Assembly: GCA_963422735.1 (NCBI GenBank)
Contig: OY730476.1
Location: forward strand, 672,001 to 736,000
Direction of reading: 5' to 3'
Length of the DNA stretch: 64,000 bases
Source of the DNA: Candidatus Latescibacterota bacterium
GTDB taxonomy: Bacteria; Latescibacterota; UBA2968; UBA8231
Shown: positions 1 through 64,000 of the stretch, piece by piece
Numbering within the stretch: position 1 is the first letter of the stretch
Layout: each line of letters begins with the position of its first letter
Position numbers and translations under genes: made by a program
Notes under the pieces: model-generated
Told to the model about the DNA's origin: nothing
Database searches by the model: none
What the model saw: the letters and a program-made list of their open reading frames with translations, nothing else

Positions 1-569
1 GAGGTGCAGAGGATGCGCGGGTAGTTGTCGCCGAAGTTGAAATAGGGGATGGTGATCAGGCGCGGGTGCAAGGCCCCGGTGACCCGGCCGAGCGAGAGGC
101 CAGTGCCCTTGCCGTGCCCGCCCTCGATTTCCACGACGAGGGACTTACCGCTAATGCGGAACCGGTAGAGGAAGTTGGCTTGTTCCTCCCCTAGCTTCCA
201 CTGCCAGCGGGCCTCGACGCAATCGCCCACTTGCTCATAGGAGATGAAGTGCCGCTCTACTTCTTCGCTGCTAGCCGGCCAAACCGAGCCGCCCATTTCC
301 ACGGCAATCCCGCCGTCTTCGGCCGGTTTGATCGGGTCGCTGTTGTTGACTTCTAGCTCGATATCGGCGAAGGTTCCATCAATTGGCGTGTAGATAAATT
401 GGACGACGGCAGAGACAGAGCGGCTTTCAAAGACAAAGGAAATGCCCTCTTTGCGAATCGATGTTTCGACTTCTTCTTGGAGCGGGGGAAAAATCGAGGG
501 TTGGCTTTGGCTAGCGGATGCGGGCTGTTGCTCGCCCAAAGCTATCGCCGCCCCTGTGAGGTCTGCCAT
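1..569 (-). CDS. Hypothetical protein, N-terminal part (runs off the window start)
   Basis: Manual translation from ATG at 569 gives an open frame MADLTGAAIALGEQQ...EGISFVFESRSVSAVVQFIYTPIDG...PYFNFGDNYPRILCT to the window edge. Absent from the ORF track because it has no stop in the window. Confidence 0.75.
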   Translation of the reverse strand, partial: MADLTGAAIALGEQQPASASQSQPSIFPPLQEEVETSIRKEGISFVFESRSVSAVVQFIYTPIDGTFADIELEVNNSDPIKPAEDGGIAVEMGGSVWPASSEEVERHFISYEQVGDCVEARWQWKLGEEQANFLYRFRISGKSLVVEIEGGHGKGTGLSLGRVTGALHPRLITIPYFNFGDNYPRILCT

Positions 570-659
570 AAAATATCCTGACTCAGCGCATTTTTAATAT
601 TTTCAAAGTTAAACAACATAGAGAATAAACGAGGGTGTGTCAAGCTGAAGGCACTTGGT

Positions 660-688
660 TTGACCGGGGGACAAAGCCTTTCTATCTT
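660..688 (+). promoter_or_regulatory. Sigma70-like promoter TTGACC-N17-TATCTT
   Basis: TTGACC 660-665 and TATCTT 683-688 upstream of ATG 714. The same architecture recurs at other operon starts. Confidence 0.55.
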
Positions 689-713
689 ATTGTTTTATAG
701 TATCTTTAGTGAT

Positions 714-1958
714 ATGGGAACCAGCTTGAAATCAAGGGATAGCATAGTAGTTGGCGGCGGGGCCGCCGGGATGTTAGCGGCCATTGTCGCCGCCGAGGCG
801 GGCGAGCGGGTCACCTTGCTCGAAGGCAGCGGAAAATTGGGGCGGAAGATCTTGATTTCGGGCAATGGGCGCTGCAATCTGACGAATAGGGCGGCGGACG
901 ACCTCAGGCACTATCACGGCACGTATCCGCGCTTTGTCCGCAGCGCGCTAGACCAATTCTGCTTAGAGGAAACCTTGGCATTTTTTGCCGATCTAGGGAT
1001 CGAGTTCCGCGAAGAAAAACGGCAGCGCCTCTTTCCGGTGTCGGATCAAGCGCAGTCGGTCGTTGATTTGCTCGCGGACCGCATGCGCTGCCTAGGCGTT
1101 CGCGTCGAAACCAATGCCAAGGTGGTGGGCATGGACCGCGCCTTTGGCTCGTCTCGCTTTGAACTGCGTACAGCCGAGGGGCAGTGCTATACCGCAGCGC
1201 GCGTGATATTGGCCAGCGGCGGCGTCAGCCTCGCCCGCTTGGGGGCCGATCGCTCGGGCATGGACTTGGCCGTGGCCATGGGGCACCGGCTCACCGACCT
1301 CAAGCCCGGGTTGGTGCCGCTAATCAGCCCGGAAAAATACGTCACCCGCATGCAGGGGCTTAAGGTCCAGGCCGAAGTGCGCGCCACGATCGAAGGAGGG
1401 CGCGAAGCCGTTGATACAGACGACTTGCTCTTTACAAAATACGGAGTCTCCGGGTTTGCCATATTAAACCTCAGTGCCCGCTTGGTGCCCGAGTTGGGGA
1501 CGAAGCGCTCCGTGCTCCGGGTCAATTTCTTCCCCGGCCGCAGCCCGGAAGCAATCAGCCAATTGCTCAAAGAGCGCTGGCAGCGCCATCCCCATCGCTC
1601 GCTCGAGCTGAGTTTCGCCGGCTTGCTTTCCAGCAAATTGGTGCGGCCCCTCTTGGACCATTTGGGGTTTGACGCGGCGCAGCGGGTTGATCGGCTCGGC
1701 AAGGGTGCGCGCTGGCAGCTTGCCCAGAGCCTGACGAATTGGCCGATCGCGGTTAGCAGCCCGCGGCCCTTTGACTACGCCGAAGTGACGGTCGGGGGCG
1801 TGAGCACCGAGGACATTAATCCCGATACGCTCGAATCTTTTTTGGTGCCCGGCCTGTACTTTGCCGGCGAGATGGTTGACATTCACGCCGATTTGGGAGG
1901 ATTTAACTTCCAATGGGCGTGGGCCAGCGGCGTCCTCGCCGGTCGTCGGTTGGGGTAG
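714..1958 (+). CDS. HI0933/YhiN (BaiN-like) family NAD(P)/FAD-dependent flavoprotein
   Basis: VVGGGAAG, GRKILISGNGRCNLTN, LLFTKYGVSG, VTVGGV, GLYFAGEMVDIHADLGGFNFQWAWASG motifs. Start moved to ATG 714. Confidence 0.92.
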   Translation: MGTSLKSRDSIVVGGGAAGMLAAIVAAEAGERVTLLEGSGKLGRKILISGNGRCNLTNRAADDLRHYHGTYPRFVRSALDQFCLEETLAFFADLGIEFREEKRQRLFPVSDQAQSVVDLLADRMRCLGVRVETNAKVVGMDRAFGSSRFELRTAEGQCYTAARVILASGGVSLARLGADRSGMDLAVAMGHRLTDLKPGLVPLISPEKYVTRMQGLKVQAEVRATIEGGREAVDTDDLLFTKYGVSGFAILNLSARLVPELGTKRSVLRVNFFPGRSPEAISQLLKERWQRHPHRSLELSFAGLLSSKLVRPLLDHLGFDAAQRVDRLGKGARWQLAQSLTNWPIAVSSPRPFDYAEVTVGGVSTEDINPDTLESFLVPGLYFAGEMVDIHADLGGFNFQWAWASGVLAGRRLG

Positions 1959-1999
1959 TGAGACTGGCGCGATTCGCCTGTGGACATAGATTGAAGTAG

Positions 2000-2605
2000 A
2001 TGCGAGCAGATGGAACAGGCCGGGTGGCCGGCATCATTTTGGCGGCGGGCATGTCCACCCGCATGGGGCAGCTCAAGCAGCTATTGCCCTTGGGAGGACG
2101 GGCGGCCATTGAACGGATCGCCGAGGTTGTGGGGCGGCAGTTGGATGAGGTGGTGGTCGTACTCGGCCACCGCGCTGCGGAGATTGCCCCGGTATTGGCC
2201 GCTTATCCGGTCCGTTGGGTCGTCAATGCCGACTATCAAACGGGTATGCTTTCCTCCGTACAATGCGGACTAAGGGCGGTGGGTAGAGCAGCCGATTACT
2301 TGATTTTCCTAGGCGACCAACCCCGGTTGAGCAGAGCCTTAATAGAGCAGGTTTTGCAGGCAAGAAAACAGGTCCGCGAGGGTATCATCATACCCACCGC
2401 CAACGGGAAAAGGGGCCATCCCGTATTGATCTGCAACGCCTACCGGACGGAAATTTTGGGATTGCCGCCGGATGTGGGATTAAACTTAGTGACCCGGGGC
2501 CATCCCGAGGATACGTGCGAACTGCCTGTGGCAGAGAAGGCCATCCTGACCGACATGGACACTCCAGCCGACTACCAGCGCGAGCTGGCCTACTGGCCAG
2601 AATAA
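2000..2605 (+). CDS. MobA/MocA-like nucleotidyltransferase (molybdenum cofactor cytidylyltransferase-like)
   Basis: ILAAGMSTRMGQLKQLL, LGDQP, GHPVL, DMDTPADY motifs; adjacent to xdhC. Confidence 0.88.
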   Translation: MRADGTGRVAGIILAAGMSTRMGQLKQLLPLGGRAAIERIAEVVGRQLDEVVVVLGHRAAEIAPVLAAYPVRWVVNADYQTGMLSSVQCGLRAVGRAADYLIFLGDQPRLSRALIEQVLQARKQVREGIIIPTANGKRGHPVLICNAYRTEILGLPPDVGLNLVTRGHPEDTCELPVAEKAILTDMDTPADYQRELAYWPE

Positions 2606-2608
2606 ATT

Positions 2609-3709
2609 ATGGACGACATCCTCAGCGAAATTGTCCGGCGCAAGAGTTGGGGTGAGCGAATGGCTTTAGCCTCGCTCGTGTGGAGCACCGGCTCGATTCC
2701 CATGAGTGAGCGGGCCAAAATGATCGTCGCCGAGGAAGGGGAAGTGGTCGGCACCATAGGCGGCGGATGCCTCGAAGCCGAGGTCTTGAGTGCCGGCCGT
2801 ACCGCGCTAGAGACCGGAGAAAATCAGCTCCTGCGCTACACCATGACGGAAAAACAAGCCGGGGAAAGTGGCTTAAATTGCGGCGGCAGCGTGCGGATTT
2901 ACACCGAAGTCATCGAGTCGGACGAGGCTGCCGACTTCTATGGCCGAGTGCTAGCGGCGCGTCGGGCGCGCAGCGGTTGTGCGCTAGCGACTCTGCTCAA
3001 GCGTCGTTTTGATGGCACCGGGGAGGGGCGGTTGTGGCTAGGGGCCGACGGCAGCGTCTGCGGCTCGCTGGGTACGCCCGCAGCTGATCGCCAAGTGGAG
3101 GAGTGCTTGCCCGAAGTGCTCGTGCGCGAACGCGGCCTAGTCTGCGCGCTGGACCCGAGCGCCGAACTGGGAGAGGCCGCGGAAGTATTTATCGAGCCGT
3201 TCTTGCCCGAACCTGTGCTCTACGTCTTCGGCGGGGGCCACGTAGGCGGGCAGATTTGCGCGCTGGCCAAAAACGTAGGCTTCCGCGTCGTCCTCATTGA
3301 CGATCGCCCGGCGTTTGCCAATCCCGAACGACATCCGCAGGCCGACGAGTGCTTAGTCGCCGGCATGGAGGAGGTGTTTGCCCACTTGCCTATTGACGAC
3401 CAGTCCTACATCATTGCGGCCACTCGCGGCCACCAGCACGACGAAATCGTCGTCGAAGCGGCGATCAAGACGCCGGCGCGCTACATCGGAATGCTGGGCA
3501 GCGAGCGCAAAAAGCTCATCTTGTGGCGGCGGATCGCCGAGCGTGGCGGGGACCCGCAGCGCTTGGACGCCGTTTTTGCGCCGATTGGGGTCAACATCGG
3601 GGCGGATACCCCGACCGAGATCGCGGTCAGCGTCGTCGCCGAGTTGATCGAGCACCGGCGCGGAACGCCCAAAGTGTGGAAGACGAAGAGAAAAACCCAT
3701 GGGGGATGA
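2609..3709 (+). CDS. xdhC: XdhC/CoxI family molybdoenzyme maturation factor
   Basis: GTIGGGCLEAEV, GLNCGG, VFGGGHVG, ATRGHQHD, YIGMLGS, APIGVNIGADTPTEIAVSVVAE. Confidence 0.9.
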   Translation: MDDILSEIVRRKSWGERMALASLVWSTGSIPMSERAKMIVAEEGEVVGTIGGGCLEAEVLSAGRTALETGENQLLRYTMTEKQAGESGLNCGGSVRIYTEVIESDEAADFYGRVLAARRARSGCALATLLKRRFDGTGEGRLWLGADGSVCGSLGTPAADRQVEECLPEVLVRERGLVCALDPSAELGEAAEVFIEPFLPEPVLYVFGGGHVGGQICALAKNVGFRVVLIDDRPAFANPERHPQADECLVAGMEEVFAHLPIDDQSYIIAATRGHQHDEIVVEAAIKTPARYIGMLGSERKKLILWRRIAERGGDPQRLDAVFAPIGVNIGADTPTEIAVSVVAELIEHRRGTPKVWKTKRKTHGG

Positions 3710-4709
3710 ATTGCGCTACGGGGTGGCCGCCTGTCAGGTCGCCCAACCCAATCCCACCGACCGCTCTGAAATAGCCCCCAACACCGCTCGCATGGTCGAA
3801 ATGGTCGATATGGCCGTTGAAGGCTACGGGCCGTTTATGGACATCAAGCTGCTGGCCTTTCCCGAATTTGGCCACGCCGCTCCCATCTATCCCACCGCCA
3901 AGAGCTTGCTGGCCAAATTGACCGTTCCCGTTCCCAACGAGCACACGGCCCGCTTGGAGGACAAAGCCCGCGAATTGGGCGTGTACATCCAAACGGCCAC
4001 CTTCCTCGAAGAGGATCCCCAATGGCCGGGCAAGGTTTTCAACACGACCTGCCTGCTCGGGCCGGAAGGACTGTGGTACAAGTACCGCAAGGTCAACCCG
4101 TGGATCCCTTGGGAAGTCCACACCAGCCCCCACGACTTGGCCGACTACGAGGACGAACTGTTCCCGGTGGCCCAGACGCCCATCGGCTGCATTGGCGCGG
4201 CGATCTGCTACGACTGGCTCTTTCCCGAGCCGCTGCGCCAGCTCACAGCCCACGGTGCCGAAATCCTCGTCCGCGTCTCGGCCTATATGGATCCTTGGGG
4301 TGCGACGCCGCCGATGGATTGGTGGACGACGGTCAACCGCTGTCGGGCCTTGGAAAATGCGGCGTATGTGCTCGCCGCCAACCAAGGGGCCGAGCTGAGT
4401 CACTATCCTCCCTTTTCTTGGCCGGGCGGCTCGATGGTCGTCGATTTCGACGGCCGCATCCTCGCCCAAGCCGACCCGGGACTAGGAGAAAAAATCGTCG
4501 TCTCCGAGGTCGATATCAGTGCCTTGCGGCACGTCCGCAAGCGGCGCACCGGCCACCACACCTTGGCCCACCTGCGCAGCGAGGCGTACCCCCTGTACGG
4601 ACAGCCTTACTATCCGCAGGGCAGTTTCTCCGCAGAGGGCAATCACACCGTCGTCATGAACGAAGAGCGCATCGCCGAGGTTAAGCAGAGGATAAACCGG
4701 CAGCCGTGA
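3699..4709 (+). CDS. Nitrilase-related carbon-nitrogen hydrolase
   Basis: Glu-Lys-Cys triad motifs FPEF, YRKV, ICYD; RALEN; GGSMVVDFDG. Confidence 0.88.
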   Translation: MGDELRYGVAACQVAQPNPTDRSEIAPNTARMVEMVDMAVEGYGPFMDIKLLAFPEFGHAAPIYPTAKSLLAKLTVPVPNEHTARLEDKARELGVYIQTATFLEEDPQWPGKVFNTTCLLGPEGLWYKYRKVNPWIPWEVHTSPHDLADYEDELFPVAQTPIGCIGAAICYDWLFPEPLRQLTAHGAEILVRVSAYMDPWGATPPMDWWTTVNRCRALENAAYVLAANQGAELSHYPPFSWPGGSMVVDFDGRILAQADPGLGEKIVVSEVDISALRHVRKRRTGHHTLAHLRSEAYPLYGQPYYPQGSFSAEGNHTVVMNEERIAEVKQRINRQP

Positions 4710-5422
4710 AGCGCTATGGCGACCGTCAGATTCGCCGCACCCTGGGCAGGTACAACACTCGGCAGGTGCGTCGCACTTTAGCAACCGGCTGCGATCTGCA
4801 TATGGCGGAAGTCGGCGATGTAGATGCCCTGTTTGACCGCATGATCGAGCGCGAAGGGCGGCTGCAGGGGGTAGAGCGCTTTCCCTATTGGGCCGAGCTG
4901 TGGCCGACGGCATTGGCCATGGCCCAGTGGTTTTGCCGCACTGAGGAGCCGACCCCCGCAGGTTGGACCTGCGAACTCGGCTGTGGCTTGGGGCTGGTAG
5001 GCATTGCCTTAGCCAAGTTAGGTTGGCGCGTCGAAGCGACCGATTTTGTCGAGGACGCGCTGATTTTCGCCACCCACAATGCCCGGCGCAATGGGGTCCA
5101 GCACAACCACCGAGTGGCCTATTTGGACTGGCGAAATCCCGTGGGGGAGCCGCACGAGTGCTTGGTAGGGTCGGATATCATCTACGAAAAGAAAAATCAC
5201 CGCTATCTCGAGCGCATCCTACACAAACTGCTGCTGCCCGGCGGTCGATTTTACCTCGGGGATCCGCAGCGCAAGGACGCCGCCGACTTCGTCTGGCGGC
5301 TCGTTTCCCAAGGCTATAGTCAACGGCGGGAAACGCGAGTCGAGACGTGGGATTCAGTCGAGTACCAAGTCGACATCTACGTATTTACCAAGCCTCAAGC
5401 CGATAGCAGGGCACTTAGGTGA
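4706..5422 (+). CDS. Class I SAM-dependent methyltransferase, METTL21/Nnt1 (lysine methyltransferase-like) family
   Basis: PYWAELWP, ELGCGLGLVG, ATD, LDW, GSDIIYE motifs. Confidence 0.82.
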   Translation: MKRYGDRQIRRTLGRYNTRQVRRTLATGCDLHMAEVGDVDALFDRMIEREGRLQGVERFPYWAELWPTALAMAQWFCRTEEPTPAGWTCELGCGLGLVGIALAKLGWRVEATDFVEDALIFATHNARRNGVQHNHRVAYLDWRNPVGEPHECLVGSDIIYEKKNHRYLERILHKLLLPGGRFYLGDPQRKDAADFVWRLVSQGYSQRRETRVETWDSVEYQVDIYVFTKPQADSRALR

Positions 5423-6339
5423 GCAGCCACGGAAGCCGCAGTCGCCTCTAAGTCGTATCCGCCCTCTAGCAAGGAGACGAGGCGTCCCTCGCAGTGGTGG
5501 GCGGCTAGTTGGAGCACCAACTCGGTCAGCTTGCCATAGCACTCTGCGCTGAGCAGGATTTGCCCTAGGGGGTCGCTGCGGTGGGCGTCAAAACCGGCCG
5601 ACAGGAGGATGAAGTCGGGTTGGAACCGGTCTATGGCCGGGGCGATGGTGTCGGCGAAGTGGCGCAGGTAATCGGCATTGGTGCTGCCGGCCGGAACCGG
5701 GATATTCAAGGTTTGGCCGGATCCTGCTCCCATCCCGCACTCGTCGGCCGCACCGGTGCCCGGATAGAGGGGAGATTGGTGGATGCTGCAAAAAAACACC
5801 GAGCCGTCGGCCTCAAAGATGTGCTGCGTCCCATTGCCGTGATGGACGTCCCAGTCGATGATCGCCACTTTGTCGCAGCCGCATTCGGCCCGCAAATAGT
5901 GCGCAGCGACCGCTGCGTTGTTGAAGAAGCAAAAGCCCATGATTTGCTCGACTTCGGCGTGATGACCCGGGGGCCGCATGCAGCAAAAGGCATGGTCGGC
6001 GCGGCCGGCGAGCAGGGAGTCGATGGCGGTTAAAGGAGCACCGGCCGCGAGCAGGGCGGCGCGATACGTGCTTGGAGAGGTTGCGGTGTCTTGGCTTACA
6101 TAGGCGGGGCGCTCGATTCGTGCGAGGGCTGCTACTCGCTCCAAGTGGGCCGGCGAGTGGGCTCTGAGCAGGGCGCGACGCGGTGCCAACCGCGGATGCA
6201 GGTGCAGAACCTCGTCCCAGAGCGAGTGGTCTTTTAGATGCTGGACAATGGATTCCAACCGCGCGCGGTGCTCTGGATGACCCTCGCCTGTGTCGTGCAG
6301 CAAGGCGTCGGGGTGGTAGATCAAGGCCGTCCTAGCCAC
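5395..6339 (-). CDS. Zn-dependent histone deacetylase family protein (class II-like / acetylpolyamine amidohydrolase-like)
   Basis: HPE, RPPGHHA, GFCFFNN, DWDVHHGNGTQ, SAGFDAH, LEGGY. Confidence 0.93.
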   Translation of the reverse strand: MARTALIYHPDALLHDTGEGHPEHRARLESIVQHLKDHSLWDEVLHLHPRLAPRRALLRAHSPAHLERVAALARIERPAYVSQDTATSPSTYRAALLAAGAPLTAIDSLLAGRADHAFCCMRPPGHHAEVEQIMGFCFFNNAAVAAHYLRAECGCDKVAIIDWDVHHGNGTQHIFEADGSVFFCSIHQSPLYPGTGAADECGMGAGSGQTLNIPVPAGSTNADYLRHFADTIAPAIDRFQPDFILLSAGFDAHRSDPLGQILLSAECYGKLTELVLQLAAHHCEGRLVSLLEGGYDLEATAASVAAHLSALLSA

Positions 6340-6793
6340 AGCTTACCACTTCTCCTGCGTCTATGGATGTAATAGCGCAGCGTCCGAGGATGCGGATGTC
6401 CTCGGCGATTGCCGCATCGTCCAAGGCAGCAGAGTCGCACCAGCGCAATTGCGTGGATTCGCGGGGATTGATGCGGGCGCGTCCGCTTACTACGCGGCTA
6501 AAGTAAATCAGGTCTATGTGCTGATGGCCCGGTTCGATATCCTCTAGGAGGATACACGCGGGGCGGTACAGGACAGCGACCTGTCCCCACTGCTGTTGTC
6601 GGCCCAGCAACTCGACGGTCAGTCCGGTTTCTTCGCGCACTTCGCGGAGGGCGGCTTCTTCGGGTAGTTCGCCCGGGTCAATGTGCCCGCCCGGGGGCAG
6701 CCAAGCCTGCATTTTTTTGTGCCATAGCAAGAGGGTGGCTCCCTCGTGGACGACGAAGGTGGTCGCCGTAAAGTCGCGGGTAATCGCCGCCAA
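6332..6793 (-). CDS. NUDIX hydrolase
   Basis: Nudix box GGHIDPGELPEEAALREVREETG and HQHIDLIY. Start probably TTG 6793; the track extends to 6910. Confidence 0.88.
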   Translation of the reverse strand: MAAITRDFTATTFVVHEGATLLLWHKKMQAWLPPGGHIDPGELPEEAALREVREETGLTVELLGRQQQWGQVAVLYRPACILLEDIEPGHQHIDLIYFSRVVSGRARINPRESTQLRWCDSAALDDAAIAEDIRILGRCAITSIDAGEVVSCG

Positions 6794-6975
6794 GAGCCGC
6801 TCGTTGTAGCGCGTGATAAAGAGGAACCAAGGGTGCGCGTTACCGCGCCGGAGAGTCAATATAGCCGGTCGCCCAGTGAAAAGAAAGCCCGCGACAGACA
6901 CACGCTGCATTGACCAATGTTGCTCGCCAATTATTTTACAAGTCTTGCTTTAGATTCTTTCAGATTGAGAGTGAT

Positions 6976-8169
6976 ATGGCTACTGAGATCGTCATGCCCA
7001 AGTTGGGGTTGACTATGGAAAGCGGCGCAATAAGCGCTTGGTTGGTAGAAGAGGGCCAAAAAGTGCAAAAGGGCCAGGCCTTGTTGGAAATCGCCACCGA
7101 CAAAGTGACCATGGAAGTCGAGGCGCAGGCCGACGGAATCCTGCGCAAAATTCTGGTGCCGGTCGGCCAAGCAGTACCGGTATCGACGACGATCGGCGTC
7201 ATTGCCGCCGCTGATGAAGACATTGGCTCGTACGTCGCCGCTGCTGCGAGCGACCCCGCTCCACCCGCTCCGGCCTCGCCGACCCCAGCCCCACAGGCTC
7301 TGGCCCCCTCCGCTGATTCCGATGGACGTCGGCCACATAAGACCTCGCCCAAAGCGCGGAAAATAGCGGCCGAGCACGGCCTCGCCCTGTCCGGCGTCAG
7401 CGGCAGTGGCCCCGGGGGCCGGATCGTTAGCGCCGATGTGCTGGCCTTGGTCGAGCAAACTCGGCTAGCTCCGGCTCCAGCCCCAGCCCCGGTCTCCGAA
7501 GGGCGCATTGAGCTAAGCCGGGCCGAGCAAGTAGCCGCCGAGCGGTTGACGGCTAGCTACCAACAGATCCCCCACATCCACCTCAGCATGGACGTATCGG
7601 CCGTGTGGTTGCAGCAATTCCGCACCGGCTACCAACTAGAGGGCAAAAAAATCTCCTTCAACGATCTAATCGTCAAAGCCACGGCCCGCACCCTAAGCGA
7701 ATTTCCCCGCGTCAACAGCTTGGCAGAGGGCGGTCATTTCCGCTACGCCTCCCAAGTCAACGTCGGCATTGCCGTGGCGGCTGAGCAGGGCTTGGTGGTT
7801 CCGGTCATTCGCGACGCGGCCGAAAAGACAGTCGAGGAAATCGCCTTAGAAGGGACGAGAATGATCGACGCGGCGCGCCGCGGCCAGTTGCGCCCCGACG
7901 ACATGCTGGGCGGCACCTTTACCATCTCGAACTTGGGGATGTTCGGCATCTCCCGCTTTACTGCGATCATCAATCCTCCCCAAGTGGCGATCTTGGCCGT
8001 CGGAGCCATAGAAAACCGGGTGGTAGCCTCGGGGGCAGACGCATTTGCCGTGCGTCCGCAGCTAACCCTGACGCTGGCCGCCGATCACCGCGTCGTCGAT
8101 GGTGCGCTAAGCGCCCGATTTCTCGTGCGGCTCAAGGAAGTACTGGAAACGCCCGGTTTGCTCGGCTAG
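6976..8169 (+). CDS. Dihydrolipoamide acyltransferase (E2) of a 2-oxoacid/acetoin dehydrogenase complex
   Basis: Lipoyl domain (MPKLG...ATDKVTMEV), Pro/Ala linker, E3-binding domain (SPKARKIA...GPGGRI), catalytic DHRVVDGA. Confidence 0.93.
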   Translation: MATEIVMPKLGLTMESGAISAWLVEEGQKVQKGQALLEIATDKVTMEVEAQADGILRKILVPVGQAVPVSTTIGVIAAADEDIGSYVAAAASDPAPPAPASPTPAPQALAPSADSDGRRPHKTSPKARKIAAEHGLALSGVSGSGPGGRIVSADVLALVEQTRLAPAPAPAPVSEGRIELSRAEQVAAERLTASYQQIPHIHLSMDVSAVWLQQFRTGYQLEGKKISFNDLIVKATARTLSEFPRVNSLAEGGHFRYASQVNVGIAVAAEQGLVVPVIRDAAEKTVEEIALEGTRMIDAARRGQLRPDDMLGGTFTISNLGMFGISRFTAIINPPQVAILAVGAIENRVVASGADAFAVRPQLTLTLAADHRVVDGALSARFLVRLKEVLETPGLLG

Positions 8170-8181
8170 CAGTTCCTCACC

Positions 8182-8210
8182 TTGACCACATCTAGGCCGC
8201 CATTTATCTT
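8182..8210 (+). promoter_or_regulatory. Sigma70-like promoter TTGACC-N17-TATCTT for ftsH
   Basis: TTGACC 8182-8187 and TATCTT 8205-8210. Confidence 0.55.
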
Positions 8211-8288
8211 CAAAACCGCAAAAATTTGGCCCTTTTACCCTTGTGTACCGGGGGTGGAAGAGCGCGTCCTGGCATCGGAAAATAGCGC

Positions 8289-10187
8289 ATGAAATTTGAG
8301 AAAAAGACCCAGCTTTCCATTGCGTACGCCGTCCTTACGCTGCTCCTGCTCCTGAGCCTGCAAAACTATTTCGCCAACCAAGTTGAAACTCTTCCGTATA
8401 GCCAGTTCCGGGCGTGGATCAAAAGCGGGCAGGTCATTGAGTGTACCTTTAGTGGTGAGTTCATTCACGGCCACGCCAATGTCGATGGCCAAGAGATCAG
8501 CTTCCGCACCGCCGCCATAGACGATCCCGAGATCATCGGCCTACTCGAAGAACACCAAGTCGAGTTTACCCGCCAGCCCAGCAACAATTGGTTCACTCAG
8601 CTTTTGTCCTGGATCCTGCCCGCGCTAATTTTCGTGGGAATCTGGCTGTTTATCGCCCGTCGCTTGAGCGGAGGTGCCGGTGGCTTGATGTCCATCGGCA
8701 AGAGCAAGGCCAAGGTGTACATGGAGAAGGGGACGGGCATTACCTTTGACGACGTGGCGGGCATTGACGAAGCCAAAGAAGAGTTGCTGGAGATCGTCGA
8801 GTTTTTGCGCACCCCCGAGCGCTTTCAGGCCCTCGGGGGCCGGATTCCGCGCGGGGTCTTACTCGTGGGGTCTCCGGGCACGGGTAAGACCCTGTTGGCC
8901 AAGGCCGTCGCCGGCGAGGCGAGCGTGCCCTTTTTCTCCCTCAGCGGCTCGGATTTTGTCGAGATGTTCGTCGGGGTGGGAGCCGCGCGAGTGCGCGACC
9001 TTTTTGAACAGGCCAAAAAACACGCCCCGGCCATTATCTTCATCGACGAGCTCGACGCCTTGGGCAAGGCTCGAGGGGCCGGTTCTTTTGGCGGCCACGA
9101 CGAGCGCGAGCAGACGCTCAACCAGCTCCTCACCGAGCTCGACGGCTTCGACACCAACGCCGGCGTAATCCTCATGGCGGCGACCAACCGGCCGGAAATC
9201 CTCGACCCGGCCTTGCTGCGCCCCGGCCGCTTTGACCGCATTGTGGCCGTGGATCGGCCCGATGTCAAGGGGCGCGCCGCCATCCTCCAGATCCATGCCA
9301 AGGAGGTCAAGCTGGCCCCGGACGTAGATCTACACAAACTGGCCGTGCGCACTCCGGGTTTTGCTGGTGCGGACTTGGCCAATATCGTCAATGAAGCGGC
9401 TCTATTGGCGGCGCGGAGAGATAAAAATTCCATCACCATGTCCGAGCTAGAAGAGGCGATTGAGCGCTCGGTGGCCGGACTGGAGCGCAAAAGCCGCGTG
9501 CTCAATGAGAAGGAGCGCCGGATCGTCGCGTACCACGAAGCTGGGCACGCCATCGTCGGCGAGGTTTTGCCCGAGGCCAATCCCGTGCAGAAGATATCCA
9601 TCGTATCGCGGGGTATCGCCGCCTTGGGCTACACGCTGAATATGCCGCTGGAGGACCGCTATCTAATGACCAAGGAGGAGTTGCAGGACGCCTTGGCCGC
9701 GATCTTGGGCGGCCGGGCGGCCGAGGAGATCGTCTTTGGCGAGATATCCACCGGTGCGGCCAACGACTTGCAGCAGGCCACGCAAATGGCCGAGCGGATG
9801 GTCAAAGAGTTCGGCATGAGCCAGCGGATTGGCTTGGTGGCCCACCGAACGGACCGCTCGCAACAGGTACTGGGCATGCCCCTAGCTGAGCGCACGTACA
9901 GCGATGAGACGGCCAAGCTCATCGACGAGGAAATCAAGAGCATCATCGGCGCGGGGTACGTGCGGGCCAAGGCCCTGCTCACTCAGCATCGGCAAGCACT
10001 GGAGGATGTCGTTGAGATACTCTTTGAGGAAGAGGTGATGGACGGCGACCAACTACGCAACTTACTCGCGAAGCACGGGATAGAGCTGTCACTTAGGCCG
10101 GAACAAGAGGCGTCGCCCGACAGCCATGCCGCCGAGCCGCAGGCCAACGGCAATGCTCCGCAGTCGGAAGAGCGCGAGGTTCCCTAG
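8289..10187 (+). CDS. ftsH: ATP-dependent zinc metalloprotease FtsH
   Basis: Two TM segments, Walker [33 protein letters not shown] zinc motif. Confidence 0.97.
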
Positions 10188-10639
10188 CCCACGGCGGCGA
10201 TGACTTCCAACTCGACGGCTGCTCCCAGCGGCAAGCCGGCGACGCCGATGGCCAAGCGTGCGTGCATCCCCTTATTTCCGAGGACTGAGGCCAGCAGATC
10301 GGAAGCGCCATTGACCACGTCGGCGTGTGCCGAAAAACCGGGTGCTGCAGCTACGTATCCTCCCAAGCGGACAATGGAGACGGCGTCGAGGTCGCCGGTT
10401 TCGGCTTTGAGAGTGCTCAGGGCGTTGAGGGCGCACAACTTGGCGGCGGCATACCCCGCTTCGACATCCAAGTTCTCACCCACAATTCCCGCGTATTGAA
10501 TCCGGCCGGCTAGTAGAGGCAACTGACCTGAGACGAAGATCAAAGGGCCACTTTGCACTGCGCGAGTATAGCTGCCGGCTGGTTGAGGCGGAGGGGGAAG
10601 TTGTAGGTTTAGGTTTCTTAGTTTTTTCTCCACAGACAT
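10184..10639 (-). CDS. RidA/YjgF family protein
   Basis: [36 protein letters not shown]. Confidence 0.9.
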
Positions 10640-10712
10640 GTTGAATCTCCTATGGCTTCGGGCTAGTTAGCGCGAGTAATATAGCGCGCCTAATGTCTCC
10701 AGCAAAAGAGCG

Positions 10713-11939
10713 ATGCACAGCGTGATATCCGTCAGAGGAAGCGTCCTCGAACCCTTGGCCAATGGCGATTTCGTGCGCCTGTGGTTGGCCAATGGCCTTT
10801 GGTGGCAGGCTATGTGGATGGAGATGCTGGCGCTGGGGTGGCTGGCTTTGGAGCTGACCAATTCTCCGTGGTGGGTCCAGGTCATCGGCTTTTACCGAGC
10901 CATCCCCCTGCTGATTATGGGTTTGTTCGGCGCGGTGATTACCGATCGCTTTAAGCGGCGCTACATCGTGTGGACCCTGCAGTTGATCAATGTGTTGGGG
11001 ACGGGGCTGTTGGCGCTCTTGCTCTTTTGGGGACGGCTCGAACTGTGGCATTTATCGGTGGTGTCGCTGGCACTGGGGGCCTCTTGGGCACTGGATTGGC
11101 CGACCCGGCGCAGCATGGTGCCCGATCTAGTCGGCAAAGCCCGCACGGTCGATGCCATGGTGCTAGAGAATGTCATTCAGGGATTTACGCGCATTGCTGG
11201 CCCCCTAGCGGCGGGCTATGTCACAGCGGCCTACGGCAGCTTGGGTGCCCTGCTGGTGTTGGTTGGGCTGGGTACCTTGGCGCTGTTCTTGTTGGCGGGC
11301 CTCAAGACAGACTCCAAGGCACCCAGTGCAGGTACGTGGGCGGCAGGATGGGCCGGGCGACAGGGGTGGGCCAGTATGCGGGCTTCTGCTCCTATATTCG
11401 GCGTTTTTCTCATCACGATCTTTATGAATGTCTGGGCTTTTCCCTACATGAACCTGCTGCCGGTTTTCGCGCGCGACGTATTCGGCCGCGGCCCGGAGGG
11501 CATGGGGTGGTTGGGCGCGGCTAGTGGGGGCGGGGCGATTGTGGGCTTGGCCGCGGTCCAGCTAAGCCGCAGTAAGCTGAGCAACGAATGGATCTTTGTC
11601 GCCGGCTCGTTGCTATCGTGTACGGGCCTCGTCGCCTTTGCCTTGAGCGGGACCTTTGGCCTCGCCTTGGTAATGCTGTTTTGCTCTGGGCTGGGGCAGG
11701 CGGGCTTTAGCATTATGCAGAGCAGCATCATCTTGGTCGAATCCTCGGACGAGATGCGGAGCCGTGCGATGAGCACCTTGGTCGTGGCCATTGGCGTTGG
11801 CCCCTTTGGCCGCTTGCAGAGCGGGGCGCTGGCCGAGGCTTGGGGCGCACAAGGAGCCGTGGGTGTCATGGCGCTGCTGGCGGGGCTGGGGACTGTGGGG
11901 GCGGCGGTTTTGGTGCGGGGGTTTGTAGGTAGGAGGTAG
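10713..11939 (+). CDS. MFS transporter (EntS/DHA3-like)
   Basis: About 12 hydrophobic segments; motif A GAVITDRFKRR; EMRSRAMS. Confidence 0.88.
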   Translation: MHSVISVRGSVLEPLANGDFVRLWLANGLWWQAMWMEMLALGWLALELTNSPWWVQVIGFYRAIPLLIMGLFGAVITDRFKRRYIVWTLQLINVLGTGLLALLLFWGRLELWHLSVVSLALGASWALDWPTRRSMVPDLVGKARTVDAMVLENVIQGFTRIAGPLAAGYVTAAYGSLGALLVLVGLGTLALFLLAGLKTDSKAPSAGTWAAGWAGRQGWASMRASAPIFGVFLITIFMNVWAFPYMNLLPVFARDVFGRGPEGMGWLGAASGGGAIVGLAAVQLSRSKLSNEWIFVAGSLLSCTGLVAFALSGTFGLALVMLFCSGLGQAGFSIMQSSIILVESSDEMRSRAMSTLVVAIGVGPFGRLQSGALAEAWGAQGAVGVMALLAGLGTVGAAVLVRGFVGRR

Positions 11940-12023
11940 GTCTGGACACATCCCCAGTTGCACACTTTGTCGTTTCATAGAATTTATCCACCCCAGCAAC
12001 GACCTATTAAAGGAGCATGTCCC

Positions 12024-13316
12024 GTGTCCCAGTCTTTGTTCAGCGACGCCAGCCAACGGCTCGATGAAGCCCTTGATTACGCGTCCATTTCCGAGGATGC
12101 CATTGAGCGGCTCAAGTTGCCTAAGTCGAGTTTGAAAGTCTCCATCCCAGTGCGCATGGACAACGGCGAGTTACGCATTTTCCCGGGTTATCGAGTGCGC
12201 TACGACGACACCCGAGGTCCCACCAAAGGCGGCATTCGCTACCACCAAGACGTGTCCAGCGACGAGGTCCAGTCCCTAGCCTTTTGGATGACCTTCAAAT
12301 GCGCGGTGGCCAATTTGCCCTTTGGCGGCGGCAAAGGCGGCATCACGGTCAATCCCAAGGAACTGTCCCATTTAGAGCTGGAACGCCTTAGCCGGGGCTA
12401 CATCGACGCCGTGGCCGACTTCATCGGCCCGGACATCGACATTCCGGCACCGGACGTCTATACCAATAAGATGATCATGGGCTGGATGGTGGATGAGTAC
12501 AGCATTATCAAACGGCAGATCACCCCCGCGGTCATCACCGGCAAGCCCTTGACTATGGGGGGCAGTCTAGGGCGCGACACGGCGACCGCGATGGGAGCCT
12601 TTTTCGCCATCGAGGCGACTTGGCCCAAGCTCGGCTTAAGCGGCTCGCCTGCCACCACGACTGTGGCCGTGCAAGGCTTTGGCAATGCCGGAGCCATCGT
12701 CGCCGAATTGCTCTTCAATGCCGGTTACAAGGTCGTGGCCGTAAGCGACTCTAAGGGAGGCATTTATCGGCGCAAAGGACTCGATATCCCCAGCGTGCGC
12801 CAGTTCAAGGATTCGACCCGCACCCTCAAAGCAGTGTACTGCGAAGGCACGGTATGCAGCATCGTCGAGCACGAGACCATCACCAACGAGGAGTTGCTCG
12901 CGCTCGACGTCGATATCTTGGCCCCGGCGGCCTTGGAAAACCAGATCACCGAGGTCAACGCCCGCGACATTAAGGCCAAGGCAGTGTACGAACTGGCCAA
13001 CGGCCCCACCACGCCGGGTGCCGACGAGATCCTGCGACAACGAGACGTGATAGTATTCCCCGACATCTTGGTCAACGCCGGCGGCGTGACCGTGAGCTAT
13101 TTCGAGTGGGTTCAGAATCGCCAGGGTCTGTACTGGACCCTAGAGGAAGTCAACCAGCGGCTCAAGCAGATGATAGTCGAGGAGACCGAGCGCATTTGGG
13201 CCATTGCCCAAGAGCAGGGCATCGCGCCGCGCACCGCGGCGTACGTCCACGCCTTGAACCGGATCGGCGACGCAGTCCAAGCCAAAGGAACCAAAGATTA
13301 CTTCACAGATGGGTAG
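12024..13316 (+). CDS. gdhA: Glu/Leu/Phe/Val dehydrogenase (glutamate dehydrogenase)
   Basis: GPTKGGIRY, LPFGGGKGG, PAPDV, QGFGNAG, ELANGP, NAGGVTVSYFEWVQN; AAGGAG Shine-Dalgarno before GTG 12024. Confidence 0.93.
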   Translation: MSQSLFSDASQRLDEALDYASISEDAIERLKLPKSSLKVSIPVRMDNGELRIFPGYRVRYDDTRGPTKGGIRYHQDVSSDEVQSLAFWMTFKCAVANLPFGGGKGGITVNPKELSHLELERLSRGYIDAVADFIGPDIDIPAPDVYTNKMIMGWMVDEYSIIKRQITPAVITGKPLTMGGSLGRDTATAMGAFFAIEATWPKLGLSGSPATTTVAVQGFGNAGAIVAELLFNAGYKVVAVSDSKGGIYRRKGLDIPSVRQFKDSTRTLKAVYCEGTVCSIVEHETITNEELLALDVDILAPAALENQITEVNARDIKAKAVYELANGPTTPGADEILRQRDVIVFPDILVNAGGVTVSYFEWVQNRQGLYWTLEEVNQRLKQMIVEETERIWAIAQEQGIAPRTAAYVHALNRIGDAVQAKGTKDYFTDG

Positions 13317-13385
13317 GGGCGAGACCTGCTGGCTTAGGGATTAGAAAACCGGACGACCGAGGTAGTTCTAACACCCAGAGTTGGC

Positions 13386-13791
13386 CAATATTTCCTGCTC
13401 GTCTTCTTCGGCCTCGTCGGCAGCGTCTGGGCGCAAACCGCTCCAGTGCATACGCTCAGCGGATACGTCGTAGATGCCGCCAGCGGCGAGAAACGGATCA
13501 GCGCGGTCTTGTACGAGCCTGACTCTGCAGAAGGGTACCACGACCAACCGCTACGGCTTTTTCAGCCGGACTCTGCAGGTGGTCGTCTTCCACATCGGCT
13601 ATCAGAGCGATACCCTCGCAACCCGGCTCGATTAGGACATGCAGCTAACCATCGCCCTCCAGCCCACCCCTCTAGAAATGGGCACCGTGCAAGTGGAGGC
13701 CGAGCCGGTGAGTGCGTACAGCAACGTGGAAAGCGGGTACGGGATTTTCGCCGGGTACAGTTGGCAAACTTTTGAACTAGTCCTCGAATGA
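13386..13791 (+). pseudogene. Remnant of TonB-dependent receptor N-terminus joined to a DUF4249-type C-terminus
   Basis: Signal-like FLLVFFGLVGSVWAQ then TLSGYVVDAASGE. After a frameshift near 13530: KGTTTNRYGFFSRTL...HIGYQ, in-frame TAG at 13633, ...MGTVQVEAE, then PVSAYSNVESGYGIFAGYS...ELVLE-stop. Confidence 0.75.
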
Positions 13792-13847
13792 GCGCGGGGC
13801 GGAGCCGATGCGGGTGGTCCCTGCATCGGCTGGTAGCTGCCGCTGAA

Positions 13848-13876
13848 TTGACTATAGGAGGGACGGCGGCTATATT
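13848..13876 (+). promoter_or_regulatory. Sigma70-like promoter TTGACT-N17-TATATT
   Basis: TTGACT 13848-13853 and TATATT 13871-13876 upstream of ATG 13908. Confidence 0.5.
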
Positions 13877-13907
13877 GCGCGGGGTTCAAAAAGACACAGG
13901 AGACTCC

Positions 13908-14672
13908 ATGCCTACTTCAGCGATTGGCGCACAGTTGTTTACAGTGCGCGATTATACCAAAACCCCGGATGATATTCGCCAAACCTTCGCCAAAGTGCGA
14001 TCCCTCGGCTACGAGGCCGTGCAAGCCTCGGCCCTAGGGGCGATCTCGCTGGCCGAACTGGCCGCGATAAGTAAGGCCGAGGGGGTACAGATCGCTGCCA
14101 CGCACACCAGCTACCAGCGCATCTGCGACGATCCGCAGGCCGTCGTCGAGGAGCACCAGATGTGGGGGTGCCGCCACGTGGCCATCGGCGGCTTGCCCCA
14201 AGAATACCGGCACCGCGAGGGTTTTGTTCGCTTCGCGGCCGAGGCTTCGGAGGCCGCCCGTCCGCTCGTTGACGCGGGCCTAACCTTTAGCTACCACAAC
14301 CACAGTTTCGAGTTGGAGCGCTTCGAGGGGCGCACCGGGCTGGATATCCTCCGCGAGGAAAGCGATCCGGCGGTCTTTTCCTTTGAAATAGACACCTATT
14401 GGATCCAACACGGCGGCGGCAACCCGGTCTCGTGGTTAGACAGGTTCCGCGACCGCATGCACATCGTCCATCTAAAAGACCTGAGCATGGACGGCTCTAA
14501 GCAATGCTTTGCCGAAGTAGGGGAAGGGAACTTGGAATGGGGACCTATTCTCGCGGCCTGTAAAAGAGCACAGATCGAATGGTATTTGATCGAGCAAGAC
14601 ACCTGCCCGGGCGACCCCTTTGACAGCTTGGGTCTAAGCCTGCGCAACCTGCGGGCTATGGGCTTGGACTAG
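13908..14672 (+). CDS. Sugar phosphate isomerase/epimerase (xylose-isomerase-like TIM barrel)
   Basis: GAQLFTVRD, YHNHSFE, EIDTYW, HLKD, EVGEG, IEQD; AGGAG Shine-Dalgarno. Confidence 0.88.
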   Translation: MPTSAIGAQLFTVRDYTKTPDDIRQTFAKVRSLGYEAVQASALGAISLAELAAISKAEGVQIAATHTSYQRICDDPQAVVEEHQMWGCRHVAIGGLPQEYRHREGFVRFAAEASEAARPLVDAGLTFSYHNHSFELERFEGRTGLDILREESDPAVFSFEIDTYWIQHGGGNPVSWLDRFRDRMHIVHLKDLSMDGSKQCFAEVGEGNLEWGPILAACKRAQIEWYLIEQDTCPGDPFDSLGLSLRNLRAMGLD

Positions 14673-14682
14673 GAGGAAAATC

Positions 14683-15864
14683 ATGCAAGAAATTTTCGTT
14701 CCTTGGGCCGCTTGGTACGGCAAGGCTCCGTTCAAAATGGAATTTCCCGACCATTGGGAAGTGGCAGTTCATCCCATGCGAGGCGGGCCGGACATCGGCG
14801 ATGGCGGGATTCGCCGGGCACTGCAAGAGGCCATTGGTGCTCCGCCCCTGCGCGAATTCGCCCGCGGCCGGTCTTCAGCGGCCATCTTAGTTGACGACCT
14901 CTCGCGTCCCACGCCGGCTTTTCGGCTCTTGCCCTATATCCTCGAAGAGCTAGCCGCGGCCGGGATTGCAGCCGACGCCGTAAAGATCATCTGCGCGCTG
15001 GCTGCCCACCGCCCGATGACCCGCGACGATTTGGTCAAGAAGGTCGGGTTGGACATCGTCGATACCATGCAGGTGTTCAACCACAATGCCTACGAGAACT
15101 TGGAATTTTTAGGCTACTCCAGCCGGGGAGTGCCAATCTGGGTCAACCGCGATATGACCTCCTGCGAGGTCCGCATCGCTTTGGGGATGATCACGCCGCG
15201 CGGGGGGATGTTCGGCGGCGGGGCCAAATTGCTCATTCCCGGTGCTTGTGGGCAGCAGACGATTATGCTCAACCACCGCCACGTACACGAAAATTTTCGC
15301 GCACACCTATCCGAGGTGGCGAAGATGGCTGGGGTCAGTTATATCGTCAACCCACTGCTCAACGAGAACTTGGAGATCTCGGGCTTGGTCGCTGGGGATA
15401 CAGACGCAGCCTTTGATCGGGGTTGCGAGTTGGGGCGGGAACAGTATGCGACCCAAGTGCCCGACGCCTTTGACATTGGGGTGTTCAACGCTTTCCCCAA
15501 GGATACGGAACTCTGCCAAGCCGGGTTGGCCATGACGCCGTTGGGTGGAACAAAGAAAAATCCCTTCAACGAAAACTCGACCACTGTCATGTGCTCGGCT
15601 AGCCCGGAGGGGCTGGGTTGGCACTCGGTGTTAGGGCCGGGCACTGCGCTGCGGGGAAAGCCCAGCCCGCCGGCCCGGCGCACCATTCTATTTTCGCCTG
15701 GGATCAACAAGTGGGATGCGGCCCTGCTCTTTGGCGAGGGGGTTATTTTTTGCAAAACTTGGGAGGCCGTATTGAGCGAATTGGGAAAATACCACGGGGC
15801 TGGCGTGAAAGTGTCGGTCTTTCCGGCTGGTGCGCTGCAACGGGCAGCCGACGCCGGTTACTAG
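14683..15864 (+). CDS. LarA-family (lactate racemase domain) nickel-pincer racemase/epimerase
   Basis: VDDLSRPTP, AAHRPMT, GYSSRGVPIWVN, GGGAKLLIPG, NH, FPKD. Confidence 0.8.
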   Translation: MQEIFVPWAAWYGKAPFKMEFPDHWEVAVHPMRGGPDIGDGGIRRALQEAIGAPPLREFARGRSSAAILVDDLSRPTPAFRLLPYILEELAAAGIAADAVKIICALAAHRPMTRDDLVKKVGLDIVDTMQVFNHNAYENLEFLGYSSRGVPIWVNRDMTSCEVRIALGMITPRGGMFGGGAKLLIPGACGQQTIMLNHRHVHENFRAHLSEVAKMAGVSYIVNPLLNENLEISGLVAGDTDAAFDRGCELGREQYATQVPDAFDIGVFNAFPKDTELCQAGLAMTPLGGTKKNPFNENSTTVMCSASPEGLGWHSVLGPGTALRGKPSPPARRTILFSPGINKWDAALLFGEGVIFCKTWEAVLSELGKYHGAGVKVSVFPAGALQRAADAGY

Positions 15865-15927
15865 TAGGGGCAACCCTTGTGGTTGCCCCGGTCTATACGA
15901 GGAATCCCAAATTCCAAAGGAGAAAAA

Positions 15928-16704
15928 ATGCCACCGCTAGCGCGTTTTGGTCTAGAGGGCAAAATCGTCATTGTCACTGGGGCTGGCCGGGGGATTGGCC
16001 GGACGATTGCTTTAGAATGCGCCCTGTCGGGAGCGCGCGTCGCCGTTGGCAGCCGCACCACGGCCGAGTTGGAAACGCTGGCTGCGGAGATTGAGACTGC
16101 GGGCGGGATGTGCTTCTACCACCGGCTCGACGTGACGGACGTACGCTCTATCGAGCATTTTATGGCTGCGGTCGTAGCGCACTTTGGGCGGATTGACGTG
16201 CTAGTCAACAACGCCGGCTACAACAAAGTCGGCAAAATCCTCGACTACGACGAAGAGCTCTACGACTTGATCGTCGATGCCAACCTGAAGAATGTGTTTT
16301 TCTGTAGCCAGATCGCCGCGCGGCAAATGATCGCTCAGGGGGAGGGGGGCAATATCGTCAATATCTCGTCCCAAGCAGGCGTGGTCGGCGCGCCGGAGCG
16401 CGGCCCGTACTCGGGTGCCAAGGGGGGCGTCAACAACCTGACGCGGACTATGGCCGCGGAATGGGCCGAGTATCAGATACGGGTCAACGCGGTCGCTCCA
16501 ACCGTGACGCGGTCTCCGCTGGCCGAAACCGCGATGCGGGAAAGTCAGGCCTTTGCCGATGCGGTGAAGACCAAAAACCTGCTGCGCGGTGCCTTGGCTG
16601 AGCCGGAGGAAATGTCGGCACCGGTGATCTTTTTGGCGTCGGATGCCGCAGCCATGATAACCGGCCACACGCTGGTGGTAGATGGGGGATGGACTATCGT
16701 CTAG
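15928..16704 (+). CDS. SDR family NAD(P)-dependent oxidoreductase
   Basis: TGAGRGIG, NNAG, YSGAK, IRVNAVAP, TGHTLVVDGG. Confidence 0.93.
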   Translation: MPPLARFGLEGKIVIVTGAGRGIGRTIALECALSGARVAVGSRTTAELETLAAEIETAGGMCFYHRLDVTDVRSIEHFMAAVVAHFGRIDVLVNNAGYNKVGKILDYDEELYDLIVDANLKNVFFCSQIAARQMIAQGEGGNIVNISSQAGVVGAPERGPYSGAKGGVNNLTRTMAAEWAEYQIRVNAVAPTVTRSPLAETAMRESQAFADAVKTKNLLRGALAEPEEMSAPVIFLASDAAAMITGHTLVVDGGWTIV

Positions 16705-16825
16705 CTATCGCGTTGGGTGGCAGTAAGTTAATAGCTAGGCCTTATCGCAATTCCTCAAAAACCGCAGATCGCCTTTAATCCACCAAACACCCAAATTAGC
16801 GGTCGCTATGGAGTGCCTGCTGCTT

Positions 16826-17950
16826 CTACATGGGGAGCAGGCGGTCGCGGTATTGCGCTAGGCGGCCGGCGAGCATCGAGTCGAGCGCAACGGCCGAATG
16901 TGCCAACCCTGTGCCAATGCCGCGCTGGGCCACATAGACGAGGAGGCGCACCAGCCCGTTGGCGTCGTCGAGGTGGATGTACTCTGGGGCCAATTGAGTG
17001 CCCGGCCCCGAGTTGTGATAGTTGCCAAGGGGCAGCGCGACTGCGCCTGTGCGATAATCGGCCTGCATCAGCGGGGTGGCTTCGCAAGCACCGCTGTCCA
17101 TCAGCTTGCGTTGGTAGCGGAAAGAGGGCTGTTGGGAGGTCAATTCGTCGGCTAGTGCGGCCAGCCCACCGCTGATGTCCGGGTCGAAAACCCAGAGCCG
17201 GTCGCCCACCCGCAAGATCGGTCCCGCGCCCAGCACCGCCCCCGCCGCTACGCTGGAGCACTCGATATTGATGTAGAGCGCGTGCCGAGGCAAGAGGTTG
17301 GCCTCTAGCGCGGCGAGCATACCGACGAACCCAACCTCTTCGGCGCGCGTGAGCAAGACGCCGACGCGGACGGAGGCTTGGTGGCGGACTAAGGAATCCA
17401 AGACGCACAAAGCTACGGCCGCCCCGGCCAAATCGTCGATCGCCCGCCCACTCAAGCGTCGCCCCCGCACCCTAAAGGCCGGCAAATCCCACATTGCAAA
17501 GGTCCCCGGGCCTTGGAGGCTGTCGGGTGCTGCGGCTACTTCGACTAGGGGATAGTGCGCCCCTTCTTCTTCAACCGTTCGGACGATGGTCCCGGGGATA
17601 CCGCGCTGGGTAGCCGGGCGATTCAGGTCGAATATTCGCACGCCTGTCGCTAAGGCCTGCTCCAACTCGACGCCGCCGAGTATCTCGAACATCGCGCGGC
17701 CTGGCCCTAGTGATGTTCGCCACACTAAGCCAGGGTGGTCGAGGTGGGCAGTCAAGACGAGAAATTCGTCCTCCTGTTGACTCCCGCCGTCGTAGAGCAG
17801 CAAGCAGTTGCCGCAGCGGTCGTAGAGCATTTGGATTAGAGGCCGCTCGGCTGCGAATGAGCGCGCGATGCCAAAGGCAAAATGCTCGTGGAAAGGGGCT
17901 GTGGGCGCGCGGATGAGCGGCTTGGCGAGCTGGAGGAAGTCGAATTCCAT
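16826..17950 (-). CDS. M20/M42-like metallopeptidase/hydrolase
   Basis: TAHLDHPG, GRAIDDLAG, TRAEEVG, GACEAT, LGNYHN zinc-ligand pattern. Confidence 0.8.
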   Translation of the reverse strand: MEFDFLQLAKPLIRAPTAPFHEHFAFGIARSFAAERPLIQMLYDRCGNCLLLYDGGSQQEDEFLVLTAHLDHPGLVWRTSLGPGRAMFEILGGVELEQALATGVRIFDLNRPATQRGIPGTIVRTVEEEGAHYPLVEVAAAPDSLQGPGTFAMWDLPAFRVRGRRLSGRAIDDLAGAAVALCVLDSLVRHQASVRVGVLLTRAEEVGFVGMLAALEANLLPRHALYINIECSSVAAGAVLGAGPILRVGDRLWVFDPDISGGLAALADELTSQQPSFRYQRKLMDSGACEATPLMQADYRTGAVALPLGNYHNSGPGTQLAPEYIHLDDANGLVRLLVYVAQRGIGTGLAHSAVALDSMLAGRLAQYRDRLLPM

Positions 17951-18055
17951 ATCTCAGGAAAAACCCCCAAAACCCCAATGCCGTCAACTCGCATTGTCCC
18001 AATTGGTTAGGCAACTTATTATAACAAACTAGCGCGATACCGCAGGGGGCGCCAC

Positions 18056-20212
18056 TTGCTAAGACGCTTGCCGACTCACTACCTGAACCACCTCGCTGGG
18101 CGAGATCGAGCCCTTCTTTCGCCGCCTGGTACCCAGCAGCTAACCATGCGTGCGTTTTGGGTGGGGTCGTTCCTCAGCTTTTTCCTAGCCGTCGGTGCTC
18201 CGTACGGCAACATGATCATACGCGGTTCCTACATGGCCTTGGACTTCAGTACGCCGGGGGCCATTTTTTTGTTCCTAGTGCTCATCGGGTTGCTCAATGT
18301 CCTGTTCAAGGTCGCCGCTAGCCCACCGGGCGCAGTGGTTTGGGCCCTAGTTTCGTGTGCGCTCTACAGCTTCTACTATGGTTGGGCGACTCCCCTCGAC
18401 CCTTTTGCTCCGGGTTTTTTCTTTGCCACCTTCATCCTCGCCTCATCCCTGCTCAATATGGTATTGGTTTTTTCCGGGCGGAGTTTGGTCCTCAACCGGG
18501 CCGAGCTGATTCTCGTGTACGTCATGCTATTGATCGTCTCGGCTCTGTGCACCATGGGGCTGAGCGAACAAATTCTGCCGATGATCACGGCGGTGTTTTA
18601 CTTTGCCTCGCCGGAAAACAAGTGGCGGGAAGTGCTCTTTCCCCATTTTTCCGAGCGTGAGGTACTCGTCGTCGATGGTAGGGACAGCAAGTCCTTTTAC
18701 GAAGGGTTGGCACCCGGGGAGGCGATTCCCTACGCGGCGTGGGTCGAGCCTTTGTGCTGGTGGGCAATCTTTCTCTTGGCATTATACGTGACCATGGTGT
18801 CGGTCGCGGTTATCGTCCGTCGGCAGTGGATGGAGCGCGAGCGATTGCCCTATCCGATCACGCAGGTGGGGATAGCCATGGTGCGTGGTGAAGAACAGGG
18901 ACTTAAGATCAATACCTTTTTTCGTCAGCCGGTCATGTGGGCCGGTTTTATGTTGCCTATTTTTTTTGGCAGCTTGAAGGCACTGCACCGCTACGACGCG
19001 GCTTTTCCGGTCTTCTCCCTGTCTTCGTGGATTCCCTTGGTGGGCAAGCAGACCTTGCAACTGACCATCAGCTTTGCCATGGTTGGGTTTTCGTACTTCA
19101 TCAATGCCAATATCGCTGCTGGTATCTGGTTGTTCCACCTCTTGGCCAAGTTTGAAAAGGAGCTCTTCGCGCTTGCTGGCGTGACATCCGAGCAGAAGGT
19201 CGTCTTCGGCGTAGCCGACGTTTCTTTGATGGCCTACCAAGGAGTCGGAGCTTTACTGGCCATGGTCGGGGTTGGTTTGTGGGTGGGGAGGGAACATTTT
19301 CGCAATGTGTGTAAAAAAGCCCTCGGATGGGCACCAGAGGTGGAGGATGGAGATGAGATTATGCCCTATCGCTGGTCTTTTTTTGGCGTTGTGGGTGGGG
19401 TCTTGGTCATGTCGTGGTGGCTGTGGATCATGGGGACGCCGCTGTGGGTGGCGTTTGTTTTTGTCCTCTTGGCCCTATTCGTCTTTCTGGGGTTGACGCG
19501 CATTGTCGCCGAAGCCGGCTTAGCGGCCGTGCGCGCCCCGATGACGGCGCCCGACTTGGTGATCCTAGGGCTGGGGACCGATCTAGTAAGCCGGACTGGG
19601 GTGTGGAACTTGTCGTTGGCCTATATGTGGGCTGCGGATGTGCGGGTGTTCGTCATGGCGACCTGCGCCAACGCCCTCAAGCTGATCGAAGAAATGGAGC
19701 CACGGCTGCGACGGCTGGTGTTTTGGGCTATTATTCTCGCGCTCTTCATCGGGGTCCTCGGTTCGTTTTGGATGATTTTCCACATGGCCTATCAGCACGG
19801 AGGGGTAAACCTCAACAGTTGGTTTTTCAAAGGTGCGCCCGAAACCGCGTACAATAGCGCGTTGCGCAACATGGAGCCGGCGGGCGTACATTGGCCGGGG
19901 CTGGGCTTTTTGTCTGGAGGTGCGCTGGCGATGGGGGCGATGATGTGGGCGCGGCAGCGCCTGCCTTGGTGGCCCGTGCATCCCATCGGATTCCCCATTG
20001 GGGCCAACGGGATGCTCAACAACGTGTGGTTTAGCGTATTCTTGGCTTGGTTTATCAAGAAGGCGATCATGCGCTTCGGCGGAGTGGCTTTGTACCGTCG
20101 CAGTCAGGCGTTCTTTCTAGGGCTGATATGCGGGCAGGTTTCGTGTAACGGACTGTGGTTGGTCATAGACTACTTCACCGGTAAAGTGGGGAACGGCCTC
20201 TTTTGGGTATGA
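18056..20212 (+). CDS. DUF6785/DUF6784 polytopic membrane protein (OPT-superfamily-like)
   Basis: RRQWMERERLPYPI, TRIVAEAG, WPVHPIGF, RFGG...YRR...FFLGLI motifs; many TM segments. Alternative start ATG 18146. Confidence 0.75.
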   Translation: MLRRLPTHYLNHLAGRDRALLSPPGTQQLTMRAFWVGSFLSFFLAVGAPYGNMIIRGSYMALDFSTPGAIFLFLVLIGLLNVLFKVAASPPGAVVWALVSCALYSFYYGWATPLDPFAPGFFFATFILASSLLNMVLVFSGRSLVLNRAELILVYVMLLIVSALCTMGLSEQILPMITAVFYFASPENKWREVLFPHFSEREVLVVDGRDSKSFYEGLAPGEAIPYAAWVEPLCWWAIFLLALYVTMVSVAVIVRRQWMERERLPYPITQVGIAMVRGEEQGLKINTFFRQPVMWAGFMLPIFFGSLKALHRYDAAFPVFSLSSWIPLVGKQTLQLTISFAMVGFSYFINANIAAGIWLFHLLAKFEKELFALAGVTSEQKVVFGVADVSLMAYQGVGALLAMVGVGLWVGREHFRNVCKKALGWAPEVEDGDEIMPYRWSFFGVVGGVLVMSWWLWIMGTPLWVAFVFVLLALFVFLGLTRIVAEAGLAAVRAPMTAPDLVILGLGTDLVSRTGVWNLSLAYMWAADVRVFVMATCANALKLIEEMEPRLRRLVFWAIILALFIGVLGSFWMIFHMAYQHGGVNLNSWFFKGAPETAYNSALRNMEPAGVHWPGLGFLSGGALAMGAMMWARQRLPWWPVHPIGFPIGANGMLNNVWFSVFLAWFIKKAIMRFGGVALYRRSQAFFLGLICGQVSCNGLWLVIDYFTGKVGNGLFWV

Positions 20213-23200
20213 AGCACTCGGCTTACTACATCCTCTGCGCCCTCTTGCTGACCGCAGACTGCGGTTGGGCGCGCGAGGACGGAGTGCGAGAAACCGTCGC
20301 TTATCTGTCGTCGCTCGGTTCTCGAGTAAGCGGCTATCCCGGGGCGGCTGCGGCCGCAGATTACGTCGAGCGACGCCTGCGCGAGATCGGGCTTGCAGAG
20401 GTCGTGCGCGAATCCTTTGCGGTCACTGTGCCCATCGATCAAGGGGGCGAGTTACTCCTCATAGAGAGCGGGGAGCGCTATAGCCTATATGGCCTATGGC
20501 CCAACTTAGTCCGCACCCCGACCCTGCCCGAGTACGAGGGCGAGATGATCTACGGTGGGGACGGCGGGTGGGAGGATTATGCGGGCCGCGAACTCGATGG
20601 TCGGGTAGTGCTGATGGAGTTCAATAGCTGGAGCCGCTGGCTGCAGGCCGCCTCGCTGGGTGTGCGCGCTATCGTTTTCATCGAGCCGGAGGAGACTACG
20701 CGTAGTCAAGCCGCGGCCAAGTACTCCACCGCACCGCTGGACATCCCGCGCTTTTGGATCGAAAGAGCGGCCGGGCTGCGGCTAAAAGAGCGGTTGCTCC
20801 AGCATCCAACTTCCGTAGTGCTTAAAGGGCGGATGGACTGGCAACGCGAGACGGCTTGGAATATCTGGGGCCGACTCCCCGGCACCGACCCGGCGCTGGC
20901 CGACGAGACCATTGTCATTGAAAGCTACTACGACGGCATGTCGGTGGTGCCAGCCTTAGCTCCGGCGGCCGAAGCGACCAGCGGCATCGCTGCGTTGCTG
21001 GCGCTGGCCGAGCATCTGGTGCGCCACCCCCCGCGGCGGCCGGTCGCGTTGGTGGCCACGGGCGCGCATTTCCAAGCTCAGCAGGGGATTGTCCACTTCC
21101 TCGAGCGTCATGCTCGCCTCCATCCCTACTATGCCGAGCGGATGGAAGAGCCGCTCAAACCCAAGCTCTTCATCTGCCTCGACCTGACGAGTCAGTCCGA
21201 TGAGTTGGGGATCTGGAACAATACCTTTAGCTATGACCTCAAGCGATTCTTCGTGCCCTTTGGGCGGCGTTTTACGGCCTATGCCGAGGAGGAGGCTGTT
21301 CGGTTGGGCTTAGAGCAGGAGCGGCCGCTGGCCAATGGCATCAGCCCGATTCGCGGCATGGACTGGTCAACCTTCGTGCCAGGCGGGGTCTCGGTCAGTG
21401 GGATGCAGGCTATGACCGCTGGGATTGTCTCGCTGTCTTTTGTGACCGTCAACGATGCTCGCTATATCGTCGATACCCCGCTCGATACGCCGGAGCGGAT
21501 GAATATCGAAAATCTGTCTCGCCAAAGCCGCCTACTCAACGCCATGCTGACGAGGGCGGTAAATGACGAGGCCCTGTTTGCCGATCTCGAAGACTTTGGT
21601 CCGGTACTCAAGGACAAATTGCGCTCCCTGCGCGTTAAGGTCCGCTCGTTTCCGCGCCTCAGCCAAGTGCCGGACCGCCCGATCGGCGATGCCATTGTAG
21701 TAGTTGATCCTTGGTACAAATCCCACAAGGGCGTTCGCTTGGCGCAGCACCACCTCACGGACGGCCAAGGCGTCGCCGATATCGACGGCTTGTGGACGGG
21801 GGCCTATCCGGTGGCGGCTTATCAAGTCAATTCGGCGACTGGAGCGATCGCGTTTGCGCCCGATCTTTCCGAGCGATCGCAGAAGTTCAGCGGCGGGATC
21901 GTGAACGGGTGGATGATCGACAGCAAAATTCGCTGGAATACCAACGAAAAGATCATCGTCGTTTTTCCCTGTATCTCGCGGCCCTTCTACAGCATGATTG
22001 ACCCGCGCTATCTCCGGTCGTTTGGAGAAATCAAGATCGTCAACCGCAGTGGAGTGGCTCCTCGGCAGTTCGGGCTGGCGCGGGGGTTTGGCGAGGGCGA
22101 GGCCGTCGGCGTGGTCTTTGGACCCCAGGACGCCGACGAGGACGACAGCATCAAGATGCTCATCGACAACCGCCTGCTTTTGCTCAACAGCGAGGGAGAC
22201 GAAGACGAGGAGCAGGCGCGGGGGCGGGGCTACGTGCTCAGAGAGGACTCGCTGATCCGCACCGGGATGCTGGCCGTCGAGGACATGTGGCAGCTCAACG
22301 AGGCGCGGCTGCACACCTTGCGCGAGCACGCCATTGAAAACCAGCGCCTAGCCCGGTTGCACCAGCGCGGCAAGGGGCTGATCGAAAAGGCTCGACAAGC
22401 AGAAGAGGCGAGGGATTGGGAGCGCTATGTCGAGCACGTACGGGCCGCGCTAGGGGTGACGTCTCGCGCGTACCCGGAAGTGCTACAGACGCTCAACGAC
22501 GTCATCAGCGGTATGGTGTTTTTTCTCGCCTTAGTCATCCCGACGGCCTTTTTAGGCGAGCGATTGCTGTTTGCGGCAGCCGATATTCGCTGGCAGCTAG
22601 CGGGATTTGGGGGGTTGTTGCTTTTGATCTGGATCGCCATTTCCCAAGTTCACCCGGCCTTTGCCATCGCCCATCCGCTGGTGATCTTGCTGGCCTTTGC
22701 CATCATGGCTATGGCGGCGTTTGTCCTAGCCATGATTAGCACCCGCTTCAACCGCTATATGAAGGCCTATCAGGCCAGAGAAGCCCACGTCCACGAGACG
22801 GACATCAACCGTGCCGGCGCCAGCTACGCGGCCTTTATGCTGGGCATTTCCAATATGCGTCGGCGCAAGCTGCGCACCGGGCTAACCTTGTTGACCTTGG
22901 TCCTGCTCACCTTTACGGTGCTTTCCTTCACCTCGTTCAATACCCAGATCCGCTATATGGCCTTTGCAATGGACCACGAGGGAACCTACGAAGGGGTGCT
23001 GATCCGCGACCGCAATTGGAATGTGTTGAACCGCCCGACGCTCGACTACGCCCGCTCCCACTTTGCCTCTGAAGGAGTGGTCGTGCCGCGCAACTGGTAT
23101 GTCGCCTTTGACGACGAGCAGAAAAAATACATTGAAGTCATCGGCGATACCTCGGTGGTGCGGGCGACCGGAATGCTAGGGCTGGTGCCGGAGGAAGTGC

Positions 23201-24612
23201 ATGTTACCGGCATCGACCAAGCGCTGGTGGGGGGTAGCTTCTTCACGCGCAAGGACGAGGCGGCCTGTCTGATGGCCGAGGGCATGGCCGAGGCGCTGGG
23301 CATCGGGCCGATGGAGTTGGGTGCGGCGACGGTTCGGGTGTTCGGCCGGGACTTGGTGGTGCGGGGCGTATTCGATCCCGATTTCTTTGAGGCAGTCCGC
23401 GACCTCGACGACGAGTCGCTGACGCCAGCGGATTTCCAGATGTCGAGCACCCAAGCTCTGGGGCCGGTGGCCAACGACAACATGAGCATCGCCCTAGATG
23501 AGTCCGCGCTCGACATTCGTCCCTTCATCCACCTAGAGTCCGACAACGTGCTAATCTTGCCCTATGGGACGCTGCGGGAGGCCGGGGGGATGCTGCGCTC
23601 GGTGGCGGTGCGGATGGAGGATGGGGCGCGTGGACAGGAGTTGATTGAAGATTTTCTCCTGCGTCTGGCCATTACCCTCTTTGCCGGCCTGAAGGATCCG
23701 GGCGAAGCCGCCATTAAGGTGTTTTCCTATACCTCGATTGGGTTGACCAATGTCGAGGGTTTGGGGGCCTTGGTGATACCGATGTTTATCGCGGCGCTGA
23801 TTGTGCTCAACGCAATGATGGGGGCCGTTTATGAGCGCTTTCGCGAAATCGGCATTTATTCTTCGGTGGGATTGGCACCGCTGCACATAGCCCTGCTCTT
23901 TGTGGCCGAGGCCTGTGTCTATGCGATCATGGGCGTTACTTTGGGCTATATTCTCGGCCAGAGTTTGGGCAAGGTACTCATCGCGCTGAATCTGCTACAG
24001 GGGATGAGCCTCAATTACTCGTCAATGGCGGCGATTGTCTCGTCGCTTATTGTGATGGCCGTGGTCTTGCTTTCGACTATCTATCCTGCTAGGGTCGCCG
24101 CCCGCACGGCCGTGCCCGATACCGTCCGCCGCTGGACGCCGCCGGTCCCTAACGGGGATCGCTGGGAAATGGAGTTCCCCTTTATGGTCGGCGAGGGGGA
24201 AGTGCGGGGGCTGTGCGGATTCTTGGCCAGTTACTTTAGTGCCTATAGCGAGGAGTCCATCGGCGACTTCTACGCCGAGAAGGTCCAGTTAGTTGAGGAA
24301 GATGGGGAACATGGACCGGAATACGCGGTACAGCTCCTGCTCTGGCTGGCACCATTCGACATGGGAGTGAGCCAGTTCATGCAGCTCGAATTTTTGCCTA
24401 CCTCGGTCAGATCCGTCTATACGGTGGAGATCTACATCCAGCGAATCAGTGGTCAGGACACCTTCTGGCAGCGGGTCAACCACCGCTTTATCAATGGGTT
24501 GCGGAAAGAGTTCCTGCTCTGGCACACCCTTGCCGTAGAGGCCAAAGCCCACCACCGAGGGGTTGCAGAGAAGATGTTGGCCTCAGCCGCAGAAACTGAG
24601 CACAGCGCATGA
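20209..24612 (+). CDS. M28/PA peptidase-like domain fused to FtsX/MacB-like ABC permease
   Basis: Signal peptide; SLGSRVSGYPG, PA-like region, IESYYD, EATSGIAALL; central TM block; SNMRRRKLRTGLTL and VYERFREIGIYSSVG...LFVAEA FtsX motifs. ATGA overlap with the upstream gene. Confidence 0.8.
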   Translation: MKHSAYYILCALLLTADCGWAREDGVRETVAYLSSLGSRVSGYPGAAAAADYVERRLREIGLAEVVRESFAVTVPIDQGGELLLIESGERYSLYGLWPNLVRTPTLPEYEGEMIYGGDGGWEDYAGRELDGRVVLMEFNSWSRWLQAASLGVRAIVFIEPEETTRSQAAAKYSTAPLDIPRFWIERAAGLRLKERLLQHPTSVVLKGRMDWQRETAWNIWGRLPGTDPALADETIVIESYYDGMSVVPALAPAAEATSGIAALLALAEHLVRHPPRRPVALVATGAHFQAQQGIVHFLERHARLHPYYAERMEEPLKPKLFICLDLTSQSDELGIWNNTFSYDLKRFFVPFGRRFTAYAEEEAVRLGLEQERPLANGISPIRGMDWSTFVPGGVSVSGMQAMTAGIVSLSFVTVNDARYIVDTPLDTPERMNIENLSRQSRLLNAMLTRAVNDEALFADLEDFGPVLKDKLRSLRVKVRSFPRLSQVPDRPIGDAIVVVDPWYKSHKGVRLAQHHLTDGQGVADIDGLWTGAYPVAAYQVNSATGAIAFAPDLSERSQKFSGGIVNGWMIDSKIRWNTNEKIIVVFPCISRPFYSMIDPRYLRSFGEIKIVNRSGVAPRQFGLARGFGEGEAVGVVFGPQDADEDDSIKMLIDNRLLLLNSEGDEDEEQARGRGYVLREDSLIRTGMLAVEDMWQLNEARLHTLREHAIENQRLARLHQRGKGLIEKARQAEEARDWERYVEHVRAALGVTSRAYPEVLQTLNDVISGMVFFLALVIPTAFLGERLLFAAADIRWQLAGFGGLLLLIWIAISQVHPAFAIAHPLVILLAFAIMAMAAFVLAMISTRFNRYMKAYQAREAHVHETDINRAGASYAAFMLGISNMRRRKLRTGLTLLTLVLLTFTVLSFTSFNTQIRYMAFAMDHEGTYEGVLIRDRNWNVLNRPTLDYARSHFASEGVVVPRNWYVAFDDEQKKYIEVIGDTSVVRATGMLGLVPEEVHVTGIDQALVGGSFFTRKDEAACLMAEGMAEALGIGPMELGAATVRVFGRDLVVRGVFDPDFFEAVRDLDDESLTPADFQMSSTQALGPVANDNMSIALDESALDIRPFIHLESDNVLILPYGTLREAGGMLRSVAVRMEDGARGQELIEDFLLRLAITLFAGLKDPGEAAIKVFSYTSIGLTNVEGLGALVIPMFIAALIVLNAMMGAVYERFREIGIYSSVGLAPLHIALLFVAEACVYAIMGVTLGYILGQSLGKVLIALNLLQGMSLNYSSMAAIVSSLIVMAVVLLSTIYPARVAARTAVPDTVRRWTPPVPNGDRWEMEFPFMVGEGEVRGLCGFLASYFSAYSEESIGDFYAEKVQLVEEDGEHGPEYAVQLLLWLAPFDMGVSQFMQLEFLPTSVRSVYTVEIYIQRISGQDTFWQRVNHRFINGLRKEFLLWHTLAVEAKAHHRGVAEKMLASAAETEHSA

Positions 24613-27600
24613 ACGACGACAAAAAGAAAAGGCGTCGGGAAGCAAGAAGGCAGCGCCAATGGGGTGAGGTCAATGAGTACCGCGACTTACTCCAAGCGCC
24701 CGACCGCTTTGATGAAGGCTTTACGATCCGCACCATTATAGGCGTGCTCTTTATCTCGCTAATTATGACCCCGGGCGAGATGTTCCTTGGATTGTACACG
24801 GGCGGGGGTGTTGGCGCGGCAGCGCAATGGGTGACGGTGATTCTCTTCTTAGAGGTCTCTAAGCGTTCGTTTACCTCGCTCAAGCGCCAAGAGATCTACC
24901 TGCTAGTGTACGTGGCCTCGGCCTTGGTCGCCCGCGAGGAAGGCGCGTTCCTCGAATTGCTCTGGCGTCAGTATTTCGTGCGCTCGGCCGAAGCTGAGCA
25001 ATTCGGTATCTCGCGCATTTTGCCGTGGTGGTGGGCACCCCAGCCCGATTCGGAGGCCATTGCCGAGCGGACCTTTATCCACCGCGACTGGCTGGCTCCG
25101 ATCCTGCTGTTGGTGATCGGGACGATCATGAGCCGCATCGCTTGGTTTACATCCGGCTACATGCTCTTCCGGCTCACCTCCGACCGCGAGCAATTGCCCT
25201 TTCCGACTGCGCCGATGTCGGCACTGGCGGCCATGGCGCTGGCCGAGGATTCGGGAGCTGAGCAGGAGACGTGGAAGTGGCCGGTGTTCAGCATCGGCTC
25301 GGTCATAGGTGCGTCATTCGGGGCCATCTACGTAGGAGTGCCGGTGGTCACCGAACTCTGGGGGTCCAAAGTGGAGATTCTGCCGATTCCCTTTTGGGAT
25401 TTGACCCCCTATTTCGGCAATATCCTCCATGCTACGCCGCTAGGGGTCGCCGTGCACTTGGGGCCGATATTCTCCGGGTTGCTCATGCCCTTCTGGTCGG
25501 TGGTTGGCTCCTTTTCCGGGGTGATACTGCACACAGCAGTCAGCCCCTTGCTCTACGAATTGGGCTATCTGCCGCGCTGGGAAGTCGGCATGGACACCAT
25601 CCGCACTCAAATAGTCACTGGAATCGATTTTTGGCGCGCCTTTTCCATTGGCATCACCATGGCCGTCACCATCGTCAGCTTCTACCAGCTTTTTTCCACC
25701 GGCCGCGAGAAGCGGGCCGAACTGCGGGAGAAGCTCCAACTCGAGAAGGCCGACCAGCCGATGGTGTGCAAGCACTCGGACTGCCACCGCCCGTCCGAGG
25801 TGAGGGGATACTGCTTAAAACACCTCGGCCGCGGTGATTTCAATCTGTGGATCTGCGCTTCGCTGTTTTGCGTGGCGGCGATCTATCCGATCGTCTTGGC
25901 CAAGACCTTGTTTCCCACCTTGGTCAGCACCGGGCTGTTGGTGATTTTCGTGCTCATCGCCTTTGTCTATGCGCCGATCATGTCCTTTGTCAGTGCCCGG
26001 CTCGACGGCTTGGTCGGCCGGGAGATTTCGATTCCCTATGTCGATGAGGCCATTCGCTTTATGACTGGTTTTCGCGGAGTCGAAATTTGGTTCGTCCCCT
26101 TTCCAGCCCGCAACTTCGGCGGGCATGCCGAGGGGTTTAGGGTCGTCGAGTTGACCGGGATGAAGTTTACTAGTCTGCTCAAGGCCGAGCTCTTTATGTT
26201 GCCCATCGTCTTAGGGGTGAGTCTGATGTACTGGACTTTCCTCTGGCGCTTGGCTCCCATCCCCTCGGAGAGCTACCCGTACGCGCAGCTCATGTGGCCA
26301 CTGAAGGCCTTTGACCAGGCACTCTACTTATCTAGCACCATGTACAGCAAAATGTGGCGCGCCGGAGAGGAGTTGGAAGGGGATATTGTGCCCGCTGGCC
26401 AAGCCGTGTGGAGCCCGAGCAATTTGCAGGACGGCCGTTGGTGGTACTGGCGGGTGAGTACCACGCGAGACTTAGAGGTGCCGGATCCGGCAAAGCGCAC
26501 CTATGGCCCTTGGTCGCAGACCGGATACTTCTACACCAACCTCAGCGGCGGAGGCACACCGCCGCTCCCGGAAGCCGCCGAGAGAATCGCCGCCGAGTTG
26601 TCGGATGGCCCTCAGCTACTTTGGCCTCCCAACGGCATGGCCGTTGCGACGCTGAACCCCAACTTCCGAGCTGCGGTCAATCTGGCTCCGGGCGATTCGG
26701 TTGATTTCTACTTTGAAGTGGATCTCTTGCCCAGCTTTGACGGCGAATTTTTGCAGCGCTCTTCGGACCGGCCCTTGCTCTTTGAGGTCCTGTGGCAGGA
26801 CATGCGCTTTACCGGCAATCGCAAGGACGACGATGGCGATCTCAATATCGCGGCTCTCGTCGAAGGTGTGGAGCCGGAAGGGGTAGGCGATCAACTCGGG
26901 CTGGAGGAAGGCGACCGCTTGCTCGCGGTAAACGGCGTCGAACTTCGCGTCCCCCAATGGGACGCCGCGCGGATCGACCGCTATTTTACTCAGGGCGCAG
27001 ACTCGGTGTTTGCCGCTTGGGAGCGGGATGAGAAAATTGTGCGTCGAGCCGTGGTGCGTAGGCCACAACAGTCCCTGGGACTTGAGTTTGCGGCGGACAC
27101 TTCATTCGTCAAGGGATGGACTGCATACGATGCGGTGCGCGTCGCCGCCGTGGCCGAGGAAGGGCTGGGCCACCGCTTGGGATTGCAAGCCGGTGACTAC
27201 CTTATGACGATCAACGGCCAAAGCATTGAGCAGGATACGTGGCGTAGCGAGGAGGTAAGGGCCGCCTTTGCTGCGGTTGTGGAGGAGACCGCGACTACGG
27301 TGCTAGTCGAGTGGGAGCGGGATGGAGACCGGCTTCAAGGTTTGGTGGCCGCCGCGCCGCCCGTCCAGCCAGGGTTGACCTATCGGGCGGGGGCCATCGA
27401 GGGCCTCGACGAAGAACTGGTCAACAACAAAGACGACGATGGTGATGGCCTGATCGACGAAGATACGGATCATCCCCTCGGCGGTAGGAAGTGGCCCATC
27501 ATCCTCGGCGGCGCGGGATTCGGCTTGACCGCATATTTCGCGCTGGCCTTTATGGGAATGCCGATCTTTCTCATCTGGGGATACGTCCAGAGCGTCAACG

Positions 27601-27800
27601 GCATTCCTCATTTTCTCATTCCGCAAATTATCGGTGCCCTGATCGCCAGACATTACTTCTGGAAGCGATACGGCAAGCAGGAATGGCGGCGCTATGCCAT
27701 GGTTCTGAGCGTGGGCTTCGGGGTTGGCATGTCGCTGATCGGCATGTTTAGTGCCGCTTTGGCGATGATCAAAAAGGCCGTCTCTTCCCTCGCTTACTGA
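24609..27800 (+). CDS. OPT-like peptide transporter with large soluble insert (zinc-finger-like, FN3-like, two PDZ-like domains)
   Basis: FDEGFTIRTIIG, TSDREQLPFPTAP, WRLAPIPSESYPYAQLMW membrane core; GLEEGDRLLAVNG and GLQAGDYLMTINGQ PDZ signatures. ATGA overlap with the upstream gene. Confidence 0.72.
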   Translation: MNDDKKKRRREARRQRQWGEVNEYRDLLQAPDRFDEGFTIRTIIGVLFISLIMTPGEMFLGLYTGGGVGAAAQWVTVILFLEVSKRSFTSLKRQEIYLLVYVASALVAREEGAFLELLWRQYFVRSAEAEQFGISRILPWWWAPQPDSEAIAERTFIHRDWLAPILLLVIGTIMSRIAWFTSGYMLFRLTSDREQLPFPTAPMSALAAMALAEDSGAEQETWKWPVFSIGSVIGASFGAIYVGVPVVTELWGSKVEILPIPFWDLTPYFGNILHATPLGVAVHLGPIFSGLLMPFWSVVGSFSGVILHTAVSPLLYELGYLPRWEVGMDTIRTQIVTGIDFWRAFSIGITMAVTIVSFYQLFSTGREKRAELREKLQLEKADQPMVCKHSDCHRPSEVRGYCLKHLGRGDFNLWICASLFCVAAIYPIVLAKTLFPTLVSTGLLVIFVLIAFVYAPIMSFVSARLDGLVGREISIPYVDEAIRFMTGFRGVEIWFVPFPARNFGGHAEGFRVVELTGMKFTSLLKAELFMLPIVLGVSLMYWTFLWRLAPIPSESYPYAQLMWPLKAFDQALYLSSTMYSKMWRAGEELEGDIVPAGQAVWSPSNLQDGRWWYWRVSTTRDLEVPDPAKRTYGPWSQTGYFYTNLSGGGTPPLPEAAERIAAELSDGPQLLWPPNGMAVATLNPNFRAAVNLAPGDSVDFYFEVDLLPSFDGEFLQRSSDRPLLFEVLWQDMRFTGNRKDDDGDLNIAALVEGVEPEGVGDQLGLEEGDRLLAVNGVELRVPQWDAARIDRYFTQGADSVFAAWERDEKIVRRAVVRRPQQSLGLEFAADTSFVKGWTAYDAVRVAAVAEEGLGHRLGLQAGDYLMTINGQSIEQDTWRSEEVRAAFAAVVEETATTVLVEWERDGDRLQGLVAAAPPVQPGLTYRAGAIEGLDEELVNNKDDDGDGLIDEDTDHPLGGRKWPIILGGAGFGLTAYFALAFMGMPIFLIWGYVQSVNGIPHFLIPQIIGALIARHYFWKRYGKQEWRRYAMVLSVGFGVGMSLIGMFSAALAMIKKAVSSLAY

Positions 27801-27805
27801 GGGGG

Positions 27806-27834
27806 TGGACAAGGTCTATTAGCCCTTGTATCTT
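27806..27834 (+). promoter_or_regulatory. Sigma70-like promoter TGGACA-N17-TATCTT for the psp operon
   Basis: TGGACA 27806-27811 and TATCTT 27829-27834, 8 nt before ATG 27843 (near-leaderless). Confidence 0.45.
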
Positions 27835-27842
27835 CGCCAGTT

Positions 27843-28166
27843 ATGGACTTGTTTGCGCGCATATTCCGCGTCGTGCGGGCGCACACTGCGGCCACTGAGC
27901 CACGCGATGCCTACGAGCCTTGGCGGCCCCCGGCGACAGCCCCGGTCCCTGCCGAAGACCCGGTCCTCGCTGGGTATTACGCCAATCTGGAGCTGCCTTA
28001 TGGGGCGAATCTGGAGGCGGTGAAGGCGGCGTGGAAGCGGTTGATGAAGCAGTACCACCCCGACCGCCACGCACAGGATCCGGCCAAGCGCGAGGTTGCC
28101 AACGCCCTGTGCGCCCAGTTGACGCACGCCTATAAAGAGCTGGAAAAGTCCCTGACAACCCATTAA
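27843..28166 (+). CDS. Small J-domain (DnaJ-like) protein
   Basis: YYANLELPYGA...VKAAWKRLMKQYHPDRH with HPD motif. Confidence 0.85.
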   Translation: MDLFARIFRVVRAHTAATEPRDAYEPWRPPATAPVPAEDPVLAGYYANLELPYGANLEAVKAAWKRLMKQYHPDRHAQDPAKREVANALCAQLTHAYKELEKSLTTH

Positions 28167-28186
28167 ACCAGCATTGGAGGAAGCTT

Positions 28187-28579
28187 ATGGCTGATTTTGC
28201 CACCGTGAAGGAGTACGTCCTCGAGTTGGGCCTTGCCATTGTCGAGGAGATTCCCGAAGAGGAAATCATCATTGTCAACGACGAGGAGCGGGGGGTGCAA
28301 AACTTGGTTGTTGATTGCGAGGATACGGTGCTGGTGATCGAGCAGCTTATCCTACAAGTCGCTGCCGGAGCCGCCGAGACGCATAAGCGGATTTTGCAGA
28401 TGAACCGCGACTTGATCTTTGGTGCCTTTGTCCTCAATGAGGAAGGCGATTCGCTGCTCTACCGCAACACGCTGGCGCTGGAGAATTTGGACTTAAACGA
28501 ACTGGAAAGCACGATCAACTCCCTCAGTCTCGGCTTAGTCGAGCATGGGGAGGAATTACTGGGGTTTGCCGCCAAATAG
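28187..28579 (+). CDS. YbjN/CesT-Tir chaperone-fold protein
   Basis: 130-aa acidic protein with LQMNRDLIFGAFVL and NTLALENLDLNELE; directly upstream of pspA; GGAGG Shine-Dalgarno. Confidence 0.75.
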   Translation: MADFATVKEYVLELGLAIVEEIPEEEIIIVNDEERGVQNLVVDCEDTVLVIEQLILQVAAGAAETHKRILQMNRDLIFGAFVLNEEGDSLLYRNTLALENLDLNELESTINSLSLGLVEHGEELLGFAAK

Positions 28580-28590
28580 GAGGATAGGAC

Positions 28591-29301
28591 ATGGCAGGTA
28601 TATTTCAACGCTTGTTTAAAACCGGGCAGGCTGAGGCTCACTCCCTAGTGGATAAGCTCGAAGACCCGATCAAGATGAGCGAGCAAGCGATCCGCGACTT
28701 AAAAAAGGACTTGCAGGAAAGCCTCAAGGCCCTCGCTGAGGTTAAGGCGATCTCGATAAGGCTCAGCCGCGAGTCCGAAGACCACCGGCGGCGCGCCCAA
28801 GACTACGAGCGCAAGGCCATGCTGCTGTTGCAAAAGGCCGAATCCGGCCAGATGGAGGAAGCCGAAGCCGACCGCTTGGCACGCGAATCCCTGACCCGCG
28901 TCGAGGAGGCCCAGAGCCGGCACTCAGAATCCTCCCAACAGGCCCAAACCCAACAGGCGATGGCTAACAAGCTGCAAAGCAATGTCAACGATCTGAAGTC
29001 AAAAATCGCCTCGTACGAAAACGATCTGGTAACCCTCAAAGCGCGCACTAAAACCGCCAACGCCACCCGCAAAATCAACCAGCACTTGGCCAACATCGAT
29101 TCAAAGGGCACCACGGCTCTGCTCGAACGGATGAAGGAAAAGACCGAAGAGCAGGAAGCCCTCGCCGAGGCCTATGGCGATATGGGAGACGCAGCGACGT
29201 CCGTTGACGACGAGATCGACAAGGCCCTCGCCGACAGCAAGGGAGCCAAGGTCGATGATTCGCTGGCCCAGCTCAAGGCCAGAATGGCAGCGAAACAGTA
29301 A
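28591..29301 (+). CDS. pspA: PspA/IM30 family protein
   Basis: GIFQRLFK amphipathic start, KLEDPIKMSEQAIRDL, long coiled coil, LERMKEK, LAQLKARM. Confidence 0.92.
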   Translation: MAGIFQRLFKTGQAEAHSLVDKLEDPIKMSEQAIRDLKKDLQESLKALAEVKAISIRLSRESEDHRRRAQDYERKAMLLLQKAESGQMEEAEADRLARESLTRVEEAQSRHSESSQQAQTQQAMANKLQSNVNDLKSKIASYENDLVTLKARTKTANATRKINQHLANIDSKGTTALLERMKEKTEEQEALAEAYGDMGDAATSVDDEIDKALADSKGAKVDDSLAQLKARMAAKQ

Positions 29302-29311
29302 GGACTGCATC

Positions 29312-30970
29312 TTGGGGGAGAAGGCCCTTAGCCGCCGGCAGTTTTTCTGTGCGCTCGCCGCGGCTGGCGGCTGGGCCGCTTGGAGCGGTTGCTCGTCCGA
29401 TCACCAGCGGCGAGCGATCCCCGGGCGAATCGTCAACGGAGGACCGCCGCGTGGGCACCTGCTACGCGATGTGCATTCCTGGGCAGACTTCGCCGCGGCT
29501 GAGCGCACGTGCGATATCGCCATTGTCGGCGGTGGAATCTCCGGCTTGGCCGCGGCGTGGAAGTTGCGTCGGTCGGGGGTGGAGCGGATTGTCCTCCTCG
29601 ACCTCGAAGGCCAGCTAGGGGGCACCAGTCGCAGTGGCCAATGGGGCGATCGAGTATTTCCTTGGGGTGCTCACTACATCAACATCCCTCCCGCCGAAGC
29701 CGACTGCATCCACGAAATACTGCAAGATATAGGCGTTATTGACGGCTACGACGCGGCGAATAAGCCGCTGGTCGCCGCTGGGGCGATGCTGCGCTGGCCG
29801 CACGGGCGGCTCTTCTATCGGGGGCGCTGGGTCGCCGGGCTGGACCCGTTTGTCGGCGCATCGGGCCGGGAGCGCGAAGCCCTGTTGCGCTTTGAAGACG
29901 AGATGCTGCGCTGGGCCTTGCATCGCGGCCGGGACGGACGCCGGGCCTTTGCCATGCCTTTGCGCTACAGCACGGCCGATGTAAGGGTGCGGCGTTTGGA
30001 CCAAATCAGTATGGCCCAGTACCTCCGCGAAGAGGGATGGCACGACGATCGGCTCCGCTGGCTGGTCGATTACGCCTGCCGCGACGACTACGGCAGCACG
30101 GCAGCCCAAGTCTCGGCTTGGGCCGGGATTCACTACTATGCCTGTAGGTTCTACGACTACCGGATCGAGGAGGCGTATCCAGCCCACACGCTGACGTGGC
30201 CCGAGGGCAATGGGCACCTAGTTGCGGAACTCGCTAATAGGTTGGGGGAAAACGAGATAAAGCGACAATCGCTAGTGGCTCGTCTAGCCGAGGAGCGGTC
30301 GCAGGTGCGGCTGGGGTACATCGACTTGGCCACCGGGGAAAAACGGCAACTGACCGCCCGGGCGGTAGTGTACGCCGGCAAGCTCCACACGGCTCCCTAC
30401 GCGATCGCGGGCCTGCCGGATGCACAGGCCAAGGCTATGGCGGCTATCGAGTATAGCCCTTGGTTGGTGGCGGCGATTTTTCTCAAAGAGCCGCTTGCTG
30501 CTCAGCAGACGACTTGGGACAATGTTTTGTACGACAGCCCGTCGCTGGGCTATGTGGTCGCCGATCACCAGCAGGGCGGGGGAGGCCGCGTATTGATGTA
30601 CTATTGGCCCTTTGTCAACCAGCTCGAGCACGCCCGGCACACCTTACTCGCGCAGGACCATTCATTCTGGGCCGAACAGATCATGGCCGATCTGCGCCGG
30701 GTCCACCCGGAGCTGGACGACCTCGTGGAGCGCGTCGATCTATATCGCTGGGGGCACGGGATGATGCGGCCCAGTCCTGAGTCGCTGTGGGGACCGACGG
30801 CCGGTTGGCGGCAGCAGCCAATGGAGCGGATATTTTTTGCTTCGTGCGATGCGACGGGGCTACCCCTTTGCGAAGAAGCGATATTTTCCGGTATTCTGGC
30901 GGCGGAGCGGGCCATGGATTGCCTCGGCGTGGCGTATCCCTCCTCGCTAATAGGGCTTGAAGATGCCTAG
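29312..30970 (+). CDS. Tat-exported (lipo)flavoprotein, amine oxidase-like
   Basis: SRRQFF twin-arginine motif and WSGC lipobox-like; IVGGGISGLAAA, WGAHY, YACRDDYG, RWGHGM. Start TTG 29312 inferred. Confidence 0.82.
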   Translation: MGEKALSRRQFFCALAAAGGWAAWSGCSSDHQRRAIPGRIVNGGPPRGHLLRDVHSWADFAAAERTCDIAIVGGGISGLAAAWKLRRSGVERIVLLDLEGQLGGTSRSGQWGDRVFPWGAHYINIPPAEADCIHEILQDIGVIDGYDAANKPLVAAGAMLRWPHGRLFYRGRWVAGLDPFVGASGREREALLRFEDEMLRWALHRGRDGRRAFAMPLRYSTADVRVRRLDQISMAQYLREEGWHDDRLRWLVDYACRDDYGSTAAQVSAWAGIHYYACRFYDYRIEEAYPAHTLTWPEGNGHLVAELANRLGENEIKRQSLVARLAEERSQVRLGYIDLATGEKRQLTARAVVYAGKLHTAPYAIAGLPDAQAKAMAAIEYSPWLVAAIFLKEPLAAQQTTWDNVLYDSPSLGYVVADHQQGGGGRVLMYYWPFVNQLEHARHTLLAQDHSFWAEQIMADLRRVHPELDDLVERVDLYRWGHGMMRPSPESLWGPTAGWRQQPMERIFFASCDATGLPLCEEAIFSGILAAERAMDCLGVAYPSSLIGLEDA

Positions 30971-32483
30971 GCTAGGCTCGCTGTTTTTGCTAGTGGCCAT
31001 TTTCTCGGCCGCAGTCTGCGCCATCGTCTATCAGCTACTCATCGGCAGCGTGGCGTCCTACTTCCTCGGCAATAGCGTCGAGCAGTTTTCCCTGACGATC
31101 GGCTTTTTCCTCGCTGCGATGGGGCTTGGCTCTTGGCTTTCGCGCTTTGTCGCCGACGGCTTGCTATTGACGCGGCTAGCCCAGCTAGAGATTTGGCTGG
31201 GGCTTTTGGGTGGGATTTCGGTTGGCGTGCTCTACGTGCTCTACGGGTACACCGACCACTTTAGGGCCGGCATGTTGGCTTTGAGCACGGCGATTGGCGC
31301 GTTGATCGGCTTGGAAGTGCCGCTGATTACCCGGCTTTTGCGCGGGCACGGCACGCTGCGCGCAGCGTTATCTAATGTTTTGTCCCTCGATTATCTGGGG
31401 GCCTTGTTGGCCTCGTTGCTCTTCCCGTACATCCTGTTGCCTTTCCTCGGCAGTCTGCATACGGCGTTGGTTGCCGGCTTAGTCAATGCGGTCCTCGGCC
31501 TTGGCGTGGTACTTGCGTTTAAGGAGACGTTGCTAAAGCAACGCGCCTTCGGCTCGCTAGGGGCGCAAGCACTTGCGGTTATTTCGGCCCTAGGGGTGCT
31601 GGCTTGGCAGGGGGAGGGGCTGCGGGCGCGGTGGGAAAGCGATCTCTACGAAGACCACATCGTCCACAGCGAGCAATCGGCCTACCAGCAAATCGTCCTG
31701 ACCCGGCGCGACCAACACCTGCGGCTCTATCTCAACGGGCACTTGCAATTCGCCTCCATTGACGAGCATCGCTACCACGAAGCCCTAGTTCATCCGGCTA
31801 TGGCCCTGACGCTCTCCCGCGAAAGAGTGCTCATCATCGGGGGAGGGGACGGCCTAACGGCGCGGGAGGTACTAAAATACGAGGAGGTCCAGCACGTCGA
31901 TTTAGTCGATCTCGACCCGGCGGTAACGCGGTTGGCCCAGCGCAACATCCACCTGGCCCGGCTCAACGACAACGCCTTGAATCGCCGCCAAGTCCGCGTG
32001 ATCAACGAAGATGGCTTTGTTTTTTTGCAGCGCGAGCACGTGCCGTATGGCGCGATACTAATCGACTTGCCCGATCCCCGCGAGGAGAGCTTGGCCAAGC
32101 TCTATTCGGTCGAGGCCTATAGGCTGTGCCGCAAGTTGCTCAGCCCGCAAGGCGTCTTGGCGACCCAAGCTTCCAGCCCGTACCACGTCCGCGAGGCGTA
32201 CTGGAGCATTGCCGCCGCCTTGGAGGAAGCGGGCTTTGCCATCCACTCTTATCACTTGCACGTGCCCTCTTTTGGCGAGTGGGGATTCCACTTGGCGGGA
32301 CCCGCCGGGCTAGATCCGACGGCAGTCGCCTTTGCGGTTCCCACTCGCTATCTCGACCGCCAAGTCTGGGGTGCTCTCGCGGTTTTTGACGGCGATATGG
32401 CCCGCTTGCCCGTGCAGGCCAACCGACTTGATAGGCCGGTGCTGGCGCGTTATTATCGACAGGGTTGGGGTACTCAGTTTTGA
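30963..32483 (+). CDS. speE: Membrane-anchored polyamine aminopropyltransferase (spermidine synthase-like)
   Basis: N-terminal multi-TM domain (IGLEVPL, LSLDYLG); LNGHLQF, YHEALVHP, LIIGGGDG, VDLDP, DLPDP, VPSFGEWGF. Confidence 0.88.
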   Translation: MPRLGSLFLLVAIFSAAVCAIVYQLLIGSVASYFLGNSVEQFSLTIGFFLAAMGLGSWLSRFVADGLLLTRLAQLEIWLGLLGGISVGVLYVLYGYTDHFRAGMLALSTAIGALIGLEVPLITRLLRGHGTLRAALSNVLSLDYLGALLASLLFPYILLPFLGSLHTALVAGLVNAVLGLGVVLAFKETLLKQRAFGSLGAQALAVISALGVLAWQGEGLRARWESDLYEDHIVHSEQSAYQQIVLTRRDQHLRLYLNGHLQFASIDEHRYHEALVHPAMALTLSRERVLIIGGGDGLTAREVLKYEEVQHVDLVDLDPAVTRLAQRNIHLARLNDNALNRRQVRVINEDGFVFLQREHVPYGAILIDLPDPREESLAKLYSVEAYRLCRKLLSPQGVLATQASSPYHVREAYWSIAAALEEAGFAIHSYHLHVPSFGEWGFHLAGPAGLDPTAVAFAVPTRYLDRQVWGALAVFDGDMARLPVQANRLDRPVLARYYRQGWGTQF

Positions 32484-32496
32484 AAGGACATGCCAG

Positions 32497-33045
32497 ATGG
32501 GTTTAAGGAAATGGTTCGGCGGTCGCCAAAGCGAAGACGAACAGGCGTATGAGGAGTATTCGCTCAGCACCATGAAAGCAGGATTCTTAGTCGATTACGA
32601 CCTCAAAACCTGGCAAGTCATAGGCCGTGGAACCTATGACTACGATGGTTATACTACCGAGGAATGGGAATTGCAGGCCGATGATCAGGTGCGCTTCTTA
32701 GAGCGCGCCGTAGAAGATGGCAAAGTCTATTGGACCTTGACGCGGGCGATTGGCATCGATGAGGTTGAGGGCGACATTGCGGCGGCGATTATCGCCAACG
32801 GCGACCCGCCTGAAGCCGTGCGATTTGCGGGCGATGAATACGTGGGGAGCACGAGCGAGGCCGGCCTGTACCGCAAAGACGGCACCGATGCAGAGCGCGA
32901 ATTTGTCAATTGGTCGTTTGAAGGGGAAGAAGGCAAGGTGCTCTTCATCAGCCAGTGGGGCGAGCGCGAATTTGCCGCATACGCGGGCTTGGAGGTAGAG
33001 GAATACCAATTCACCGACATCTTGCCGGTGGAGGAGGGCACTTGA
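32497..33045 (+). CDS. DUF4178 domain protein
   Basis: LVDYDLKTWQV...EEWEL...ISQWGEREF...YQFTDILP pattern; typical member of pspA-speE-DUF350 clusters. Confidence 0.7.
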   Translation: MGLRKWFGGRQSEDEQAYEEYSLSTMKAGFLVDYDLKTWQVIGRGTYDYDGYTTEEWELQADDQVRFLERAVEDGKVYWTLTRAIGIDEVEGDIAAAIIANGDPPEAVRFAGDEYVGSTSEAGLYRKDGTDAEREFVNWSFEGEEGKVLFISQWGEREFAAYAGLEVEEYQFTDILPVEEGT

Positions 33046-33046
33046 A

Positions 33047-33754
33047 ATGGCTTGGCGCATAGCGGTCTTGGTGCTGTGGGGTCTGATTGCCTGTGGGGGT
33101 TCCAAAGACCCAGTGAGAAAGCTAGTGCGCGATTTAGATCGCTACCCCGAGTATTCCCTGATCGTCGATGATACCCGCATCGAAGATGGCTCGTTTTTTC
33201 CCGACTACGCCCTGCGCTTTCAGGTGTTGACCGCTTCGGGACAGCGCGTCGCCGGGCGCGACACCATCGTCTATCAGGAGCGCCGCACCGATTGGATGGA
33301 AGTCAGCGAAGAGATATTCTACCGCTACGAAAACTACGTTGGCATGGTGGTGGCCTCCAAGTCGCTAGACGGCCGCCGCACCGGTACCAATCAAGCCCAC
33401 CCGCCCGGCTATCAGTACGTCGGCAATCCCCAATACGGGTTTTGGGGCGGCGGCGGGTTTTGGCAATTCTACGGCCAGTACGCCCTGATGCGCGACTTAA
33501 TGGGGGGGTGGGGCGTTGGCCGGGGCGATTGGGAGGACTACCGCCGCTCTCGAGAACGGGGCAGCCCGTACTACGGGCCGGTAAAAGGAGGCCGGCCCGC
33601 TTTTGGGTCGCGCGGCTCGCAAACCCAAAAGACGCGACCACAATTCTACCAGCGTCAGCAAAGCCGCCGCCAAGCCTTTAGTGGCCAAGTCAAAAACCGC
33701 ATGGGCCGCACCACTTCCGGGTGGGGACGCGGTGCCTCGCGCTCTGGAAAATAG
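33047..33754 (+). CDS. Putative lipoprotein with Gly/Arg/Tyr-rich C-terminus
   Basis: LIAC lipobox; PPGYQYVGNPQYGFW...FWQFYGQYALM; low-complexity tail. Confidence 0.7.
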   Translation: MAWRIAVLVLWGLIACGGSKDPVRKLVRDLDRYPEYSLIVDDTRIEDGSFFPDYALRFQVLTASGQRVAGRDTIVYQERRTDWMEVSEEIFYRYENYVGMVVASKSLDGRRTGTNQAHPPGYQYVGNPQYGFWGGGGFWQFYGQYALMRDLMGGWGVGRGDWEDYRRSRERGSPYYGPVKGGRPAFGSRGSQTQKTRPQFYQRQQSRRQAFSGQVKNRMGRTTSGWGRGASRSGK

Positions 33755-33764
33755 GGAGAACGCA

Positions 33765-34607
33765 GTGGACAATATAGTGCAGATGGCCCAGACCTTAGTC
33801 TATCTCTTAGAGGCTTTTGTCTTGCTCTTTGTCGCCAAGCAGGTCTATGCCCGGGTTTTTCGCCGGGTCGATCTCAAGGACGAACTCTATGGCCGCAACA
33901 ACCACGCGCTGGCCGTGGCGGTAGGCGGTTATTGCTTTGGGATTTGCTTGGCGCTGGGGGGGGCGTTGAGCGGCCCTTCGCTCGGCTGGCAAGACGACCT
34001 GCTTGGCATCGCCCAGTACGGCCTCTTGGCGATTGTCTTGATGCTCGTCGCCGGCGTACTCTGCGAGCGAGTGCTCCTACCCCACTTCGACAATCGCAAG
34101 GAGGTCGTCGAGGATCAGAATATGGGGACGGCCTTTGTCGAGGCGGGGATGCACATCGCCAATGGCCTGATTGTCCTAGCCATCATGCAGGGCGAGGGGC
34201 CGCTGTGGAGCGGCGTGGCTTTCTGGCTACTGGCCCAAGTGGTGCTGGTGGTGGCCGGGTTGCTCTACGAGTGGATTACCCCGCATTCGGTCCACCGCGA
34301 GCTAGAGCGCGATAATGCCGCGGTCGGCTTGGCGTTCGGCGGTGTGCTGGTGGGCATGGGCAATATCGTCAGCATCGCCGTGGCCGGCGACTACGCAGGG
34401 TGGATCGTCGGCCTCCAAACCTTTGGCGTGGATGTGGGGTTTGGTTTTGTCGCGCTCTACGCCATCCACAAATTGACCGATGTGCTCTTGGCACCTAGTG
34501 TTCGCTTGGGTGCCGAACAGGTCGAGGAGCAGCCTAATGTGGGGGCTGGGCTTATAGAGGCCTTTGGCTACGTGGGCGGATCGACCCTAGTCGTCTGGAT
34601 CTTCTGA
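33765..34607 (+). CDS. DUF350 (double-domain) membrane protein
   Basis: Repeated DLKDELYGRNNHALAV / KEVVEDQNMGTA / RELERDNAAVGL / EQVEEQPNVGAG motifs between TM helices. Confidence 0.8.
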   Translation: MDNIVQMAQTLVYLLEAFVLLFVAKQVYARVFRRVDLKDELYGRNNHALAVAVGGYCFGICLALGGALSGPSLGWQDDLLGIAQYGLLAIVLMLVAGVLCERVLLPHFDNRKEVVEDQNMGTAFVEAGMHIANGLIVLAIMQGEGPLWSGVAFWLLAQVVLVVAGLLYEWITPHSVHRELERDNAAVGLAFGGVLVGMGNIVSIAVAGDYAGWIVGLQTFGVDVGFGFVALYAIHKLTDVLLAPSVRLGAEQVEEQPNVGAGLIEAFGYVGGSTLVVWIF

Positions 34608-34617
34608 ACTATCTCCG

Positions 34618-35622
34618 CTAACTTCGACGCCACTGCCACAGCAGAGTCGGCCCGCCGAGGAGGATGTAGGTCAGGGTTGCTAAAGCATGGGTCAACGTGG
34701 CGCAGGCCAAAGCGGTGGCAAGGGGCACTGTGTAGAGGCGGTGCAGGGCCTCGCCGAAGAGAAGGTGATACGAGCCGATCGCCCCCGGCGTCGGAACGAT
34801 CACTCCTATGGACGATATGGCCATGACTACCAATGCTGCTGCTGCATCGAGATCGTATGTTTGGTGCAAACCCATGCCGATAAAGGCCGCGTAAACAATG
34901 AACACGTAGGCTGCGTTGAGCAGGATCGAACTGACGAGGATTTCGAGGTGCGCCGTCGGCTGTTGCCGCAGGGCGGAAAGCCCGCTGATGAAGGTCTCGA
35001 TGATTTCGAGGACCCGCTCGCCGTGCCCCCAAGCGAGCCGAACGAGCAGCGGGCGCATTCTAGCTAAAATGTTTTCCCGATAAACCGATACCAAGACCAA
35101 GGCACTCAGCGCGACCAAGCACCCGGCTAGGGCCAACAGGCCGATAGTGTCCCGATCTGCACCGGCCGGCATCCAAAGCACGGGCAGGGCAATATCGATA
35201 TAGACAATGAGCCAAAACAAGACGATGAGCCAAAACAGATCGAGAATGCGCTCCACCACTATCGTGGCCATCAAAGCGCTAATGCTCGCCCCAGAGGTCC
35301 ACTTGAGGCTGACACACCGCAGGACCTCGCCCGAGCGCGGCACGATCACATTAGCTGCATAGCATATAGCTAAGGCGAGCGACGCATTGAGGTTGCTCAC
35401 TTGCGGCGCAAAGGGCCGCATGAGGACCATCCAGCGCCAAGCCCTCAAGACCAAGGTCCCCAGCGTCGCGACGCATATAACAGCGGCCCAAACCGGCGAA
35501 ATGCCGGTCATGGCATCCCATAGTTCTCCGCGATTTATTCCCTCAAAGGCCCAAAAAATAAAAAGCCCCATCAAGCCTAGGCTTAGCCCATACTGAAGGG
35601 CTTGTCTCAGTATCTTGTGCAT
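34618..35622 (-). CDS. Lysylphosphatidylglycerol synthase TM-domain (UPF0104) flippase-like protein
   Basis: LRAWRW, NVIVPRSGEVLR, TIVVERILD, VPTPGAIGSYH. Confidence 0.85.
   Translation of the reverse strand: MHKILRQALQYGLSLGLMGLFIFWAFEGINRGELWDAMTGISPVWAAVICVATLGTLVLRAWRWMVLMRPFAPQVSNLNASLALAICYAANVIVPRSGEVLRCVSLKWTSGASISALMATIVVERILDLFWLIVLFWLIVYIDIALPVLWMPAGADRDTIGLLALAGCLVALSALVLVSVYRENILARMRPLLVRLAWGHGERVLEIIETFISGLSALRQQPTAHLEILVSSILLNAAYVFIVYAAFIGMGLHQTYDLDAAAALVVMAISSIGVIVPTPGAIGSYHLLFGEALHRLYTVPLATALACATLTHALATLTYILLGGPTLLWQWRRS
35203..35238. repeat. 18-bp in-frame tandem duplication (LFWLIV x2)
   Basis: gacaatgagccaaaacaa followed by gacgatgagccaaaacag (2 mismatches). Confidence 0.75.
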
Positions 35623-35698
35623 CGCGCTTGCAAACGCAAAACAGGGCGTCTGGCGATCCCTTGGTGCATGGCGGAAGGAATAGGCTGGGTAGGTTTGT

Positions 35699-36319
35699 TC
35701 AAGCCTGTATGGGTTGAATTTTGCCCATTCTCTCTAATAGGTCGATGATCTGCGCGGCCGCCTCCGAGGGCGTTGCTGTGTCGGTTTCGATGACCAACTC
35801 GGGATTTTCTGGATCCTCATAAGGGTCTGAAACACCGGTAAAATTGGGTATCTCACCGGCTTGTGCTTTTTTGTAGAGGCCCTTGGGGTCGCGCTCGGCG
35901 CATACTTCGACCGGAGCGCTGATGAAAATTTCGACGAAATCGCCTTCTGCCATAAGGGATCGCACCCCGTCGCGGTCGGCTCGATAGGGGCTGACAAAGC
36001 TGGCGAGGATTAGGAACCCCCCATCGACGAAAAGCTTTCCTACCTCGCCGATCCGCCGGATATTTTCCGCCCGGTCCTCGGCAGAAAAGCCCAGGTTTTT
36101 GTTGAGCCCAAAGCGGATGTTGTCGCCGTCTAGCACATAGGCCAAATGGCCGCGGGCGACCAAGGCGTGTTCGACGGTATAGGCAATCGTGCTTTTGCCC
36201 GAACTCGGCAAGCCTGTCAGCCAGAGCAATACCCCTTGTTGGCGCAACAAGCTCTCGCGTTGCTCGCGGCTGACATGGCCCTCGTGTCGGACGATATTGG
36301 TCGCTTTAATAGCGGTCAA
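35699..36319 (-). CDS. cysC: Adenylyl-sulfate kinase
   Basis: WLTGLPSSGKST, LDGDNIR, DRAENIRRIGEV, RDPKGLY, FTGVSDPYE; GAGGTG Shine-Dalgarno. Confidence 0.96.
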   Translation of the reverse strand: MTAIKATNIVRHEGHVSREQRESLLRQQGVLLWLTGLPSSGKSTIAYTVEHALVARGHLAYVLDGDNIRFGLNKNLGFSAEDRAENIRRIGEVGKLFVDGGFLILASFVSPYRADRDGVRSLMAEGDFVEIFISAPVEVCAERDPKGLYKKAQAGEIPNFTGVSDPYEDPENPELVIETDTATPSEAAAQIIDLLERMGKIQPIQA

Positions 36320-36338
36320 AGTTCACCTCGTGAGTTTA

Positions 36339-36424
36339 GAAGCTGTCTGAAAATCCCTCGCGGCCTGTCGCGCCTGCTTCGCCCTGCCTTTAGGCAGGAC
36401 CGGCGCGGTGAAGCAGACCGCTTC
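36339..36424. mobile_element. MITE-like 86-bp palindromic element
   Basis: 11-bp terminal inverted repeats GAAGCTGTCTG / CAGACCGCTTC (1 mismatch), flanked by TTA direct repeats (36336-36338, 36425-36427); internal hairpins. Confidence 0.55.
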
Positions 36425-36598
36425 TTAGAGATAAATTCCATAGAAAACTCATAATAACGACCATACGGCCTCGGTTCGTCAAGGAATTGGCAGCGGCGCG
36501 AGCAGGGCTGTTTTTAATTGACGGCTAATAGTCTATATATTTATACTAATGGCAATGCACAGTACAAGCGCATCTCACCAAGTGGAGGAGGCAAGCAT

Positions 36599-37525
36599 AT
36601 GAAAATTGCAATTAGCATCACCTGTGCGGCCCTGCTGGCAACGGCAAGTGACGGGGTCGTCAACATTCAGAATGTGGGTTCGGGGGCACGGGCCCAGGGG
36701 TTGGGCAACAGCTTTGTGGCGGTGGCCGACAATGCGGATGCCGTGTTTGCCAATCCGGCCGGGTTGGGTCAGGTGGCTCAGCGTCAGGTGGCCTACACCA
36801 ATGTATCGCTTTTGTATGCGGGTATTGAAGGCGACGATCTGGGTCAGCACGTGGTCTCCTATGCACAGCCTTTGGGTGACCGGATGGGCTTGGGTTTGGG
36901 TTATGAGCGGATTGGCTCGTCGCTGATGAGCGAGAACGGGGCGTTTGTGTCGCTGTCGTATCAGGTGCAGCGTCGGCTGCAGGTGGGGTTGTCGGCCAAG
37001 TATCTGTTTTGGAGTGTGGGGTCAATTCCCGACGATGAGGGTCGGCCTGATCCGCTGTCGAACCAGCGTGCGGGCAACGTAGGCTTGGATTTGGGTTTGC
37101 TGTGGCAGAGTCCGGTGCAAGGGGCACAGGTGGGGGTGTTGTTGAAGAATATCAACCAGCCGAATGTGGCGTATGGCGAGGTTGCAGGGGACGCGGATGC
37201 GGGTACGTTGCCGATGGATGTGCATGTGGGGGTGGGGTATCGTCTGAGCAGTCAGTCGTTGGTGTCGGTTCAATACGTGCGTCGGGACTTGACGGGGGAG
37301 GGCTCGGATCAGGGGTTGGTTGTTGGTGGGGAGACGCAGTTGGTGGAGGGGTTGCTGTTGCGGGCGGGGGGTCGTCGTTTGTTGTCTGAGGACGCCGGAG
37401 GGGGCTTGAATGCGGGGTTGGGCTATCAGTGGAATCAGTTGGTGTTCGACTATGCCTATGACATCGGCTTGGATCTGACCGAGACCAATGGCGCACACCG
37501 GTTTTCCTTTGCTTATGAATTCTAA
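36599..37525 (+). CDS. PorV/PorQ-like (UPF0164) outer-membrane beta-barrel protein
   Basis: Signal peptide; GSGARAQGLGNSFVAVADNADAVFANPAGL; DLGLL, NINQP, FDYAY, HRFSFAYEF with terminal Phe; GGAGG Shine-Dalgarno and TTGACG-N18-TATACT upstream. Confidence 0.82.
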   Translation: MKIAISITCAALLATASDGVVNIQNVGSGARAQGLGNSFVAVADNADAVFANPAGLGQVAQRQVAYTNVSLLYAGIEGDDLGQHVVSYAQPLGDRMGLGLGYERIGSSLMSENGAFVSLSYQVQRRLQVGLSAKYLFWSVGSIPDDEGRPDPLSNQRAGNVGLDLGLLWQSPVQGAQVGVLLKNINQPNVAYGEVAGDADAGTLPMDVHVGVGYRLSSQSLVSVQYVRRDLTGEGSDQGLVVGGETQLVEGLLLRAGGRRLLSEDAGGGLNAGLGYQWNQLVFDYAYDIGLDLTETNGAHRFSFAYEF

Positions 37526-37545
37526 ACCCAAAAAAGACTCTGATT

Positions 37546-37580
37546 AAAAAAGGCCGTCCCCGAAGCGGGATGGCCTTTTT
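37546..37580. terminator. Bidirectional intrinsic terminator
   Basis: AAAAAAGGCCGTCCC-cgaagc-GGGATGGCCTTTTT between convergent genes. Confidence 0.88.
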
Positions 37581-37582
37581 GT

Positions 37583-38317
37583 CTATTCTACTATGTCTTC
37601 ATCCACATCCGTCACTAGGGTGCCCAAGTCTTGACCGCGACAGATGCGCAAAATGGTTCCCTTGTCAGAGAAGTCAAAAAAGTGCATGGGTATCTTGTGA
37701 TCGCGCGCTAACAGAACCGAGGATTGATCGGCGATGGTGAGGTTTTCTTGGATGATCGTGTTGTAGTGCATCCGCCGGTACAGCCTCGCGTGGGGATCGG
37801 TGTGGGGGTCGGAGGTAAAGATGCCGCCGACTTGATTTTTGGCAAAAAGCAGGGCTTGGGACCGCGTCTCAATCGCGCGATGGGCCGCCGTGTAATCCGT
37901 AGTGACGTACGGATTGCCAATACCGGCGGCAAAGATGACGATGTAGTGCTTCTCTAGGTGGTGAATCGCGCGCAGTCGAATAAAAGGCTCGGCTACCGCG
38001 TTGATGGGAATGGCGCTCATCACCCGGACTTCGACATCGGATTTAGAGGTGAGGACCCCGCGCAGCATCAGACTGTTGATCACCGTACCCATCATGCCGA
38101 TGTTGTCGGCTTCGGCCCGTTCAATACCCCACTGACTGGCGAGTGTGCCGCGGAATATATTGCCGCCGCCAATAACGACGGATATTTCGACCCCACAGGC
38201 GTGCAAGCTGAGGGCTTCGTCGGCAATGTACTCTAGGGATTCGGGATCGAAGCCCACGTCGTGCGGGCCGGAGATGGCTTCCCCGCTCAGCTTGAGCAGG
38301 ACTCGCTGGTATCGCAT
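37583..38317 (-). CDS. pyrH: UMP kinase
   Basis: RVLLKLSGEA, VIGGGNIFRG, ADNIGMMGTVIN, GNPYVTTD, FTSDP. Confidence 0.9.
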   Translation of the reverse strand: MRYQRVLLKLSGEAISGPHDVGFDPESLEYIADEALSLHACGVEISVVIGGGNIFRGTLASQWGIERAEADNIGMMGTVINSLMLRGVLTSKSDVEVRVMSAIPINAVAEPFIRLRAIHHLEKHYIVIFAAGIGNPYVTTDYTAAHRAIETRSQALLFAKNQVGGIFTSDPHTDPHARLYRRMHYNTIIQENLTIADQSSVLLARDHKIPMHFFDFSDKGTILRICRGQDLGTLVTDVDEDIVE

Positions 38318-38322
38318 GGAAG

Positions 38323-39750
38323 TCAGAGCAGTCGCCCCTTTTCGATTGTGTGCGCTTCTGGATAGGCTGCGGCCAATTCCTCTACCCGGCCGACGAAAAG
38401 CTCGACTTGCTGGGTGGCCGCGCCCGTGAGGCAACGACTGCGGGAGACCGTGGTGGCGATCTCCTCTTCGCTGAGTGGAAAGCGAGGATCCGCACCCAAG
38501 CGACGCGCCAGCTCGCTGGTGTTCCGGCCTTGTTCGCGCATATCGATAGCCGCGGCCAGTGCATGCTCTCTAAGTGCGGTGTGGGCCTGTTCGCGGCCGG
38601 CACCGCGTTGGATGGCTTCCATCAGCAGCGTCGTGGTGGCAAGGAAGGGCAGATAGCGGTCTAGATCGCGGGCAATTACCGCTTCATAGACGCCCATCTC
38701 GTCGAGGATGTGGAGCGTGGTTTCGAGCATGCCATCAAAAGCAAAGAACCCATCGGGGAGGGCCACGCGGCGCACGACTGAGCAGGAGACATCCCCTTCA
38801 AACCACTGGTCGCCGGCCAGTGCGCCCAACATGTGGACATAACCGCCGAGGACGACCTGCAACCCATTGACCCGCTCGCTGCTGCGGGTATTCATTTTGT
38901 GCGGCATGGCCGAAGAGCCGACCTGCCCGGCAGCAAAGCCCTCGGTTAGCATGTCGTGGCCGGCCATCAGGCGGATCGCACGGGCCAGATTGGCAATGCC
39001 AGCCCCGAGCTGGTAGAGGCAGCTCAGCACCTCAAAGTCAAGGCTGCGGGGATAGACTTGGCCGACAGCCCCCAGTTCCCGTTGGAAGCCGAGGTGGTGC
39101 CGCACTCGGCTTTGGAGTTGGCCGAGCTTGTCGGCGTTGTTGGCGAGCAAAGTCAGTTGATCGATAGCTGTGCCGACTGCGCCCTTTAGGCCCCGCAGGG
39201 GATAGCGTTGGCCGAGCTCGTTGAGGCGGTCAAAGGCGACTAGCATTTCCTCGCCGAACATGGCGAGGCGCTTGCCAAGCGTCGTGGGTTGCGCGGCCGC
39301 GTAGTGGGTCCGGCCGGCGACCGCGAGATCCTTCCATTGCAGCGCCCGTTGGCCTAGGCGCAAAAGGAGGGCCACGTACTTCACCTGCATTTGCTGCAAG
39401 GAGCGAAGAATCTGGTACTGCTCGACATTGTCGGTCAGATCGCGGCTGGTCATCCCCTTGTGAATGTGCTCGCAGCCGGCCAAGCTGCAAAACTCTTCGA
39501 TGCGCGCTTTGACATCGTGCCGCAAAACGGCTTCGCGGTGCGCGATGGATTTGAGGTCAACTTGATCCTTGACGCGCTCGTAGGCGCTTATGGCTGCGGC
39601 GGACACATCGAGCTTTAGGTCGCGCTGTGCTTTGAGGATGGCAATCCACAACTCGCGCTCGAGGACGATGCGACCCCGTTCAGACCACAGGTCTTGAATT
39701 GCTTGGCTAGCGTAGCGCTGGGCGAGGACATTGGCGATGGTTGTAGGCAT
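38323..39750 (-). CDS. purB: Adenylosuccinate lyase
   Basis: RHDVKA, HKGMTSRDLTDN, GRTH..AQPTT, signature GSSAMPHKMN. Confidence 0.95.
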   Translation of the reverse strand: MPTTIANVLAQRYASQAIQDLWSERGRIVLERELWIAILKAQRDLKLDVSAAAISAYERVKDQVDLKSIAHREAVLRHDVKARIEEFCSLAGCEHIHKGMTSRDLTDNVEQYQILRSLQQMQVKYVALLLRLGQRALQWKDLAVAGRTHYAAAQPTTLGKRLAMFGEEMLVAFDRLNELGQRYPLRGLKGAVGTAIDQLTLLANNADKLGQLQSRVRHHLGFQRELGAVGQVYPRSLDFEVLSCLYQLGAGIANLARAIRLMAGHDMLTEGFAAGQVGSSAMPHKMNTRSSERVNGLQVVLGGYVHMLGALAGDQWFEGDVSCSVVRRVALPDGFFAFDGMLETTLHILDEMGVYEAVIARDLDRYLPFLATTTLLMEAIQRGAGREQAHTALREHALAAAIDMREQGRNTSELARRLGADPRFPLSEEEIATTVSRSRCLTGAATQQVELFVGRVEELAAAYPEAHTIEKGRLL

Positions 39751-39797
39751 GACGTGATTTATCATAAGCATTGCGCATCATCAATGCCAATAGCGCG

Positions 39798-41198
39798 TCA
39801 AATCAGCCCTAGCAGTCGCCAATAGAGCAGATTAAGCGGACAGAGCAAGAGCAAGGATGTCGTGGAAATAAGGCCTTGGGCAAGGACGATCTGCTGCATG
39901 GAGAGTTGCCGAAAACCATAGGCCACCATGAAAGGTGCCGACTGGTAGGGCAAGAAGGCTAGGGTCGTGGCCATAGCCACGCTGAATGCTGCTGGCAGCG
40001 GCGCGATCCCATGCTGAGCACCTAATTCGATCAGGGGGATGGTCGCCACGCCAGCCACCGCGGCGATATCCATCAGGAAATCGAGCGGCAGGGCGACCAA
40101 ACAAAGCGACAGGTGCTTGCCCAGCCAGCCGTATTCCTCCAACGCCAGATACTCGCCGAAAGACGCGATGAACAGGTGGTTAAATCCGGCCTCGTCCAAG
40201 GTGTGCCCCAACGTGAGCAGAGCGACAATGTAGGCGAGGAGCGCGAACCTTATCTTTAGCAAATCGCCAAAACGGAGCAGCCCCCAGCGCGGCCAGACGG
40301 ACAATACCACTAGACCCAAGCCAACATAGGCGGGTTGGATGTGATGTAAGAGATCGGTGGCCCACAAGCTTACTCCCGCAAGGAGAATGTATAGGGTGCG
40401 CCGCTGGACGCGAGTCAGCGGTGCGCTGCTCGGGGAAGGGGCCCGTTGGATGACATGGCCGTCGAGGTAACGGCCGAAAAGCAGCCATATCGCGCCGAGT
40501 GATACCAACGTTCGCAAAAAGCCGATGACCGGAAACATCCAATACAGCCAAGTGGCCCAAAATATGGGTGCGCCTTGGATTTTTTCATATTGGCCGGCCA
40601 AGACCAAGTTGGGCACGGAGCCGGTCAAAAGCCCACAACCACCGAAATACGTGCTGCAAAGCAGGGAGAGCAGCACGGCGGCCTTAAGATGCGACGATGG
40701 GCGAACGTGCAAACGCTCGATGAGGGCGATGCCAATCGGCATCAAGAACAGGACGCGGATTACCCCGGATGGAATCAGGAAGGCCGTCACCAGCCCGATC
40801 AGGTGCAATTGGCAGAGTAGGAAGAAGGGGCGTTGCGACAGACGAGACTGAAGCCAAGAAGCCAGCGCGTCTCCGAGGCCCGTTTTGGCCACCCCCAAGC
40901 TCAGGGCCATGCCAGCGAGGATGAGCCAGACAGTCTTGGAGAACAAAGCGGCTAGGCTCTGCTCAAAGCTCAGCAGACCAACGGCCGGGATCAGGACGAG
41001 CACCCCCGCCGAACTCAGCGCAATAGGTATGGGTTCCGTAGTCCAAAAAAATAGGGCAAACAGGGCGATGCCAAGGGCGTTTTGCACCGGGCTAGGTAGC
41101 GCGGCCAGAGGAGCGGCAAAGCCCAAGAAGAGGGCCGTGGTTCCAAACAGCAAGCCTACCCATTGTTTGGGTGCTAGCAGAGAGAGTCGGCGGAACAA
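39798..41198 (-). CDS. SLC13/DASS family anion permease
   Basis: WTTEPIP, LIPSGVIR, LLTGSVPNLV, LPYQSAP; many TM segments. Start uncertain. Confidence 0.8.
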   Translation of the reverse strand: MFRRLSLLAPKQWVGLLFGTTALFLGFAAPLAALPSPVQNALGIALFALFFWTTEPIPIALSSAGVLVLIPAVGLLSFEQSLAALFSKTVWLILAGMALSLGVAKTGLGDALASWLQSRLSQRPFFLLCQLHLIGLVTAFLIPSGVIRVLFLMPIGIALIERLHVRPSSHLKAAVLLSLLCSTYFGGCGLLTGSVPNLVLAGQYEKIQGAPIFWATWLYWMFPVIGFLRTLVSLGAIWLLFGRYLDGHVIQRAPSPSSAPLTRVQRRTLYILLAGVSLWATDLLHHIQPAYVGLGLVVLSVWPRWGLLRFGDLLKIRFALLAYIVALLTLGHTLDEAGFNHLFIASFGEYLALEEYGWLGKHLSLCLVALPLDFLMDIAAVAGVATIPLIELGAQHGIAPLPAAFSVAMATTLAFLPYQSAPFMVAYGFRQLSMQQIVLAQGLISTTSLLLLCPLNLLYWRLLGLI

Positions 41199-41294
41199 GG
41201 GACCTTGTGGGACTTGGGGTGGAGCACAAATTAAAAAAAGGCTGGATTTTGGAAAGCGGCTCAAGCCTATTATTTTGCATAGAGGATACGTGCA

Positions 41295-42746
41295 ATGGCT
41301 CAATTAAAGTCGATCCGCCTGCGCTTAGACAAGCCTTTGACCGGGCCGTACGACCGGCTTTTTCGCCGCCCCGGTCCCGAAGTCGCTGCACTGGCAGCGG
41401 GCGAAACGATGGCGATCATCCGCGGCACGCGGCTGCTGAAAGCCATGCCGTTATGGGAAAGCACGGCCGCGTGTTATTACGCCAAGGGCAAGGCGGGCAC
41501 CGGATGGTCGCCGGAAGATTTTAGGGACGCAGAGCAAGCCGAGCACTGGGCAGAGAAAGGGCTGGTGAACTCGCTGGCCGTGCCCATAGGCTACTTCAAG
41601 CTGCCCAATGCCGCTTGGGTCAGCGCGCTGGCGGCCGAACTGACGCCGTGGACGGCCCAACCTGTCGAAGCATGGCGGGCGGGGATTGAGCGGGACATTT
41701 GGCTGACGGTGCTGAGGGTGTATCGCTGTGCGTCCGTCCAACCGAAATTCTTGCGTCAAGGAATGGGCCTCCAGCGCGTCAGGCCCTTTGAGGTTGAGCA
41801 ATTGCAGCCGGTCATTTCAGAAAGTGAACTCAAGCGGCGAATGGAACAGATACAAGAAGCCGTAGAGCGGCATGCTCGTGGCGGCACTCGTGCAGATGCA
41901 CACTACGATGCCCAGGCCCTCGCCGCGGAGACCGGCTACACTGCCGACCAACTAAAGGGCTGGATTGACCAACTGCGGCGCAAGCAGCAGCTCATCCTAT
42001 ACGGCCCGCCCGGCACTGGCAAGACGTACTTGGCCGAGCGCTTGGCGCGCTATCTGGTGGCTGGCGGCGGTTTTAGCGAACTGGTCCAATTCCACGCCTC
42101 GTACGCGTATGAGGATTTCGTCCAGGGGATTCGGCCCCAGGTGGTAGAGGGCGCACTGCACTACGAATTGACTGCCGGGTGCTTTCTGCGGTTTTGCGAC
42201 AAGGCGCGCCAAGCCGGAGAAAAGCCCTGTGTGCTGATCATCGACGAAATAAACCGCGCAAACCTCGCGCGCGTTTTCGGCGAGCTAATGTACCTGTTGG
42301 AATACCGCCATCGCCCGATCGCGCTGGCCGGTGGCGGCGAAGAGTTTTCGATTCCCGCCAACGTCTATCTCGTCGGCACGATGAACACGGCCGACCGCTC
42401 GATCTCTTTAGTTGACCAAGCCATGCGGCGGCGATTCAGCTTTGTCCGCCTGCGCCCCAACTACCAGCTCCTGGCAAATTATCTCGCGAACAGGAGCTTA
42501 TCCTCGGAGAAGTTGGTCGCGTTACTAAAAGAAGTAAATCAATCCATTGGAGACGAGGACTGCGAGTTGGGCATTTCTTTTTTCATGGTCGCCGATATCG
42601 CCACGGCGCTGGCGCATATTTGGCAAGGCGAGGTCGAGCCGTATCTGGAGGAAGTGTTTTTCGATCGCCCGGACCAGATGGCGCGCTTTCGCTGGCCCAA
42701 GATGGCCGGGCGTTTGCCGGGTTGGGCGTGCGACGCTACGAGTTGA
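41295..42746 (+). CDS. mcrB: McrB-like AAA+ GTPase with DUF1802-like N-terminal domain
   Basis: LYGPPGTGKT, VQFHASYAYEDFVQG, IIDEINRAN, GTMNTADRS, AMRRRF. Confidence 0.9.
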   Translation: MAQLKSIRLRLDKPLTGPYDRLFRRPGPEVAALAAGETMAIIRGTRLLKAMPLWESTAACYYAKGKAGTGWSPEDFRDAEQAEHWAEKGLVNSLAVPIGYFKLPNAAWVSALAAELTPWTAQPVEAWRAGIERDIWLTVLRVYRCASVQPKFLRQGMGLQRVRPFEVEQLQPVISESELKRRMEQIQEAVERHARGGTRADAHYDAQALAAETGYTADQLKGWIDQLRRKQQLILYGPPGTGKTYLAERLARYLVAGGGFSELVQFHASYAYEDFVQGIRPQVVEGALHYELTAGCFLRFCDKARQAGEKPCVLIIDEINRANLARVFGELMYLLEYRHRPIALAGGGEEFSIPANVYLVGTMNTADRSISLVDQAMRRRFSFVRLRPNYQLLANYLANRSLSSEKLVALLKEVNQSIGDEDCELGISFFMVADIATALAHIWQGEVEPYLEEVFFDRPDQMARFRWPKMAGRLPGWACDATS

Positions 42747-43888
42747 TCGAAGAGGAAGTGGCTGCGATTCCGGCCGCCGAGCTTGCGGTCGAACAGGTCC
42801 TGCACCTGCATGCCCAATACGCAAAAGAGTTGGAGTTCGGCTTCCCCAGCCCGCTCAATGGCCAGTGTTATCAGCTCAGGTCGCGGGGCTATGTCGGCGT
42901 GGTGCCATTGGGCGCGGATGCCGCCTTAGAAATCAATCCCAAAATACGTTGCTCACTGCTCATGCCCATGCTGGAGTACGCCTATCAGTTGCCCAAGATT
43001 AGCGGGTACAAGGCCCCAGCCACTATGGGGGATATCTACGAGTTTTGGGCCGAGGTACTCGCGCGCAAGGTCCTGCAACGGGTGCGGCGCGGGCTGTTTT
43101 GGGATTACCAAACCCGCGAAGGCCCCAGTCGGTGGGTGCGGGGGCGCATGTACCCCGAGCGCAGCAATCTGGGCGTTCACCCCTACTGTCGCTTTGCAGA
43201 GCACACGCCAGACATCATCGACAATCGCATCTTGGCCAACGCGCTGTACGGCCTGAGGTGCTTTGCCTTTCGCCGCGAAAGCACTCGGCAGATGGTCGGT
43301 CGAGCTTGGTGGGTGCTGAGCGAGCTAAATTACCGCCACATTCGCCCCGCAGATTGCCTCGGTGTAGCGTACCACAGGCTAAACGAGGACTACCAACCCA
43401 TGCATGCCCTGTGTTATCCCTTGCTCCAACAGCGAAGTCCGGCTTGGGGGCTGGGGGCCAAGGAAGGGCCGGCGTACCTGCTGCACATGCCGACCTTATT
43501 CGAACGGTTTTGCACGGCGTTCATCGACCACAAGCTAAATCACAGAGTCGAGCTAAAAGCCCAGTATCACACGCGACTAAAGGGAACGGAGCGGCTTTCT
43601 TTTCGCTTGGATATGGCCCTGTTTTCAGCGGCAACTGGGCAGCCGCTGGCAGTAGTTGATGCCAAGTACAAGGTCGGCGGTCCCTCGGAAAACGATGTGC
43701 AGCAGGTGGTTGCCTATGCGGTGCAGCTAGGTACGCGCCGCGCCTTTTTGCTCTATCCGAGCAGCGATATGGACGAGCAGTTTGAGGTCGGTTTAGTAAC
43801 GGTACAAGCACTCGGGTACGATTTTGAAGCCGAGGATCTAGAAAGAGCGGGCCAGCGCGTGATCCGCAAAATAGAAAATGCTATATAA
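42728..43888 (+). CDS. mcrC: McrC-like PD-(D/E)xK nuclease subunit
   Basis: GYVGVV...INPKI, DNRIL, YHRLNEDY, MPTLFE, RLD...VVDAKYK, DVQQVVAYA; overlaps the mcrB end. Confidence 0.88.
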   Translation: MRRYELIEEEVAAIPAAELAVEQVLHLHAQYAKELEFGFPSPLNGQCYQLRSRGYVGVVPLGADAALEINPKIRCSLLMPMLEYAYQLPKISGYKAPATMGDIYEFWAEVLARKVLQRVRRGLFWDYQTREGPSRWVRGRMYPERSNLGVHPYCRFAEHTPDIIDNRILANALYGLRCFAFRRESTRQMVGRAWWVLSELNYRHIRPADCLGVAYHRLNEDYQPMHALCYPLLQQRSPAWGLGAKEGPAYLLHMPTLFERFCTAFIDHKLNHRVELKAQYHTRLKGTERLSFRLDMALFSAATGQPLAVVDAKYKVGGPSENDVQQVVAYAVQLGTRRAFLLYPSSDMDEQFEVGLVTVQALGYDFEAEDLERAGQRVIRKIENAI

Positions 43889-43903
43889 AAATTAATATGT
43901 AAA
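43884..43903. repeat. 20-bp AT-rich dispersed repeat, copy 1
   Basis: TATAAAAATTAATATGTAAA, identical at 61582-61601. Confidence 0.8.
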
Positions 43904-43921
43904 TACAATATTAGAAAAAAA

Positions 43922-45175
43922 TCAAGACTCAACGAGAAACAAACTCAACTCAGCCCAGTAAGTAATCACAACTAAGCAAGCCAACAGAATCAACAGAAAA
44001 GGCAAGGAAACGCGGTAGAGCCGATGTACGGGCTGTTCAAAGCGAATGCTGGCAATAAAGAGATTGAGCCCAATCGGCGGCGTCGAGTAGCCGATTTCCA
44101 AGTTGGTCAAAAAAATGATCCCGAGGTGAATGGGATGCACATCGTATGCTGCGGCGATGGGCACGATCAGGGGCACGACGATGAGGAGGGCAGAGAACAT
44201 GTCGATCATACAGCCCACAGCTAGCAGAAATACATTGAGGAGAATCAAGAAGAGCGGGCGGCTGCTGATGTGAGTCTCTATATAGGCGAGCAAGCGCGTT
44301 GGAATTTCCGCATCAACGAGGTAGTTGGTATAGGCCATGGCGGCGGCCAAGACAACGAAAATGCCGCCGACGAGCACCATGCTGTCGCAGATGATTTTTG
44401 GCAGTTGCCCGATAGAGACCTCACGGCGGATTAGCACCACCACCACCAGAGCGTACAGAGTGCTCAAGGCCGCAGCCTCGCTGACGGCGATGATCCCCCC
44501 GTAGATCCCCCCGAAGATCACCAGCGGCAAAAGAAGCTCCCAACTACACTCGACAAAGGCCTGCGGCAATTGGTGCCACCCGATGGGGTGCTCGGGCGCG
44601 GCACTGCGCCGGCCTTGGAATAAGCTGTAGCAAGACAGCGCACCTACCAAAAGCAGGCCGGGGGCGATGCCCGCGATGAAAAGCTGATCTACCGGCGTCT
44701 CGGATACGATGCCGTAGATGATCAGCGGCAGGCTCGGGGGGAAGAGCAATCCCAAGCTGCCCGAGGTGGTAATCAGCCCGAGGGAAAACGAATCGGGCAG
44801 GCGCTGTTGTCGCAGAGCGGGCAAGAGCAGCCCACCGAGCGCGACGATCGTCATTCCCGAAGCCCCAGTCAAAGCAGTGAAGAGGGCGCAGACGACAATG
44901 GCCATAATGGCCAGCCCCCCTGGTAGCCAGCCGAGCAAAGCTTGGGAGAAGCGCACTAGCCGGGCCGGTGCGCCGCTTTCAGCGAGGACGAAACCCGTGA
45001 GGGCGAAGAGCGGAATAGCCGTTAAGGTCGGCGTTTCGGCTATCCGGTACATCTCGATGAAGACGACGGTTAAATCGATCTCGGCGAAGGAGAAGTGCAG
45101 AAGGGCCATCGCGCTGATGACCACAAAGAGCGGGACCCCGGCTAGGGCGGCTAGGGCGGCTAGGAGGCTGCTCAC
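43922..45175 (-). CDS. dctM: TRAP transporter large permease (DctM)
   Basis: AIPLF, TGASGMTIVALG, SGSLGLLFPPSLP, NLEIGYSTPPIGLNLF. Start GTG 45175 overlapping the dctQ stop. Confidence 0.92.
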   Translation of the reverse strand: MSSLLAALAALAGVPLFVVISAMALLHFSFAEIDLTVVFIEMYRIAETPTLTAIPLFALTGFVLAESGAPARLVRFSQALLGWLPGGLAIMAIVVCALFTALTGASGMTIVALGGLLLPALRQQRLPDSFSLGLITTSGSLGLLFPPSLPLIIYGIVSETPVDQLFIAGIAPGLLLVGALSCYSLFQGRRSAAPEHPIGWHQLPQAFVECSWELLLPLVIFGGIYGGIIAVSEAAALSTLYALVVVVLIRREVSIGQLPKIICDSMVLVGGIFVVLAAAMAYTNYLVDAEIPTRLLAYIETHISSRPLFLILLNVFLLAVGCMIDMFSALLIVVPLIVPIAAAYDVHPIHLGIIFLTNLEIGYSTPPIGLNLFIASIRFEQPVHRLYRVSLPFLLILLACLVVITYWAELSLFLVES

Positions 45176-45648
45176 GGGCGATCTGCGGGGGCGCGGAGGC
45201 GTCGCCCGCCCTGCAAGAGGAAGCGCAGCCCCATCAGGCCAAAGACGAGGGGAAAGCACAATTGGGCGATCCAAGCGGGGACGGCAAAGAAAGCCATCGT
45301 GCCGAATGCGCGTTCGTCGAGTACGAAGCACCCGGCGATATAGGCTAGATAGGCGCAAAGCGCGACGGCAAAAAAGTCCGCGCCACTCAAGACGATGGCT
45401 CGCACCCGGGCGGGTAGCAGGCGCAACGCAGCGTCAATGCGGATGTGTTTGTCGAGCCGGGTGGCCATCAAAGCACCGGCTAGCCCAATCCACAACACGA
45501 GATGCCGCACGAGGCTTTCGGTGCCCAAGAAGGTGATGGAAAACAGGTTGCGCATGAGAATCTGTCCGCAGGTCAGCACTAGCAAGCAGGTTACCAAAAG
45601 GACGAGGAAGCCGGTCTCGAATCGGTGGAGGAAGTGCTGACCGCTCAA
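45172..45648 (-). CDS. dctQ: TRAP transporter small permease (DctQ)
   Basis: 4 TM segments; QILMRN, LVLWIG..GA, HIRID. Confidence 0.88.
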   Translation of the reverse strand: MSGQHFLHRFETGFLVLLVTCLLVLTCGQILMRNLFSITFLGTESLVRHLVLWIGLAGALMATRLDKHIRIDAALRLLPARVRAIVLSGADFFAVALCAYLAYIAGCFVLDERAFGTMAFFAVPAWIAQLCFPLVFGLMGLRFLLQGGRRLRAPADRP

Positions 45649-46649
45649 GGGGAAGTCCGGCGGAAGTCCTGAAGGTGTCGCGCTATTTGCTCGTGGGCCG
45701 CACGGGAAAAGGCCCGGCCTACAAGCTCGGCTTCGGCACTGGGTACGAGGCTCTTGAAGGTCTCTACATCTTTAGGGCTAACCTCAACCAGCGACAGGCC
45801 ATTTTTCTGTAACACGGCCATGGCCTCGTCGTTTTCTCGGCGGTTGTGCTGCCCTAAGGCGGCCAGGTGCTGCTGCGCTATGCGGTGGATGCGCTCGCGG
45901 TCGGCGGCGGGAATTTTGTCAAAAACCCGCTTGTCGAGCAAGAGAGCGCCTAGGATGTAGTTGATGGGAAGTTGGGTGACGTATTTTGCGCGGGTAAACC
46001 ATTGAAGAAGGATGGTCGCCGACGGTGAGGCGTACACTACATCGATTAGGTTGGTCTGCAAGCCGAGGAGAACATCCGGGATGTTCAAGGGAACCGAAGT
46101 AACGCCGGCTAAACGGAAAAGCACGGAGGTAATTGGTTCATCGGGTAGCTGCCATACCTTTTGGGTGCGCATGTCCTCGACGGTAGCTACGGGTTGCTGC
46201 GAGAGAATGTGGACAAAGCCGATGTCGGCCCAACCGAGCAAGACATAGCCTTGTTCCTCGTATCCCCGCCGATAAAAGGCCTCCATTTTCTCGAGCACGT
46301 AATCTACTTCGGCATAGCTGTCGAAGAGGAAGGGCATTTCCAGCGCGAGGACATCGGGAAAGGTCTGGCTGATGCCTAGGCCGCCAAAATTACCGCCGTG
46401 GAGCTGGCCGATGCGCATCTTGCGCAAGACGACTTTCTCTTCGCCTTGGACGCCGCCGGGATAGATTTTGAACCCCACGTTGTCGCCCGTCTCTCGCCGC
46501 ACATCTGCATCAATGGTGCGGAGGGTCTTGGCATAGCTGCTGCCCTCCGGGGCAAGGGTTGCAATTTTGAGGAGGTGATTGGGTTGGGCCGCGACAGAGT
46601 TGGCTATGAGTGCGGCGGCGACCGCGAGAAGCCCCTTAAAAGAAATCAT
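45645..46649 (-). CDS. dctP: TRAP substrate-binding protein (DctP / TatP_T type)
   Basis: Signal peptide; KIATLAPEGS, YPGGVQGEE, KMRIGQL, LQTNLID. Confidence 0.9.
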   Translation of the reverse strand: MISFKGLLAVAAALIANSVAAQPNHLLKIATLAPEGSSYAKTLRTIDADVRRETGDNVGFKIYPGGVQGEEKVVLRKMRIGQLHGGNFGGLGISQTFPDVLALEMPFLFDSYAEVDYVLEKMEAFYRRGYEEQGYVLLGWADIGFVHILSQQPVATVEDMRTQKVWQLPDEPITSVLFRLAGVTSVPLNIPDVLLGLQTNLIDVVYASPSATILLQWFTRAKYVTQLPINYILGALLLDKRVFDKIPAADRERIHRIAQQHLAALGQHNRRENDEAMAVLQKNGLSLVEVSPKDVETFKSLVPSAEAELVGRAFSRAAHEQIARHLQDFRRTSP

Positions 46650-47505
46650 CGGCTTGGTCTAGCAGGATCTGCGCCTGTTTTTGGGCGGCGATGTTTTGCA
46701 AGGTAAGCTCGGGTACGGCGTCCGCCGGGCTGGTTAGGGCTTGGTTGAGCAGGGATTCGTATAGCCCCCGGTCAAAAGTGTTTCGGGCATAGAACTTGGC
46801 CTTGGCTACGTACACTATGAGCACCTGTCCTTTGCTGATGGCCACTGCTCGATCGAAGTGTTCGGCGGCCTTTTCCGGGTCGCCACCCAACATCGGCGGC
46901 AGGGCTGCGTAATAGGACCCCAAAAAGACATGGGGACTCCCGTATTGAAAAGTCTCGTCTTGGGCCACGATCCACTGCATGAGTTTAATGACTTTGGGCA
47001 ATTCGGCCAGCGCCGCCATGGATTCAATATTGGCACTAATCCAAGCACCCCAGCTCGAAGCGGCCCAGAACACGACCGGCAGGTCTGATGCCTCTAAAGC
47101 ATCGGCGACGCGGATAAATTCAGCATAAGGTGCTTGGAGTAAACCGGGTTGACTAAGGTGCTGAGCAAGGGCTTTGAGGCCGTACTCCTTGGCCCGGTAG
47201 TACAGGTGCTTGGCCCGTTGAGGATCATCGACTTCGACCAAAGTGGCGTAGGAAGTATAGGTCTCAGCAGCACTTAAGAGCAATTGTGGGTCTTGGGGAT
47301 TGGCCTCTAGCAGCCCCTCTAATAAGAGCAGGAAGGTAGGTACGCCCGAGACGACCAAATCCAAGTCGTCGTGGCGGGCTGTGGCCACACTGACGTCCTC
47401 TATCAGCGAACCCACTAGCGCGGACTGCAACCTAGCAGCGCACCCGAGCGGCCCAAAGGCAAAGGCCGCCAGCAAGACCGTTGTCAAAATGTGTTTAGCT
47501 ACCAT
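46636..47505 (-). CDS. tatT: TRAP transporter TatT component (TPR-like lipoprotein)
   Basis: LGC lipobox; LLEGLL..NP, VFWAASSWG, PPMLGGDPEKA..HF, L..A upstream of dctPQM. Confidence 0.85.
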   Translation of the reverse strand: MVAKHILTTVLLAAFAFGPLGCAARLQSALVGSLIEDVSVATARHDDLDLVVSGVPTFLLLLEGLLEANPQDPQLLLSAAETYTSYATLVEVDDPQRAKHLYYRAKEYGLKALAQHLSQPGLLQAPYAEFIRVADALEASDLPVVFWAASSWGAWISANIESMAALAELPKVIKLMQWIVAQDETFQYGSPHVFLGSYYAALPPMLGGDPEKAAEHFDRAVAISKGQVLIVYVAKAKFYARNTFDRGLYESLLNQALTSPADAVPELTLQNIAAQKQAQILLDQADDFF

Positions 47506-47534
47506 TCGGACTCAAGAAATCGGCTAAAAGGATG

Positions 47535-48596
47535 CTAGAACGAGTTCCTCGCTTCCTCAGCCTCTATTGTGACGCGTAAGCACTCATAGGGGTCGCCGTC
47601 TTCAGCACAGGCCGCAAAAATCTCCAAGGCACCGGCCAAGTCCTCGCCGCGGGCGCGATACACAGCGGAAAAAAGTGCTAGATTGGCGTTGTAGCGACGA
47701 TAAGACAGAAGCCGTGCATTGTTTAGTTCCCACTGGAGGAACCCATCGTACTGGTTGTGGGTAAACTGCGTTCTAATGAGGGCGAAATCGCGCTGGCACT
47801 GGGCAAAAACAACCTGCCTGTCGCGCAGAACAACGCTGCGGGGTAAGCCCAGCGAGTAGAGGCTGTCTAGTGCTGCCACGGTCTCGGCCATAAAGTGCCG
47901 AAAGAGAGCCGCGTCCGCTCGGTGCGCTTCGGCCTGTTGCAAGAGCGGGGTATCGGTGCCGAAGTGCCGCACCAAGAAGAGCAGGGATCCTTGGCGGCCG
48001 ACGAAGGTCGCCAAGCTCTCGTTGTAATCGGTCTGCCCTCGGGCATAGACGAGGGCGTGAGTCAGTTCGTGGAGGATTAAATCGGCTAGCTGGTCGGGTG
48101 CGTAGCCGACCATTGAGCTGAGAATTGGATCGGAGAAAATTCCCAAGGTGCTGTAGGCACTGACTGGGCGAACGATTGCGTCATATCCTGCGGCGGCAAG
48201 GGCATCGCGCTGCTCATCGGCCAAATCGAGGCGAAAGAAACCTTTGTAGGGGACCTCGCCGACGAGCGGAAAATCCCAAGTATAGGGCGAGAAGCGATCG
48301 GGCGGAGAAGCACTGACATTCCAACTGATCGGGTCGCCACCTGTATCGTAGAAGGTCGTGTAATGATCGTCTGTTTTCAGACCCACACTTTCGGCGTAGC
48401 GAAGAATGGCTTGGATTAGCTCCAGTTGCGTCCGAGTTTGCTCGGCTAAGTCGGGTCGGGCGAGGAGGGCTTGGACTGAGATGCGCTTGTACACCACGCG
48501 GCTTTGGCCGCGGGCTAGATGCCAATAGTAATTGAGATTGCAGCCACAGACGCCCAATAGGCTAAGTCCGATGAGAACTCGATATAGACGAGACAT
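47535..48596 (-). CDS. Putative zinc aminopeptidase lipoprotein (DUF2265-like)
   Basis: CGC lipobox; WDFPLVGEVPYKGFF, AYSTLG.FSDP, HELTH...NESLATFV, LNNARL. Confidence 0.85.
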   Translation of the reverse strand: MSRLYRVLIGLSLLGVCGCNLNYYWHLARGQSRVVYKRISVQALLARPDLAEQTRTQLELIQAILRYAESVGLKTDDHYTTFYDTGGDPISWNVSASPPDRFSPYTWDFPLVGEVPYKGFFRLDLADEQRDALAAAGYDAIVRPVSAYSTLGIFSDPILSSMVGYAPDQLADLILHELTHALVYARGQTDYNESLATFVGRQGSLLFLVRHFGTDTPLLQQAEAHRADAALFRHFMAETVAALDSLYSLGLPRSVVLRDRQVVFAQCQRDFALIRTQFTHNQYDGFLQWELNNARLLSYRRYNANLALFSAVYRARGEDLAGALEIFAACAEDGDPYECLRVTIEAEEARNSF

Positions 48597-48656
48597 CAAG
48601 TCGGATCGCGGCCAGCAGCCACTTGTGCGTCTTAATAGGAGAGCAAGCCAGCTAAC

Positions 48657-49142
48657 CTAGAGTTTGCCGACGATCCTTTCTCCATCGAAGACCACATTGC
48701 CTTCTTTGTCGAGGACGCGGCCGTCGCTGGTAAACTCGTACTTCATGGATTGACCCAAGGTCAGGTGGCGTTGCACTTCATCTAAGTCTTGGTATTTCTC
48801 GATAAGCTTTTCAATCGGCCCTTCAAACGAAGTCTGCTGCCACTTAGGACGATCCTTGTTGTGGGCGGCCCGCTCCTCAGCCGTCATGATGGGCAGGCGC
48901 TCGGCAGCGGGGGTAAATCGTCCGGCCATGGCCTGTTGGCGGCGATATTTCTCGTGGCGTTTCTCCGATTCGGTCAGCATTTCTTCGGGAATGGCCTCGA
49001 AGCCAGTATCTTGGTCGGCCCCTTGTTCCCGGCGTTTTTGCTGTTCTTCTTGGACCTCGCGCGAAAGGCGCTGTTGGCGCTCGTGGTCCAAGCTATTGTC
49101 GGTACCTAATCTCCGCAGTACATGTAGCGCGGCTTTGTTCAT
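48657..49142 (-). CDS. Hypothetical charged protein
   Basis: 161-aa ORF with GGAGG Shine-Dalgarno upstream; no recognised motif. Confidence 0.6.
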   Translation of the reverse strand: MNKAALHVLRRLGTDNSLDHERQQRLSREVQEEQQKRREQGADQDTGFEAIPEEMLTESEKRHEKYRRQQAMAGRFTPAAERLPIMTAEERAAHNKDRPKWQQTSFEGPIEKLIEKYQDLDEVQRHLTLGQSMKYEFTSDGRVLDKEGNVVFDGERIVGKL

Positions 49143-49218
49143 AGCGAATGCGCTGCCTCCCTGAAAATTGCGTACAGTGTGTCCAAAATTAGCTAGTGCT
49201 AGAAGATATAAGGGGGCG

Positions 49219-49243
49219 GGTGATTTGGCAAATCCAAATCACC
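49219..49243. promoter_or_regulatory. Perfect 10-bp inverted repeat, candidate operator
   Basis: GGTGATTTGG-caaat-CCAAATCACC in the divergent intergenic region upstream of mreB. Confidence 0.45.
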
Positions 49244-49344
49244 TTGGTTATTATAGATTAGGTAGTAACAGATGCTCTCTATGCCGGGGTGCTCAGAACC
49301 AAGGCTACAGAGTCGAGATTTAACTTTTTGGATGGAGATATAGG

Positions 49345-50364
49345 ATGAGTTTTTTATCGCGTTTCTTTTCGCATGAAATAGGTATAGACTTGGGCACCGC
49401 CAATACCTTGGTGTTGGTCAAAGACAAGGGAATCGTCCTCAACGAGCCCTCGGTTGTAGCCCGCCAAGTCTCCACCCAAAAAATCATTGCCGTCGGTAAA
49501 GAGGCCAAGCAGATGATGGGGCGTGAAAACGCCGGCATTCAAATAATTCGCCCACTGAAGGACGGCGTCATCGCCGATTTTGAAGTTACCGAAGAGATGA
49601 TTCGCCACTTTATCCGCAAAGTAAAAAAGACCAAACTCTTTGTGCGGCCCAAGATCGTGGTGGCGGTCCCGGCAGGCAGCACTGAAGTAGAGAAGCGGGC
49701 CGTGCGAAACTCCTGCGAGCGCGTGGGGGCCAGAGAAGTCCATCTGGTCAGCGAGCCTATGGCCGCGGCCATAGGCATGGGATTGCCGGTCGATCAAGCT
49801 GTCGGCTCAATGGTCATCGATATCGGCGGCGGGACGACGGAGGTTGCCGTAATCGCCCTTTCAGGTCTCGTCGAACACGAGTCGTTGCGGGTGGCCGGAG
49901 ACGCCATGGATCAGGCAATTATCGAGTGGATGCGCAGAAAGCACAACCTGCTTATTGGCGTCCAAGGTGCCGAGTCCATCAAATGGAAAATCGGGTCAGT
50001 GATGGAGTTGGATGCAGAAGAGAGTGTCTCGGTGAGCGGTCGCGATTCCGTAGCCGGATTACCCAAAACCTTACCGGTGGACTCAGTTGAGATAAGAGAA
50101 GCCCTATCCAGTTCCGTAACCCAAATCGTCGCCAGTGTGCTCAGAGTGTTAGAGAGGATACCGCCCGACTTGGCGGCGGATATCCTCGATAGGGGCATGG
50201 TGCTCTGTGGCGGTGGGAGCATGCTGCGGGGGCTGAAGGAGCATCTGTTTGAGAAGACGAATTTGCCTACTTATGTCGATAGTGAAGACCCCCTTTCGGC
50301 CGTAGTGCGGGGCAATGCCTGTATTCTTGAAGAGTTTGATAACTATCGCCAAGTTTTGATCTAA
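49345..50364 (+). CDS. mreB: Rod shape-determining protein MreB
   Basis: IGIDLGTANT, NEPSVVA, RPLKDGVIADF, EPMAAAIG, DIGGGTTEVA. Confidence 0.97.
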   Translation: MSFLSRFFSHEIGIDLGTANTLVLVKDKGIVLNEPSVVARQVSTQKIIAVGKEAKQMMGRENAGIQIIRPLKDGVIADFEVTEEMIRHFIRKVKKTKLFVRPKIVVAVPAGSTEVEKRAVRNSCERVGAREVHLVSEPMAAAIGMGLPVDQAVGSMVIDIGGGTTEVAVIALSGLVEHESLRVAGDAMDQAIIEWMRRKHNLLIGVQGAESIKWKIGSVMELDAEESVSVSGRDSVAGLPKTLPVDSVEIREALSSSVTQIVASVLRVLERIPPDLAADILDRGMVLCGGGSMLRGLKEHLFEKTNLPTYVDSEDPLSAVVRGNACILEEFDNYRQVLI

Positions 50365-50370
50365 TTGACT

Positions 50371-51147
50371 ATGGCCAATACCCGGGAGCTCCTCGTTATT
50401 GGGCTAGCCGTTGCCTGTGCCTTGATTTTAATGAGCTTACCTCGCCCCTATAAGGCCTACATTGCCGAACAGTGCCAAGTCGGTTTATTGGCATCAGGTC
50501 AAGCACTGTTTTCGCAAGTTATCCGCTCTGCCCGCAACGAGGAAAAGAGCCGTTTTCTCCTGACTCAAAACGCAGTCCTAGCCCTCGACAACATGCAGCT
50601 ACAGGAAGCTGGATGGGAAAATGTGCGTCTGCGCAAGGCCTTGTCCTTTCGGCCTCTAGATGGGGACACACGCGTTATTTCTGCCGAGGTGATCGGCCGA
50701 GACCCCGACCACATTTACGACACGATCGTCATCAATGTTGGTCGTGACCTCGGTGTAGATAAGGATATGCCCGTGGTAACCCCCGAAGGGCTCGTCGGGC
50801 ACATTGCCCAAGTGGGCGCATCGGACTCGGTCGTGCAGTTGTTGATGCGCACGAGGGTTAGTGCTCTCATCCAAGCGACGCGCGCCCAAGGCATTGTTTC
50901 GTGGATCGATGGCCATCGGTTCCGGTTGCGATTCGTCGAAGCGAGCAACTTGGTGCGGGAGGGCGATTTAGTCGTGTCGTCGGGGTTGGGTGGGCGCTAC
51001 CCCAAGGGCATACCGATTGGCGCGGTGGTAGAGGTTAATCAGGAGAAACGGGCCCCGGTCTTTTTGCAGGTTATCCTCAAATCGGTTGTGGATTTCTCTG
51101 TACTCGAAGCGGTTTTCGTACTCGACAAAGACCTCGGCTCGGGCTAA
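50371..51147 (+). CDS. mreC: Rod shape-determining protein MreC
   Basis: N-terminal TM, ENVRLRKAL, AEVIGRDP, GLVG, SSGLGGRYPKGIPIG. Confidence 0.92.
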   Translation: MANTRELLVIGLAVACALILMSLPRPYKAYIAEQCQVGLLASGQALFSQVIRSARNEEKSRFLLTQNAVLALDNMQLQEAGWENVRLRKALSFRPLDGDTRVISAEVIGRDPDHIYDTIVINVGRDLGVDKDMPVVTPEGLVGHIAQVGASDSVVQLLMRTRVSALIQATRAQGIVSWIDGHRFRLRFVEASNLVREGDLVVSSGLGGRYPKGIPIGAVVEVNQEKRAPVFLQVILKSVVDFSVLEAVFVLDKDLGSG

Positions 51148-51163
51148 GAGGATGCTGCTTGCC

Positions 51164-51192
51164 TTGACAGAGCATGAGCAGTGCCATATCCT
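51164..51192 (+). promoter_or_regulatory. Sigma70-like promoter TTGACA-N17-TATCCT
   Basis: TTGACA 51164-51169 and TATCCT 51187-51192 upstream of the HU/small ORF/tRNA cluster. Confidence 0.6.
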
Positions 51193-51256
51193 TTAAAACT
51201 GTTTGTTGGCGTGATAGTTAACGCGATTTCAATCCACCCAAATAGAGAGTACGGTC

Positions 51257-51598
51257 TTGACGAAAGCTGATATCGTGCGTCTAATCGCCGAGGGGACAGG
51301 GCTTACCAAGACGGATACTGCGGCTGTTGTCGAGGGCTTTATTGAATCCGTAGTCGAGGCTTTGGGACGGGAAGATCACATTGAAGTTCGCGGTTTTGGC
51401 ACCTTCAAAGTCGTCGAGCGAGCACCGCGCACAGGTCGCAATCCACGCACGGGTACCGAAGTAAGAATCGCCGGTCGCAAGGCCCCGACATTTAAGCCTT
51501 CAAAGGGACTGCGGGCGCGTGTCAATGGGGAAAACGTAGAGAACAAAGGTCCAGGAGACAAAAAAGATGCCCTGTGGCAGGAAGAGAAAGCGGCATAA
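51257..51598 (+). CDS. HU/IHF family DNA-binding protein
   Basis: MTKADIV, IEVRGFGTF, RTGRNPRTG, PTFKPSK. Confidence 0.93.
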   Translation: MTKADIVRLIAEGTGLTKTDTAAVVEGFIESVVEALGREDHIEVRGFGTFKVVERAPRTGRNPRTGTEVRIAGRKAPTFKPSKGLRARVNGENVENKGPGDKKDALWQEEKAA

Positions 51599-51662
51599 GA
51601 TCGCTACGCATAAGCGCAAAAAGAGACTGCGCAAGAATCGACACAAGAAGAAGAATATCTAG
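51567..51662 (+). CDS. AURKAIP1/COX24 (bS22/mS38-like) small basic ribosomal-type protein
   Basis: MPCGRKRKRHKIATHKRKKRLRKNRHKKKNI (31 aa); AGGAG Shine-Dalgarno at 51553; below the ORF-track length cutoff. Confidence 0.85.
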   Translation: MPCGRKRKRHKIATHKRKKRLRKNRHKKKNI

Positions 51663-51668
51663 ACTAAG

Positions 51669-51745
51669 GGGCTAATAGCTCAGCTGGATAGAGCGCCGGT
51701 CTCCGGAACCGGAGGTCCCAGGTTCGAATCCTGGTTAGCTCACCA
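51669..51745 (+). tRNA. tRNA-Arg(CCG)
   Basis: GGGCTAA/TTAGCTC acceptor, anticodon arm CCGGT-CTCCGGA-ACCGG, TTCGAAT T-loop, encoded CCA. Confidence 0.95.
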
Positions 51746-51778
51746 TTTTGTCGCCAGAGTATGGTCGGATAATTGAGT

Positions 51779-51856
51779 CGGGGTGTGGCGCAGCCCGGCT
51801 AGCGCGCTTCCTTGGGGTGGAAGAGGTCGCTGGTTCAAATCCAGTCACCCCGACCA
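51779..51856 (+). tRNA. tRNA-Pro(GGG)
   Basis: CGGGGTG/CACCCCG acceptor, CTTCC-TTGGGGT-GGAAG anticodon arm, CCA. Confidence 0.95.
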
Positions 51857-51897
51857 TTTTTATATTTTATAAGATCGCAGCTTTTGCTTGTCCATGT

Positions 51898-51975
51898 CGG
51901 GGTGTAGCGCAGCCCGGCTAGCGCACCTGCTTCGGGAGCAGGGGGTCGCCGGTTCAAATCCGGCCACCCCGACCA
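51898..51975 (+). tRNA. tRNA-Pro(CGG)
   Basis: CGGGGTG/CACCCCG acceptor, CCTGC-TTCGGGA-GCAGG anticodon arm, CCA. Confidence 0.95.
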
Positions 51976-51977
51976 CC

Positions 51978-52023
51978 AATTAAGTCCCTGTGAGCTTTTG
52001 ACTTACAGGGACTTAATTTTTTT
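51978..52023 (+). terminator. Intrinsic terminator after tRNA cluster
   Basis: AATTAAGTCCCTGTGAG / CTTACAGGGACTTAATT stem followed by a T run. Confidence 0.8.
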
Positions 52024-52035
52024 ACAATACGAGAT

Positions 52036-53127
52036 ATGGCTTTATCCATCGGCATAATCGGCTTGCCCAATGTAGGTAAATCAACGCTCTTCAACGCGCT
52101 AACAGGAGATGGAGTCGAGGTATCTAATTACCCATTTTGCACAGTGGCACCCAATGTGGGTACCGTCGGGGTCCCGGATCCGCGATTAGAGGGGCTGAGC
52201 GAGGTTATACAGCCGGAATCCACAACGCCTACGAGCATCCGCTTTGTCGATATTGCTGGATTGGTGCGGGGCGCGAACCAAGGGGCCGGATTGGGTAACC
52301 AATTTCTCGCCCATGTCCGAGACGCCGATGCCCTAGTCCATGTGGTGCGCTGTTTTGACGACGCACAGATAAGCCATGTAGATGGGGCGATTGATCCCTT
52401 GCGCGATATTGAGACCATTGAAACGGAGTTGCTACTCGCTGATCTGGCGGTCATGGAAAAGGCCGTGCCCTCTCTAGATAAAGTGGTCCGCTCTGAGCCG
52501 CGGAGTACGCGCACACACGAGTTGGCGGCCTGTGCCAAGGTCTTAGAAGGATTGCAGCGCGGAACGGGCGCAGCGGCGATGGGGTTGACTATAGAAGAAA
52601 AGGACGCGCTCGCTCCGTATCGCTTGCTGACAGCAAGGCCGGTGCTTTATGCGGCCAATATCGGGGAAGCGGAGGCCGATCCACTAGGGCCATGGGTGGA
52701 TCGACTGGTCGAGAGCTATGGAGCGGATCAAGTGCTGGTCGTCTCGGCGCAGCTTGAAGCGGAGATGGCTGGTCTGAGCCGGGAGGAGAGAGCGGAGTTC
52801 GTCAGGGAATTGGGGCTGGAGCATGGGGGGGTAGAACGATTAGTCCAGGCCGGATACAAACTGCTGGATCTGATTACCTTCTATACGCTCGCCAACGGCA
52901 AGCTGCAGGCTTGGCAGTTCCCGCGCGGGGAAAAGGCATCGCGAGCGGCCGGGCGGATCCACACGGATATGGAAAAGGGGTTTATCCGCGCCGAACTCGC
53001 CTCCTGCGATCAGCTGCTCACTATGGGTGGGTGGGCACCGCTGAAAGCGGCCGGGCAATTGCGGAGCGAAGGCCGGGATTACACCATCGCCGATGGGGAC
53101 GTCATCACCTTCCTTTTTAAGGCTTGA
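52036..53127 (+). CDS. ychF: Redox-regulated ATPase YchF
   Basis: GLPNVGKSTLFNALT, NYPFCT, DIAGLV, GLGNQFL, IHTDMEKGFIRAE, DGDVI. Confidence 0.95.
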   Translation: MALSIGIIGLPNVGKSTLFNALTGDGVEVSNYPFCTVAPNVGTVGVPDPRLEGLSEVIQPESTTPTSIRFVDIAGLVRGANQGAGLGNQFLAHVRDADALVHVVRCFDDAQISHVDGAIDPLRDIETIETELLLADLAVMEKAVPSLDKVVRSEPRSTRTHELAACAKVLEGLQRGTGAAAMGLTIEEKDALAPYRLLTARPVLYAANIGEAEADPLGPWVDRLVESYGADQVLVVSAQLEAEMAGLSREERAEFVRELGLEHGGVERLVQAGYKLLDLITFYTLANGKLQAWQFPRGEKASRAAGRIHTDMEKGFIRAELASCDQLLTMGGWAPLKAAGQLRSEGRDYTIADGDVITFLFKA

Positions 53128-53175
53128 GACTCAGAAGAAAGCGCGGAGCGCTAGGCTTAGTATAGCGGCGTTGTC

Positions 53176-53364
53176 CTAGTCGTCCTGGGGAACGCTTTTT
53201 TTGTATTTTAAAACGCGCTGGCGGTGAGATTGGGGGTTGGGGGTCAGGAAGCTATCGAGGCCAATCGGGACGCGGCTTCTCTCGTCCTCTGCGGCTCGGT
53301 CGTACGGCAGGCTCGGCTTGAGCGGCGTGCGACTGCGGCGGCAAAGACCCAACAAACGCGACAT
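53176..53364 (-). CDS. Possible small hypothetical protein
   Basis: 62-aa ORF filling part of the ychF-BMC gap; no motif. Confidence 0.25.
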   Translation of the reverse strand: MSRLLGLCRRSRTPLKPSLPYDRAAEDERSRVPIGLDSFLTPNPQSHRQRVLKYKKSVPQDD

Positions 53365-53454
53365 CGCAGTTCTGTGAGAAGTACGCTAAAAAAAGGCCAA
53401 ATGCGAGGGAGCATCAGGCATATAAAGCAGTATAAAAACAAGGAATAGAGTAGC

Positions 53455-53483
53455 TTGACTGAAGGTGTTGGGTCGCCTATCTT
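53455..53483 (+). promoter_or_regulatory. Sigma70-like promoter TTGACT-N17-TATCTT for the BMC locus
   Basis: TTGACT 53455-53460 and TATCTT 53478-53483. Confidence 0.55.
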
Positions 53484-53513
53484 CTGCCGTCTAAACAAGA
53501 GCGAAACAGACCA

Positions 53514-53807
53514 ATAGGACGCGCCTTGGGCATGATTGAAACCCTCGGCTGGGTGGCTATGGTCGAAGCGGCAGAAGCCATGGTCAAAGCCGCTGAGGTC
53601 GAGGTGGTCGGCTGGCAGCAAGTAGGCGGCGGGCTGGTCTTGGTCGTCGCCCGCGGAGATGTGGCCGCTGTGCGCGTAGCTACTGAGGCGGGTGCCGTGG
53701 CCGCGGCGAGCGCGGGTGAAATAGTCGCACTCAGTATCATTCCCCGGCCGCATGAGAGCACGGAAGCTGCGTTGCCCCTAATCCGCCCTCCGGCGACTGC
53801 ATGTTAA
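53514..53807 (+). CDS. Bacterial microcompartment hexamer shell protein (BMC-H)
   Basis: ALGMIETLG, EAAEAMVKAAEV, VGGGLVLVVARGDVAAVRVA.EAG, IIPRPH. Start unclear (ATA 53514, TTG 53526 or ATG 53532). Confidence 0.9.
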   Translation: MGRALGMIETLGWVAMVEAAEAMVKAAEVEVVGWQQVGGGLVLVVARGDVAAVRVATEAGAVAAASAGEIVALSIIPRPHESTEAALPLIRPPATAC

Positions 53808-54631
53808 TTTGGGCAAAAATCATCTTGGCAACGGCCCTGATCGGCTGGGCCGCATGGTACCTCGAACCGGCTGCCCTACTTGCGGCCGCTGGGCAGGTCG
53901 GTAGGGACAAAGTGCTTATCTGCGGGGCGATTGCCCTAGTAGGCATCGGCGTGCAGTGGATTAAGTGGCAGTTGTTGTTGCGCAACCAAATCCCCAACGT
54001 CAATGGGCAGGATGCGCTCTATTCGTTGTTGGGCGGCGCAGCCCTCGGTCTGGTGACACCCAGCCGTTTAGGTGAGCTGGGGCGCGGCGTTTTCTTGGGG
54101 CGGAGCCGGGCCAAGGCCGCGTTGCTGACGGCCGTGGACAAGCTGAGTTCGGCCGCGGTCACGTTGGGATTGGGGGCCGTAGCTGCATGGATTTTATGGC
54201 CCCATCTCAGGGGCTTTTTGCTGTTGCTATTCTGCATTCTCGGCGCGCTGCTGTATTGGGGTTGGTGCCGCCGGGAAGCGAGCGGGCCGGTTGCATGGGG
54301 GGCCATCGCCGGGTTATCCGTCTTGTTCAACATGGTATTCATGGCACAATTTTTTTATTTGGTAACCACCAGTGTGGGCACCGACTCAGCGGTTGTGTTG
54401 GCGGTGCCGGTGGTATTTGCCCTGAAAACCCTGTTGCCCTTGGGATTTTTGGATCTAGGGGTCCGCGAGGCGGCGGCCATTTTGGTATTTAGCAGCCTCG
54501 GCTTAGAGCCGCAACCCGCTTTTGTGGCCAGCATCTTGATTTTTGTCTGCAATGTGTGCTTGCCGGCTGGCTTGGGATGGCTGTGGATTGGTAGCCGCCG
54601 ACTGCGGACGATGAGAAAGGTCGCCTTATGA
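53801..54631 (+). CDS. LPG-synthase TM-domain (UPF0104) flippase-like membrane protein
   Basis: WIKWQLLL, GLVTPSRLGELGR, VDK, LPLGFLDLGVREAA. Confidence 0.8.
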   Translation: MLIWAKIILATALIGWAAWYLEPAALLAAAGQVGRDKVLICGAIALVGIGVQWIKWQLLLRNQIPNVNGQDALYSLLGGAALGLVTPSRLGELGRGVFLGRSRAKAALLTAVDKLSSAAVTLGLGAVAAWILWPHLRGFLLLLFCILGALLYWGWCRREASGPVAWGAIAGLSVLFNMVFMAQFFYLVTTSVGTDSAVVLAVPVVFALKTLLPLGFLDLGVREAAAILVFSSLGLEPQPAFVASILIFVCNVCLPAGLGWLWIGSRRLRTMRKVAL

Positions 54632-55350
54632 ATTCGGCGTATGCGATAAAAAAAGAAATATGCGAAGTAGGGCACAGAGTCTATCAGCGAGGGTACGTAG
54701 CGGCCAATGACGGCAATATCAGCGTCCGTATAGAGGACGACCTAGTGCTATGTACGCCGACCGGGGTGAGCAAGGGCTATCTGAGCGCAGACATGCTGGC
54801 CACCTGCGATATGGAGGGCCGGCAAGTAGCGGGCGCGAAGAAAATATCGTCGGAAATCCGCATGCACCTCGAAATCTACAAGTTACGGCCCGATGTCCGC
54901 GCAGTCGTTCATGCGCATCCGCCGACAGCGACCGGTTTTGCCGTCGCTGGCATTGAGCTGACTCGGTGCGTATTGCCCGAAGTCATCGTCAGCCTTGGAG
55001 GGATTCCACTCGCGGACTACGGCACGCCCGGCGGCCCCGATATCGTCGAGCCGATGAAGCCGCTTTTGCGGCAATACGACGCTGTTCTAATGGCCAATCA
55101 CGGAGTGGTAACCGTGGGCCAACACGTCATGGACACCCATTTCAAGATGGAGACCGTCGAACACTTTGCCCAAATCGCCTTGGTGGCGCACCAACTCGGC
55201 GGGATACGTACGCTTGGAGGTAAAGATGTGGAAGATCTCACAAACCTGAGGGAGCGCTTTGGAATTGGGGATCGGCCGTCCTGCGAGCCGGCCGGAGAAA
55301 GCGATATAGTCGAGCGGATTACCGAGGAAGTCCTGCGCCAACTGCGCTAG
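54628..55350 (+). CDS. Class II aldolase (fuculose/rhamnulose-phosphate aldolase-like) with C-terminal encapsulation peptide
   Basis: ANDGNISVR, TPTGVSKG, SSEIRMH, VVHAHPP, MANHGV; tail ESDIVERITEEVLRQLR. Confidence 0.88.
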   Translation: MNSAYAIKKEICEVGHRVYQRGYVAANDGNISVRIEDDLVLCTPTGVSKGYLSADMLATCDMEGRQVAGAKKISSEIRMHLEIYKLRPDVRAVVHAHPPTATGFAVAGIELTRCVLPEVIVSLGGIPLADYGTPGGPDIVEPMKPLLRQYDAVLMANHGVVTVGQHVMDTHFKMETVEHFAQIALVAHQLGGIRTLGGKDVEDLTNLRERFGIGDRPSCEPAGESDIVERITEEVLRQLR

Positions 55351-55373
55351 CTCAGGACGCGATGTGAGGAAGT

Positions 55374-56378
55374 ATGAGGTTTATAGGACTGATCGCCGCT
55401 GTAGCTGTAATAGGGATAGCAACTCCGGCGAGCGGTCAAGACATCGTCGAGGCGGTCCAGCACGGAGACTCCCTGTTGGCGCAGGGGCTTCCTAAGCAGG
55501 CGTTAGTTGAATACGAAAAGGCGCGCGAACTGGGTGCTGGCAGCGCGATGTTTCTCAATCGCTTGGCCAGCCTCTACATGCAGACCGGCGGCTATAAGCA
55601 GGCGGCTGAATCGCTGCAAGAATCACTCGCCGAAGACCCTAGGCAGCTACCCGTATATTCGGCGTTGGGGGAGGCCTTTTTGGCCATGGGCCAGCTAGAT
55701 TCGTCTATTTTTTACGTTGAACAAGCGAGTATTCTAGCCCCTTCCTCAACTAAAGTCCACAGCACCCTTGGTTATCTCTACATGCAGTCCGGGCAGAGCG
55801 AAAGGGCGCGCGAACGCCTTGACCGGGCCTTGGTACTGGACGACAAAAATTCGGAAGCCTATCGCCTATATGGATATTACTACGCGCAAAAAGACTCGGT
55901 AAATCGGGCCATTGAATACTATCAAAAGTTGGCGGGATTATCGCCGGAGAATGTCGAAGCCTACAACAACATCGCGTTCCTTCTCGCCGAGGCCGGGCGC
56001 TATCCCGAAGCGCTCGAGTACTACAAATTGGCTAAAGACCGGGCGCAGGATCCCTACCTAGCCCAGGCGGTCGCGGCCAAAATCGAAGAGATGCAGGCGA
56101 TTATGGCCGGTGAGATGCGGGTGCGCTACATATTGGTCGAAACAGAAGCGTCCGCACTTGAAGTCCTCGAAAAAGTGGCTCAAGGAGCCGATTTTTCTCA
56201 GCTAGCGCAGCAGCTTTCCATCGCGCCCAACGCCAGTCAAGGCGGGGATTTGGGGTTTTTTGGCCTAGGCGAACTCATGCCCGAAATTGAGGGAGTCGTA
56301 GTGCAACTGAAAGTTGGAGAAATAAGTCCAGTCGTGGAATTACCCATGGGGTACATCGTAGTACAGAGATTGAACTAA
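55374..56378 (+). CDS. Exported TPR-repeat protein with C-terminal parvulin (PpiC) domain
   Basis: Signal peptide, several TPRs, DFSQLAQQLS...GGDLGFF...MPE...GEISPVVE.PMG. Confidence 0.82.
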   Translation: MRFIGLIAAVAVIGIATPASGQDIVEAVQHGDSLLAQGLPKQALVEYEKARELGAGSAMFLNRLASLYMQTGGYKQAAESLQESLAEDPRQLPVYSALGEAFLAMGQLDSSIFYVEQASILAPSSTKVHSTLGYLYMQSGQSERARERLDRALVLDDKNSEAYRLYGYYYAQKDSVNRAIEYYQKLAGLSPENVEAYNNIAFLLAEAGRYPEALEYYKLAKDRAQDPYLAQAVAAKIEEMQAIMAGEMRVRYILVETEASALEVLEKVAQGADFSQLAQQLSIAPNASQGGDLGFFGLGELMPEIEGVVVQLKVGEISPVVELPMGYIVVQRLN

Positions 56379-56389
56379 AAATAAAATAA

Positions 56390-56496
56390 GTCGCGGCCAG
56401 GGCACCCGTAGATGCACCTGGCCGCTGGGAGGGATACGAACCATGACCGGAATGGCTCGCATAGATTAAACGCTCCGAGCAGAGAAGGGTTCCACG
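56390..56496. other. Structured intergenic region (hairpins), candidate ncRNA/terminator
   Basis: GCGGCCAGG...CCTGGCCGC stem, plus GAACC/GGTTC and GCTCG/CGAGC complementary pairs. Confidence 0.35.
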
Positions 56497-56541
56497 TTAA
56501 TAATATTTTTTGAATGTTCAATATTTCCAGAGGCAGCAAGG

Positions 56542-57015
56542 ATGAACGCGGATGACTTGCGCGATGTGGCGGAGCGGCTCGAAGCCTTGGAATCGCTGGC
56601 CAAGCTGTTCGGAAATTCATGGCTCGATTACGCCAAGAACCAGATACAGGACGAAAAAATAAGAGCGTATCTGACGGTTTTTGACGATGCCTTTCCCGGG
56701 ATGGAGCACGTCGTCGAATTTGTGCGCCAAAATGCCCAAGCACTCGCTGCAGGGGAGGGTGTCCAAGAAAATTTTGCTAAATTGGCACAGGTGCTTTTAC
56801 AGCGAGAAATCGACGACGAGGGTTTTATCACAGCAGAGAGCGACGCGGAAGTCGTGGAAGAGATCGCCGCGCCCGAGGAAGAGGACACCACCAGTGCAGA
56901 CGCCGAGGAGAACATCGAGGCCGTACTCGACGACGAGCAAGAGGACGCAAGAAAACCGACGAGCGATGAAGAAGAGTTGAAAAACGAGGACGAAATAAAT
57001 GCCCTTTTTGGCTGA
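56542..57015 (+). CDS. Hypothetical acidic protein
   Basis: 157-aa ORF; helical N-half, D/E-rich C-half ending EDEINALFG. Confidence 0.7.
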   Translation: MNADDLRDVAERLEALESLAKLFGNSWLDYAKNQIQDEKIRAYLTVFDDAFPGMEHVVEFVRQNAQALAAGEGVQENFAKLAQVLLQREIDDEGFITAESDAEVVEEIAAPEEEDTTSADAEENIEAVLDDEQEDARKPTSDEEELKNEDEINALFG

Positions 57016-57050
57016 ACAAGCCCTGATTCATCCCAACAGAGCGAGTTGGC

Positions 57051-58415
57051 ATGCCCTATTCCTATAATGCTTGGTTCCAGTGTATCGATTGCGACGACGA
57101 GCACTATCCGCTAAACGAAATAGTCTATCACTGTCAAAAATGTGGGGGGCTGCTCGAAGTACGTCACGATATGGAATCCTTACAGCAGCGCTCAGGCGGC
57201 GAGTGGCGGGCGCTGTTTGATCAGCGCTACATGAGTTCGGTACATCCTTATGGGAGTTCGGTTTGGGGCAAGAAAGAGATGGTTTGTCCCCTCGTCGGAG
57301 ACGAGAACGTGGTCTCCATGTACGAGGGGGGGAGCAATCTGCTCTGGGCCGAGCGCTTGGGTGCCGAACTGGGTATGGAGGATCTGTGGATAAAGCAATG
57401 TGGCAATAGCCACACGGGTTCGTTTAAGGACCTAGGCATGACCGTATTGGTTTCCATGGTCAACCAGATGATTGCCGAGGGCCAGTTTATACCCGCGGTG
57501 GCCTGCGCTTCAACCGGGGACACTTCGGCGGCGTTGGCCGCGTATTGTGCAGCCGCCGGCATTCCGGCGATCGTGTTGTTGCCCAAAGACATGATCTCCA
57601 TTGCCCAACTCATCCAGCCCATAGCCAACGGTGCACTGACGCTCGCTTTGCGCACCGATTTCGACGGGTGCATGGCCTTGGTGCAGGAAATCTGTCGCCG
57701 CGACCAAATCTATCTGGCTAACTCAATGAATTCGCTCCGCATTGAAGGGCAGAAGACCATAGCGATTGAGCTGTTACAGCAATTTCACTGGGAGGTCCCC
57801 GACTGGATCATTATTCCAGGCGGCAATCTAGGCAATGTCAGTGCCTTGGGGAAGGGGTTTATCGAGGGCAAGGAAATGGGGCTTATAGACAAGCTACCGC
57901 GCATTGCCGTCGCCCAAGCAGCCCAAGCCAATCCGCTCTATCTCAGTTATCTCGACGGGTTCCGCACCTTTGAATCGCAAACAGCCCGCGACACCTTGGC
58001 CAGCGCCATAAAGATCGGCAATCCCGTAAGCAGGGAGCGGGCCATTCGCACCTTGCAGCACTTCGACGGCATCGTCGAAGAGGCCACGGAGGACGAATTG
58101 GCCAACGCCTGTGCAAGGGCCGACCGCAATGGACTATTCACCTGTCCACACACGGGCGTTGCCTTGGCCGCGCTGAGCAAAATGATCGCAGCCGGGCACG
58201 TCGAGTCCAAGAGTCGGGTGATCGTAATATCCACGGCGCATGGGCTGAAGTTTCCGGATTTCAAGGTGAAGTACCACGAAGACCAACTGCGGGAGCTCCA
58301 TGTCGAGCCACAGCATCGCAACGTGCCCATTGAGATCGAAGCCGAATACGAAGCCGTGCATCGGGTCGTCCTCAAGGCCGTAGAGCAGCGGACGCTGGCC
58401 ACTGCCCGCCACTGA
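57051..58415 (+). CDS. thrC: Threonine synthase (plant-like clade)
   Basis: CxxC/CxxC N-terminus, SHTGSFKDLGM (PLP lysine), CASTGDTSA, NSMNSLRIEGQKT, PGGNLGN, STAHGLKF. Confidence 0.95.
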   Translation: MPYSYNAWFQCIDCDDEHYPLNEIVYHCQKCGGLLEVRHDMESLQQRSGGEWRALFDQRYMSSVHPYGSSVWGKKEMVCPLVGDENVVSMYEGGSNLLWAERLGAELGMEDLWIKQCGNSHTGSFKDLGMTVLVSMVNQMIAEGQFIPAVACASTGDTSAALAAYCAAAGIPAIVLLPKDMISIAQLIQPIANGALTLALRTDFDGCMALVQEICRRDQIYLANSMNSLRIEGQKTIAIELLQQFHWEVPDWIIIPGGNLGNVSALGKGFIEGKEMGLIDKLPRIAVAQAAQANPLYLSYLDGFRTFESQTARDTLASAIKIGNPVSRERAIRTLQHFDGIVEEATEDELANACARADRNGLFTCPHTGVALAALSKMIAAGHVESKSRVIVISTAHGLKFPDFKVKYHEDQLRELHVEPQHRNVPIEIEAEYEAVHRVVLKAVEQRTLATARH

Positions 58416-58428
58416 AAGAGCAAACACA

Positions 58429-59616
58429 ATGAACCGCACCGACGATGGTTTTGCAGGAGAATCGACCCGTTCCGTACACGGGGGCGTGGAACGAGATAAG
58501 TTCGCCCAGTCCCTCATTGACCCCATTGCCCAGACGGCTACCTATACTTTTGCCGATCTAGATGAATTTGCCGCCTTTAAGGCCGGCGAAAAGTCGCTCT
58601 ACGAATACGGGCGCTATGGCAATCCGACCCAACGGGCAGCCGAGCGCAAAATAGCTGCCCTAGAAAACGCCGAAGCCGCCTTGCTCTTTTCATCGGGCAT
58701 GAGCGCGATTACCTCGGTGCTCTATGCGATGCTGCGCAGTGGGCAACACTTGGTACTCATGGAAGATTGCTATCGCATGACGGCCAAGTTCTGCGAGATT
58801 TTGGCCAAATTTGGCATTGAATCCACCCTAGTTAAACCCGGTGATATGGATTCGTTGGCGGCTGCGGTGCGTCCGGAGACCCGCTTGATCTTTACTGAGT
58901 CCCCGACCAATCCCCACCTGCATGTCCTCGACTTGGAACAGCTCGTCGCTTTTGCCAAACAACGGCGTCTCAAGGTTATCATCGACAGCACCTTGGCTAC
59001 GCCAGTCAATCAGAGGCCGCTCGATTTCGGGGTTGATCTGGTCATCCACAGTGCCACCAAATACCTCGGCGGGCACAACGATCTGATGGCGGGTGCCGTC
59101 TGTGGCAAGGCTCCTTTAGTCGAGGCCATTGGCGAATACCAACGAATCACTGGCGGGATCGTTGATCCCAATACCTCGTATTTATTGATCCGGGGGTTAA
59201 AGACGCTCGCATTGCGCGTTCTGCGGCAAAACGATACAGCCCTGACGATGGCCCGGTTCCTAGCAGATCATCCCAAAGTTCGCCAGGTCTTTTACCCGGG
59301 GCTCGAAAGCCACGTTGATTATCTCGTCGCCAAAGAGCAAATGCGCGGTTTTGGCGGGCTAATCAGCTTTGAGATCGATGGCACCCTCGAGCAGACGCGG
59401 GATTTTGTCCATCGTCTAGCCGTGCCTTATATCGCGCCGAGCTTGGGGGGGGTGGAGACGCTGGTCTCGCATCCGGCGACCGTTTCCTATCACGATTTGA
59501 GCCGGAAGGAGCGGCTAGCCATTGGCATCACTGACCAGTTGGTGCGCTATGCTGTGGGCATTGAGGACGCCGCCGAACTCGTCGGCGATCTAGAGGGGGC
59601 GCTTGCGGAGGTCTAA
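58429..59616 (+). CDS. metB: Cystathionine gamma-synthase (Cys/Met metabolism PLP enzyme)
   Basis: YGRYGNPT, SSGMSA, ESPTNP, HSATKYLGGHND, YIAPSLGGVE. Confidence 0.85.
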   Translation: MNRTDDGFAGESTRSVHGGVERDKFAQSLIDPIAQTATYTFADLDEFAAFKAGEKSLYEYGRYGNPTQRAAERKIAALENAEAALLFSSGMSAITSVLYAMLRSGQHLVLMEDCYRMTAKFCEILAKFGIESTLVKPGDMDSLAAAVRPETRLIFTESPTNPHLHVLDLEQLVAFAKQRRLKVIIDSTLATPVNQRPLDFGVDLVIHSATKYLGGHNDLMAGAVCGKAPLVEAIGEYQRITGGIVDPNTSYLLIRGLKTLALRVLRQNDTALTMARFLADHPKVRQVFYPGLESHVDYLVAKEQMRGFGGLISFEIDGTLEQTRDFVHRLAVPYIAPSLGGVETLVSHPATVSYHDLSRKERLAIGITDQLVRYAVGIEDAAELVGDLEGALAEV

Positions 59617-59620
59617 GGGA

Positions 59621-60049
59621 TCAGAAATTCAAGTTGGCCAAAAGCGCGGTCCAGGGCAGGGAGGCGACTTTGCGGTACAGATCGCTGTCGCTGGTCACGG
59701 CTTGGCAGCGGAGATGGGCACCTAAGGCAATGAAGCCGGCGGCGTACATGCTGATGGAATGCTCAAAGGCGATTTGAGTGGCTTTGCGGGTAATTTCGGG
59801 ATTGTAGGGCACGATATCCAAGTGCATGTACTCCAAGCTGGCCAAGGCGTCGTCGATATGGGTCCGATCGAATTGTCGGCTTTCCTTGAGGACATGGGCT
59901 AGCTCGTATATAGACTGGTCAAGCACGGTTAGCTCGACCCTTTCCGCTAGCTGCTCTTGGCGGAGTCCAAGGGCCTTGTGGGTATCCACATCGTGCGCTG
60001 GAGAAAACCACCTCAACATAACGGAGGTATCTAGCGCGTAGCGAATCAC
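59621..60049 (-). CDS. PIN-domain VapC-like toxin
   Basis: YALDTSVMLRWF, IYELAHVL, VTSD. Start GTG 60049 overlaps the antitoxin stop. Confidence 0.82.
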   Translation of the reverse strand: MIRYALDTSVMLRWFSPAHDVDTHKALGLRQEQLAERVELTVLDQSIYELAHVLKESRQFDRTHIDDALASLEYMHLDIVPYNPEITRKATQIAFEHSISMYAAGFIALGAHLRCQAVTSDSDLYRKVASLPWTALLANLNF

Positions 60050-60303
60050 TGCGCTTGCCGTTCCGCACGCAGTATCTTGAGAGGATCCCAGGGTAGTGCC
60101 TTTTTGCGCAGACTGTCTTGGAGGGTCATTCCGTGTTCGATAGCTGCCTGTTTCCGCTGGTACTCGTATGTTGCTTCCCTTTGTTGGCAGTACGCCATAA
60201 AGGCCAATCGAAGGAGTTTGCTGCGGCTTACACCCTCCTGCTGTGCAACTTGATCGATGCGTTCGAGCAGATCGTCCGGCAGCATGATATTTACGCGCGC
60301 CAT
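60046..60303 (-). CDS. CopG/ribbon-helix-helix antitoxin
   Basis: MARVNIMLPDDLLERIDQVAQQEGVSRSKLLRLA upstream of the PIN gene. Confidence 0.85.
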   Translation of the reverse strand: MARVNIMLPDDLLERIDQVAQQEGVSRSKLLRLAFMAYCQQREATYEYQRKQAAIEHGMTLQDSLRKKALPWDPLKILRAERQAQ

Positions 60304-60461
60304 AAGCCTCTTTCCTTGCACCGCCTACGGCGGCGAGAAGGATATTATCGCCTAGCAAGCGGGCGTAAAGCTGCCAAGTTAGCTTTGGACCAACGGGCTG
60401 TCAAGGCGGCCCTCTTGCCTTAGTTTTGGCCGGTCTTTAATGTTACAATTGGGATTAGAGC

Positions 60462-61412
60462 ATGAAAAATCACCTAAAGATATTGTCGGGTTCGAGCAAT
60501 CCAGAACTGGCCCAAGAAATATGCGATTACTTGGCCATCACGCCCGCTCGTCGCCAGATTGTCCGGGAGCCCAACGACAATATAAAGGTTAAAATTGAGG
60601 AGAACGTGCGCGAAGACGACGTCTTCATCATCCAGACGTCAGCATCCCCGGTCAATCACCACTTCATTGAACTGCTGTTGCTAATCGACGCGCTTAGGTA
60701 CGCATCGTCGCGCCGGATTACGGCCGTGCTACCTTATTATCCTTATGTGCGCTCCGACAAAAAGGACGAGCCCCGCATTTCTATTAGCGCCCGCCTCGTC
60801 GCCGACCTGCTCCAAATAGCTGGGGCCGACAGGATCTTGACGATCACCTTGCACAGCCCACAAATCGTGGCGTTCTCGCGGATTCCGGTTGACCAACTGT
60901 GGGCTACGAGCCTACTGTGCAATTTCATGCAGATGAAAGACCTCAGCAACGCCGTAGTCGTGTCGCCCGACGTGGGAAGTGCCGATGAAGCCAGCGCGTA
61001 TGCGCGTCGGCTCGGCTTGCCGCTGGCCATTATGGACAAACGCCGCCACGCGGACGACGAAAAGGCCGAAATCAAAAATATGATCGGCGAAGTCGAAGGC
61101 CGCGACGCCTTGCTCTTCGACGACGAGGTACTGACAGGGGGGTCCATGATAGAGTCGATACGGGTCCTCAAAGAAAGGGGCGCGCACCGAATATTGGCCG
61201 GTTGTACACACGGCGTTTTTTCCGGGCGCGCCCTAGAGAGGATTGATGCCTCCTCGGTGGAATCGTTCGCCACCACGAATACCATTCCCTTGCCCGCGGG
61301 CAAGCCGAGGCGCAAAATCGCCGTATTGAGCGTCGCCCGATTGTTGGGGGATGCGATCAAAGCCATTCACCACGGTGAATCAGTGAGCCGCTTGATTGAG
61401 TGGGAGGGCTAG
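60462..61412 (+). CDS. prs: Ribose-phosphate pyrophosphokinase
   Basis: ENVRE.DVFIIQ, PYYPYVRSDKK, LHSPQ, SPDVG, DKRR, DDEVLTGGS, THGVFS. Confidence 0.93.
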   Translation: MKNHLKILSGSSNPELAQEICDYLAITPARRQIVREPNDNIKVKIEENVREDDVFIIQTSASPVNHHFIELLLLIDALRYASSRRITAVLPYYPYVRSDKKDEPRISISARLVADLLQIAGADRILTITLHSPQIVAFSRIPVDQLWATSLLCNFMQMKDLSNAVVVSPDVGSADEASAYARRLGLPLAIMDKRRHADDEKAEIKNMIGEVEGRDALLFDDEVLTGGSMIESIRVLKERGAHRILAGCTHGVFSGRALERIDASSVESFATTNTIPLPAGKPRRKIAVLSVARLLGDAIKAIHHGESVSRLIEWEG

Positions 61413-61415
61413 GTG

Positions 61416-61577
61416 ATGCCAAGTAGATTGAGTATTTTCTCTGAGTTATGGGATTTTATGAAGGTCCGCAAAAAGTGGTGGTTGGGGCCGATATTTGTCA
61501 CTTTGATCCTGTTAGGGCTGTTAATTGTCACAACTCAAGGGTCGGCGGTAGCTCCCTTTATTTACGCGCTGTTTTAA
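61416..61577 (+). CDS. DUF5989 (SxtK-like) small membrane protein
   Basis: MPSRLSIFSELWDFMKVRKKWWLGPIFVTLILLGLLIVTTQGSAVAPFIYALF (53 aa); not in the ORF track. Confidence 0.85.
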   Translation: MPSRLSIFSELWDFMKVRKKWWLGPIFVTLILLGLLIVTTQGSAVAPFIYALF

Positions 61578-61581
61578 AACT

Positions 61582-61601
61582 TATAAAAATTAATATGTAA
61601 A
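61582..61601. repeat. 20-bp AT-rich dispersed repeat, copy 2
   Basis: TATAAAAATTAATATGTAAA, identical at 43884-43903; abuts the apt start codon. Confidence 0.8.
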
Positions 61602-62114
61602 ATGAATATAAAAGAACTCATCCGCGAAATCCCCAATTTCCCGCAAGACGGCGTCTCATACAAAGACATCACGCCGCTGCTCAAAAGCCCCGCTGGTTTA
61701 TCCGTCGCGGTCCAAACCATGCTTGCCCCCTTTGCGGACGCCGGAGTGGACCTAGTCGTGGGCATAGAGGCCCGTGGATTTGTGTTCGCGACGCCCATAG
61801 CACTCGAATTGGGATGTGGTTTTGTGCCAGTGCGCAAACCGGGCAAGCTGCCGGCGGCCACGCTGCGCCGCGACTACGCGCTCGAATACGGCGAGACATC
61901 CTTGGAAATACACACCGATGCTATCGCACCGAGGCAAAAGGTATTGGTCGTGGATGACGTTTTGGCCACCGGCGGGACCTTGGTGGCAACGTGTCAAGTG
62001 CTTGAAAAACTAGGGGCGGTCGTCGAGGGCATCAGCGTTTTGGCCGAGTTGAGCTTTCTGTCGGGCCGAGACTTGTTGCGCGGGTACAAATTGGAAAGTG
62101 CTATCGTCTATTAA
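61602..62114 (+). CDS. apt: Adenine phosphoribosyltransferase
   Basis: IPNFPQDGVSYKDIT, EARGF, RKPGKLP, YALEYG, VDDVLATGGT. Confidence 0.96.
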   Translation: MNIKELIREIPNFPQDGVSYKDITPLLKSPAGLSVAVQTMLAPFADAGVDLVVGIEARGFVFATPIALELGCGFVPVRKPGKLPAATLRRDYALEYGETSLEIHTDAIAPRQKVLVVDDVLATGGTLVATCQVLEKLGAVVEGISVLAELSFLSGRDLLRGYKLESAIVY

Positions 62115-62150
62115 AACCCGTACCTAAAACTTTGGAGACTCCATACCTTC

Positions 62151-62819
62151 ATGTCGAGTGAACGCCGTAAACTGAGCAAGAGCGAACTCCGCGAAGATGA
62201 GTTCGTCGAATGGATCATGCAGGCCGTCGAGTACGTCAAGGAGCGCGCCCGCTTCTTTGGCAGTGGGGTCGTTGCCGTACTCGCGGTCATTATGGCCATC
62301 AATTATTTCATCGAGTCCAAGGAGGCCGATCGGCTCAAAGCGGCGGCCCTACTCGGCGATGTGCTGAGGGTCGAGCAAGGCGGCGAGCCGACCGAGGCGA
62401 TCCGCTCGGCCGAAGAATTGGTGTTTTCCTATGCCGGGACCCCGGCTGCAGCCCAAGGAAACGTGCTTTTGGCCAATCTCCACTATGCACAGGGTCGCTA
62501 TGCCGAGGCTCGGGGCTATTACCAAAGCTACTTGGACAACTATGAGCCTTTGGATGTGTTGGTCTATGCGGCCCAAAGCGGTCTTGGTGCCTGTCTCGAA
62601 GCCGAAGGGCAGCTCTTGGCCGCGGCCCAGCACTACGAAGCCTATGCGGCCCAACAAGCCGGGACCATCCACGAGGCCATGGCGCGGATGGAAGCAGCTC
62701 GCATATATGGGTTGATTGGCGAGCGCGACAGGCAACAAGCTCTACTCGAACAGGTCAGTCGCACGTTCGCTCAATACCCGATTGCTGCTCAAGCCCGTGC
62801 TGCACTAGCCATGTTCTAA
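62151..62819 (+). CDS. Membrane-anchored TPR protein (YfgM-like)
   Basis: RKLSKSELREDEF N-terminus, single TM, YAGTPAA, TPR helices. Confidence 0.75.
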   Translation: MSSERRKLSKSELREDEFVEWIMQAVEYVKERARFFGSGVVAVLAVIMAINYFIESKEADRLKAAALLGDVLRVEQGGEPTEAIRSAEELVFSYAGTPAAAQGNVLLANLHYAQGRYAEARGYYQSYLDNYEPLDVLVYAAQSGLGACLEAEGQLLAAAQHYEAYAAQQAGTIHEAMARMEAARIYGLIGERDRQQALLEQVSRTFAQYPIAAQARAALAMF

Positions 62820-62830
62820 GAGGCTTATTG

Positions 62831-63754
62831 ATGGGGAGTACGGATCTCAAGGTTTTCGCCGGGCGGAGCAATTCCGCACTGGCTGAGGGCATTTACCAAT
62901 CGCTGGCCATCGAGCCGGGGCGCATTGAGTTCATCGACTTTAGCAATGAGAATATAAAGGTAAAGATCTGTGAAAACGTGCGCGGTCGCGATGTATTCTT
63001 TATTCAAACCTCGTGTCCGCCCGTCAGTTCCTACTTGATGGAGCTGCTCATAGCTCTCGACGCCCTAAAATACGCCTCGGCTGGCCGCATCACCGCGGTC
63101 TTGCCGTACTATCCGTATGCTATGGCCGACAGCAAGGACGAGCCGAGGATTTCCGTGGCGGGCCGCTTGGTGGCCGATCTGATCGCCGAAGCCGGAGCGG
63201 ACCGGATTCTCACCATGACCTTACACAGCCCGCAGACTATGGGCTTTAGCCGGATTCTAGTGGACCAACTGAGCGGCGTCCCGGCGATATGCGCCTATTA
63301 CGCCGACCTCGACCGAGACAACTTGGTCGCGGCCGCTCCAGACATCAGCCGCGCCAAGGTCACCGAGACCTATGCCCAGCGGTTGGGGTTGCCCCTCGTC
63401 GTCGTTGATCAGGGTGCCGGGAAAAACAGAGTTATTGGCGACGTAGCCGACCGGGATGTCGTATTCTTCGACGACGCGATCATTACCGGCACTTCCATTC
63501 TCAAAGGAGCCGCCGCCGTCAAGGAGTGCGGGGCACGCAAAATCTACGCTGGTTGCGTCCACGGCACCCTAACCAAGGAGACGATAGCCCGGCTGGATCA
63601 ATCCAGCCTCCAAGCTCTCGCCATTACCGATACGATTCCCCTGTCGGCGGACGCCCGCACCTCCATGATGCAGGTGTGCTCCGTGGCCCCTCTCTTTGCC
63701 AACGCCATCCGCGCTATCCACGAAGAAACATCCATTAGCGCACTATTCAACTGA
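62831..63754 (+). CDS. Second ribose-phosphate pyrophosphokinase paralogue (degenerate active site)
   Basis: FSNENIKV, ENVRGRDVF, PYYPYAMADSKDEPRIS, DDAIITGTS; lacks the KRR loop. Confidence 0.85.
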   Translation: MGSTDLKVFAGRSNSALAEGIYQSLAIEPGRIEFIDFSNENIKVKICENVRGRDVFFIQTSCPPVSSYLMELLIALDALKYASAGRITAVLPYYPYAMADSKDEPRISVAGRLVADLIAEAGADRILTMTLHSPQTMGFSRILVDQLSGVPAICAYYADLDRDNLVAAAPDISRAKVTETYAQRLGLPLVVVDQGAGKNRVIGDVADRDVVFFDDAIITGTSILKGAAAVKECGARKIYAGCVHGTLTKETIARLDQSSLQALAITDTIPLSADARTSMMQVCSVAPLFANAIRAIHEETSISALFN

Positions 63755-63765
63755 GGCGGCCCCCT

Positions 63766-64000
63766 TTGAAGATCGCAGTGCTCGCCGATATTCACGCCAA
63801 TCTCGAAGCGCTAGAGGCCGTATTGATCGCCGCAGCTAACGCCGGGGCCGAGCGCATTATCTGCTTGGGGGACATCGTGGGGTACGGTCCCGATCCTTTG
63901 GGCTGTATCTATCGGCTCAAGGAGGTAGAGGCACAGATCGTGCTGGGCAACCACGACCAAGCTGTGCTGGAGCCGATGCACATCCAGTCTTTTAACCCGA
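63766..64000 (+). CDS. Calcineurin-like metallophosphoesterase, N-terminal part (runs off window)
   Basis: KIAVLADIHANLEAL, CLGDIVGYGPDP, LGNHD. Confidence 0.9.
   Translation, partial: MKIAVLADIHANLEALEAVLIAAANAGAERIICLGDIVGYGPDPLGCIYRLKEVEAQIVLGNHDQAVLEPMHIQSFNP

Follow-up and report, generated by a model that had tools for sequence, protein, structure and literature searches.

A widespread but undescribed Latescibacterota gene module that may couple a type VII ABC permease to OPT-fold membrane proteins

Three overlapping membrane genes in a 64,000-nucleotide stretch of a Candidatus Latescibacterota genome (the window, C1:672001-736000) appear to be one of six 'receptor' modules, each built around a type VII ABC permease (gene 2, 'BIG') with OPT-fold partners (genes 1 and 3) and served by a motor encoded elsewhere, a reading to which we give an even chance. 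The domain and fold assignments, the pairing of the genes, a natural fusion, the cis operon of small-genome relatives and a shared phyletic pattern are data obtained here. The machine is conserved in Latescibacterota and a few other uncultured lineages. The combination is widespread but undescribed: our literature search found no paper on a MacB/FtsX-type permease combined with OPT-fold proteins, and an earlier note on this DNA had likewise known of no characterised function for it.

A peptidase-like FtsX fusion between two OPT-related proteins

The three large membrane genes lie on the forward strand at 18056-20212, 20209-24612 and 24609-27800 in the list of open reading frames of the window. 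ATGA stop/start overlaps join gene 1 to gene 2 (20209-20212) and gene 2 to gene 3 (24609-24612), so that coordinates and overlap letters agree with the coupling that the earlier note had described. The divergent M20/M42-like hydrolase gene that it placed upstream is also there, on the reverse strand at 16826-17950 (Pfam Peptidase_M42, 3e-16). This neighbour is context only; we rejected it as a component of the system, as only 10 of the 80 related loci, all of them close orthologues, have it upstream. A sigma-70-like promoter match 5' of gene 1 (17994-18022, forward strand; consensus 9/12) is weak, the promoter scan upstream of gene 1 having returned 6 sites with 3.6 +/- 2.0 expected, which is not significant, and a terminator scan at the locus gave no significant result. 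Expression of the trio is only hinted at. Metatranscriptome run X2 contains contigs that match parts of each of the three genes at 90-95% likeness and so come from a relative; DNA carry-over is possible. Run X1 can be called RNA only as a guess, and run X3 is probably source DNA.

Gene 1 encodes a polytopic permease of the DUF6785/DUF6784 type, with an uncertain start (TTG 18056, giving 718 aa, or ATG 18146, giving 688 aa). It matches Pfam DUF6785 (PF20581) at 2.3e-103 and 346.8 bits (cut-off 25) and DUF6784 (PF20580) at 9.5e-29 and 100 bits (cut-off 26.4). Its AF2 model (pLDDT 90.0, pTM 0.91) superposes on HvYS1, a member of the OPT/YSL transporters (PF03169; TC 2.A.67; PDB 7wsr, 7wst), both by Foldseek (7wsr_A, E 2.8e-7, TMt 0.58) and by VIA (Z 23.9, rmsd 4.0, 556/600 residues aligned; the next match has Z 5.8), at an identity of just 11-13%. 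On this model, the whole membrane domain of gene 1 is predicted to have the OPT/Yellow-Stripe fold. A plain Pfam scan finds no OPT match on gene 1 (E<=0.01), the DUF6785 profile returns nothing usable from PDB sequences (a single match at E 2.6), and bona fide OPT proteins from the phylum reach an hhalign probability of 14% against DUF6785. The Pfam OPT model does score above its cut-off, at 36-49 bits, on other DUF6785-family and P3-like members. The Pfam scores and the HvYS1 superposition bear out the earlier description of gene 1 as an OPT-like DUF6785/6784 membrane protein. Helix counts from hydropathy are too crude for genes 1 and 3.

Gene 3 ('P3-like', 1063 aa) encodes a polytopic membrane protein with a large periplasmic insert, and is probably a distant relative of DUF6785 and OPT: hhalign of the P3-like family with DUF6785 gives a probability of 87% (E 3.7e-6). 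The earlier label 'OPT-like' holds for this gene only in part. It is invisible in a plain Pfam scan at E<=0.01, but a six-frame search with Pfam OPT (PF03169) reaches 26.7 bits (cut-off 25.8) over a C-terminal stretch only (27486-27761, forward strand; profile positions 528-622 of 623), and the model also matches other family members. Bona fide OPT proteins align with P3-like proteins at an hhalign probability of only 5%, the P3-like profile has no match among PDB sequences, and the ESM Atlas yields weak leads only, to 'peptide transporter' and OPT clusters at 0.76-0.78. The periplasmic insert contains two PDZ domains at about residues 740-910 (26826-27338, forward strand; PDZ_6, 4.5e-15, 55.6 bits, cut-off 27; PDZ, 2.1e-09; two stretches). 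It is restricted to this clade and is missing from the other 14 sequences of the alignment (A3).

Gene 2 (1467 aa from ATG 20209, or 1469 aa from TTG 20203) combines a periplasmic PA/M28-like head, a middle region, seven membrane helices that include a MacB/LolC/FtsX-type module, and a cytoplasmic C-terminal domain. A profile of six gene 2 paralogues matches, over residues 30-315 (20290-21147), the PA-domain M28 aminopeptidases 2ek8 (1.5e-16) and YwaD (6hc6, 1.1e-13) and the inactive M28 relative Nicalin (7tm3, 1.5e-5). The matches to 2ek8 and 6hc6 show that the peptidase-like part is real; Pfam M28 also matches 10 of 14 long members of the family, and gives none on gene 2 itself. When aligned to the two aminopeptidases, the site differs in the canonical motifs: HHD becomes (Y/H)YD, GAxDD becomes PGAE and GAEE becomes AHF. 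Overall, the site reads YYD, PGAE and (S/G)(G/A)HF where canonical enzymes have HxD, GAxDD and GAEE. The canonical M28 zinc ligands and the catalytic Glu-Glu pair are thereby missing from gene 2 and from 39 diverse representatives. Among these 39 the substituted site is nearly invariant (H289 in 38/39, D327 in 37/39, R420 in 38/39), which speaks for a conserved site, either a binding site or a non-canonical one, and against decay. The 'pseudo-peptidase' of the earlier note is thus right about the lost residues, but too strong a word for a site so well kept. Residues 450-760 have no Pfam match at E<=10.

The membrane part of gene 2 begins with three extra helices, at about residues 761-845 (22483-22737; hydropathy, and helices 2-102 of the AF2 model), which precede the FtsX-type module at residues 880-1305 (22840-24117). 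This module is ordered as an elbow helix, TM1, a Porter/Sabre-like periplasmic domain and TM2-4. It includes the sole Pfam match of gene 2 (FtsX, 2.9e-11, residues 1190-1302), and is matched by Foldseek to MacB (5gko, 8.1e-15) as well as to LolCDE, HrtBA and YtrEF, and by VIA to 5xu1 (Z 17.6) and 3ftj (Z 14.2, rmsd 3.4, 179 aligned); for MacB, LolCDE and YtrEF the VIA scores span Z 15-17.6. The modelled structure has the type VII ABC permease fold: four helices of FtsX type, the first two separated by a periplasmic Porter/Sabre domain. Together with the 2ek8 and 6hc6 profile matches, these assignments uphold the earlier view of gene 2 as a peptidase-like and FtsX fusion. The C-terminal domain (residues 1305-1469; 24115-24609), recognised by its conservation, serves as the marker of the family: it has no Pfam match at E<=10, and its best VIA matches are START/Aha1/KA1-like and marginal (Z 8-9).

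Pairing, paralogues and distribution

Of 80 related loci, 60 have a P3-like gene immediately 3' of gene 2; in 31 the gene immediately 5' is a DUF6785 gene, and in 11 a DUF6785 gene and gene 2 are fused. This recurrence excludes chance adjacency and, in the survey of neighbourhoods that the earlier note had proposed, the trio co-occurs as a unit. It also fits the proposal made there that an FtsX-type subunit is partnered by two OPT-like membrane units, both neighbours of gene 2 being OPT-related.

This genome encodes six such modules, paralogous to one another and including the trio, with six paralogues of gene 2 and five of gene 3. In paralogue B, the DUF6785 and gene 2 reading frames are joined in a single 2094-aa ORF, and 14 genomes of the genus contain frames of about 2100 aa in which gene 2 is matched. 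A quick tree of 16 proteins, unrooted, places the gene 2 of the window as sister to this fused paralogue (SH-aLRT 100). The same tree does not support paralogue C as the ancestral copy, since single-copy genes group with paralogues D and E; paralogue C retains the genes for the 'Y' and PqqD-like proteins. Y has no Pfam match at E<=10, and its profile gives only chance-level matches to the PDB. The PqqD-like gene (115-126 aa) lies between P3 and a 'mini-FtsX' gene in four relatives (G070, G048, L118 and L128). In L128, an FtsY-type (SRP54) GTPase gene lies directly upstream.

BIG and DUF6785 are each found in 154/168 Latescibacterota genomes and mini-FtsX in 148/168, and all three are missing from the same 13 genomes, which belong to one family (f10). 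Gene 2 is present in 1-9 copies per genome, and a single copy of the system is retained in genomes of 1.6-2.6 Mb. The family is large: the C-terminal marker domain is found in 1579 representatives of clusters at 50% identity at E<=1e-3, and in 1403 at E<=1e-10. The ectodomain decorations vary among the modules (PDZ, Reg_prop, Big_5), and one family member has LysM and NMB0315 domain I. In addition, this genome has about 30 solo DUF6785 paralogues, which adjoin sulfatases, oxidoreductases, a GH116, peptidases and FG-GAP/ASPIC proteins.

A candidate motor in trans

There are 75 ABC_tran matches in this genome. The window contains none of them, the closest being at C1:609818. No ABC ATPase gene is found closer than 80 kb to the trio, or closer than 17 kb to any gene 2 locus of the six. 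All nine conventional FtsX loci of this genome have an ABC ATPase at most 4 kb away. The earlier statement that the operon lacks an ABC ATPase is therefore accurate in cis for this genome, but does not extend to same-phylum genomes with a single copy, where the operon ends with a mini-FtsX gene and an ATPase gene. In these small-genome relatives mini-FtsX is 230 aa long and shares the operon with a LolD/MacB-type ATPase. The order in G070 is DUF6785, TPR, BIG, P3, Y, PqqD-like, mini-FtsX and ATPase, and G048 has this order without the DUF6785 gene; BIG lies 3.6-4.4 kb from mini-FtsX on the same strand in four of five single-copy genomes.

The earlier note had suggested looking for a co-occurring LolD/MacB-type ATPase, and one adjoins in G070, in G048 and in 7 of the 80 related loci, where it is 59-73% identical to the copy of this genome. 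In the window's own genome the equivalent pair is in trans, as one mini-FtsX (233 aa, with no periplasmic domain) and one LolD-type ATPase at C1:4648361-4649853. The genes around this pair encode glycosyltransferases and epimerases, and its role could lie in another process. Each of the 148 genomes with a mini-FtsX has just one copy, and the 7 genomes with BIG and no mini-FtsX match are all 60-89% complete. Because 73/80 related loci lack a LolD-type ATPase within 9 kb, the pairing in trans rests on synteny in other genomes and on the phyletic pattern, which amounts to a single loss or gain event (in f10).

It is also conceivable, if unlikely, that the module works without an ATPase, with the C-terminal domain of gene 2 replacing the nucleotide-binding partner and gene 2 serving proton-driven OPT-fold permeases as a passive scaffold, receptor or regulator. 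The scarcity of cis ATPases (none here or in 73/80 related loci) and the retention of the C-terminal domain across the 1403 representatives would fit this, as would the best PADLOC match of gene 2, 'CARF_LolE_TM' (194.7 bits), which by its name combines a sensor domain with such a module. However, the cytoplasmic TM2-TM3 loop that contacts the ATPase in solved type VII systems is invariant, its ER..EIG residues E1211, R1212, E1215, I1216 and G1223 being the same in 44 sequences. Small genomes encode mini-FtsX and the ATPase within the same operon, BIG, DUF6785 and mini-FtsX share one pattern of presence and absence, and the C-terminal domain alone has no PADLOC match. As a nucleotide-binding or CARF domain, the C-terminal domain is unsupported, given its START/Aha1/KA1-like VIA matches.

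We name mini-FtsX and the LolD-type ATPase as candidate partners. In the motor-in-trans reading, mini-FtsX would most likely be the second membrane half and the LolD-type ATPase the nucleotide-binding dimer, both acting in trans for all six modules.

Possible function and relation to known systems

At the centre of the proposed machine, gene 2 would be a MacB/LolCE/FtsX-like permease with a PA/M28-shaped periplasmic head and a remodelled, conserved pocket, physically associated with the OPT/Yellow-Stripe-fold gene 1 and with gene 3. Like MacB, LolCDE and FtsEX, the machine would work by mechanotransmission, ATP binding and hydrolysis driving the movement of the head. Together with the gene 3 PDZ domains in this clade, the head would capture a peptide-like or other small organic substrate and hand it to the OPT-fold channels for uptake. 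Our best guess is an ATP-driven capture or hand-over of peptide-like substrates to OPT-fold channels. The peptide capture, processing or transport suggested in the earlier note is likewise a putative role. OPT/YSL proteins are importers, proton-coupled and acting on peptides or metal chelates, and HvYS1 is described as an importer in PMC9691689. We lean towards uptake on account of this, and of the sulfatases, oxidoreductases, GH116 and peptidases that adjoin the solo DUF6785 paralogues. It counts against uptake that the characterised type VII ABC systems are all known to act outward or within the envelope and not in import.

That record favours a different reading, which we consider possible but doubtful: an envelope-maintenance or export machine. 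It would either regulate cell-wall hydrolysis in the manner of FtsEX or, like LolCDE or YbbAP-TesA, extract a membrane or periplasmic substrate and present it to the M28-like head, while the OPT-fold proteins would recycle products or be structural partners. All characterised type VII systems work in this way according to PMC12646458. One copy is kept in the 1.6-2.6 Mb genomes, and the member with LysM and NMB0315 domain I and the upstream FtsY-type GTPase gene of L128 are also consistent with such a role. As a weak test, no FtsE or FtsX of this genome reaches the NCBIfam cut-offs: the best FtsX_Gneg (TIGR00439) match is mini-FtsX itself, at 29.1 bits vs a cut-off of 255, and the best FtsE (TIGR02673) match has 212.7 bits vs 264.85. 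Against an envelope machine, the 1-9 module copies with their variable decorations look more like substrate-specific receptors, and the DUF6785 paralogues adjoin catabolic enzymes.

In comparison with the characterised type VII ABC systems (MacB, LolCDE, FtsEX, HrtBA, YtrEF, YbbAP-TesA, BceAB), gene 2 has the same four-helix module and Porter/Sabre-like domain, and a LolD/MacB-type ATPase is likewise associated in related operons. YbbAP-TesA (PMC12646458) similarly pairs a type VII motor with a periplasmic partner of hydrolase fold. Unlike in these systems, the hydrolase-like head of gene 2 is fused in cis and has lost the canonical catalytic residues, and gene 2 adds three membrane helices and a C-terminal cytoplasmic domain that is unique. 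A mini-FtsX that lacks a periplasmic domain is the likely second half, OPT-fold permeases are the obligatory partners, and the unlinked ATPase is probably common to the paralogues.

We know of no OPT protein that works with an ABC-type partner, and OPT/YSL transporters are thought to act alone as proton symporters. Type VII ABC systems are a small set of envelope machines, each of which has revealed a new use of mechanotransmission. We entertain, tentatively, a hybrid transporter in which a type VII ABC engine, itself lacking a path for the substrate, powers or gates import via OPT/YSL channels that are separate from it, one ATPase/mini-FtsX core serving up to nine receptor modules per genome. 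Each interchangeable module would then bring its own ectodomain (M28-like pocket, PDZ, beta-propeller, Ig, LysM). If true, a conserved and sometimes covalent pairing of type VII ABC with OPT/YSL would add a design principle that is new to membrane transport, give DUF6785/6784 its first functional context, and be an example, outside sugar importers, of one ATPase serving many permease paralogues.

A role in anti-phage defence or RiPP export is very improbable. It is suggested by the PADLOC model CARF_m8--CARF_LolE_TM (PDLC01991, 5.7e-58), the strongest library match of the gene 2 FtsX-type module, and by the PqqD-like gene between P3 and mini-FtsX. We rejected the defence reading, as the match is confined to the periplasmic and TM2-4 parts of gene 2 (41.1 and 67.5 bits), which are LolE/FtsX-like; the C-terminal domain alone has no PADLOC match in three species, no CARF domain was found in gene 2, and genes 1 and 3 have no match. 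Unlike PDLC01991, the trio has no defence-gene context: no CRISPR, precursor-peptide or maturation genes were found in the 11 loci with Pfam-scanned neighbours, and nearly all genomes of the phylum have the system, on the chromosome.

Domain architecture of the three genes

Gene 1 (18056-20212 of the window, plus strand) encodes 718 residues from a TTG codon, with an alternative ATG start at 18146, and is followed on the same strand by gene 2 (20203/20209-24612; 1469 or 1467 residues) and gene 3 (24609-27800; 1063 residues). Re-reading the coordinates and both junctions, each of which carries ATGA, bears out the earlier note's description of three overlapping open reading frames, and the M20/M42-like gene that it placed divergently upstream matches Peptidase_M42 (Pfam, 3e-16). 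Evidence for expression of the trio amounts to only a hint. Pfam assigns DUF6785 (2.3e-103) and DUF6784 (9.5e-29) to gene 1, FtsX alone to gene 2 (2.9e-11, residues 1190-1302) and two stretches of PDZ to gene 3.

An AlphaFold2 model of gene 1 (45 sequences, pLDDT 90.0, pTM 0.91) has two Foldseek matches at E<=1e-3, both to barley Yellow Stripe 1 (7wsr_A, 2.8e-7, TMt 0.58; 7wst_A), with the next match at TM 0.11. VIA aligns 556 of 600 residues of the model with Yellow Stripe 1 (Z 23.9, rmsd 4.0; next Z 5.8). On this model, DUF6785/6784 therefore has the OPT/YSL fold. OPT/YSL proteins are importers, which by analogy makes uptake one candidate role for the trio.

Gene 3 falls by sequence into a separate, P3-like family (alignment A3). 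Its profile aligns with that of DUF6785 over 228 N-terminal columns (hhalign probability 87%, E 3.7e-6). A direct hhalign comparison with a set of 11 bona fide OPT proteins from the phylum gives probabilities of 14% for DUF6785 and 5% for P3-like. The Pfam OPT model reaches 26.7 bits at the gene 3 C terminus (cut-off 25.8); in other genomes it reaches 36-49 bits on proteins that score 898-919 bits with the P3-like family models, and 40 bits on one DUF6785 member. PDB sequence searches with the DUF6785 and P3-like profiles returned nothing usable. The designation of both genes as OPT-like is supported by the modelled fold of gene 1 and, for gene 3, by the OPT score at its C terminus; a plain Pfam scan of gene 3 gives PDZ only. 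The PDZ pair and a Cys-rich loop of gene 3 are clade-specific inserts. The cytoplasmic Cys/His-rich loop (C-x4-C ... C-x2-H, window 25760-25830, residues about 385-405) and DDDGDG-type acidic motifs on either side of the PDZ insert (window 26720-27580, residues about 705-990) are common to the closest relatives only (loci L058 and L104).

A profile of the six gene 2 paralogues of the source genome (alignment A1), searched against the PDB, matches PA/M28 aminopeptidases over residues 30-315 (2ek8, 1.5e-16; YwaD, 1.1e-13; Nicalin more weakly) and YtrF, MacB and LolC over residues 1112-1299. In the head domain the M28 motifs HxD, GAxDD and GAEE, which we take to hold the catalytic residues, are replaced by (Y/H)YD, PGAE and AHF. 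The substituted positions are nearly invariant across 39 diverse members (D244 38/39, E257 29/39, H289 38/39, D327 37/39, R420 38/39), so the M28-like site is non-canonical yet under selection. The term pseudo-peptidase, used previously, is apt in that the canonical residues are gone, but the domain has not decayed.

The C-terminal part of the protein (residues 760-1469; AlphaFold2 model from 44 sequences, pLDDT 74.9) resembles MacB (Foldseek 8.1e-15), as well as LolCDE, HrtBA and YtrEF; VIA gives Z 17.6 for 5xu1 and Z 14.2 for the MacB periplasmic domain 3ftj (rmsd 3.4, 179 residues aligned). Unlike in these systems, three further helices precede the FtsX-type module. The loop linking TM2 to TM3 on the cytoplasmic side has five residues that are invariant in 44 gene 2 sequences (E1211, R1212, E1215, I1216 and G1223); in type VII systems of solved structure, this loop is the coupling helix, where the ATPase makes contact. 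Characterized type VII ABC systems all work outward or inside the envelope (PMC12646458), and by analogy with them the trio is also a candidate for an envelope or export role.

The last 165 residues of gene 2 are modelled as an α/β domain whose best VIA matches, START/Aha1/KA1-like, are marginal (Z 8-9), and for which a Pfam search to E<=10 found nothing. Among representatives of clusters built at 50% identity, 1579 match this domain at E<=1e-3 (1403 at E<=1e-10), mostly proteins of 1450-1850 residues. All 14 long members scanned contain FtsX and 10 contain M28; some carry in addition Big_5, LysM with NMB0315 domain I, or a fused DUF6785/6784. The presence of LysM in one relative favours the envelope or export role, and the variability of ectodomain decorations and copy number favours uptake. 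PADLOC reports CARF_m8--CARF_LolE_TM for gene 2 (194.7 bits), a match arising from the LolE-like part; the C-terminal domain alone has no PADLOC match. Literature searches for DUF6785/6784, FtsX/MacB and type VII ABC plus OPT combinations found no description of the system, in keeping with the earlier note's statement that it knew of no characterized function for this combination.

Recurrence of the gene set and its surroundings

The source genome has six gene 2 paralogues and five gene 3 paralogues. Each gene 2 paralogue has a DUF6785 gene beside it, with only small genes between the two in locus E, and a P3-like gene lies within a few genes at five of the six loci. The sixth has gene 2 fused to DUF6785 in a single 2094-residue frame, and frames of about 2100 residues with a gene 2 match occur in 14 genomes of the genus. 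Co-occurrence of the trio, which had been proposed for survey, extends across genomes: among the best 80 of 588 related loci, a non-independent set with kin and paralogues in it, P3-like lies directly downstream of gene 2 in 60, and DUF6785 lies directly upstream in 31 or is fused to gene 2 in 11, with two loci uninformative.

DUF6785 is massively expanded in the source genome, with 42 HMM matches (for example, 2705328-2706803, 2618038-2619531 and 4477451-4478959 of contig C1), 29 of them full-length frames (600-720 residues). Most copies stand alone, next to genes for catabolic or periplasmic enzymes, and several are split or broken by in-frame TAG/TAA/TGA stops (C1:3469484-3470851, 2320146-2321172 and 2491934-2492561). 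The 86 scanned neighbours of solo DUF6785 genes include sulfatases, GFO/aldo-keto oxidoreductases, a GH116, S15 and gamma-glutamyl peptidases, and 10 FG-GAP_3 plus UnbV_ASPIC proteins, all of which favours uptake.

The trio is followed directly (window 28187-29301) by a CesT_Tir_1/YbjN-like gene (2.1e-43) and a PspA/IM30 gene (8.1e-44), a pair kept downstream in close orthologous loci. At 29174-32483 of the window, the gene for a 598-residue amine-oxidase-type flavoprotein overlaps that for a 508-residue protein with a spermidine-synthase domain; at locus L035, too, a solo DUF6785 gene has a neighbour that encodes an 843-residue protein with a spermine-synthase domain. The upstream xylose-isomerase-like TIM barrel, lactate-racemase N-terminal domain and short-chain dehydrogenase genes (window 13788-16704) share synteny with the trio only among close orthologues.

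A candidate motor pair

None of the 75 ABC_tran matches in the source genome lies inside the window. An ABC ATPase is found within 4 kb at all nine conventional FtsX loci of this genome, but the six gene 2 loci have none within 17 kb, and at the five outside the window no ABC_tran turned up among 40 neighbouring genes scanned with Pfam. No protein of the genome reaches the NCBIfam cut-offs for FtsE or FtsX, a point in favour of the envelope or export role.

In related loci L118, L123 and L128, a 214-residue protein that we call mini-FtsX and a LolD-type ATPase are encoded 3' of P3, directly after a PqqD-like gene in L118 and L128 and about 2 kb further on in L123. An ATPase of the same type lies upstream in L111, L120, L121 and L127. 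The source genome has its counterparts away from the gene 2 loci: a 233-residue mini-FtsX consisting of the FtsX domain only (C1:4648361-4649062) and an ATPase (C1:4649083-4649853), with 51-53% and 59-73% identity, respectively, to their related-locus counterparts.

The whole operon is visible in single-copy genomes of the phylum. Its order in G070 is DUF6785/6784 (656 residues), TPR (237), gene 2 (1552), P3 (662), Y (294), PqqD-like (125), mini-FtsX (228) and ATPase (245); G048 has the same order minus the DUF6785 gene. Gene 2 and mini-FtsX are 3.6-4.4 kb apart on one strand in four of five single-copy genomes, and four have a DUF6785 gene within the gene 2 locus, which in G043 is the sole copy of the genome. 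Retention of one copy in genomes of 1.6-2.6 Mb favours the envelope or export role. The proposed survey for a co-occurring LolD/MacB-type ATPase found one in cis in G070, G048 and the seven related loci named above, and the absence of an ABC ATPase from the operon, as originally noted, is true of the source-genome loci but not of these.

Across the phylum, the gene 2 C-terminal domain (1-9 copies per genome) and DUF6785 each occur in 154 of 168 genomes, and mini-FtsX, always in one copy, in 148. DUF6785 was scored up to a ceiling of 8 per genome. All three are missing from the same 13 genomes of one family; the discordant genomes are seven with gene 2 only (60-89% complete) and one with mini-FtsX only (57% complete). 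This shared pattern favours a link between the three families, and as it represents one evolutionary event it is support rather than a statistic.

The Y gene of the full operon encodes a conserved soluble protein, 294-330 residues long (L139:11235-12119, L138:5361-6332 and, in the source genome, C1:3357909-3358901), with no match in Pfam or the PDB to E<=10. Y and the PqqD-like gene follow only paralogue C of gene 2 in the source genome. In distant relatives, c-di-GMP genes (PilZ protein, GAF-GGDEF cyclases) lie 3' of the operon (L118:9909-11125, L128:17100-18314 and L123:18826-20031).

An orphan LolD/MacB-type ATPase of 250 residues (C1:64867-65619), between uvrB and an epimerase gene and without a permease beside it, has 53% identity to the mini-FtsX-paired ATPase and is a candidate second trans partner. 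Two 240-residue ABC ATPase frames (C1:383576-384298 and 1925905-1926627) have identical BLAST statistics, suggesting that they lie in an exact duplicated segment.
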